A stretch of 52,245 nucleotides of DNA, counting the filler, from Ginglymostoma cirratum (Eukaryota), in assembly GCA_024137785.1 (NCBI GenBank). It is 2 parts of 2 records of this genome, joined end to end, with 100 filler letters (N's around TTAATTAATTAA, not from the genome) between each part and the next. Parts side by side here need not be neighbours in the genome. Positions count along the whole stretch, not along the records: positions 1 to 25,198 come from JAHRHZ010000062.1; 1 more part is not named here. The stretch is one strand, 5' to 3'. Both the position numbers and the translations under genes were made by a program. Of the stretch, positions 1 to 52,245 are shown one piece after another. Numbering within the stretch: position 1 is the first letter of the stretch; every line of letters begins with the position of its first letter. The notes below the pieces were generated by a model. The model was not told the DNA's origin. It made no database searches and saw only the letters and a list, made by a program, of their open reading frames with translations.

Positions 1-341
1 CTAACGGCACACTGTTTCAGTTACAATATTTGCAGCAATGGCAGCTGGATAGATGGAGTTAGGACACAGATCTATCATAATGTTATTGAATTACGGACAG
101 CTAATCTGGTCGATTGGTCTGCTTTTACTCCTATGAGTTCAAAGAAGAAACAAAATTTAAATCCATTTTGGGAACAGGATTCTTTGTCAGGTTCAGGTTT
201 CACCTGTTCAGAATGGTCTAAAGAAAAGTAACCCACCATAAGTGCGTCAGAACTTTTCTTTATTTTCTATACCCAGGTTGAACCCCAGATGCCAACACAT
301 TCTTCCAAGTAGACAGACTTTGTAAGTTTTCATGTAAATTT

Positions 342-459
342 TCTCCTTATTCAACGTTCCTCATTTAGTTATCCATTTAATCGTCAGAAGTGGCATATAA
401 ATCACAAGTGCAGAGTACCAGTAAAACACCACTTTTGTGACAGAAAGATGGAAATACTT
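342..459. repeat. 118-bp direct repeat, copy A
   Basis: Identical by eye to 1281-1398. Confidence 0.95.
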
Positions 460-649
460 GGGGAGGAGCTCCGTCTGCCAATTTCATACATGAGCGCAAC
501 CAAAGTATCTACTTTTACAACTTATTAACTTACAAGTAAAACAAAGCCTCTGATTTTGTGATAATGGGCCAACGTATAAATATATGTTGAATAAAAGTAC
601 TCTTAAAAAGTACATTTCAAGTTCAGCTGAGGTTGTAAAATAGAAAACA

Positions 650-975
650 TGACAGCTGTTTTCCCACAAATAGTAACATGTTAATGACCAGGTAATCTAG
701 GTTTTGTGATATTGATTGAGAAATAAACATTGACCAGGTCACTTGGGCATAATGCCCCTGCTTTCATTGAAATAGTGCCATGTGATTTATTAGATCCCAC
801 TGAAGGGGCAGACACATCCTTGATTTAAAGTCACATCCAAAAGATGACATCTCTGAAAAATATAGCAATCCCTAATAATGTCAGCCTTAGCTATTGTATT
901 TGAGCACAGGTGTGGGACTCTAAACAACACCTGCTGACTCAGATGTGAGGCTGCCACCACCTCAGATATTGGCTA
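650..975 (-). mobile_element. Degenerate DeuSINE (SacSINE1-like)
   Basis: Deu-core-like gaaatagtgccatg...catccaaaagatgacatctctga and a tRNA-head remnant ctgactcagatgtgag. Related copies lie near 34920-35130 (-) and 43716-44220 (+). Recognised from memory. Confidence 0.55.
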
Positions 976-1280
976 TAAAAAAGACTGGATGGAAAAAGAA
1001 AACAGGCATTAGCTTCTAATAGTCAAAAACTGCAGTACACAAGTCAGTGGTTGAAGGAGCTGCAGTATATACAGCACCAACAATATGTAGTAATTGTTTT
1101 ATGCCCTGGAGTATTCCAGGTATTCCAAAGCAGTGACTAAAACTGTTTCAAAGGCTGCTGGAAAGAACAAGACTTTAGCATACTTTTGTGGTATGATTTT
1201 AGTTGCTAACAAAAGTCGTCAGGATTTCTATGAGAGAAATAAATGTGATTTAACTGAACTGTTAATATCAAATCACAACC

Positions 1281-1398
1281 TCTCCTTATTCAACGTTCCT
1301 CATTTAGTTATCCATTTAATCGTCAGAAGTGGCATATAAATCACAAGTGCAGAGTACCAGTAAAACACCACTTTTGTGACAGAAAGATGGAAATACTT
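1281..1398. repeat. 118-bp direct repeat, copy B
   Basis: Identical by eye to 342-459. Confidence 0.95.
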
Positions 1399-1443
1399 AT
1401 CTTAAGAGTCTAGGGACTTGATCTGAAAACACACAGCAGAGTG

Positions 1444-1449
1444 TTTATT
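1444..1449 (-). terminator. Candidate polyadenylation signal of the Ig gene
   Basis: AATAAA on the minus strand about 510 nt after the stop codon, followed by a GT-rich tract (tgtgtgtttt). Confidence 0.35.
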
Positions 1450-1960
1450 ATTACAGTTAAGTGCCGTTTACAACAAAACGCTAATCATGATAGCACTTCT
1501 GAGGGTTTGTTATCCTGAGATTGTGCACTTCCTTTAAAAACTTGGTGCTACATTATTTAAGTTTTAGACATAAGAGTCCAACCCAGAGAAGGTTTGCCTA
1601 TAAATCTCAAATAGTTTCTACAGAGCATGGGTTGTACCATAATTCTGTCCTCAAACTGCAGTTTTTTTTTAAAAAATGCATTTGTTGCCATGATGTACAA
1701 ATTCGAGAAAGAAAACTGTTGCATCTGTTAATCATAGTGTACTCTTGTACTTAAGATTTTTATGTTGGTTGAAGACCACAACGGTAGAATCTCAAGTTTA
1801 TATAGTGCTTTTAAACCAAAGAATATCCCAATGAGCTAAGATAACTTGACAGAGAGTACTGCTCTCAACATCCGTTAGTTGGATTTATCATGTTCAATTG
1901 TTCAAAATTTGCCAGTATTTAAATCAAATTATTAAGGAGCACTGAAAATGCAGAACATAC

Positions 1961-2268
1961 CTAAACAAGCAGAACGTATGTCTTCTCTACAATATCATTA
2001 GTTTTAAGGTGCCGAACTTCACAAGTGTACTCTGTTCTGCCTTCAACTACGTCAATAGGCAAACTTGTCACTGTAGAGTAAAGCCCCTTCTCATCGATTT
2101 TGGGTGTTTCTGTGTTTTTCTCATCCTTGCATTCTGTCCATCCCTTGCTCCAAACAACCAGTATATCCATGGGACAAAAATGGTCAATCTTGCAATAAAG
2201 AGTAGCCTTTTCACCCATTTTGGGATGAGCAGGTTGACACACTATTTCTGACACTTCAGGAGTCACAG
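1961..2268 (-). CDS. Post-TM IgC1 domain 6, last coding exon
   Basis: Acceptor tttctcatag|CT. AVTPEVSEI...LYCKIDHFCP...VWSK...KGLYS...YTCEVRH...YVLLV followed by TAG. Confidence 0.9.
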
Positions 2269-3459
2269 CTATGAGAAATGCCGAAACAAAATGTAAGTTT
2301 TCAAAGATTCCAACTGTAACCAGAGACCATTTAAATAAATTTGTATTTATATTAAAGGCTTAAGTGATTTTTCAGTAACTGCTCAAGTTAAATAGTTATG
2401 TTAAGTAGTATCATATGTTTACAATCAAAGTATATAGAAAAGCTAGTTTAAATTCGTACTAACCTGATAAAGCAAATGCTTCTCTCTTCAACCAATAGTT
2501 TATGTTGTAATAATAAGTAAGGATGTTGTTGCTCACTGTCACACACAAAGGTCAGCAATTTCTGATGTCCACGCATGTCTAATTAAATAGGGAAATCTGG
2601 AAGATGCTGGTACCCCTTCACAGACTGCACTGGTGCAATCTTTGCTAATCTGCACATAAATCACTGTCATCCCACATGCTGAGCTAGTTACCCACTATTC
2701 TCACCTCCTTCTGTCATCCTTACCTTACCTAGTCCAGCCTATATGTGACTCCAGATCTGCAGCAGCGTGGTTAACTCTCAACTGGCTTCTGGGCAATTAC
2801 AGATGGGGAACAGATGCTGGCCTAGGCATCGACACCCACATCCAATGAATGCATAAAAAAGCTTTTAGCATGCCAACATTTTCACCCATTTTTAATCAGG
2901 AATTACTGAATTGTAATGATATACCAAGTGGTAGTCACCACTCAGTGTTCTATCTGACACTGATAATTTTACAAGTTCAGAGTTTCATTTTTCTCAAAAT
3001 AAAATTAATAGTGCAGATTTTTTTTTGAAAACAGTTTCTATCTTCACATTTTTTATGTTAATCCTTTATTTCTGCCTAAATCTTTGTTTTTGTTTCTTGT
3101 ATGATTTATGTGAATTATATTTCCTTTTTTAAATAAAACTTGCGCTTTGCTGTCAGCATGTGCTGGTGATAATCCTTCAATGTGATCAATTGAACAGCCT
3201 CTGTTAGTTGGCTGGCTCACAAATGTCCCCAATTCCCTGTAGACAACACCCATTTCTAACAATGCTAGAAGTGATAACCCAGCTAAATTTTTATGAGCAA
3301 CTGTATGCAAGGTGAATGCCAAAACCTGTTCATTCACTACTCGGTAAGATAGAGAGCAGTGTCTTTGAGGCAGCATTATACTTTTATTTTTACAGAAATT
3401 ATTAATCAAATTAGGATTTTCTAAACATATGTAAACATCAGGGCACAAGATCCACTTAC

Positions 3460-3771
3460 CTTGGAGGGGCAGGTGAATAGCTCGTTTAAATGTATCACCT
3501 TTGTCATTGTCTTTATACTGAAGGAATAATTCTCTTTCAAAGTCTTCTGCAGTCACAAAAAATTTCAGACACGCATCTACCTTGTAAGTGTTTTCCGAGG
3601 CAAGTATAGGCTTTGTTTTTGTGACTCCATTGTTAATTAACTGAGATGCTTTGTACCATTCAACTGTAACATTTGGATGGGAAATTCCAGAAACTGAACA
3701 GGACACAGATAAGTCCTTTCCATATGAAGGGTTCTCTGGCTCTATCGTGAACACTGAAAATTTGGGTGAGC
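3460..3771 (-). CDS. Post-TM IgC1-like domain 5 (divergent, no F-strand Cys)
   Basis: Acceptor tgtttatag|GC and donor CAA G|gtaagt; 312 nt, phase 1-1. SPKF...VSCSVSG...EWYK...ENTYKV...ELFLQY. Confidence 0.85.
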
Positions 3772-4454
3772 CTATAAACAGAGAAAAAATGACATATTTA
3801 ATAGACCCACAAAGCCAAAGTAAGTCACTCCTACCTACCAATAAGCTTTCTTCATTTCAACTTTGCAGATTATGGATATTTCTGACAAGGCGATCATTTG
3901 TTATTCACCATCAACTAGTGACAAGCTGCAGCATGTAGGTTTCCTTTGTATTGTTAAGTAAGGATTTCAGGATTTTATCCGGTTGTAATGAAGGAATGGC
4001 ATTAAATATCCAAAAGAAAGAAAAGTGACAGTGCAGTCTATGTACACTCTGTCCTGTCCTTCTAGGTGCTGGGCAATCACAGGGTTGGAAAGACAGTTGA
4101 AGAGGCCTTGGCAACTTTTGCAGTGCTTCTTGTACATATACATACCACAGCCACAGTATACCAGTGATGAAACAGTGTTAGTTAACAGTTCTGCTGAATA
4201 GGGTGCCAGCCTAGTAGCCTGTTTTAGCTTAGAGATTCTTTAGTTTTGCTACAGCATCATCAATACAGACGTGGACGGTATTCATTCGCACAATGCTGAC
4301 AGATGCCTTCTAGGTGGTGGTGAAGCTCTGGGAAATGACTCAAGTACTCAACTGCATGTCCAGCCTCTGATGTTATTACTGGCTATGACATTTACGTGGC
4401 TGATCATGTAGAGTTTCTGGCTGCTGGTCATTCGCTGATATTTATGGTGAGGAT

Positions 4455-6130
4455 TCAATGATTTGATTTGATTTGATTTATTATTGTGACATGTACCAAG
4501 ACACAGTGAAAAGTAGTGTTGTACATGCTAACCGAATAAATCATACCGTAAATAAATTTACCAGTGCAATAGAATAGAATGCAAAATATAGTATTACAGC
4601 TACAGAGAAGGTGCAGAGAAAAATCAACGCTAATATATGAGAAATCCATTCATAAATCTAATAACAACAGGGAAGAAGCTATTCTTAAATCTGTTGGTAT
4701 GTGTTTTCAAACTTTTGTATGTTCTGCCCAATGGAAGAGGGTGAAAGAGAATATAACCAGAATGGGAGGGGTGTTTGATTACGTTGGCTGCTTTCCCAGG
4801 GCAGCAGTATGTGTAGGTGGAGTCAATGGAAGGAAGGCTGGTTTTCCTGATGGACTAGCCTGTGTTCACAACTCTCTAATTTCTTGCAGTCTTGGGAAGA
4901 GTAGTTGCCATACCAAGCTGTAATGCATCAGATAGGATGCTTTCTATGGCGCATCTATAAAAATGGGTAAGAATAATTGTGGACATGCCGAACTTCCTTA
5001 GCCTTCTGAGGAAGTGAAGGCATTGGTGCATTTTATTGACTAGTGTCGACTTGGATAGACCAGGACAGTTTGTTAGTGCTCCTTCATTTTGCTGATATCG
5101 AGGGACAGATTGTTTTCTTTACACCATGCCACTTAGTTGTGCGTCTCCTTTCTGTACTCTGTCTTATCGTTTGAGATCTGACTCAATACGGTGGTGTCAT
5201 CAGCAAATTTGTAAGTGGCGTTAGAGCAGAATTTGGCCACAGTCATGAATGTATACGGAGTATAGTAAGGGGCTGAGTTTGCAGCCTTGTGGGGCACTGG
5301 TGCTGCGGGTTATCGTGGAGGAGATGTTGTTGCCTACACTTACTGATTGTAGACTGTGGGTCAGGAAGTCGAGGATCCAACTGCAGAGGAGTTGCAGTGT
5401 TCTAGATCTCAGTGCTTTGAGATGAGTTTAGTTGGAATTATGGTGTTGAAAACACAGCTAAAGTCAATAAATAGTAGTCTGACATAGGTATCCTTGTTAT
5501 CCAGATGTTCCAGGGATAAAGCGTAGGGTCAGGGAGATGGTGTCTGCTGTGGACCTACTGTGACAGTAGGCAATTTGTATCAGATCAAGGTGGTCTGGGA
5601 GTTGATGTACGTCGTTACTGACCTCTCGAAGCACTTCATAATGATGGCTGTCAAAGCCACTGAGCAATGGTCATTAAGGCACACTGCCGGATTTTTCTGT
5701 AGCACCGGGATGATAGTGGTCTTCTTGAAACAAGTGCGAACCTTGTATCACAGTAAGGAGAGGTTAAAGGTATCTGCAAATACTTTCACCAGCTGGTCTG
5801 CACAGGATCTGAGTGCACAGCCAGGGACTTTATCCCAGTCAGTCACTTTCTGTGGGTTCATCCTCAAGAAGGCTGATCTGACACCTGAGGCGGTGACTAT
5901 GGGTACACGTGCACCTGAAGCTGTTGGGACAGGTGACATCATTTCACTGAGCCTCTGTTCAAAACGAGCAAAGAATGCACTGAGTTCATCGGGGAAGGAT
6001 GCACTGTTATCAGCGATTCTACTTGACTTCACTTTGTAGCCTGTTATATCATATAAGCATTGCCCACAGTTGACATATGTTCATAGGGTTAGTCTGGTAT
6101 TGTCTCTTGGCATCCCTGATGGCAAGGATG
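4455..6130 (-). mobile_element. Rex1/Babar-type LINE fragment (RT and 3' tail)
   Basis: ORF 5748-6032 reads PDELSAFFARFEQ...VPGCALRSCADQLVKVFADTFNLSL. An (aatca)n-like tail lies at 4460-4480. Homologous to 45990-46730 (+) and about 14090-14370 (-). Confidence 0.8.
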
Positions 6131-6313
6131 ACAATGCCATTGCATTATAAGAGGTCTTGGTTAGATTTCCCCTTCACATCAGATATTAAACGTACGAGTC
6201 AGAAGTAAGCAAACCTTTCCTTGTTCATACATACTTTGCTCATCTTCACAAGCCAAAAGTGAAGCAGAAAAAGTTACTGACATTGACTAACTGTTGCATG
6301 ATTAGGATACTTC

Positions 6314-6647
6314 GAATCATAGAATCCCTACAATGTGGAAACAGCTATTCGGTCCGTTGAATCCACACCGACCCTCTGAAGAGCAGCCCACTCAGACCTA
6401 CACCCCTACCCTATCTCTGTAACCCTGCGTTTTCCATGGCTAATCCACCAAACTGCACATCACTGGACACTTACGGGTAATTTAGCATGGCCAATCCACC
6501 TAACCTGCACATCTCTGTGGGAGAAAACCCACGCAGACATGGGAAGAACGTCAGTGTGGAGTTTGCACAGTCGCCCAACGGTGGAATCAAACCCAGATCC
6601 CTGGTGCTGTGAGGCAGCAGTGCTAACCACTAAGCCACCATGTCACC
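6314..6647 (-). mobile_element. HE1-type V-SINE
   Basis: tRNA-derived head (minus strand: gtggcttagtggttagcactgctgcctcacagc), V-core tctgcgtgggtt and a CR1-like tail. Confidence 0.8.
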
Positions 6648-6859
6648 AACTTCACAATAAAAAAATTAAAAACAATTACGTGTGACAAATTCAGTTATTC
6701 TTATTCAGAACAAAGAAGGGGACAGAAATATATAATGGTACAATTTAAATGTTTTAGCATTTCAAGTACAATTCAATTAAACCTTTTGATAAGTCCCAGC
6801 GGATTAGAAAACACCTTTGTTTAGAAAAAGAAGGAGACAGCTAGCTTGATATCTGTTAT

Positions 6860-8150
6860 TGGGAACATGTATTATAAACATTTATTATAAAGGATGTGAT
6901 AGCAAAACATTCAAGCAGAGTCCACACAGTTTCCTGATGGGGAAAATCGTGTCTGACAGAATTTATAATTATTGGATGAGAAACAAGCAGGAGAGGAAAA
7001 AAAAGCGGAAGCAGTGGATGTAATATATTTTTACTTTCAGAAGGCATTTGATAAGGTACCACATCTATTGAATAAGAGCCCATGATTTTAGAAGTACCAT
7101 ATTAGTACGGACAAAGGATTGACCATCTAACAGAAGACAATGTTGGATAAGAGGACATTTTCAGGATGGCAACCTCTAACTAGTGGTGTGCCACAGGGAT
7201 AAGTGCTGAGGCCACAATTATTTAAAATATATATTAATGATTTGGATGAGGTAAATGTTTATACTACAGCCAAGCTGGCATATAACACAAAATTGGTGGG
7301 AAGGCAAATGATGAGGAAAACAGAGTCTGCAGAGGGATATAGACAAGTTAAGCAAGTAGGGTACTAACTTGGTGGCTGGAATATAAAATGGGGAAATAAG
7401 AGGTTAGTCAGGAGGAATAGAGATACTGAATACTATTTTAATGGTGAAAAACTGCAGAAAGCTACAGAACAGAGGGTTTTGCGAGTCCTTGTCCATGAAT
7501 CACAAGAAGTTAGCATCCAAGTTTGGGGGTAATAGAGAAAGCAAATTGAATGTCTGCCTTCATTTTAAAGGGAATGGAGTATGAAAGTGTGAAGATTTTG
7601 CTAAAACTATACACAGCATGAGTCAGACCACTGCTGGGATACTGTGAACAGTTTTGTGCTTCTTATCTAAAGAAAGATGTACTTGCATTAGAGACAATCC
7701 AGAAAAGGTTCATTGGGCTGATACCAGGTATGGAGGGTCTATCTTAAGAGAAGAGATTGAATAAATTGGACCTGCGATTGTTAAAATATAGGAGAATGAG
7801 AGACGACCTTATTGAAACATTGAAGAATCATATGGGACTTGATAGAGCAGATGCCAAAGGCTATTTCACCTCGTGGGAGAGTGCAGCACAAAACAGCATA
7901 ATCTTTAAACATCAATTTCTTCCGAGGGTAGCGATTCTGTGGAATTCTTTACCAGAGAGGGCTATTGAGTCTTGGTCATAAAGTATATTCAAGGCTGAGT
8001 TAGGCAGATTTTTAATCAGCAAGGAATTAAGGGTTATGGGGCAAAGGCAGGAATGTGGATTTGAGGATTATCACATCGATCTGATGCAATGGTGGAACGG
8101 ACTCAATAGGGTGAATGGCCTACTTCTACTCCTATGTCTTATAGTCTTAT
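6860..8150 (+). mobile_element. CR1 LINE, degenerate 3' part
   Basis: Remnants of GKSCLT, FQKAFDKVPH and SGVPQG, plus the tail tggcctacttctactcctatgtcttat. Confidence 0.8.
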
Positions 8151-8184
8151 TTCATTTAAATCAAACAGAATACTTTTAACTCAC

Positions 8185-8511
8185 CTTTAAGGGTTAGCTG
8201 GAAGTATTTTTTAATTGGTTTGGTTGAAGATTTTGAATGGCAAACTTCGACTCCATATTCAGCTTGATGATCATCTGTACTTGGTGTTAAAGTTACCATG
8301 GTGACTTTGCTGTGCAGACCATCTTCACAGGATGATTGTTCCTGAATTTTTTCATGTCTTACATTAGTGTTAATTCTCACCTCATTTCTGAACCATTCAA
8401 CTTGAATATCATCTGGATAATAGTCACTTATAGTACAGGTTAAAGTCAACTCTTTCTCTGCTTCAGGGATGTCAGGATTGCACGTAATTTCAGATACTTT
8501 AGGATGGGATA
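8185..8511 (-). CDS. Post-TM IgC1 domain 4 (F-strand Cys replaced)
   Basis: Acceptor attttag|TA and donor AAA G|gtgagt; 327 nt, phase 1-1. HPKVSEI...LTCTISDYYP...EWFRN...YGVEVCH. Confidence 0.9.
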
Positions 8512-9815
8512 CTAAAATCAAGAGAAACATTAAGAAAAACATTTTTCTGGTTTTCATTTCAGACATTAGTACCAAAAATTATATAACAAACTATTTTAAA
8601 TTTATTCAATTAAGTAATTGGAAAGCAACAAATATGTGGGCTACTAATACTAATTATTACATTTATATGCAGAAAAAAAACTTAGTAATTTATGTTAACT
8701 CAATTCTCTTGACTAGTTTATTACGACAAAACCTCACAAAAAATATTTCCTTTCCAAATAAAAGTTGCATTTTAGCACCAGAATAGCTCAGCTTCTAAAG
8801 AAACAACGTTATAAGCTCAATCATCCTAAGAACTGTCACCAGGATATTGGCACATCACCTGAAACTGGATGGCACTAACCCCTAACACTGCATTTGCAAG
8901 CTATTCAAAAATGCCAGTTGTGTTTTACCTAATTGCAAACAATGGCTGTAGATACAGTAAAGTAATTTTACTACTTATACATTTAGAAATGTCATCAGAG
9001 AGCGAAAAAAATTGCTTTTCTGTAATAACATAGCATTAAAATGATAAAATACAGCATTATTGCTTGAACGTCACTTTTAATGAGACATGGGCATCACTGG
9101 CTGTGTCAGCATTTATTGACCCTCTCTCAACTGCCCAAGAAAGTAGTGGCGAGCTGCCTTCTTGAACCTGTGCATTCATTGTGCTGTAAGTGGTCCTACA
9201 ACCTCATTGATATTTTTGAGAAATAAGGTAGTGCGCTCGTCCCTGCCATTTCTGTGATGCTAGATCTATCTTTAATTTGACCAGTATAACAATGTAACTA
9301 AACTTTCTTGCACACAATTTTGTCCTTTCACCCGTTCCTCTTCGCCTGCAGTATCTTACATGCGGCTTTTCAATGTTTAAAATTTATAAGCAAGTGATCT
9401 AGAGAACATAACGTCACAAAAATACACCACTAATATTAAAAGGTTATTTCATTTTGATGACAGTGATCTAATTTTACCATAGAGTGAGTAATATGGCAAA
9501 TCAGTATAACTTGTGTCTTAGCTGGAATTCTCTCCTAATCACTAAAAAAAAAGTGAAATTATGTTACAAACCTATGTGGGGTGGTTACAAAGTGACCCAA
9601 CCATTCTGTATCATTAAAATGCACCTAAATTCCAGTGACACTGTTCTGCACAGTAAAAGCAGCTGACTGACTCTAAAATGCAAGCATCCTGGCCGGGGAA
9701 ACAATATTAATTTCAGTGAATACTTTATAAGAAATCTGAAACCAATATAGTTGACTTGTAAATAAAACAAACATTTTTATATTGCAGAAAGGCTTTTAAA
9801 TAAGAATAAACCTAC

Positions 9816-10124
9816 CTAAATTTTTAGGAATATATTCTGCAAATCTTGGATACAGAAGACTCTCGTGATCAATCTGGCATTTATATTTACTCTGTTGGTC
9901 TGATAAGGTTGGAGTAATTGTAAATGAACTGGTAAATTCGTGCAACCCATGCTCTGAATTTAGATCAGTTTTAGGTGTTTTTGATTCCACTATAACATCA
10001 TCTTTCAACCAATGGACAGTAATACTTTCAGGATAAAATGAATGCACTCTGCAGGTCAAAGTCAACATTCTTCCAATTATAGGGTTCACAGGATCACTTA
10101 AGATGGCATCAAGAGAAGGAAAAG
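9816..10124 (-). CDS. Post-TM IgC1 domain 3
   Basis: Acceptor ttttccag|CT and donor TTA G|gtaggt; 309 nt, phase 1-1. LTCRVHSFYP...HWLKD...YKCQIDHESL. Confidence 0.9.
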
Positions 10125-10884
10125 CTGGAAAATATAACATGTTAGAACATCACCTCATACATACATTCACATATATATTGCCTGTTATGAAGAACTCTCA
10201 TTTTCAGTGATGGCTAGGTAGAGTACTTCTTAATCAAATTGTGGCTCCATGACTCGACATATTATTCTTTCATCTTTGGTAACTAGATTTTAAAACATTT
10301 AAAATGTTAGGATTAATGTAACCCATTTTAATGGCTAACAAGGATCCTACACGAGCAAACTTAGAGTTATCTCAATACAACTTTTAGTGATCTGGGATCT
10401 AAAGTATAAATCTGCTGACGCACTGAATAATTTCACCCAGAGGGGACATGACAGATAACTAATTTAAGAAATTACCAGATTACAATAGTTGGTCACAAAC
10501 TCTTGACTGAAAATTTGGAAGTGCTTAATCCTAGAATGGAAATTTGTGCTGTTTTCTAGTATTGAAATTCTTCACATCGATACAAAGAAACATGAATTAG
10601 GAGCCGCAGTATACCAATCAGCCCCTAGAATCTGCTCTGTCATTTCTTAAGATCATTGCTAATCTGTTGTGACCTCAACTCTGCTTTCCCCACATTCCCA
10701 TACGCTTTTGACTCCCTTGTCAGTCAAGAATCTGTGTAACTTTGCCATAGAAATATTCAAGGACCTTGCCTCCACTGTGGAAGAGAATTCCACCAACTCA
10801 TGACCCTGAGAGAAAGAGGAAAGACGATCTCACATTTTAAGAGAGACTGAAATTTTGTCTTTAAAGAAGTGTTTAATGCGTTAC

Positions 10885-11247
10885 CTTTTACATTCAGTTG
10901 AACCTGTTCCTCTAATGGATTGCTCAAGCCAATGTGCTCAACTGCACAGAAGTACTGACTTTTATCTTCTTCTTGGATTGTTGCATTAAAACGTATTGTG
11001 CTGTAGACACTAACAGTGTGGTCAGAATAATTATATCCACTCGTATAATGGGAATATTTATCTGGAAACATATTTTCTTCATTTGCATTGTCGAAAACCA
11101 GCAAAGGGGTTTTCTTTCCATGCATATTTTTATACCATGTGATCTTTAGAGGGCGTGGCTTGAAAACAGTTACTGGACAAGTCAGCATCACAGAACTGTT
11201 GTGCAGCACCACAGGCGGCTTAATTATGTGAGCCAACTTAGGAGGAA
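10885..11247 (-). CDS. Post-TM IgC1 domain 2
   Basis: Acceptor ctcttcag|TT and donor AAA G|gtaacg; 363 nt, phase 1-1. PPKL...LTCPVTVFKP...TWY...YFCAVEHIGL. Confidence 0.9.
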
Positions 11248-11549
11248 CTGAAGAGGGAAAAGAACAAAAAAAAACAGTTTTAATTATATAGAACTTCTAA
11301 ACATTACAGTTTTTTTTTTAAACCCATACATTTTTCATCAAAACAAATGCGATCAAAAACAGTGTTGTGACTATTTATTTAAAGCCTTTCTAGTGCTCTT
11401 TGGAAATCATTCAAGTGGTCTGCTCTCCATCCTAACCCATGCTGGAGTTCTTGTTTGTCTTTCAGTTGTACTAATTTGAAGACATGGTAAAAATGCCATT
11501 CTAAATTCGGGAAAGGCAAAATGTAACAATGTCACCCAGAGCCCAGTTC

Positions 11550-14500
11550 ATAACATGGGAGCAGTAGGAAACAATTCAGTCCCATAAGCCCATTCTGTCA
11601 TTCAATTAAATCATGGCTTATTTGAATCTTAAAGTGATCCATTTATCCTGGCTTCACAACCCACTTCCTACAACAGTGATTATAATTATTAAAGTACTTC
11701 TGAAGTATAAAGTGCCTTGGCATGTCCTTAGATTGTAGAAGTTGCTTTCTTCCAATACCCTTGCCTAGCAAAAACACGTCAAACTCAATTTGGAAAAGTT
11801 TTGACTTGACCTAACCTCATGCAAACAAGGAACAAAAGGAGGCATGTCAGCCCTTTGAGGCTGCTCAGCCATTCAGTAAGATTATGACTGACCTGATTTT
11901 AAACTCAACTCCACATTCCTGCATATCACTGATGATTACATTAGGGATGAAAAATTAAGTATATATCTTGCTCTGTATTAAAAACACTTGTGATCCTGTA
12001 ACAATTGCCTTTTGAGGAAGGTTATTCCAAAGGCACTGAACCCTCAGAAGGGGAAAAACAAAGTTTCTTCATGTCTGTTTTAAGTATACAACCTCTTACT
12101 CTTAAACTATGACCCCTTGTTCAAGATTCTACCACAAAATGAAACATCTTTTTGACATCAACCTGGTCAGATCCCTTCAGGGTCTTATATGTTTTAATCA
12201 AGTCATTTCTGATTTTTCTTTACCCCAGAGCATAGCTTTTCTCCCACAAGGCAATCCGGTCAATACAGGTATTGGTCTAGAAAACCTTCTATGAACAGCT
12301 TCCAAATCATTAACATCCTTCCATAAACATGGTGACCAGTACTGTACACACTACTCCAGATGCCAGTACCTGTACAGCTGAAATACTACTTCATACTCTT
12401 ACATTTAATCCCTTCATAATACAACAGTACATTCTATCGGCTTTGATTCCTTGCTAACATTTTGTGATTCATGCATTAGGACGCCCAGATCCCTCTGCAC
12501 CTCAGAGCTCGGCAACCTTTCAGCATTTAAGTAATTTTTTTATTCTTTCCGCCAAAATGGACAATATAACACTTTCCTACGTTTTCCTCCATTTGACAGA
12601 CCTTTGCCCAATCATTTAATCTATTTATATCTCTTTGTATGCTTAGATCCTCTTCACAACTCACCTCCTTATATATCTTTGCGTCACCAGCAAGTTTAGC
12701 TGCCATAACTTCAATCTCTTCATCAAAAACATTTAAAAGTTGAAACCTCAGCACTTATCTCTAAGTACATCACTTATGATATCCTGCCGGCCTAAAGAAG
12801 ACCTGTTTATTCCTCCTCTCAACTTCCTGATAACCATGCAATCTTCTATCCATGCTAACGTTACCCCTTTTTCATGAGCTCTTATCTTCTGCAATGGCCT
12901 TTGACATTTTTTTTTTAACCTTAATAAATGCCTTTTGGAAATCTCAGTGCAATAAATCAATGGGTTCCTCTTTATCTAAAACCCAAGATACTTCCTCAAT
13001 AAAATTACTTAAACATGATTCCTGTTGACAAAATCATGTTGGCTCTGCCTGATTACCTTGAACTTTTTCATGTGCCCTTATGACAGACATTAAGCTACCA
13101 GGGTTGTAGTTTCATATTTTCTGACTCCCTCCCTCTCTTTTTGACTAAAGGAGTTACACTGGTTGTTTTCTAATATGAAGGCATCTTCCCTGAATCCAAT
13201 GAGTTTTCAAAATTAAAACCAATGCATCAACCATCTCAAAATTCCTACAGTGTGGAAGCAGGCCATAGGGACCATAGAGTCTTCACCGACCCTCCAAACA
13301 GCATTCTACTCAGATACGTTCCCGCACCCCAACCCTGTAAGCCCGAAATTCACACGGCTAATCCACCAAGCTTACACATCCCTGGACCCCGGACAATACA
13401 CAGCAATTTAGCATGGCCAATCGACCTAACCTGTACATCTTTGGACTGTGGGAGGAAACCAAAGCACCTGGAGAAAGCCCATGCAGACACACGGAGAACA
13501 TTCAAACTCCACACAGACAGACACAGTCACCCAAGGCTGAAATCGAAACCGGGTCCCTAGCACTGTGAGGCAGCAGAATTAACCACTAGACCACTGTGTC
13601 GCCCTAACTACATTTTTTTAAAACATTAGGATGAAATTGATCAGAATTTGGGGCTTGTCAACTCACACTTTCAATAATCAGTCTAATCAAATTAATATCA
13701 GTTCCAACAACTAACTCAGTCCTACCTCCCTGGTAATTGCAATTTTGAGTTCCTCTCCCCTTTTCAATTCCTTATTTACAGCTATTTCCAGAGTGTTACT
13801 TGTACGCTCTTCATTAGAGAGAAATCAAAATACCCTAATTAGTTTCCTGCCATCCCTTTATCCTCCCTTCCTAATTCCCCAGACACATTTGCTACAGGAC
13901 AAACTCTTATTTTGTTAGTGCTTCTCTTTGTTTTTTATCTGAAAAAAAAATTCCTGTTTGTACTATTGGCTAACTTTCTCTCATTGTCATTTTTTCCCTG
14001 CTCATTAAACATTTAGTAATTCTTTGTTGTTTTTAAATATTTTTGCAACCTGCCAGCTCCCTTTGCAGAATTATGTGCCTTTTCTTTGAAGTTGATTTGA
14101 ATTATTATTGTCACATTGTTTTGCATTTATCCAGACAAATCATACCTTAAATAAGTAATAGAATAGAATGCAGAACATGGTGACACAGCTACAGAGAAGG
14201 TGCCCTAATATGAGAGGTCTGTTCACAAGTCTGAAAAGAGGGGAAGAAGCTGGTCTTGAAGCTGTTGGTATGTGCTTTCAACTTTTGTATCTTCTGCTTG
14301 ATGGAAGAAGGTGAAAAAGTGTATAACTGAGGTGGGAGGGGTCTTTGATTATGTTAGCTGCTTTCCCAAGACAGCGATACTATGTTTGACCTTTTTTAGT
14401 AACCATGATGGACGGTCCATCCCACAAAATTTTTTTTTTTTTTTATTTGTTGGAAAGTACATATTCTTCAATCAGTATGTTATGGCATTGGTCAGACAGC

Positions 14501-15265
14501 AGGCTACACTAAACCTTCTGGAATATCCCTGTAAATGTTTGCCACTGCATCTCTATGACCTTAACGTATATTGTAAGTTCACTTTCGCAGGCTCTGCATT
14601 CATACCCTCCTAAGTGCCCTTGTTCAAACTCTCCCTTAAACTGTATGCTAAATTCAATCATATTCTGCCCACTGCTACCCAAGGGAACTTTCACTATGAG
14701 ATCAATAATTAATCCTATCTTGTTGGTCAAAACCAGGTCCAGTACAGCCTGCTGTCGGACTGGTGTCATAACATACTGATCAAAGAAAGTATCCTGAAAA
14801 TATTCAATGAATTCCTCCTATAGACTACATTTTCTCACTTGATTTTTTTTCGCAGTCTATATAGTATGTTAAAATCCCCTACAATAATTGCTGTACTGTT
14901 TTGACAACCTTCCATTAGTTCTTCCTTGAAACCCTGTCCTACCATGTCATTACTGTAAGTGCACCTGTACACAATACCCACAAGCAACCTCTTACCTTCA
15001 CTGTTCCTCATCTGTACCCAGACTGCTTCTATATCCTGGTTTTCTGAATTTAGGTCATTCCTATCTATTGTGCTAAGATTATTTGTAATCAACAGAGCCA
15101 CTCCTTTCCTACCTTCCTGTTCTTCCTAAACATCAAATGCCCTACAATATTCAAGTGCCCATCTAAAGGAGTTACATTCGCTGTTTACAAATTTGAAGGA
15201 ATCTTCCCTGAATCCAATGAGTTTTTGAAAATTAAAACCAATGCATCAACCATCTCACTAGCTAC
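11550..15265 (-). mobile_element. Nested CR1 LINE fragments (RT and endonuclease) with SINE and Rex insertions
   Basis: Endonuclease remnants VLDLVLTN and IIVGDFN; RT remnant QRDINRLNDWAK. Confidence 0.75.
13240..13604 (-). mobile_element. HE1-type V-SINE inserted in CR1
   Basis: The minus strand begins gggcgacacagtgg...ctgcctcacagtgctagggacccgg and has a V-core tttcctcccacagtccaaagatgt. Confidence 0.85.
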
Positions 15266-15723
15266 TTCAATATTGAGGTCCCAATCTAGGTGATCCTAGA
15301 TCTCAGTTATAGCCACTAGATTGTATTTATTATCTGAATTAGTACCACTAGTGGATCTCTTTTATTTCAACTGCTAACAGCTATTTGGGGAAAGAGTTAG
15401 AGATTTAAATTCCAGCCCTATTTTTCCAAAATTCCAGGATCTCTTTCATATGAAGGGAAAAATACCTTTTTTTTAAAAAAAAATTTTTTGTCACAGCGTC
15501 ATCTCCAGTTACATGCCAGCAACAGGAATATGATATTGCAAATATGGTAGAATGGAGGCAGAGACAGGACAGACAGATACAATACAACACTCTTAGAAGC
15601 TCATTTGCATCATCTGCCATGATGGCAGTGGACACTGTAATTGTGATCAATTAGAACATTAGGGTCCATATGTTCTACTTCACAGAATTATGTCTTTTGA
15701 TCGATTCATTAAAAGAAACTTAC

Positions 15724-16146
15724 TTCCACCAACATGGAGTTTGATCTTTTTACAAATGGCTTCACTGTTAGATGGATGCATCACCTTACATGTGATTTCT
15801 GCTTCATTGTCCATAAAAATGTCAGGATAAATCTCGAGAACGCTGGAAATGCTGAAAGTTCCATCATCACTTTTCTGGATACTGCCAGCCCTGACTTTCC
15901 AATCATCATCAGTTTCATTCCTTTTTTCAGCCTTTTCTATTTTCTTAGCCTTGCTCAAAGGGAAACGGAATACGTTGTCTTCCTGCCATTCAGCAATCAA
16001 CTTCATTTCAGCATCTTTCAATCTCTTCAAATACCAGGCAATAGTAATAACACTAGGTTGAAATCCAGACACTTGGCAAGTAAGTTCTGCAGGTTCTTGG
16101 TGTATAATTTGCACAGGTTTTTGAATTTCTGACACATTTGGTGCAA
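15724..16146 (-). CDS. Post-TM IgC1 domain 1 (with charged insertion)
   Basis: Acceptor ttcctag|TT and donor GGA A|gtaagt; 423 nt, phase 1-1. VAPNVSEI...LTCQVSGFQP...AWY...DDGTFSISSVL...ITCKVMHPS. Confidence 0.9.
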
Positions 16147-17686
16147 CTAGGAATTGAAAAAGAATGTCAAGTAGGATTTTTTCACATGATCTTTTGCACT
16201 TCCTGAAAATTCTTACCAATTTTAAAACTTGTCTCAATTGATTGTAAAATTGATTGTTATTTGTTTTAATTCTCACGTTTAAGTTTCACTGAAGTTTGCC
16301 AAAAACCACCATAAAAGTTACAACACCAATAGCTCTCTTATGGAATTATTCAGTCAGAACAGGGACTTTTGTAATTAGTATCCATTAAGTAAACTGCTCT
16401 TTACACTAACACTAGAATGAACTGCTTGCATACTTAGATTCACACAATGTGGCATGTGTTTGAATTAAGTGATTATGGGAGGGTGGAGTGTTTTTCTGAG
16501 AGTGAGAAATGGCATTTTTAATGAAGAACAGAGTTACAATTTCACTGCACCAAGTGCATGCAAAACATCTTCTATGGTAACTTAGAGTTTACAGAAAAGG
16601 TAGTGATACAGTAAACAGGGGACCACAAAAATAAACAGGCAAAGTGCAAAACAGAACTTCAAAAAAAAAAGCAATTAAAAAATGTTCTCTGAAAATGTGT
16701 GATTTCAACAGAGTCAAGGGCAACAATGCTGCAGTTCAAAATAATATTTAGAAGTTTACAGATGAGGGGGATAAAACAGCAACAGAACAGGGAACTAAAG
16801 AAGGAACTCATACAACGGCACAGGAAAGAAATTGCAAAATAAAACACAACTACTTGATTTTAAAAACGAGCAAATGAGAAATGACAAAAATAATCATGTA
16901 TCTGCACTCAAGGATACAGAATGGTTTCGCCATGTCAAAGGATCTGAAGGTCAACTTGAAGTTGTGCTTTCTATTTTTGGTAATGGAGTAAATGTGGACC
17001 ACACTCTAAAACATAACTCAAGTTACCAGAACAGCTCAGCAGCTACAGAGACCTTATCTGATACCATTCACATTAGCAGAAAAAAAAAACTATATTTTGG
17101 AAAAATTATTAACTAATTGAAAGCAAGATCCTCATTTCCTCTTAAGAAGTGGATTATTTTAAATGAACGATTAGTACTTTTGAACTTCCCTTCCCTTTTA
17201 AACAGTAAAGAATCCATTGACTGTAAACTCCAGAATGTATTGGGCAATTGCTATCAGCAACATCAGTACAAGATCAAAGTATGGTAAGTCAGCACAAATG
17301 TTAGGGTGGAGTAACAGAAGTACTCTGCAGCAGCAAAGAAAAAGTTAGATGAGGAGTTAATAAAGGTAAAACAAATATACCAAGCAGAGCACTTATGAAA
17401 CTATCCAAATTACACATTTCATTTTTAGCTTGCATTTTAATTAAACACTCTTTGTTGGCAGACTAATCGTTTCCATTTAATAACGACTATCATAACGTGA
17501 AAACAGAAAAATTAAAGGGTAGCAAGTTTGAGATTTCATTGGCTGAATCTATGACTTTGCTGCAACAGCAGCTCTTTCAATATTCTGCCTCCCAACCCAT
17601 AAACAACCTTCCTTTGAGGCAATTTGCTCCAGATTTATCTCCCAAAGTGTCTGAAATAGCGCACAAGACCCAGAATGTGGCTTTAC

Positions 17687-17803
17687 CTTTATAATAGAAT
17701 CGCATATAGAAATAAATTCCTAGTCCGAGTATAAGAACAGACGTAATGATGCTCCCAATGATGCTTCCGATTATTGAAGCTTTGGACAAATGAATTTCTG
17801 CTT
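17687..17803 (-). CDS. B7-H6-like Ig gene: transmembrane exon
   Basis: Acceptor ttcttttgcag|AA and donor AAA G|gtaaag; 117 nt, phase 1-1. EAEIHLSKASIIGSIIGSIITSVLILGLGIYFYMRFYYK has a hydrophobic span of about 25 aa followed by R/K. Confidence 0.85.
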
Positions 17804-19126
17804 CTGCAAAAGAAAAGTTACATATTTCTTACACTTAACTATTTTAATAGTTCCACTAGTGAAATACTGTATTATTGTGTGAAGTATAATAAAGAAATAC
17901 TTACCTCAATTCTGGGCAAACCAATTAATATTCACAAAAACAAGGTACTAATTTTTACACATGTACATCTCATTGTTTTAAATCCAGTTGTAATACTTGG
18001 AAAACAGGACATTTCTAATGGAAGTGCATTTGCACAAAAATCAATGTAGAATCAATGTTACTCATAATTTGCATTTCTTCAATGTCACCGATTCAAAAGC
18101 TTGGTCCTCCCTTCCTAAAGTCATTGTGGGTCTACCTACAACAAATGGACTGCAGGGGTTTCAGAAGGCAGCTCACCACCATTTTAAAGGCAACCAGGGA
18201 TGGACAATAAATACTGGCTCAGCCAGCACACTGACGTTTCATGAATACATTTGAAAGAAAACTGATGCTTTAGGATGAGGAATAAGAAACTTCAAATCAA
18301 AATTTGCAAATGATATAAAACAGTAAGCTTAGCTGACACTAAAACAAAATGCAACAGAACATCAAATCTAAAAACCTGAAGAGCAGATTGTTACCTGACA
18401 CCAATAAATATAATGAACTCAACTGAACAAAAATACAGAAATGTCACCTGCAGTTTATTTCTTTTAAATGGAGTGAAAGTACAAAGGGATCCAGGGAAAT
18501 AGGTGAACAAATCAAATCAATGAAAGCAGCATGGGAACAAAACTATTAAATGTGTCAGGTAAACCATGGGATTGGTTTTAGAGATGGTACATTTGTTAAA
18601 TGTGTATTGGAACCTGGTCATGCTGCATGCAGAATGCATAGCTCTGGTAGCCTATTACAAGAAAGGATGTAGAAGTACTATAGAAAGTGTAAAGTATGTT
18701 TACAATCATGGTAACAGAACTGAGATCACATTAATTGAGAAAAGATTGAATAGGTTGGGGCCTTCACCTTTCAAAAAACAAATACTTACAAGTGGCCTTA
18801 AAGGAGTCTTTAAAATTATAAGCGGTTCCGTCAAGGTAGAAATGGAAACAATATTTTCACTTGCAGGAAGTGAAAACTAAGAACCACAGTACAAGGAAGT
18901 GACTAATAAATCGAATGAGAAAATAAATAAAATTTCTTCGGTCAAGAAAGTGGTTGGTATGGAGGAACTCTCTGCCACAGCAAGTGAGACAGATAACAGG
19001 TGCTTTTAAAAAGGCAACTAGACAAGTACACAATTGAAAAAGCTAAGAAAATATATAATTAAAAGGGCGCGCTAAGGCAGATAAAAATGGGAGAAAACTC
19101 ATGTGGTTACAAATACTAATAGTATT

Positions 19127-19801
19127 CAAGGTTTTTGAGAAGATTTGTAGCTCGGGTCGTTGACTTGCTTATCGAGCTGGTAAGTTTGTTTGCAAACATT
19201 TTGTAACCATGCTAGGTAACATCATCAGTGCACCTCGGGTGAAGCGTCAGTGTTCTGTCCCACTTGCTATTTGTGTCTTGGTTTGTTGGGATGGGTGGCA
19301 TCACTTCCAGATTTGTTTCTTAGTGATTGGTATATGGGGTCCAGCTTGACATGTTTGTTTGTTAATGGAGTTCTGGTTTGAGTACCAAGCCTCCAGGAAT
19401 TCTCGTGCATGTCATTGCTTGGCTGGTCCTAGGGGGATTATATTGTCCCAGTCGAATTGTTGTTCCTCTTTGTTCATGTATTGAAATGAGATACACGTGG
19501 ACAAAGAGGGACACTAATTCGACTGGGACAACGTGGCCAAGGAACGACACGCAAGACATTTCTAATGGAAGTGTGGCACTCAAATCAGAACTCCATTAAC
19601 AAACAGGTCAAGCTGGACCCCATATACCAATCACAACGAAAGAAATCCGGAAGTGATGCCACCCACCCAACAAACCAAGATACAAATAGCAAGTGGGACA
19701 GAACACTGACGCTTCACCAGAGGTGCACTGGTGATGTTAACTAGCATGGTGACGAAATGTTTGCAAACAAACTTACCAGCTCGGCGAGCAAATCAACAAC
19801 C
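19127..19801. mobile_element. Penelope-like element arranged as a long inverted repeat
   Basis: Arms at about 19155-19480 and 19491-19801 are reverse complements. Both carry GIY-YIG C-terminal remnants (FDWDN...EFLEAW.SNQNSINK...LDPIYQ). Flanks actaatagtatt/actaacattatt (10/12 match) suggest a target-site duplication. Confidence 0.85.
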
Positions 19802-20598
19802 ACTAACATTATTGTTCAGCCATTTGGCTTCACTTAGTGCTGTATACCATATTTAATTTTAAACTTTAAACATTTTCATTAAAATTGATTCCAATCTATG
19901 GGAACAATCATTGGCTACTTTTCCACCGGAAGGATTTGTTAACACAATTAAATGGAAAATTAAAATCTGTTAAACAAGGTACAATTAAACTTTTTCCAAG
20001 AATCCTGAAAAGTCGTCAAATCACATGTATGGCATAAATAGGTATTTAGTATGGAATAGGTGTCTAATTCATTAGATTGAACACAAATAACGCAGGCAAG
20101 CCCCAGTTGCAAACGTGTTCCATTCTGGAGTCCACAAGTCAAATTGCTTGCAAGTCGGAACACAATGGAGGGCAATTGAAAACAGCTTTTGTTACAGGAA
20201 GGGTTCACATGTCAGGTCTTTAAAATTAAAACCACATGTGGGATGGCACTTGTAAATATGAGTATTCTAATTCAGGGACTACCTGTACTTAAAACATATA
20301 ACACGCACAAAACCATAGTAAAGTAAGAGTTATTACTCACAATATATATGAAATCTAATTTGCTCACATTTATAGAAGTTAATCGAGTGTTATGTCAAGT
20401 TAAAATGATTTGTTAAAATAAATTTTAAAAACACAAGGAAGTTAAAATTTCACTAGCCTGTCAGTATCAAATGAATCCATTCCAAAAGCTTCACATTTGA
20501 TTATGTCCCCAAGAAAAGTTAGAAGTTAAAATGAATTTAACCAAAATGCTTTAGACTTAGTATTTTAATAAAGAAAAGCTAAAATTATTGCAACTCAC

Positions 20599-20925
20599 CT
20601 TTCAAAGTCACCAAAGCTTCTACTTGGTATGGTTTTGTAAAAGACTTATGAAAGACACGGCATGTGAAAGTGCTGCCAATATCTTCTACTCCAGGCTCTA
20701 ATCTAACTTCAGTGCTTATGTTACATGATCCATCAGGGTTTTTGACTGGTGGGGCAATGCAAATATCAGTCAACACTTTTGGTTTTCCTTGTGCTGGGGT
20801 TGTCTGCAACCATTCAGTATTGCTTTCACAAGGATAATATCCACTTAACTGACAACTTAAAGCCATCTCGCCACCTGTTCCAACTTCCACAGTTTTTTCT
20901 GAAGTCACTGTTACTGTAGGTTGTG
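20599..20925 (-). CDS. B7-H6-like Ig gene: membrane-proximal IgC1 exon
   Basis: Acceptor ttttggtag|CA and donor AAA G|gtgagt; 327 nt, phase 1-1. AQPTV...LSCQLSGYYP...EWL...NPDGS...FTCRVFHKSF is a C1-set domain of the B7-H6/tapasin type. Confidence 0.92.
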
Positions 20926-22567
20926 CTACCAAAATACAAAGGGTATGTTAGTATCACTAATAATTGCAACTATACTTCAAAACTAATGCATTGATTGGAT
21001 CTATGCACAGTGAAGAAACAGCAGAGCCATTATTAAATAAATATATCTCAGTTAACAAACACCAATAAACGAAACAGTGCCACAGAACTACAGGACAAGT
21101 AATAAGGTTCTCATGTTTAGAAAGGAAGCTCACAGGTGGCTGAGTGGCTAGCAGAACATATAGATTAGGAGTTACAGATCAGACAGGCAAACAGTGAGAC
21201 ATGGTGTTCCTCAGAGACTGGCATTGGAGCCACTGTTGTTTATAATTTACACTAGCAATTTGTACTCTGGAACCAGAAATACAATTTTGAAATTTGCAAA
21301 TGACAGTGCAAAAAATAGAAAATGAAGGATGTGTCTAAAATATATGTTAATGAACTTGCATCCAAATTAACACACAGGAAATGAATTCAGATAAGTATCA
21401 GATTGCATTTTAATAAGAACACAGGGCCCACATACAGGCGAGATAAAATCAAAGTGGGATAGAGGAGAAAGAGGTTTTGGGGCTTGCAGACAATCATTAA
21501 AAGGCCACATCTCAAGCACTGAGATGCATTTCTATAAATTTAGAATTGTAAAAGTGTGTTAAATTTGCATAGTAATCTGATAATGATCTCATTTTGAGTA
21601 ATGTGTCTATTTCTGGTTTCCACATTATAAAAACAGAAATATTCACAAGGATGCTACTGAAACCGAGAGGTTCTAAACAACTGGAAATACATAACAGACC
21701 TTTTTTCCCCAGAAGTGTGAACGCTAAAGGTGACGTGATAAATGTCTTCAACATAACAAAAAGTTCCATGTAATACTGTTGGAGGTATCATCATTCAGAT
21801 CAGACAATAAACCAACACCCCAAGTTAATAAAGGGGCTATTTCGAAAACGTGCAGTGGGACTTAACTACTGCATGGCTAGTTGAAAAATGAAAAGAATTT
21901 GTTATTAATTCCTACTATTGTAACAGTTGTGGTGTGTCAGAAGGAACAGATGGCCCTGGCACGCAAGTGAAGGAGAAGGAAAATCTCTAAAATTCCCTTT
22001 CACCTCTGCTGGGAAGAAAGCTGCAAAAATGCTTTCTAAACTTTAACCTTAAATGCTACATTCTTAATCACAGATTGTATAGGCATCTTCACCAAAATAC
22101 ATTTTCCCTCCCCACAAACTCAAGCACTTTACTGAATTTGCTACTTTTGGTTCAGTCAGTAAATGCCGATTTACAATGCATCACGCAAATAAACTTTCCG
22201 TACCTGGTTGAGAATTGATAGTTCAGATAGCAACTTGTAAACACAGGCATTACTGGATCATTAATGAGCACACTGATATAATCAAAAAGTATTAAACACT
22301 AAGAGCAAACCATTTACTTTTTTTTTAAAAAATAACTTTTGATGACAGATAATCAGCCTGACACTTTAATGCTATTTTTGTCCTAAGATTTTGCCTGACC
22401 TGCTAAGTATTTCCAGCATTTACAGTACTTTACGTTTGAAGATATTTTCTTGGTAAGATTACATTTCCAAAGCTAAAAAGACATATTGTTAAAATATATT
22501 AAACTGATGGCATTGCGTTGCACTGAAATGTGGAACGATTTACAATACAACAAATAAATCTTTTTAC

Positions 22568-22921
22568 CTAAAACTTGAAGTGTTACTATCTTAGTCGCTT
22601 TATCATTTGGTGGAATGTAAACTTCGCATTGGTATTGTCCAGCATGTTTATAAACAACATCTTTTAGCAACAGTGACATGTTTCCACGTGTAATAGAGCT
22701 GCTCAATAGCTCTGCTTCTTTCCATTTCTCTCTTATTACTCCAGAAACGTAGACAAAAACATTTGATTTTTCAGCACCACTAGTGAAAGACCATAAAACG
22801 CTTGCGTTCTGCAGAGTCATTTTGGATCCGGTGAATTCAGCAATTTCGCATTCTAGAAGACCATTTTCATTACGTATTACTTCCACAAAACTTGGACTGT
22901 CTTTCAACGTCACCTTGCTTT
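22568..22921 (-). CDS. B7-H6/NCR3LG1-like Ig gene: IgV exon
   Basis: Acceptor ttttcag|AA with an upstream ctaac branch point and donor TTA G|gtaaaa; 354 nt, phase 1-1. V-set motifs LECEI...VLWSF...GNMSLLLKDV...HAGQYQCEVYIPP...LQV. Confidence 0.9.
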
Positions 22922-23711
22922 CTGAAAATTAAAAAGAAAATAAGACTATTTTGTTAGTGTCCATCCAACAAGACGTTCTAAAATGCATTTCGACTTACAA
23001 AGAACGTACAGCATGAAAACAACTAAGTTAAATAGCTCGACAGTGGCTTATCCTATGTTTCATCGAACACCACCAACATAATCCCTTCTTCTCTTCTTCC
23101 TCATTTGCTTATTTAACTATTCCAATGCTCCCCTAGTTAAGTCTCCCATCTTGCACCTTGCTTAAACTTCAATGCATTCCAAATTTTGCTGCCCATAGCC
23201 CATCTCATGCCTAGCCCGTTTCCCTTTATTTAATTTAACCTGTGTGCTTGGTCTGGCAAGATCTCATTAGTTTCAGATCTCACCATGGCCTCCTTATCTC
23301 TGTAACCTTCTCTGACCTTTCAACCCTGTGAGATCTCTACACTTCTCCAATTCTTGTACTCTTGTTCATCCTTAATTTTAATCACTCCCACAACCAACAG
23401 GGATGTCTTCACGTGGAAAGACTTCAAGCTCTGGAACTCCTTCCTAAACTTCTTCACGTCTCTTTCTTCCTTATGATGAGGCTCAAAACATCGCTCTTTA
23501 AACAAGATTTCAGTCAACTATCCTAACACCAATCTGTTGTTTGGAATTTCAATAAAGATAAATGTTACTGAAGCTTGTTATCCTGAACTTTCAAATCAAA
23601 TTTCCAATTTCAAACTATTTGTACTACAAATAAAAAGGTGCTGATTGTGTTGAAAGGCAGTTCCATCAGCCAAGGTGTTGCCATGAAGGAAATAACATGG
23701 AAACGTTACTT

Positions 23712-24965
23712 AGAATCATACAGTTGTACAGCACGGAAGCAGACCCTTCACTCCAATGCGTCCATGCCGACCAGCTATCCTAAATTAAACTAGTCCCATT
23801 TGCCAGCATTTAGCCCTTATCCCTCTAAACCCTTCCTTTTCATATACCTATCCAGAAGTTTTAAATGTTGTTTATAGTACCAGCCTCCACCACTTTCTCT
23901 GGCATCTCATTCCATACAAGCACTACCCTCTGTGTAAACAAGTTGCCCCTTAGGTCCCTTTTAAATCTTTCTCCTCTCACCTTAAACCCGTGCCCTCTAC
24001 TTTTGAACTCCCCCACCGCAGGGAAAAATCCTTGGCTATTCACCATATCCACACCCCTCGTGATTTTATAAACCTCTATAAAGGTCACCCCTCAGCCTCT
24101 GATGGTCCAGGGAAAATAGCCCCAGCCCCTTTAGCTCTATAGCCCCTATAGCTCAAACTCTCCAACCCTGACAACAACCTTCTAAATCTTTTCTGAACGC
24201 TTTCAAGTTTCACAACATTCTTCATGTAGGAGGGAGACCAGAATTGCATGCAGTATTCCAAAAGTGACCTAACCGATGTTCCGTAAAGGCACAACATAAC
24301 CCCACAACTCCTATATTCAATGCACTGACCAATAAAGGCTAGCATACCAAACACCTTCTTCACTATCCAGTCTACCTGCGACTCCACTTTCAAGGAACTA
24401 TGAACCTGCACTCTAAGGTCACCTTGTTCAGCAACACTCCCCAGGATCTTACCATTAAGTGCAAAAATCCTGCCCTGGTTTGCCTTTCCAAAATGCAGTA
24501 TCTCACAGTTATCTAAATTAAACTCCATCTGCTACTTCTCAGCCCATTGTCCAATGACCAAGATCCTGTTGTACGCTGAGGTAACCTGCTTCACCGTCCA
24601 CTACACCAATTTTGGTGTCACCTGCAAACTTACTAACCATACCTTCTATGTTCTAAAGCAGTAATCAAAATCATTTTACATAAATGACAAAAAGCAGTGC
24701 TCCCAGCACCGATCCTTGGGGCACACTGCTAGTCGCAAGTCTCCAGTCTGAAAAGCAATACTCCATCACCACCCTCTTGTCTTCTACCTTTGAGCCAGTT
24801 CTGTATCCAAATGGCTAGTTCTCCCTGTATTCCGTGTGATGTAACCTTGCTAACCAGTCTGCCATGAGGAACCTTGTCGAATGCCTTACTAAAGTCCACA
24901 TAGATCACGTCCACTACACTGCCCTCACCTATCCTCTTCGTTACTTTTACGTTACTTCTCAAACT
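23712..24965 (-). mobile_element. Relatively young 5'-truncated CR1 LINE
   Basis: ORFs VDVIYVDFSKAFDKVPHGRL, MEFNLDNCEILHFGK and SRGHGFKVRGERFKRDLRGNLFTQRVV. Confidence 0.9.
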
Positions 24966-25080
24966 CCTGAGCAAATTTTAAAAAATGTACAGGGTTTAAA
25001 ATACTATTTTTGTTTGAAGTGGACAGATTACTGCATTTGAATGCATATCCCTTCTGGCATGGACTACATAATGAACGAGA

Positions 25081-26088
25081 CAGCAAGAACTGCCGATGCT
25101 GGAGAATCGGAGATAGCAAGGTGTAGAGCTGGATGAACACAGCAGGCCAAGCAGCATCAGAGGAGCAGGAAAGCTGATGTTTCGGGTTGAGACCCTTTNN
25201 NNNNNNNNNNNNNNNNNNNNNNNNNNNNNNNNNNNNNNNNNNTTAATTAATTAANNNNNNNNNNNNNNNNNNNNNNNNNNNNNNNNNNNNNNNNNNNNCT
25301 GAGATAAAAGGTACTGCAGATGCTGGAGAATCCGAGATAACAAGCATGGGGCTGGATGAACACAGCAGGTCAAGCAGCATCATAGGAGCAGGAAAACTTG
25401 ACGTTTCGGGCCTAAACCCTTCATCAGAAATGGGGGNNNNNNNNNNNNNNNNNNNNNNNNNNNNNNNNNNNNNNNNNNNNNNNNNNNNNNNNNNNNNNNN
25501 NNNNNNNNNNNNNNNNNNNNNNNNNNNNNNNNNNNNNNNNNNNNNNNNNNNNNNNNNNNNNNNNNNNNNNNNNNNNNNNNNNNNNNNNNNNNNNNNNNNN
25601 NNNNNNNNNNNNNNNNNNNNNNNNNNNNNNNNNNNNNNNNNNNNNNNNNNNNNNNNNNNNNNNNNNNNNNNNNNNNNNNNNNNNNNNNNNNNNNNNNNNN
25701 NNNNNNNNNNNNNNNNNNNNNNNNNNNNNNNNNNNNNNNNNNNNNNNNNNNNNNNNNNNNNNNNNNNNNNNNNNNNNNNNNNNNNNNNNNNNNNNNNNNN
25801 NNNNNNNNNNNNNNNNNNNNNNNNNNNNNNNNNNNNGGACTGACCTATCTCCTCCCTACCCCCCTACCTACACTCACCTTTACTGGCTCCATCCCCGCCT
25901 CTTCGACTTGTCTGCCTCCTCTCCCCCTATCCATCCTCTATCCGCCTCCCCCTCTCTCCCTATTTATTTCAGAACCCTCTTCCCCTCCCCCATTTCTGAT
26001 GAAGGGTCTAGGCCCGAAATGTCAAGTTTTCCTGCTCCTATGATGCTGCTTGACCTGCTGTGTTCATCCAGCCCCATGCTTGTTATCT
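25081..26088. mobile_element. Penelope-derived repeats in inverted orientation spanning two assembly gaps, with minimal hammerhead motifs
   Basis: About 25334-25436 is the reverse complement of about 25987-26088. CTGATGA-stem-GAAA cores at 25400-25427 (-) and 25996-26023 (+). Confidence 0.75.
25396..25431 (-). ncRNA. Minimal type I hammerhead ribozyme motif
   Basis: attt-CUGAUGA-agggtttaggccc-GAAA-CGUC-aagt: intact core, stem II hairpin, palindromic ACGU stem III, GUC cleavage triplet and a 4-bp stem I. Confidence 0.7.
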
Positions 26089-27989
26089 CAGTCTTACTGA
26101 GTTGGCTGCACAACATGCAGTGTAACTAAGGGTTTACAGCAAGGCAGGAAAACAACCACACTTATGTTCACGCATTATAATGTTCTGCAATGTACTTCTT
26201 ACGTAATGCTTTTAATTCATCATCAGAAATTGCTCTCACTCCCAACAGGAATAAATCTGAAAGCACTAACATCTCACCCTGGCTTTGTAAAATTCAAATC
26301 GTTCTCAAGTCTAGTCAGAAAAATCAAGAATCACTGATTTTTTTTTAAACATACTTTGGCAGGTTAAACATTTACAAAAAAAAGGGTCGGTGCACAAGTT
26401 CCACTCCCAAACCCAGCTATCTCACTTTCCTGAGGACAGAAGGGCTGTTGTGCTTGTTTCGTGTAGTTCCCACTGAAATTGCAACCTGCTTTCAATGAAA
26501 TCAGAACTTGAATTCCCTGGCGTCTGGAACCTAGAATGTGTTGAGCAGTAGATTTCAGTTCAGTAGATTAGGCGAGTAGATTAAGTCAGTAGATTTCTTT
26601 TGGATAGCCAGGGATCCCCTTTGGAAAAGTAAGGTGCCTTTGCCGACATGTTCACTGGAGAAAATTGTGTATAAGTGATACCTAAATTCTTTGGAACATG
26701 TAAAGGACCGTCAATCAGTATCCAGAAGTGTCAAGCTGTATACTGTTGTGTGAGAATGCTTTTCTCAATGTAGTGTTGTCTGCAATTTAGAAATTTAAGT
26801 AGCAGAATTATATTTTTGTCCTACTTGCACTAATACTTGTGGATTTTATAATAAATTATTCACGGAATGAGGGCATCGCTAGCGAGGCCACCATTTCTCA
26901 TCCTTCCATAATTGTTCCTGGGAATTTTGTGATGAGCTGCCAATTTGGAACTGCTGCAGTCCTTAGGATATAAAAATACCACAGTGACAGCACCAGGGAC
27001 AGATATCGTGGGACCTGGAGCTTCTCCTAGCCCATATCCCCAGCCTCTGACCTGAACACCCCCACAGCCCAGACCTAAGCACACAGCAGCCATTCCAAAG
27101 CTTTAGGCACCAGCATTATCTGATGTAGCCCCAATCCCAGACTCTGTTGTTAGGGAGGGAGTTCCAGGATTTTGAACCAGCAACAATGAAAATATATTAA
27201 TGTCATTCCAAGTCAGGATGGTCTGTGACTTGAGGGGAAATTTGCAGGTGGTGGTGCTCCCATGCATCTACTGCCCTTGTCCTTCTAGCTGGTAGAGATT
27301 AGGGGTTTGAAGGTACAATATAAGGCACCTTAATGAGTTGTCACAGTGCATTTTGTAAACAGTATGCATTGCTCTACCATGTATTGATGTGGAGGAAGTG
27401 AACGTTGAAGATGATAGAAAGGGCTGCTTTGACTTGAATGATGTTGAGCTACTCGAGTGTTGGTGGAGTTCCACTCATTCTAGATAGTCAATGAATTGGC
27501 ATAGTAGGTGAATGCAAACAGAGTAGTTTGTGGAAATAAGAAGTAAATTGACATAACCGGTATGAAAGAGTCGGGTCTGCTGCAGTGCTGTAGTGAGGTT
27601 CAATGTAAGTTGGAAGAACATGATTTCATTTTCCATTCTAATGGATGAAGGACCTCAGTGGTTTACTGTTGCCTGTTCAGCTGACCAGGAAGCTTTCCCA
27701 CTTTTATCACCTGCCATACTGGAACAGCTTATCGGCCTGATAATCAATTTGCTTGGCCATGCCGTGAACACATCCTCTTAGCCAACAAGTCCTGGATCAG
27801 GACTTGAACCCAGAGCTTCAGGTCCAGAGCTAGAAATGCTCCAACTGTACCACAAAACCTCTGCTTGCTACCATTATAGCCTATCAACAATTAACTATTT
27901 GAGGTTGGTTGGCTTGCCGAGCTCAACACCCACAACCCGAGATACAGATCTACTCCAAAACCTTGAATTAACTATTTATTTTGACTTAC

Positions 27990-28080
27990 CACAAACAAGG
28001 CCACAGAAGAGTAATTGAGAGTAAAAATCACATATATATACAACACCACTGTTCTCGCAGAGAAAATGACGGAAGATGTG
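27990..28080 (-). other. Candidate first/leader exon of the Ig-superfamily gene
   Basis: Consensus donor G|gtaagt at 27990/27989. The phase-1 frame reads ...I-C-D-F-Y-S-Q-L-L-F-C-G-L-V-C-G, which would join ESKVTL of the V exon. An ETS/CRE-like CTTCCGTCA lies near 28070. There is no in-frame ATG (ATA at 28035-28033 is one base away). Confidence 0.3.
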
Positions 28081-28829
28081 TTCCTTTGCACTGGCTGTGT
28101 ACAAGCTGTATTGCAAACACTCCCAGTCTGATGAGTAGTTTGCTGATTTTGCCCTGTTGTTTCACTGTGCAAAGTTTGCACAAGGATGGAAATGAAAAAT
28201 GTGGTAAAGCATCAGTTTTGATTTTCCAAAATTCCTAAGATGCTGTAATGGCCTCTGTAAATTGTTATGTAGCAACAGTGACACTGTGATACAGGAAATG
28301 AGGAAGAGCAGAAACAGGGAACCTCAGGTCAGTTAGCATGACATCAATAATCAAGAAAATACTGGAGCCTGATATTAAGGATCATTTTAATCAATTTATA
28401 AATCATAGTATAGTCAGACATTATCAACAATGTTTTACAAAGGGAAATCATATTTGAAGAATTTATTCAAGTTTTTAAGATGTAATTGGGAGGTTAGATC
28501 AAGGCAGCAACTGTAGCATACTTGGATTTCAAAGGCTTTCAATGAGGCACCTCATACAAAGATAATGAGCAAGGTAAGGTCACATCACATTGGGAGTAAA
28601 ACATTAGCATGAATTGAACATTAGTTAACAGACGAGAAGCACCTAGTAGGGATAAATGAGAACATTTCAAATTGGCAGGGTATAATTGCCTCAAGGATCT
28701 GACCTCACAATCTACGTTAACGACTTGGACAAAGAGACCAAGAGTTCCTGATGATACAATGCCAGGTAGGAATTTAAGCTCTGAGGAGGACACAAATAGA
28801 CGACAAAGATAAAGGCAGGCTAAGTGAAT

Positions 28830-29639
28830 TGGCAGCAATGGGCTGACAAGTGGCAAGTGACATTCGCGCCACACAAATGCCAGGCTATGACCATCACCAA
28901 TAAGAGACAATCTAACCACCGCCCCTTGACATTCAATAGCGTTACAATCATTAAATCCCCCACTATCAACATCCTGGGAGTCACCATTGACCAGAAACTC
29001 AACTGGACTCACCACATAAACACATTGGCTACAAGAACAGGCCAGAAGCTGGGAATACTTCGGTGAATAATTAATCTCCTGATCAAAGCCTGTCCACCAT
29101 CTACAAGGTACAAGTCAGGAGTGTGATGGAATAATCCCCACTTGCCTGGATGAGTGCAGCCCCAACAACACTCAAGAAGCTTGGCATCATCCAGGACAAA
29201 GCAACCCGCTTGGTTGGCACTACATCCACAAGCATTCACTCCCTCCACCACTGATGCTCAGTAGCAGCAGTGTGTACTATCTACAAGATGCACTGCAGAA
29301 ATTCTCCAAAGATCCTCAGGCAGCACCTTCCAAACCCATAACCACTTCCATATAGAAGGACAAGGGCAGCAGATATATGGGAAAGCCACCACCTCCAAGT
29401 TCCCCTCCAAGTCACTCACCATTCTGACTTGGAAATATATCTCCATTCCTTCACTGTCGCTGGGTCAAAATCCTGGAATTGCCTCCCTAGTAGCATTGTG
29501 GGTCAACCCACAACAGGAAGACTGTAGTGGTTCAAGAAGGCAGCTCACCATCACCTTCTCAAGGGCAACTAGGGATGGGCAAGAAATGCTGGCCAGCCAG
29601 CGACGCGCACATCCCGCAAAAAACGAATGGAAAAAAAAA
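28830..29639 (+). mobile_element. Young CR1/L2-group LINE 3' end nested in an older CR1 (about 28190-30420)
   Basis: WADKWQVTFAPHKCQAMTI...ILGVTIDQKLNWTHHI with an A-rich tail at 29631-29639. Confidence 0.8.
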
Positions 29640-30606
29640 CAAGGTGACAAGGCTACATGTGTATCATGTAGAGAAAATTCAATGCTGAAAGTTGGCTTAC
29701 AGAAACACTAAGCAGCTAAGAAAGAAGATTATATATTGGTCTTTAGTGTAAGGGAATTGGAATACAAGAATAAGAACAGTTGTGAGGTTGAGAAGGACTT
29801 TGCTAAACTCAACCCTGAAGTACAATGCAATTTTGGTATTTAGATCTTAGAAAGGATGCGTTTGCCCTGGAGGCAAGGGCAAGGGAAATTTAGAATGCGC
29901 CTCAAACGCTGTATTTAGTGACGCTATTTCCATTCAGAGAAAATAAGAAAAGAAAGTATTCCAGAGGTTTACTAGATTGGTTCCTGAGGTGACAGATCAT
30001 GCTATGATGGGAAGATGGTGAGTAAATTGGGTCTGTACTCTCTGTAGTTTAGATGAAGAGGGACGGGATTTAAATATACAAGATTCTGACGAAGCTTAAA
30101 AATTAAATAGACACAGAAAGGTTGTTCTTCCTGGCTGGTGAACCTGGGACTCAGGGGCATAGTCTCAAGATACGAGGCCTTATCCATTAAGAGTAAGGGG
30201 GCAAAATCACATCAAAAAGGATAGTAAATCTTTGGAATTTTCTAACACAGGGGGTTTTGGATGCTCAATTGTTGTGTATATTCAATGCTGGAATCACTAG
30301 ATCTTTTATCTTTCAAGGAATGAAGGGACATGGGAAAGTGGAGGTAAGACAGAAGGTCAGTCAGGACGGTGTCAAATGGAAGGATTCTATTATCTACTCC
30401 TGCTCCTAGTTTTTACACACTAATTTTATATCCATTCCTAATGTTGCTTTCCACTCTTACATTCTTCTCTCAGACAACAGTGAGAAGTCGTAGATGAATT
30501 TGCAAGCTAATTACCAGTCTAATGGACCACAGTATAAATCTCCTTCAATGGTCACAATCTTTATACCAGTTTATATTTACAGTTTGCACAGCAGGACAGT
30601 GTTATG

Positions 30607-30704
30607 ATTTTCTGATGAAGGGTTTAGGCCCGAAACATCAAGTTTTCCTGCTCCTATGATGCTGCTTGACCTGCTGTGTCCATCCAGCCCCATGCTTGTT
30701 ATCT
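30607..30704 (+). mobile_element. 98-bp hammerhead-containing Penelope-derived insertion with 14-bp TSD
   Basis: AGGACAGTGTTATG at 30593-30606 and 30705-30718. The core CTGATGA...GAAA lies at 30612-30635. Confidence 0.85.
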
Positions 30705-30944
30705 AGGACAGTGTTATGGACTTGCACAATATAAGATGAGGTAAGGGGCCACCAGTACTTATTAAATATGGTTCAGAGTTGGAGCTGTGTTCTCCATTCA
30801 CCAAGATTGTCTGGATTAGAGTTCAAACTCTTTATCTTCTGACATATTGGTACAAAAGTCAATGGAACATTAACCAAACCAGTAGTGTTGGCATTTTTAA
30901 CTTTCCCTACCTTTTGTTAATCAATAACAATAGATGAGTGTGCT

Positions 30945-31325
30945 GAGAGAAGAGGTTGGTATGGTATTAATGTCACTGGCCTAGTAATCCAGAAGATTTA
31001 TGCTAATGCCCTGAGAACATGGGTTCAAGTCTCCCTCAACATTAATGTAGTTTCAATTAAACAAATAAAACCGGAATACGAAGGTGGTCTCTGTAGTGAT
31101 AACTATTTGTTTTTGTTGTAAAAACCCATCTGGTTCACTAATATGCTTTTGGGAAGGAAATCTACTGTCCTTTCCTAATCTAGCCTACATGTAACTCCTG
31201 ACCCAAGGCAATACAGTTGACTCTTTGCGGCCCTCTGAAATAGCCTAGCGATCCATTTAACGGCTGCTGGGGGTGGAAGATAAATGCAGTCCTCGTCAGG
31301 AATATGCACCAATGCACGAGGAAAA
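30945..31325 (+). mobile_element. tRNA-derived SINE with LINE-like tail
   Basis: A/B-box-like gtcactggcctagtaatccag...gggttcaag and core aaaacccatctggttcactaat. Related copies lie at about 34490-34850 and 2700-2860. Confidence 0.6.
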
Positions 31326-31386
31326 GAGATAAAATGAAAACCATCAGCAAGGCAACAACCCAAGATTCTGTCAAAGTCCTCACCTT

Positions 31387-31921
31387 CTAGGCATGTTGTA
31401 GAATGTCATGTAGTTTTTCTTCATAGAATGTGCAGCTGTCTTGAAGGTCTTCCCAAGGTGTGAAAGCCTCCCCCTCATTGTCAACGTAGGTGTTCCAGCA
31501 ATAATTATACTCTGGACCCTTCATGATCCTCAATCGGCAGCCAGCTGCTTGCAGTTGCCGAAGGCCCTGATGGATTTCAGGCTCTTCCCACATGAACAAG
31601 CGCGCCATGAAGATGGTGAGCTCCACATTGGGGCACTTGCTGAGGTACTCAGCGATTTTGGCAGCACACACCGTGCAAGGACTGGAGGACACGTACCAAA
31701 TAATGGAGTATTTCAGGCTCCCATCACACTCTGTGAATATATCTGTGAAGAAGACTTTTTCTGCGTGTGTGCCTGCATGCTCATCCTCCACATAGCCCTC
31801 TGACCTCTCACATTCCTTGCCCTGTTTCTCCACTGAATAGCACAAAAAGGTTTTGTGCCGCCCTGAAGAATATTCTACGTTTTTGAAATGGAATTTGAAG
31901 AAAGCGGATGGCATGTGTTGC
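31387..31921 (-). CDS. APOBEC2: APOBEC2 coding exon 2 (cytidine deaminase-like domain)
   Basis: Acceptor tcttttccag|G. Translation contains FFKFHFKNVEYSSGRHKTFLCY, HAE, WYVSSSPCTVC and ARLFMWEEPEI, which are APOBEC2 signatures. Stop TAG at 31389-31387 is followed by AAG|gtgagg, a donor to a non-coding 3' exon. Exons 1+2 total 669 nt, 222 aa. Confidence 0.96.
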
Positions 31922-34900
31922 CTGGAAAAGAAAGATACAAGAAAATATTCAGTCTCATTTATAACAAGTATACATACATCAGAAAGACATCCAGAAGAAT
32001 TTTGAAATATTTTGTTCCACACAAAGAATGCATTTACTGCATTAAAATATCCCAAAACAGTGTTCCCAGCAAAGAAGTACAACCACAGAAGGAAATATTA
32101 AACCAGCTGGACAAAAGCATGGTCAGAGGTCAATTTAAGGAGCATTTTAAAATGAGAAGCAAGAGGCAGAGATGAGGTTTGGGAAGAGAATTGCACAGCT
32201 TAGAATTTAGGCGGATATGAGGCACTACTGCCAGGAATGGAGAAAAACAAGAGGCCAGAAATGAAGGAGTACACATAGCAATATCTGGTTAGATGTTCTG
32301 AAGAAGGGTCACTGGACCCCAAAACGTTAACTCTGACTTCTCTCCACAGATGTAGTAAGACCTTCTGAGCTTTTCCAGCAATTTCTGTTTTTGTTAGAAA
32401 TTTGGTTTGATTGAGAAGTAAGCATAGTTAATTAGGTAAGACACAATAAATGTTAAAAACATTTAAAGACTAAGATTCATGTGGGAGATAACTATTAAAA
32501 ATTTCGTCACAACTAACAAAAAAAACTTAGAAGTGGATGTGGAGATGATACTCAGGTTCTATTCATTGCTAATGCTCAGCACAGACAACGTAAAATGAAC
32601 AATAGTTTAATACTAAACAGGCTGGAAAGACACACACCAATATTACTCTTGGACATGAAAGTAAATTGTTAATGACTGGAAACAAAAGGTCACGCAGCAT
32701 CCATGGAGATGGAACAAGCTGACGTTTTGAGTCTAGATGACTCTTCATCAGAGCTAACATGAAGTGTGGAGGGAGCAGCACTTATGCAATAGTGGGGAAG
32801 TGGGAATGCTGGGGGAGAAAGGATGTTGGTAGTGATCAGAATGGGAGAATGGCAGAAAAATGGTGTATCTAACTGCCAAACTGGAAATCACAGACAGTCC
32901 CATTGGAGTGGGGGTAGGAGAAAGAGGACAGGCTGAAAGAGAAGATTACTGGAACCATCCAACAGATGGGAATTGTAATGCTTCTTATCATATGAATACC
33001 TTCAGAATCCAGAATAAGCCAAAACTCATGACGACAAAGAAATGAAACATCTTTACTGATAAACCTTTAATGAAGGATTCTTTTAAATTGGAAGGAGAAA
33101 GGAGAGATGAAAGGAATATCTAAAAATGAGTATAAAACACCTCAAACAAATTGACTAGATAACTGGCTTCACAAAAGAATCTTCACCAAAAAATTAAGAA
33201 ATGGTGCTAAATGATACATAAAAGTAGAAGGAAAGTAAACACAGGGTTAATGCCACCATTTATAAAAGCAGGAGGGGTCAAAATAATATAAAAATAAAAC
33301 CCATTTCACTGAAATGTCAGGCGTTTTAGAAGCCCTCAGATAATACTTCTCAAAATTTTCTCCCACCAAGAGAAGATATCTCACTTGCTGAGAGCTTTAA
33401 GGTAAAAGTTTAAATGTTCATGGATATTTTAATCTTAGATAATCTAGGACTGGTATACTGTTGTGCCAAAATAAAAACTATCAAAAGATGCAAAACTAAA
33501 GTGAAGACAATCCAGGTTGATGTTATTTATAACTGTCCAAGATTATGTAAGATTAGAATATTCATGAACGTTTAAATTGTATAGCTTGTTCATTTCTGTT
33601 AATAAATTTGTAAGATTAGTAAATCATCTAAGTTTTTCCGTTACAACCGTAATGAACTTCAATATTTTATACGTTGCCTTAAGTGGGGAAATGTATTTAC
33701 TGAAGAGAGAAATCCTGGACCCTTAATATATCTGGGACTTTTGTAGCATACCTAAGGCTTATTAAAATTTAGCAGGTTACTTGGAGAAAAGTAACATTCT
33801 TAGGCAGCTTATTTTCCTGCAGGATCATACAATCCCTACAGTGTGGAAGCAGGTCATTTGGCCCATCAAGTCCACACTGACCCTTCAAAGACCATCCCAA
33901 CCAGACCCAACCTATCTCTGTAACCCCACATTTCCTATGGCTAATCCATTCAGCCAGTAGAAGTGGCTGAAAATCAACCGTAGATAGTGCTGTGTGGCAG
34001 TGGTGCTAACCACTAAATAACCATGGTTATTTACATCTTTCATGCCAAAATCTAAATGTTTGTGGAATTGGCTAGCTTGAACTCAGCAGAAAGAAGTTAT
34101 CAGGGACGTACTCCTGATCTAAGTTGGCTCTAAATAAGAGGTACAAGTTGTAAGTTACTTCATTAATGGGTCTCAGGGCTGAAAGTGTTACAGATTATCA
34201 GCACTACTGCTCAAAGTGATTTCCGTCTAATACATACCAAATGACCTGTTTTCTAACATCTAATTCTTGACTGAATCTGTGCATCAGCCTCAGCCAGATT
34301 GTAACTTCCCGACTTCTGAGTAATTTGATTCTTTCTCCGAGACTAAATGCATAAATTGGTCTGACTCCAATGAAATACTAAGAGAGTGTCATAGAGACAA
34401 GTATTATCGTCCAGATAAGAGAATAAACAAAGGCCACAGCTATGTGTTCTTGTGGATATCGCCTTGAATTGATATAGTATATTGTTACAGCTAAGGGGGA
34501 AGTGTACTGATATTGTCACCGGACTAGTAAACCAGAGGCCTAGACTAAAGGTGTGGGCCATGGGTTCAAATCCTACCATGGCAGGATGTGGGATTTAAAT
34601 TTGTTCAATAAATTTGGAATTATAAATTATTCTTCATAATCATGACTGTATAGTCAATGCCGATGGTCATGCCATACTATCTGGTTTCACTAATACCCTT
34701 GAGAGAAGGTGATGTGGATTTTAACCAGGTCTGACCTACATGTGACTCCAGATCCATGGACTTAAAATGGCCGAGTAAGCCCCACAGTTTATAGAAAACA
34801 AACGTTGGCCTTGCAAGAAACAGCCCACAATTTCATGAAAGAAAGGAAAATCTCTGAAATGACTTTTGAAGTATGGAATCATCATTGTATGATAAATGAA

Positions 34901-35969
34901 AGAATCCATTTATACACTAAGTCCCACAGATAACAACCAGAGATGTTTATCGAAGGATGAAGCTTGGGACAAGATCTTCATTTGAAAAGGCGGCAAGTGC
35001 CTCAGTAAGAGATTGACACATGAAGATTGGCACCTCTAACATTGCAGCACTCCTTCAATATCGCATTGGAGTGCCTACCTAGACTATAAGGTGCAGAGCT
35101 AGAGTCTCTTGAACTAAAACCTCTGACTCAGAAGCGAAAGTAACTTACTAATTTGCAGCTGTAGGCCTCCTCGTGGCAATATCGAAAGAAAAACTGAGCA
35201 TCCATTACACCTCCATCAGAATCACTCTGAAACTGATTAATTATCCGTTATCTAATCACTGTTAATGCTATACCGTTATGTATAGGATAGTTGTCAAAAA
35301 AAATCTGTTTCTGTACGTTAGAGTAAGTACAAAGTAATTCATCGTCTGTGAAATTTACTTTGCAGATTTGACAAAAGGCCTCTATCAAATTAGGGTTTTT
35401 ATTATATGCAATTAAATAGTCTCACAAAATGTGATCAAAGCATTCACATTGTACTGTAACAGTAATTAAATCAGTTTAAAATTAAAAGTCAGTCCCTCCT
35501 GGGTATTATGAGCGATAAAACACCACTCTGCGCTTGGAGGCATTTTTCTAATGTCACTGTTCAGGTGATATGGTAAAGTCACTGCATCAAAAAGATGTTT
35601 GAAATGTGCCCACCAACTCAACTCCCATCTGAACCTTACAACAGAGTTTCTGCTTGGGATTTTAGGTTTTTATTCTGTCACACATCATACTCTCTAACGA
35701 AGCCTGGAACACTTTGTTCTAGCTTTTACAGTATCTCAATCAATGGAATTTCGCATTTATTTTTAACTTTCCTTATCTCAGCTGTGCTGGCAGGAAGAGA
35801 CACCAGAGGATTAACATTTCACTGTCAAGTGAAAGGCAGTGTTGAAGGAAGAATGTAGCTCGGTTATTCTCTCAGACACAAGACCAATTCAGTTACCCAT
35901 GTTCTTTAATGGCGCATTTCATTTGATCCTTTCAGTGTACTAGCCTCATATAACAGCATCAGTGACCAA

Positions 35970-37300
35970 GTATTAGAATTACAGAATCATAAACCATATC
36001 ACACAGGAGTTAGCCAGCAAGCCCATCGTTTCTCTGCTGGTTCATCAATAAAAGAAAATTGTTTCATCCACCTCATCCTTTTCTTTTTTTAACCCTGTAA
36101 ATTCCTCATTTCTAAGTACCTGTTTAGTTCCCTTTATATAATTATTTATGACATCAACTTCCATCATATCTTTGGGTAGAGTGTTCCAAATTCCCAACAA
36201 TTTCTCTCATCTCTCCTCTAGATTGTTTTGCCACTGATTTGGAATCTATCACAACTAGTGATTAAGAGACTTGTCAGTTTGAATAATTTTTGTCTATCTA
36301 TTTTTTAAAAAATCTTTGATCACCTCAATAAACTCAGTCAGGTCCACTCTAGCCTTTGTTTCAAGGGGAACAGTTTCAACTCATATCATGATTGAAGTTC
36401 CTCTCCTTTATAACCTCTTGGTGAACTTCCTACGCATCCTTTCTCAGGCCTTTACATTTCTCCTGAAGTGTACTTCCCAAAATTGTCCATAATATTCCAG
36501 TGATCTATAAGTTTCTAGTATTGACTGTTTGCACATATGTTCTATTCCTCTATAAACCCGAGTAACTCAACTGCTTCATTTTAAACGAATTTATCAGTTT
36601 GCCCTGCTACATTTACTGACTTCTATTTATAAACACAAAGGTCTCTGTGCTCATTTAAACTTTCCAAATTGTGTAATAACCAGCAAACTGTTTTCCAATA
36701 ATAGATCTTGCAAAGCATATCATTTCACATCTTTCTACACTGAACTGTGTACACTGCGCTTCCACCCATTTCACCATCATACTTTTATCATCATGAAGTC
36801 TACAACTATTTTCATCATTATCCTCTAAATTTGCGAAGGTTTGTGTTGTCTACAAACCTTACAATGCTGATCCCTACATGTGAATCTAGTCTGTCAAATT
36901 TGGGACAGGTAATAAAGACAAAACTGATCCTTGAGGAGCACCATGAGGAGATACCTCATTGTGAAAAACATTCATTCATCCCCATTCTGTACGTCCTATA
37001 GCTAACATAAGACTGCATTCGTATCCTCACTTTCTCCTTTATACCACAGCTTCCCTGAACCTATTAATGGCTTTCAATAACCTCTCCACTACCAGTGTTA
37101 GACTGCCTGATCCGTAGTTTCCCATTGTTATGATCCCCACTTTTTTGGCAAGTTCTATAACATTAGTTATCCTCCAATCCTCCTCACCATTCTGGAATTC
37201 AATCAGAATTGAAAAATTTGGATCAATGCCTCTGCTACTTATACCCTTGCTTATTTTAGCAACAGCTTCATTTTATCTAGACCAAGTGACTCAGCAAAGT
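35970..37300 (-). mobile_element. Old CR1 LINE remnant in the APOBEC2 intron
   Basis: Degenerate antisense RT motifs (ttgtgttgtctacaaac = FVDNTN; accagtgttagactg). Confidence 0.55.
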
Positions 37301-38499
37301 TTAACTACTAAACTCTATTACTATCCTACCAATAACTATCTTCATCGATTCAATTTAACCTTCACATCATCAGCTTTCTTTATGAAGATAATTTTAATAA
37401 TCAGAGGATTGCAGTCTACCTTTTGTTTTTATGCTGTACCGATTTGGAAAAAGGATCTTCAGCACAAGACAGATCCACAAAGATAGGAGAAACACACAAA
37501 AACAGAAATTGTTGGAGAAACTCAGCAGATCTGGCAGCATCTGGAGACAGAAAGCAGAGTTAACATTTCGAGTTTTAGTGACCCTTCTTCGGAACTGGCG
37601 AAACATGTGGCCACAAAATGGGTAGGAGTGGATTCAGCTTTTCCATTGCAGCGATACTTCATTCAAAGTACTCCCATTTCACATTGAAACACATAGCTGG
37701 GGCCAGCGGTGAGTCTTAGAATTCAAAGGCTGAAACCTGAGGCCCTTGTGGCGTCACCAACTCTGAGCCATGAGGCCTGGGTTCAATTCCCACCTGCTTC
37801 GGTGGTGGGTAATAACATCTCTGAATGGGTTGATTAGAAGCTGTTAAACAGTCCACCAATTGGTAAAATCCATAACTTGGCTTATTTGTACTTTAAATCT
37901 AAATTCTCATTGTCACATATTTAGCTTGTTTTAATTAATTTAAAATTATGTTATTTTATTTTAGGAAAAGATTGTTCACGCGTGTATTAGAAAAGTCATA
38001 GTTATAACACACAACCTCATGTTTACCTCACAATTCATAAATCAACTTGCTTGTCACCAGTTACACAGTTGTCTTAACTCACCATTTAAACACCATTTCC
38101 ACAATACAGCAGCAACCGTCCTATCTTACTATAAACAACGACATAACACTTTTCAAAAGAAGGTTCAATTCATTTTATGGTGGAATCTTATTGTGGAACC
38201 TGAACAGACTGGGCTATCGTGAGAAATGTGACAGAATCAGATGAAAAGTTCAGCTAATCCTACCTCGATATTGGGAACAGTTTGCTGCATGTGTTAACTA
38301 AGTTCTTCATGTTGAGATGAGATTTTTGCCTGGGAGCAGTGAGTTACCCATGAAACGAGTATTATTAATTGTCAATGACCTAATTAACTTCAGATCTCAC
38401 ATCATTAATATGTTGTTTTCTCTGGGACCACCCACCATGAGCAAATTAGACGCCAAGAATACTTGACATGCGAGTCAGAGCTGCTTCCAAACAGTCTCC

Positions 38500-39950
38500 G
38501 TCATCTCAGGGTACACTCAATGGGCATCAGCCACATCAACCCCATGTCCACTTACATTAGCACTTGACATGTGTCATTCTCTAGGAAATCTAATGGCATA
38601 TCTCCCAGACACTTACAGGACACCTCTATAATTCAATGCTGCACCCCAGACTGCATCAGCAACCATTGTTACAATGCCACACAGAGTCTGTGTACTCACG
38701 GATGGAGAGGCCTGCACCCATGGCCTGTTTGCTTGCTCTTTGCGAGCTCACCCTCTTTGTGCACACCTGAATGCTCACAGCTTTCCTGCCTTGCATTGCC
38801 TTTTCTCACCGTGCCCTCTCAGCCAGAGGTACCATGCTCACAGCCTTGCTGTATTGCTTTGTTATTTAACGCAGACACAAAGCCAGGAGGCTTGCCATGG
38901 TTGTCAGCACACCCTCAGTCAAGTCAACAGAGATAGCCTTCAGTGAGGAGGTCCTGGCGCAGATAGTCAAGGACAGTATCCAATACCAGTCCAGGGGCTT
39001 GGACATAGTTAGTCAGCTAATCAGGATGGTCAGAGTTAGGATATTCTCCTCATAAGGGATGAAGAGCAGAATAATAGGCAGCTCAGCACCTCTCTTGACT
39101 CTTTCTGCCCTATTGTTGGCTTTTTTTTCTGGAATGAGAAAGAGACAGATACTAAAGGCAATGAATGTGAATGTCACAGCTCTTACTGCTGGTGCAGGTA
39201 GGGAACTGTCCCAACTGAGTGAATAGGCAACGCACAGGGCGTGTAGGGTTAGAGGTTTGGGGGATTAAGAAGGATGAGAGTGAGTGAGGGAAGATGTAGC
39301 AGGTAACAGTGAGAGTGGTAGAATATGAGCCTTGGTGGGAGGTGGGTCCAGCTGCAGTGGTAGGCTGAGTGTAAGGTATCAAGGATAAGATGGATCACTA
39401 ATGCTGACAGAGTGGAAGTCATTGACCTTCTTCCTACATTGTTGTGGATTCATCCAGATGGCTGAGACTGCACTGATCTGCAATGACAGCCTTGAAAAAG
39501 GCTAGTGTAGTCTGGTGTCATGGTGTCCACTGCTGGTCCTGGCAAAGGGGACCTGCTACACCACCCCATCCACTTGGATCTCCAAAGCCTGCACACAAAG
39601 AGGGGTACCAATTTTCGTTTCACTGTCATGTCTGGGGAAAATGTGAGGAACCGTGTAGGGCAGCTCTGGACTGGGTTCTTGTCGATATGCACAATGGCCT
39701 TTTAAAAATGACACCAGTGCCAGGGATGCCGATCTATTCTGGGACACCGCAGCAGTGGCAAGTATGATCAAGGGGCTAGAATTGGTCAAGAGGGGTGCCT
39801 CAGGGGCTGGATTAGTAATTAATGAGGCAAGCTTGGGAAGATGCAGTAAGGAAACTCACTCAGCCTCACAAGAGAGAAACCCTATAGGGACTAACACTTA
39901 GCCAAACATATGGCTTAGTCCTAAGTGTTTCTCGGTGGATCAATGCCTAT
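38500..39950 (-). mobile_element. Degenerate PIF/Harbinger-like DNA transposon remnant (Myb/SANT-like ORF)
   Basis: The minus strand at about 39416-39441 reads QCRKKVNDF, with LEIQVDGVV upstream. A second fragment RKKVNDFL lies on the plus strand at about 43300. Confidence 0.5.
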
Positions 39951-41256
39951 TAATACCAATACTACAGTCAGCATATTCACAGTTCCTTCAGCTCCACCCT
40001 TAACTAACTAGGTGGTCAGGCTATGTGTACCTCCATTTCTACATGTAGATGGTCAGGCTCTTCAGCAAATTTAAGGAGATAACAACCCTGATAAATATCA
40101 TGGGTAGAATTTTTTTTAGACTAGAACTAGGTTTTCTTAGTATGGGTAGTCTGTTTGTACATGTGAGTACGCAGACTGATGAACTCCTACACACAAAATG
40201 GGGAGACTTGCTCGGAGATTGCACATCAGTGAAAGGGCTACTCAGTAATAGTAATAATTATATGATGTGCATTTCATTCAAGCAAGCTTGGGATCAATGA
40301 AATTCCCCTATTGTATATGAATCTAGTCAAAAATCCAGTGTATTACACATGGATGTTGTACTCCCAAATTCCAACTAGAGAAAGACAGATCTGGATCCTA
40401 TCTGCAGTTACTTTTATGAGCACTTATTAACACATATACATTACAAACGGACACCTTCTCATCTACTAAAACAGTTTTGCTCCATTTGTGTTTATAAGAC
40501 CAGAAGTGAATCTGCAGTTAATGCCTATCGCATACAATTAAATACAATTAACAATGGTAGCCTTCAGGTAGACTTTTAGATACATATACTTCATGCAGGT
40601 TGCACATTACAAACTGTATAAAGAAGAAATTCTATATCTATATACCAGCTTAGCTTATCTCAAAGTGCTTAAGATTAAATTAATTGGTTTTTAGGAAATA
40701 CATTCATAACTATACATTATGCACAATATGTATAAACACCCGTGTCCATTTTTGCCAGAACATTCCAAATAAGTTACTCATTACAGACTGGCAAATTATG
40801 GGGTAATGTTCCTGTAATTTCTTGATATGAACTCCTAAGAGGTGAGACTCAGTACCAGGTAAATGCATTCATGAAACCAGCGCAAAACTGTCCTTGTAAT
40901 ATCTGTTTAGAAATTCCATTGCCCAGCCATATAAATCCAGCACTGAAATAGCACGTAAATAAAAAAAGTTCATTGACCAATATACTGAAATATGATGCAC
41001 ACCAATGTTCATAACTTACACTCCAGTTTACATTCAATGAACTGCTTTCTTTCTGACAAAGATATTTCTTACCATGCTTGTCAAAATTAAACCTTAGAAC
41101 ATCTTGGTCATTGATAAAAGTTTGTTCTGTGAAGTGCACAGCATGGTGAATAGCATGTTTTACTCAGAGTTGAAATATGTTTAACAATAGTTAACCAAAT
41201 ATCTACCTCACTTTTCCTTCCTGGCATCGTTGAATAGAAAGAGATTTGATACTCAC

Positions 41257-41390
41257 CCTGTAATTGTTTCAAAAGGCCCCAGCTCAGGAAATTCCAAATT
41301 CTCTGTTGCAGCCTCTCCACCTGCTTCACCCTCTACATTTTTTTCATTGCCAACTATTTTGTTCTTTTTTTTGGTCTCCTTTTCAGCCAT
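41257..41390 (-). CDS. APOBEC2: APOBEC2 coding exon 1 (not captured in frame by the ORF track)
   Basis: ATG at 41390 reads MAEKETKKKNKIVGNEKNVEGEAGGEAATENLEFPELGPFETITG and ends GG|gtgagt (134 nt, phase 2). The ending resembles ELPPFEIVTG at the end of mammalian APOBEC2 exon 1, and the phase matches exon 2. Confidence 0.93.
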
Positions 41391-41489
41391 TGCAGACTGA
41401 AACCTGACGGATCAGTACGATGCGAACAGAATGACAGCAAGTCTATACTGAGCAAGAGGGAGGTCCCTGTCATAGTAATGCCTCACACA

Positions 41490-41499
41490 CTAAATAAGG
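41490..41499 (-). promoter_or_regulatory. Possible CArG/TATA-like AT-rich element upstream of APOBEC2
   Basis: CCTTATTTAG on the minus strand, one mismatch from CC(A/T)6GG, about 100 nt upstream of the ATG of a gene that is muscle-expressed in other vertebrates. Short motif, weak support. Confidence 0.2.
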
Positions 41500-43993
41500 G
41501 AACAGAGGAGGAGGAGAGGTCTCCCAGCCCAAAATAAACTGCCATCAAGTCATTGTCAGTGTCACCAGATCTATCAATCACAAGCAGCTCTTCCTCATCC
41601 AAACATTCTTCCAATCGGATTCAATATGTTCTTTTCGACACATTTCCTCTTACCTTTCATGGTTTAATCCTTTTTTGTTATTAATCTTTGAATATTTTAC
41701 AAAGAAAGAAGAAAGGAAAAGAAAACAATGATGCTGCTGATTTTAAAGTTAGGTTTTTAATAAATATATGTTTCTTTTTAAAGAACCGTCTTCTTTTCAT
41801 CATCTCATTTCTTTAGTTTGGCTTGGTGTGGGGTACAACTCCATTTCTCCCAAGTGACCCTTCTCCATAAGCAAGGTTTAGCAATAAGGGCACATAACCT
41901 ATTCGGTCACAAAAGGCATTACATCCCCAGTGGATGCTATTCTGATTTAGTTTCCATGCACTCTCGGGGGGAAATATCTGAATAGTGATCAGAAGCAGGA
42001 ACCCTGGTTTATTCATTCCCTCTCTAAAGTGCAGTCGCTGAGGCCAATCGAGATGCCCCTAACCTCTTCCAATTGGTAAACTTCCTCCATTTGTTTATCA
42101 ATGCTGACCCTAAGACACGTCATGTCCCAACTCATATTGAGTTCTTGCAAGTGGCATCAGTGTGTACCATCTATAAAGATGCACCACGGTAACTCACCAA
42201 GGCTCCTTTGGCAGCGCTTTCCAAACGCACGGTCTCTACCACTGAGAATGTCAAGGGCAGCAGATGTATGGGAACACCACAATTAACAAGTTTCCCTCCA
42301 AGCCACACAACATCCTGACTTGGAACGATATTGTTGTTCCTTCATTGTTCCTCGGTCATGATCATGGAACTCCCTCCCTTGCAGTACTACAGATTTGCCT
42401 GCATTGCAAAAATTACAGCCATTTAAGACAGCAGGTCACTCCCCTCTTCTCCATGGCAATTAGGGAAGGCAATAAGTGCCATGAGTGAATAAGAACATTT
42501 TCAAAGAGATGAAGAATCAAGACTTAACAATAAAGTAGGTCATTCGGGGTGATTTCTGGAAGAAAACAGAAAATGCAGGAGAAACTCAGCAAGTCTGGCA
42601 GCATCTGTGGAGCGAGAAAAGCAAAATTAATGCTTTGAGTCCAAAATGACTCCATACCATTACATATTTGTTCTAGCACTTTGTTTTTATTCAAATCTCC
42701 AGCATCTATTGTATTTTGTTTTGATTTCAGTGATTTCCAGAAGCACTTCTTTGCATAATGGGTGGCAAAAATCTGAAAAACTAATATTTCAAAGACTGGG
42801 GGTCAATTGAAAAGTTCAAAACTTATTAACTATGAATATCAAGGATAAGGAGCTAAGGTGGGTAGAAAGTAAAGTTACAGTTCTAATTGAACAGCAGATT
42901 TGAGGCCTATTCTTGTTGCTGTGGTTTTCCTATGTTCCAATAATGACACCACAAAACTTACTTATATCACTAAATTATTCCAAGACACAGAAGTTTGAAA
43001 TCCATGGTTTAAATCTTCCACATTTCTTTGGCTAAATGTGAGTCGCGTAGGGATTTTTGGAGGATTTTTTTGCCACAAGGTAGCAGGTTTTCTCTCCATA
43101 TCTTACCAAATTCACCTCATAACTACCTACTTCATCACCATAGTATCCCCCTTATTTGATTCCAGTAACATAACTTCCCTCAAGACAATTTGTGGTCAAG
43201 CTCTTCCCCCAAGACTAGCAGTGGAGACCACGGCACCAGACAATGCCAGCCTGGTCTCAGGAAAGCCATCAGTTCAGCCGTCTCTCAGAGGTCCAATGGT
43301 GGAGGAAGAAGGTCAATGACTTTCTCCATTCTAATAGCATAAGTGCCACCATCTTCACTGAGTAATGACTCTTAGGAATGTCCAGTTCACTTTAGTTGTA
43401 GGATGGTGGAGGTTTGACAATGCTACAGTCAGAGTCCCAGTGTGAGAAAACGATTTTAACACCTGATTGCTAAGCTGTGATCTCTACTGAAAAAGTAAAT
43501 GTGTGAATTAAGGATGAGGACTGGGTCGAAGCTAACTGAAGATATCTTCTATAATAGATAGCTGATTGACCCTTAATATCAGGATGTATGTATAAATACT
43601 GACCACTCGGAAAAGGACAATTGGTGTTGTAACTTGCTTGGCTAGTTGGACATAGATTTAGATTAAAAAAAGCACAACACCAAGAGCTGATTTCTCTGAC
43701 ACAGTATGTACAAGTGTCAGCTATGACTCAGTTGATCACACAATAACCTCTAAGTCAGAAGCTTGTGAGTTCATTGACCGTGGGCTAGGGCAGCATTATG
43801 AGATTGTTGTATTGTCAGAGTTGATGCCTTTCAAGAGAGATAAATAAGACTCCATTTATTGATGCATGGTACTATGTTGCAGAAGAGTAGCAGACCCCTC
43901 CAAAAATCCTGGTCAATAATTTACCACTTAACTACCTTTTCTGAATTACAACAGAAACCTTACTTCAATTAAAAAGTGCATCATTAATTCTAA

Positions 43994-44152
43994 CAGAGGT
44001 AGAGGGAACTGCCGATGCTGGAGAAAAGCTGACGTTTCGGGTCTAGACCCTTCTTCAGAAAATGAAAAAGGGTCTAGACCTGAAACGTCAGCTTTTCTGT
44101 TCCTCTGATGCTGCTTGGCCTGCTGTGTTCATCCAGCTCTACACCTTGTTAT
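43994..44152. mobile_element. Short Penelope-derived palindromic insertion with two opposed hammerhead-like cores
   Basis: gacgtttcgggtctagacccttcttcag...agggtctagacctgaaacgtc. TSD atcattaattctaa/atcactaattctaa at 43980-43993 and 44153-44166. Confidence 0.8.
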
Positions 44153-45989
44153 ATCACTAATTCTAAAGTGCTTTGTGACATCCTGAGGATGTAGGAGTTC
44201 TCTGTTTAATTTGGAAATCTTTTTGCAGAAACTCTTGTTAAAAAAACGTTTCAGGACCCATTCAAGACCCAGGTTAAAGAAGGAAAGCAGGCTATCAAAA
44301 CTCCTATTCTGGACACTTTCCCCTTCAGCATCCGTATTTATTCTCAAGATCCACAACTAAAGAGAGAATGTTGCTGTTGGGAAAGTCCATACAGGTCAGC
44401 TAGCAAAGAGAGAGTAAGGTTTCAAGTGAGACCCTTCATTAGAACATTCTGGACAACGACCATCTTCAGGTTATCCAACCAAGAGAGCTTTTCACCAAAA
44501 TCCTTCTAGTGTAAAGAACTGTCCATGACTGCTCATTGCCAACCGACACATTCCGAGGTACAGGACTAGACGCTGAGAGAGAAACTAAAGCTTGGGGGCC
44601 CAATGTCAAGGGGCTCAATGAGGAAAGCCCACTAACTAAGGGACACTTACAATGAAGGTCTAGAGCTGTAGAAAACTCCTTGCTACAAGCACCAGAGAAT
44701 GTGACATGAAAATGTAAGTTGTAAATATAATCTGTAATTGTAAACCTAGTGAGGCACTGTATTGAAAAATAACGAACTGTACTTGTCTTCATGCAGCACC
44801 AAATTCAAACTGCAATGTTATGTACCTTTACAAATTTTATGAATAATTCTTTTTTGGGTGAATTTGATCAAACCATGCCATGCCTTTATCCAACATTGAC
44901 CATTTATAACGGATGTCAATGGATAGCAATCGGGATCTGGAATTTGCCTTCTGAGATGATCTTCCCTCTCCCGAGTCTAAATGTTTCAACAGCACTGGGA
45001 GCCTTATATTATCGCCCTGTTTGGAAGCAATGGACTCAGATTGGGCTTGAACCTAACTGTGCACTTACTAGTCCAATACCATGTGGGACAATGTTTACTC
45101 TGTGACCTATTCAGGGACCTCTGACTCTCTCTCTCCCTCTTTTGGTTCTAATTTTTTTGCCTTTTATTTATTTTCTTTCTTTAAATATTTTACCCCTGCT
45201 CCAGCTTCTTTCCCTTGTTTATTATCCATGGTTACAGCTGAGCAAACAATTACACTATTCGCTAAATGCACTTTTAATCCACCAACAGCTGCCTTTTCTG
45301 TGCAAAATCCAACTGGCAAGTCAAGATGTGTGTTTCGGCCAGTGCTGTGTGTCACTATGAAAACAGATTGACTGCATGGCAGTACATTCTGTACCTGTAT
45401 GCTGACATTCACTGCACAGCCTAATATTCAGCTTACCGTGCCGTGTACAGACGATTTTAGTGACAGTTTGTTTTTAGCATGTGGCACCATGGTCAAGTGC
45501 ACAATCAAAATTGAAAGCTGCTGCAGCTCCATGGACCCACCTCCCAAATGAATGTTGCATCAGGGTGTACGAGTCTAAAATAATTAATGCTGGGAATTGC
45601 ATTAAGCACCACGCAATGTGATGATGATGCCATAAGTGAGACCAACGGCTTCGGACTGTGAAGGAGGAAGACCTGTTGTTGAGGTGTCCCTCAATCTTGT
45701 AACAATGTCTATCTTACCAATGCAACCTGTAACTAGTTGCTATAATGCGATAAAATACAATTTGTAGAAGACATTAGCCTCTTCTTATTAGATGGCCAAG
45801 TGGTTTTGCTGTACCACACCAAAACAAGGAGCCTCTGTGGATTTCTATCAGGAAAGAGGATTGTGGTCGCAAACCCACTAGACAGGTCATACAACATAAT
45901 GAGCAGTATTGAGGAGTCATCTTATTACATGGTGTCAATAGTAAATGTTGCTGTACCTTCCTATTAGACAGTAACTGTTGAATGTCTGA

Positions 45990-46730
45990 AGAACTTCAAC
46001 AAAACAAAGGAGCTGGTCATTGACTTCAGGAGGTGGAGTGGAGGGTATGTCCCTGTCTGCATCAATGGTGCTGAGGTGTTGGTCAAGAGCATCAAGTTCC
46101 TAAGAGAAATGATCATCAACAGTCTGTCCTGAGCTACACATGTCGGCCTAATGGTCACAAAAGCACAACAACATCTCTACTTCCTCAACAGGCTGAGTAA
46201 ATTTGGCACGTCCACAAGGAATCTTACCAAATTTTATAGACGCAGCATAGGAAGCATTCTATCTGGATGCATCATGGCATGATTTGGCAACTGCGCTTCC
46301 CAAGTCTTTAAGAAACTTCAGAGAGTCATGAACACAGCCCAGTACCAAACTAACCTTCCAACCATTGACACCGTCTGTACTTCCCACTACCTCAGGAAAG
46401 CAACCAACATAATCAAACAACCTTCCCACCCTGGTTATACTCTCTTCCACCCTCTTCCCTCTGGCAGAAGATAAAAGTTTGTACACACGTACAAATAGAT
46501 CCAAGAACAGCTTCTTCCCCACTTTATAAGTCTTCTGAGTGGACCTCACGAACTTTAAATTTAATGTTGATCTCACTTTCTGTGCACCTTCTCTGCAACT
46601 GTAACACTGTATTCTTTGCTCTGCTCTATTACCTAAATGCACTTGTACGGTATGATCTGCCTGTACTGCATGCAAAATAAAACTTTTTACTGTACCTAGG
46701 TACATGTGAAAATAATAAATCAAGTCAAAA
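45990..46730 (+). mobile_element. Rex1/Babar-type LINE 3' end
   Basis: NKTKELVIDFRR...VCINGAEV...KAQQHLYFLNRLSKFG, with a 3' UTR homologous to 4455-4960. Confidence 0.8.
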
Positions 46731-47369
46731 ACGTCAGAGACAGCTGTAATAAGGCTGTTCATGCAAATAGACAACAACGGAAAGAGCTAAACCTTCAAGA
46801 TCCCTGTGACAAGAAGAGAATCCTGTGACAACATTCAATAAGGTGGAATCTACAGTTGATTGTAAAAAAAATGTTCAGGACCTGATAGACTCACAGCAGC
46901 GAGTGAGCAAGTGGTAGGAACTCTATGGAGTTGAGGACTGGTCATGCCAAGGAAATTACAGATTGCATCTGGTACTGGTAATCTGTAGGAGCAGTCCCAA
47001 GTCAAGCTGCAGAGCAAACATGGACATTAGATGTGTAAGATCATTTATTTTTATTTGGAAATACAAACTGAAAAATGGAAGTTTTGACTGATGTGTTGCA
47101 GAGAATGATTCATTGAGTGTCTCTTCTACTATATTTTTATGTAGTGAATCATTCACTGTATCAGCCTTGGAGAGGTTTCATCATATGAAAAGTGCTGGAA
47201 GAGTTTTGTGGCAAATCATTTGTTTTAATATAGAATAATCTAATTTAATATTGTGAGCTGCTTAACTTTAAATACTCACCAAGGAGTGGGGTGGTTGTCT
47301 ATAAATTCACATGTTGGCACAAACACCAATTAAAGATCATTAGTCTTTGGCTTGTGAAATGAAAAGAAG

Positions 47370-47830
47370 TCACAGAGTTATAGAGAGTCGTACAGCATAG
47401 AAACAGGCCCTTCAGTCCATCGTGTCGATGCCGACCAGCAAGCAACAAATTACACTAATCCCATTTACTCGTGCATCTCTTAGCTTGCATTTTAAGGGAT
47501 CACCCAGATACTTCTTCAATGTTGAGCTAGTGCCTGCCTCCACTACCCTCTCAGGCAGCACGTTCCATATTTCTACCACCCTCTGGGTGAAAAATATTTT
47601 CTAGATTTTCTCTAACCAACCTGGTCCTCACCTTAAACTTATGACTTCTGGTCTTAGAAACATCGGCTATGGGGGAAGAGATTATCACAATCTGCTTTGT
47701 CTATACCACTTATAATTTTGTATAATTAATCAGATTGCCCCTCAGCTTCCTCTGCTCCAAGGGAAACAAGTCCAGTATATCCGGTCTCTCCTCATAACTG
47801 AGAGCTTTCATCCCAGGCAACGGCCTGGTG
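47370..47830 (-). mobile_element. CR1 3' fragment
   Basis: Homologous to 23712-24190 (cctgcctccactaccctctcaggcagc...ctcagcttcctctgctccaagggaaac). Confidence 0.7.
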
Positions 47831-49632
47831 AAGACTTTGTTTCCAGATTGCCGCTGGATTCGGAAAAGTTCTGGGCAAACAATCTATCTTGTTCTTGCTG
47901 AAGACCATAACAGGAACAAAGTTTTTTAGCAGTCAGTGCAGAGTTTGGGTCAATTCCAATGGCATCAGTAAGAAGAACACAATTTGAAACAAAGGAGGAA
48001 CAATCCAGGTCTCATTCCTGATAATAATCCAAAAATGTAAGTGGATTTCCCGCGGATACAATGGGAGAACCAAACATGTCTGAGCTGTGTTATAAGCAAT
48101 CATTCTCAAAGTTCAGGTGAAAAATGTCCCCATGAAAGGTGCTGAAGGGTGTTTGATATTTTCCAACCATTTCCCAGCAAGCTGACTGAGAAACAGGGAA
48201 GTCAAAATGCGAATAATGGTGGTGTTTATTTGAAGAAACAGAAGATTTCTAATGGGCTAACTGAGCTGCTATTTTGTTGCTGCACTTTAATTTTGACCAT
48301 AATGATGTGAGCCTTCACTGTGTCAATATATCTGACTGTGCTCTCCTTTCCTATTTTAGACTAGTGGTCCAGTTCCATTTTTAGAAACGCTGTCTCCAGC
48401 AATCAAATCAGTCAGTGGCAGAGTCTGAGCCATAAAATTTCATTGCCAGTGAAACCCTATCAAGGACCAGCTCTGATCTGCTTCATCATTGAAATGTGAC
48501 TTCGTTTTGGAAGTGTAAACCAGGAATCCTTCTACAGTTGGTACAACTGTAAAGAGATTAGCGACAGCACTGAATCCATTTAATAGCAGAAGCGCAATTA
48601 TTTTAAGGAAAGGGTGAAATTGTGCAACTAATGAGCGTTACACAAAGAAGGCACTTTTTGAAGATCTGTTTTGTGCACTCAATTTGCTGATTATTGTAAC
48701 TTGAAATTGCCTGGATGAGCTAAAACAGACACTTTACGATATCAGCAGTCAATCACTGGAAGTGGTATTTGTGGAGCAGCATATGTGAGTTTCATGCACC
48801 CATGGCAGTTTTGAAGTAAATTGCCAGACACAAAGCAATGGGTTCAGGATGGTTCAGGTAATATGTGCGAGGTGCAGAGTTCTTAGAAGTAGCACTGGAG
48901 GTGATGGAGGGCCAGAGGAGGAGGAATACACCGTTACCAGAGTGGGAGAAAGAGCTACATCAACCTTCTGTCCCTGCAGCAGCGCTTCTGTATATGTCCT
49001 CAGATCAAGTTTCAATTTCTCCTCAAGCTCCCTGGCTAGTGACCTATAATTAAGCACTTTCTTCCTCCTAGTGAGTCTCATAAAGTGTACAATATTCTAG
49101 AGTAATACAACACTTAACCACTTAAGTGTAGTTGTCAGGAGATTTATATAAGAAATGCCACTGGAGTGTTGTTGAAGTTTTGACAAAGAATCAACGTAGT
49201 GCCTGCAATCTCCTTTTGACAAAGGGTATCAGGAAGTCTCCCTAAGTGTTTCAACAGGATTTTAGTAATCAACTTGTTCAGAGATGTTATTACACACCTC
49301 TGGAGCAGGTGAGACTTGAACTAGGGCCTCCCAGTCCAGGCATAGGAACCCTACCGCAGTGCCATAAGCTCTTTTCAAGGATTCAGTTGCAAATGAACAG
49401 TGTTAGGTGAGTATGTAGTTAAGTAGCACCTAAAATCCAAAGCAATAAATTGTTTTTCTCTTGATTATTCCTGGTCTATCTTTGGAAAGGGCACCAATTA
49501 ATTCAAACACCATTCACCAAACAGCTATGCACCTTCTTAACGAGTATTAACAAACAAATTAAGTAGTCAACAATCATCTAGGAGACGATTCCTGCTTTTC
49601 AATTCATTTAGCAAGATAGTGTCTTAGGCTAA

Positions 49633-50292
49633 TGTTATGAGCCAGACTAGACACCCTCAAAATATTTTAAGAAGGTAGCCTGGACCTTAATGTTTTCTTA
49701 TTTTAAAGGTAAATATAAAGTGCTGTGTTCCAGACGGAATTTGATTGGTCAAACTACTCGATGTTAAGCAAAATATGATTTGTTTGAATTTTAACCACTA
49801 TTGTTAAAATGCAAGAAAAGAAAGAAGAACTTAGAATAACAACTCAGTTGGAAAACATAACAGAATAATAGATACAGTAACTGTTACTAATTAACTTTTC
49901 CAATATAGTAACACCCCATAAACATGCTCCATGACAAAAAGGCAAATTCGGAAAAATAGATTTGTCTGTCAGGTAACCCAGCAAGAGAGAGAAACCCCAG
50001 CTTCTAGCTGTAACCCAGGGAGGTAAAAGATGGCTTCTATTTCTTCAAATCTGCAGCAGCTTCTGCCCTGCTGAGACTCCAACACCAACTGCTTAAAGCT
50101 AAACCTTAAAAAAAAACACACTAGAAATCCTGATCTGTGAGAGCTGGCCACACACAGCCAGGCTGCTTCTATTGTTCCAACTTTAATAAAGCCAAGGCCT
50201 TGCAAGCTGTTTACTGGCTTTTCAAGCAGACAGCTCATCCCTCTGTCTTAAAACCTCTCTTTAAAAAAAGATCAGGGCACAACAATGTCACA
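49633..50292. mobile_element. Solo LTR (660 bp)
   Basis: Starts TGTTA, ends TCACA (TG...CA) and is flanked by a 4-bp duplication CTAA at 49629-49632 and 50293-50296. Confidence 0.65.
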
Positions 50293-52092
50293 CTAAGCAC
50301 AGACCAAACCAATGCTTCAGAACAGGAGTCTTGCCTTGGCCGCTTCTGTAAGGTCTGAAGGAACCAGTATCCCAAAAAAAATTCCCAAGATTTCAGGTTC
50401 AATACCTACGTAGTGAGAAAGGTCCAGATGTGACTGTTAGATTCTCACAATGGGTTTTGAAGAAAAAGTAACCAGATATCCTGCTTCTACTCCAACACAT
50501 TCCTTCTGGAAAATGTGTCAATGTGGAGATCAGACAATAGAATAGAACAGCACTGAGAAAGTGTGAAAAATATTTACAGAAGTGAAAGGGTCATACTGTC
50601 AAGGAAGAAAAGACCGAGAGGTATCTTCAGAGATATTCTCAAAATCATGAAAAAATTCCACTGGTAGGGAGGTCTACAAGAAATGGCCATAAACATAAGA
50701 TAGTCACTAACAATTCCAAAAAGGAATTCAAGAAAATCCTCTCTCCTCAAAGGTGATGGGAATGTATGACTTGCTATTGTGGATGAAGCAAATAGTATAG
50801 ATTCATTAAAGGGGAAGCTGGATTAGCACATGAGAGAGAAAGAAATGTGTTGATAGTGTGAGATAAAGTAGGTTGGAGGAAATGTCAAATGCCACATAGA
50901 TATGTCAGGCCTTTAGTCTGTGCTGCACAGCATTGTATAAATGCTCTGTAGAAAAATTGACCATTGGCTCATTGTCTGTTGATGCTTTGTACTGAGCTGT
51001 TTTCCTGGAATTGTTGGTCAGTGGTGGTTTTCAATAGCCTTCCACTCTCAGGGCAAGGAAAGGAAGAATGTTGCAAGACTACAATGGCTGAATTGGGAAT
51101 TGGCCGTTATCCCAAGTCTTATGTCAGTCACTTAGCCAATTGAGCTCAATTCTTTATAATTTGATTCAAATATGTCAACATTTGCCTTGGGGCCCAGCCT
51201 CCCCTTGCTCATCCTTACCTCTGAATAACCCACTAACATACTATCCATGAGACATAATGCAACATGCCCTTTTTCCTAAGATGAAAAATTATGTTTCAAA
51301 CCAATATGCAAGGTTTTATAGAGACACGTCTTGTCAGTTGTAGAAACAGATAGAACAGAGGTTCTGGGACTAATAAATTCAATCTTCAATGTAATGCTTT
51401 TGGGGAGTGCAGGGGAAGAGTTGGTTTGACAACACATTCAGATCTGGTGATCAGGTACTCTTCGGGAGAGACACATATAATCCTCTGTCCAACTTGTCTG
51501 TCTTACCACTGGTCGCTGTCACTCATCACTACTGCCCAATCATCATCAGAGTGTCCTACCTCACTGTTGTGGTGCATGAATACTGTGCAGTCTGACCTGG
51601 CTTCTGCTGCTTTGTGATATAGTACCATCATCAGCAATAGTTGCATGATCTGAGATGGTTGCACATTTTAGAAGCCTTTGCTGGTATCCAAGTATTTGGA
51701 TTTGAATTTAAAACTCTCACATTCTGCTCAGTGCACACTTTTGGTAGTTCTCTATCTAGTCATTTAACATATACCTCTTTCATTCTCCTTCGCATGTGAA
51801 GAAAGATGTCATGTATTTCAGAAAGGTTAGAGAATTGACTGCTGGGTAGCGTCATTTATACTTGCCTTCTGAGTGTAGGTTATGATGGGAATGGTAATCT
51901 CTTCTCTATTGGTGTTGTAGGGAAATGCAGCATTACAACAATGAAAGTCTTGCTCAGTTGCTCAGCACTTAATGATCACTGATTTGATAGTACATGCCAT
52001 ACAGTCTGCTAGGCCTTTTGTGCATTGATGATGCAGTGATGGTACGACTTTTCAAGATCGTCTGTAGATTAGAAACTATTCTTTCTTTAAGA

Positions 52093-52245
52093 CAACAAGC
52101 ATGGGGCTGGATGAACACAGCAGGTCAAGCAGCATCATAGGAGCAGGAAAACTTGACGTTTCGGGCCGAAACCCTTCATCAGAAATGGGGGAGGGGAAGA
52201 GGGTTCTGAAATAAATAGGGAGAGAGGGGGAGGCGGATAGAGGAT
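52093..52245 (-). mobile_element. Penelope-derived hammerhead-containing repeat, truncated by the window end
   Basis: Nearly identical to about 25339-25436 and to the reverse complement of about 25930-26085. Core on the minus strand at 52156-52183. Confidence 0.8.

Follow-up and report, generated by a model that had tools for sequence, protein, structure and literature searches.

C1-set domains mark the adaptive immunity of jawed vertebrates (antibodies, T-cell receptors, MHC and their kin). To our knowledge, all C1-set domains characterised so far function extracellularly or in the ER lumen. Human B7-H6 (NCR3LG1), the ligand of the NK-cell receptor NKp30, is a type I protein with V and C1-type domains, one transmembrane (TM) segment and a Gag-like tail of ~170 residues without Ig domains. 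Butyrophilins like BTN3A1 have a B7-like ectodomain of two domains, one TM and a large folded intracellular module. In BTN3A1, this B30.2 module senses a cytosolic ligand and signals outward. Integrin beta4 is a single-pass protein with a long tail of beta-sandwich modules: Its cytoplasmic FN3 repeats, typically extracellular modules, act as a scaffold. Titin and obscurin contain chains of Ig folds, often without the canonical disulfide, which work in the reducing cytosol. In cartilaginous fish, UrIg and UrIg2 have been described as non-rearranging V plus multi-C1 genes (PMC12227049). For nurse-shark UrIg2, the described order is a VJ domain, nine C1-type domains and, at the end, a TM/cytoplasmic domain (PMC12227049). 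As the TM follows all C1 domains, all Ig domains of UrIg2 are extracellular.

The gene reported here is located on the minus strand of a window (the whole stretch of DNA that was analysed, 52,245 nt including filler) from Ginglymostoma cirratum. All coordinates are window positions, and the gene piece extends from 22921 to 1961. A preliminary description had proposed nine minus-strand exons joined by phase-1 GT-AG introns to a frame of ~946 aa in the order V, C1, TM, 6xC1. An AG/GT scan reproduced these exons: All nine are open in phase 1, eight of eight introns have GT..AG borders, and the exon sum of 2840 nt together with one base from the leader exon yields 946 codons and a stop. The domain order was borne out by Pfam matches (V-set in exon 1, C1-set in exons 2 and 4-9) and by the hydrophobic exon 3. 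Exon 2 and exons 4 to 9 all score above the curated Pfam cut-off for C1-set domains (PF07654), which is 21 bits. The leader exon lies upstream of exon 1, outside the piece. The 25-kb piece does not contain any neighbouring gene.

A sawshark protein, P0002 (969 aa), matches all nine exons in order with 55-79% identity. Exon 1 (22921-22568, 354 nt, phase 1-1) encodes the V-set domain (Pfam 38 bits, 59% identity to P0002 residues 28-143) and was aligned to human B7-H6 over residues 17-115. The extracellular C1-set domain is specified by exon 2 (20925-20599, 327 nt, 28.4 bits, 79% identity to P0002). Exon 3 (17803-17687, 117 nt, 61% identity to P0002 residues 253-290) provides a connecting piece, the TM helix and the subsequent RFYYK. 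Thereafter, the post-TM C1 domains begin. D1 is encoded by exon 4 (16146-15724, 423 nt, C1-set 41.3 bits in two pieces) and carries a charged insert of ~35 aa between strands C and D/E, which is disordered in the AF2 model of P0002. D2 is encoded by exon 5 (11247-10885, 363 nt, 36.1 bits) and contains the family motif F-K-P-R-P-L. D3, D4 and D5 correspond to exon 6 (10124-9816, 309 nt, 51.3 bits), exon 7 (8511-8185, 327 nt, 47.1 bits) and exon 8 (3771-3460, 312 nt, 39.7 bits covering profile positions 1-66 only). The last C1 domain resides in exon 9 (2268-1961, 308 nt, 42.4 bits), where the TAG at 1963-1961 is directly followed by GTATGT and the G strand of the domain forms the C-terminus of the protein.

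How does this protein compare with the described systems? The designation as B7-H6-like proved appropriate: It is backed by the superposition of the ectodomain, by sequence matches of exons 1 and 2 and by two NCBI entries for the same layout, from a snake and a frog relative, that bear the name NCR3LG1 (B7-H6). For the superposition, the AF2 model of the orthologue P0002 stands in for the window protein. Its modelled V-C1 ectodomain matches human B7-H6 (6yjp, 3pv6, 3pv7, 4zso) in Foldseek with a TMt (target-normalised TM-score) of 0.84-0.87, an rmsd of 2.7 A and 25-27% identity. In phmmer searches, B7-H6 was found with the V exon (E=0.019) and the C1 exon (E=2e-9), and other IgSF proteins score similarly. 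According to the model, the ectodomain has a B7-H6-like fold. In contrast to human B7-H6, the shark tail consists of six C1 domains and comprises ~680 aa. Butyrophilins offer the best functional analogy, but in the shark protein a chain of C1-set Ig folds takes the place of B30.2/SPRY. A search of the tails of seven relatives revealed neither B30.2/SPRY nor any other established cytosolic domain or motif, and Pfam did not detect B30.2 in the window exons. Membership in the butyrophilins was rejected because no exon and none of the seven relatives has a B30.2 (PRY/SPRY) Pfam match. Integrin beta4 belongs to an unrelated family whose tail has FN3 and Calx-beta folds instead of Ig C1, and a cytoskeletal link is not known for the shark protein. 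UrIg and UrIg2 resemble our gene in that numerous C1 domains, each in an exon of its own, come after a single V exon, and UrIg2 (PDB 9dmx) is among the sequence and fold matches. However, the shark gene analysed here has its TM after the first C1 domain and none at the end. UrIg/UrIg2 membership was rejected on account of this TM position, the C-terminus at the G strand and the absence of a J-like F-G-x-G motif from the end of the V exon. Among the Foldseek matches to the whole P0002 model, the titin fragment I65-I70 ranks second. In titin and obscurin, the Ig domains are I-set and part of soluble giant proteins, whereas here they are C1-set and tethered to a membrane.

The gene is not confined to sharks. 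Of the 150 best database representatives, about 80 (79-86) display the layout [V]-C1(1-2)-TM-(C1)3-13. They originate from chimaera, rays, sharks, bichir, coelacanth, lungfish, all three amphibian orders and a snake. Window exons 4-8 have their best matches in D1-D5 of chimaera, coelacanth, bichir and caecilian, which indicates positional orthology. F-K-P-R-P-L is found from chimaera to snake. With a mean pairwise identity of 27-34%, the post-TM domains equal the ectodomain (32-34%) in conservation. The TM exon with its small-residue motifs and its basic flank is likewise conserved from chimaera to snake. Apart from the two NCR3LG1 names, nearly all database entries for the layout are called 'uncharacterized'. 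The assumption that no characterised protein has this layout is in agreement with a literature search, blind to subscription papers, in which no description was found. We conclude that an ancient vertebrate family of B7-H6-like type I membrane proteins exists, for which we found no paper.

The best 19-mer of the TM exon has a mean Kyte-Doolittle hydropathy of 2.23. The helix contains a GxxxG motif, and RFYYK constitutes a basic stop-transfer flank. Within the family, K+R amount on average to 3.3 after the TM compared to 1.75 before it. A second TM exon, of which the preliminary description had not found any either, does not exist, since P0002 follows the nine exons from the first to the last and has an identical end point: The final 101 residues of P0002, C-terminus included, align with exon 9. 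None of the other hydrophobic exon candidates on the minus strand matches P0002. Furthermore, the last G strand is the end of the protein in the relatives from chimaera, coelacanth, skate and bichir, too.

The post-TM domains differ in composition from C1 domains outside the cell. The complete canonical Cys pair is found in 50% of them compared to 85% of the pre-TM C1 domains of the family and 95% of the domains in extracellular control arrays, i.e., C1 arrays with a C-terminal TM. The core Trp is retained in 94%. Losses of the Cys pair are position-specific and have been shared from chimaera to caecilian for ~450 My. In the window, exons 2, 4, 5, 6 and 9 encode the canonical Cys-Trp-Cys, and the F-strand Cys is absent from exons 7 (Val) and 8 (Leu). 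In D4, another Cys follows three residues after this Val, and the F-strand Cys is missing in 14 of 14 listed relatives of the same subfamily. D5 displays the pattern Cys-Trp-Leu, in other fishes Cys-Trp-Phe, and can therefore not form the canonical disulfide. Its equivalent in the P0002 model reaches a pLDDT of 85-94. Every post-TM domain in this model is all-beta (pLDDT 80-94). Sequons (N-x-S/T) amount to 0.74 per post-TM vs. 1.46 per pre-TM domain, with an observed/expected ratio of 1.23 post-TM, still slightly above chance. Only one of six post-TM sequons is common to window and sawshark compared to two of three pre-TM sequons. Post-TM C1 domains contain 35% more Lys and 27% less Asn than pre-TM C1 domains; since related sequences are counted, P values of these domain statistics overstate independence.

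Topology rules and family sequence statistics suggest that the six post-TM C1 domains are most likely inside the cell because they come after the sole membrane anchor. The similarity of the TM to a stop-transfer anchor, the loss of Cys pairs, fewer sequons and more Lys after the TM support this location. By contrast, the Cys pair in D2 and D3, both members of which are kept in every relative examined, would be compatible with disulfide formation and thus with an oxidising compartment. The following scenario can be envisaged: A signal peptide, as seen in the orthologue P0002, would direct the V-C1 ectodomain to the ER lumen, from where it would reach the cell surface. The GxxxG-bearing helix with its basic flank would halt transfer, and the remaining ~680 residues with six C1 folds, starting about six residues past the helix, would be made in the cytosol, where they would fold without disulfides. 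Our best guess is that the array might function as a rod-like protein-interaction scaffold. By analogy, it may couple the outside contact of the ectodomain, probably with an NKp30-type receptor, to inside partners. Alternatively, it could signal the inner state of the cell to the surface, with the butyrophilin B30.2 module and the integrin beta4 FN3 repeats as parallels. As a whole, we consider it probable that the locus is an expressed B7-H6-like type I gene with a cytosolic C1 array used as such a scaffold.

Other explanations have to be weighed against this one. Two neighbouring genes, one for V-C1-TM and one for a decaying C1 array, might have been joined by read-through, a chimera or mis-assembly. 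The missing F-strand Cys in exon 8, its displacement in exon 7 and a stop that is encountered ~40 codons on when the TM exon is read past its donor would be in line with such an arrangement, but it is hardly credible in view of the RNA. The joints 20599>17803 and 17687>16146 were seen in raw poly(A) RNA reads (X12; two and five reads, respectively) and in one spliced contig each in X1 and X2, i.e., in three runs from three studies. Beyond 15724, the X2 contig ends with the initial 30 nt of exon 5 (window positions 11247-11218) and thereby provides the joint E4>E5. Hence, RNA joints cover E2>TM>E4>E5, and exons 6-9 rest on collinearity with P0002. The RNA connection between 17687 and 16146 that the preliminary description had suggested to look for is thus documented both by poly(A) reads and by the contigs of two studies, and the idea of two separate genes fails because transcripts connect the TM exon with the downstream C1 exons. 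Read depth in the intron just after the TM donor is zero (bins 17261-17618), and no leader or V exon precedes exon 4. In addition, the order of the nine exons and the stop are identical in sawshark, the layout recurs in many classes, and the Cys-less domains are position-conserved and confidently folded in the model. The exons are one expressed gene, all but the leader exon within the piece.

The two other alternatives place the array outside the cytosol. On the one hand, the TM exon might be a cassette, which upon skipping would yield a secreted, entirely lumenal, UrIg-like V-(C1)7 protein, with the TM form being tethered, minor or regulatory and its tail having no function of its own. The exon has 117 nt and phase 1-1, so that the frame is preserved when it is skipped. 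The annotated Microcaecilia isoforms X1 (953 aa) and X3 (916 aa) differ precisely by the TM segment, which is missing from X3, and P0029 bears the post-TM hallmark motif without a TM. The invariant Cys pair in D2 and D3 and the fact that C1-set domains are otherwise known from lumenal or extracellular settings only point in the same direction. UrIg has been reported in the extracellular matrix (PMC12227049). However, a skip joint 20599>16146 was not reported: Both contigs and all junction reads include the TM exon. The TM is also kept in 32 of 33 annotated isoforms from nine gene sets and in elephant-shark UniProt V9K7L7. The conservation of the TM exon, its small-residue motifs and its flank as well as the lack of the canonical disulfide in half of the post-TM domains vs. 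5% in extracellular C1 arrays also speak against a secreted protein, which we regard as unlikely. On the other hand, the hydrophobic segment might form a helical hairpin or fail to integrate, which would leave all eight Ig domains outside the cell and reconcile the C1-set type and the D2/D3 Cys pairs with an oxidising environment. The uncharged span is somewhat long (median 27, up to 42 residues) and rich in Gly and Ser, and AF2 predicts, with low confidence for the TM segment of P0002, a helix for residues 279-288 only. Yet 69 of 86 spans comprise 20-29 residues and are, therefore, too short for two helices; a segment of this kind with 19-29 residues counts as single-pass by established topology rules. 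A conserved central turn motif is lacking, 73% of the members have a basic cluster after the segment, and a hydropathy of 2.2-3.6 in the family is in the range of ordinary anchors. Hence, a hairpin appears quite improbable.

A conserved family, from chimaera to snake, carries 3-13 C1 domains behind the sole anchor of a B7-H6-like protein. If the cytosolic topology is true, C1 domains would be documented in the cytosol for the first time, they would represent a novel type of receptor tail, and they would give a hint at the B7-H6 tail before the mammalian Gag-derived one. It is conceivable, albeit rather doubtful, that B7-H6-type ligands have had cytosolic C1-set domains as their tail for at least 450 million years and that these domains act, similar to B30.2, as sensor or scaffold connecting the cellular state with the view of an NK-type receptor. 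Mammals would then have lost this tail and replaced it by the Gag-derived one, and the phase-1 C1 exons would be a candidate reservoir in early C1 history. Even if the protein were secreted, it would be an unusual mechanism to shift six Ig domains between lumen and cytosol by means of a cassette TM exon. The sequences of the relatives are already public, deposited as 'uncharacterized' proteins.

The gene of the B7-H6-like protein lies on the minus strand. An AG/GT scan for segments open in phase 1 returned exactly the nine exons of the preliminary description. Pfam assigns exon 1 (22921-22568) to the V-set and exons 2 (20925-20599), 4 (16146-15724), 5 (11247-10885), 6 (10124-9816), 7 (8511-8185), 8 (3771-3460) and 9 (2268-1961) to the C1-set, each above the curated cut-off, as had been claimed. 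Exon 3 (17803-17687), the TM exon, was recognized by hydropathy: It encodes a hydrophobic stretch of 26 residues that includes a GxxxG motif (best 19-mer hydropathy 2.23), after which the expected RFYYK is seen. All eight introns start with GT and end with AG. The exons sum to 2840 nt which, with one leader-exon base added, make 946 codons plus stop and so yield the proposed frame of about 946 aa. In the gene-bearing piece, tblastn with the 969-aa sawshark orthologue P0002 revealed neither the leader exon nor an extra exon. A second TM exon was also sought by a six-frame hydropathy scan, which delivered only non-coding-looking stretches, and was rejected; the scan, tblastn and the C-terminus of P0002 agree that the TM exon is the only one.

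P0002, an 'uncharacterized protein' of Pristiophorus japonicus, was the second-best match of profile A1, which was built from the seven C1 exons and searched against 1.84 billion representative proteins (277 matches below 1e-30). Each exon was searched on its own, with P0002 as full-length proxy for the gene. It begins with a signal peptide and contains the counterparts of all nine window exons in the same order, one residue apart and with 55-79% identity; exon 9 corresponds to the final 101 residues of P0002. Because P0002 is collinear to the C-terminus, the exon 9 stop and the absence of a second TM are common to two sharks. In chimaera, coelacanth, skate and bichir, the relatives likewise end exactly at the last G strand, some of them after one to three more C1 domains than in the sharks. 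The TAG stop of exon 9 abuts GTATGT (1955-1963, minus strand), which resembles a former phase-1 splice donor. Since, in addition, some relatives have extra C1 domains, the terminal exon in sharks may once have been an internal one.

RNA was mapped to 15650-21000 using two raw runs and contigs from two further runs. In a 1649-nt contig from run X1, exon 2 is spliced to the TM exon at precisely 20599>17803 and the TM exon to exon 4 at precisely 17687>16146. Identical joints connect the same three exons in a 1625-nt contig from run X2, which belongs to another study; past 15724 it continues with 30 letters identical to 11247-11218, the start of exon 5. In raw poly(A) RNA of run X12, 20599>17803 is covered by two reads and 17687>16146 by five reads with four starts. 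Thus, the junction 17687>16146, which the preliminary description had named as a check of the transcript, is present in reads and contigs. Just past the TM donor, the bins 17261-17618 have zero depth in every run, so here the TM exon does not act as a terminal exon by read-through. A reading as two genes, as read-through or as an artefact is contradicted and ruled out by the RNA joints together with the collinearity of P0002.

Within the introns, RNA reads and contigs match 16605-17149, 17807-18334 and 19051-19230 at 95-99% and run into sequence absent from the piece, with loose ends at 16669, 17807, 18116, 18196, 19132 and 19164. The word depth reaches its maximum of 250 in X1 at 19051-19229. 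Most likely, this RNA stems from expressed repeat copies of other loci. The loose end at 17807 is located four bases upstream of the TM-exon acceptor.

The name 'B7-H6-like' concerns the ectodomain. The V exon aligns end to end with human B7-H6 (E=0.019), and for the C1 exon 2 human B7-H6 is the best non-antibody match (E=2e-9). An AF2 model of P0002, built on the 20-sequence alignment A2, can be superposed on four crystal structures of B7-H6 across about 224 columns with a target-normalised TM-score of 0.84-0.87, an rmsd of 2.7 A and 25-27% identity. Judged by these matches and this modelled superposition, the name given in the preliminary description is fair.

The layout is not confined to sharks. 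Under strict criteria 79 of the 150 best representatives, and otherwise up to 86, share one arrangement: a V domain plus one or two C1 domains, then a hydrophobic segment near residues 230-350 and 3-13 further C1 domains. Another 16 have numerous C1 domains and, as their sole TM, one at the C-terminus; these were used as extracellular controls. Members were found in cartilaginous fishes (Callorhinchus, including UniProt V9K7L7, Amblyraja, Pristis, Narcine and Heterodontus), bony fishes (Erpetoichthys, Latimeria, Protopterus), amphibians (caecilian, newt and many frogs including Xenopus laevis) and the snake Pantherophis. Nearly all are named 'uncharacterized' in the databases; NCR3LG1 is the name given to the snake protein and to one frog protein. 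Window exons 4-8 find as best matches D1-D5 (post-TM C1 domains numbered from the TM), respectively, in chimaera, coelacanth, bichir and caecilian. Hence, the domain-by-domain orthology of the array predates the divergence of cartilaginous and bony vertebrates. Conservation of the post-TM domains equals that of the ectodomain. A homologue search with exon 6 alone gave no hit among proteins of similar length to the query.

A motif G-F-[KR]-P-[RK]-P-[LI], located in the first or second post-TM domain between its B-strand Cys and C-strand Trp, is kept from chimaera to snake (F-K-P-R-P-L in exon 5, 11120-11140, minus strand) and provides a handy signature for spotting family members. The frog proteins P0001, P0007, P0017, P0032 and P0035 form a second subfamily with V-C1-C1 before the TM, the flank Y-R-Y-R-Q-K-R-R-P-K and up to 13 post-TM C1 domains. 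Therefore, post-TM C1 arrays are not confined to one orthologue group. In P0001, there is in addition an acidic repeat tail of 250 residues, rich in Ser, Thr and Gly.

The hydrophobic segment resembles a normal single-pass anchor, with an uncharged span whose median length is 27 residues (20-29 residues in 69 of 86 spans). Family-wide, small-residue motifs occur in the first half and a basic cluster afterwards, with a mean K+R of 3.3 after the segment vs. 1.75 before. The flank, often K-[YF]-F-[KR]-K-V-P-P-K, is contiguous with strand A of the following Ig domain. Since the signal peptide is cleaved and no later hydrophobic segment exists, standard topology rules would place everything after the anchor in the cytosol. 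Of the cytosolic C1 array proposed in the preliminary description, the single anchor without a second TM thus stands, and the cytosolic side is inferred from topology rules, with support from statistics. These family-level statistics compare domains of one fold and are soft, because the compared sequences are related: Both canonical Cys are present in 50% of post-TM domains vs. 85% of the family's extracellular C1 domains and 95% of those in the control arrays, Lys is enriched by 35% and Asn reduced by 27% compared to the family's extracellular C1 domains, and sequons (N-x-S/T) amount to 0.74 per post-TM vs. 1.46 per pre-TM domain. Window sequons common to both sharks number one of six after the TM vs. 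two of three before it. The core Trp is present in 94% of the post-TM domains. The Cys pair is invariably present in D2 and D3; the F-strand Cys is missing from every D4 and replaced by Phe in the D5 of fishes, and D6 is devoid of the B-strand Cys. This pattern holds from chimaera to caecilian, and window exons 7 and 8 conform to it; the sequence comparison indicates that the Cys losses are not random decay. In the AF2 model of P0002, all post-TM domains, including the disulfide-less ones, reach a pLDDT of 80-94. However, two observations speak against a cytosolic location: D2 and D3 retain both Cys everywhere, and post-TM sequons are not below chance.

At 15850-16000 (minus strand), exon 4 encodes about 35 residues rich in Lys and Glu, inserted between strands C and D/E of the first post-TM domain. 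Inserts occupy the equivalent site in the whole family, and the one in the AF2 model (P0002 residues 348-369) is disordered. In a cytosolic array, the insert would adjoin the membrane's inner face, and it is a candidate site for interactions.

The strongest alternative to a membrane-anchored main product is a secreted V-(C1)7 protein made by skipping of the TM exon, which at 117 nt and phase 1-1 can be omitted in frame. In Microcaecilia unicolor, the predicted isoform X3 (P0176) lacks exactly the 37-residue TM segment of isoform X1 (P0177), and the 1051-aa representative P0029 carries the hallmark motif of the post-TM part without any TM. Both point to in-frame skipping of the TM exon in the family. 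As main product, however, the secreted form is opposed by retention of the TM in 32 of 33 isoforms across nine gene sets, by the TM exon in both RNA contigs and all junction reads, and by the family-wide conservation of the anchor. At low depth, no TM-skipping joint was listed within 15650-21000. That the hydrophobic segment forms a hairpin is unlikely, as its lengths argue against it.

In the open full-text literature, no report of Ig or C1 domains behind a B7-family TM and no citation of these gene identifiers was found, in line with the expectation that the layout is not already described; a prior mention in subscription papers is possible. The known shark multi-C1 genes UrIg and UrIg2 carry their TM at the C-terminus (PMC12227049), whereas here it precedes the six-C1 array. 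The protein is thus rated as a B7-H6-like receptor whose tail has no known precedent. Proof of a cytosolic location would make this a new setting for the C1 domain.

Butyrophilins combine a B7-like ectodomain with a folded sensor inside the cell, and integrin beta4 uses extracellular-type beta-sandwich repeats as a cytoplasmic scaffold. By analogy with both, it may be speculated that the array is an interaction scaffold in the cytosol, linked to a recognition surface of the NKp30 type. In the long tails of seven relatives, a search for known cytosolic domains returned Ig families and no non-Ig domain.

ORFs at 23861-24974 (minus strand), upstream of exon 1, resemble by eye LINE-type retrotransposon remnants; LINE-like ORFs also occupy 12527-12960 and 14835-15101 (both minus strand) and 7757-7981 (plus strand) in introns 4 and 7. 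Pfam matched only 24732-24974, weakly, to RVT_1, and none of three others that were scanned (E=3.7e-5, below cut-off).
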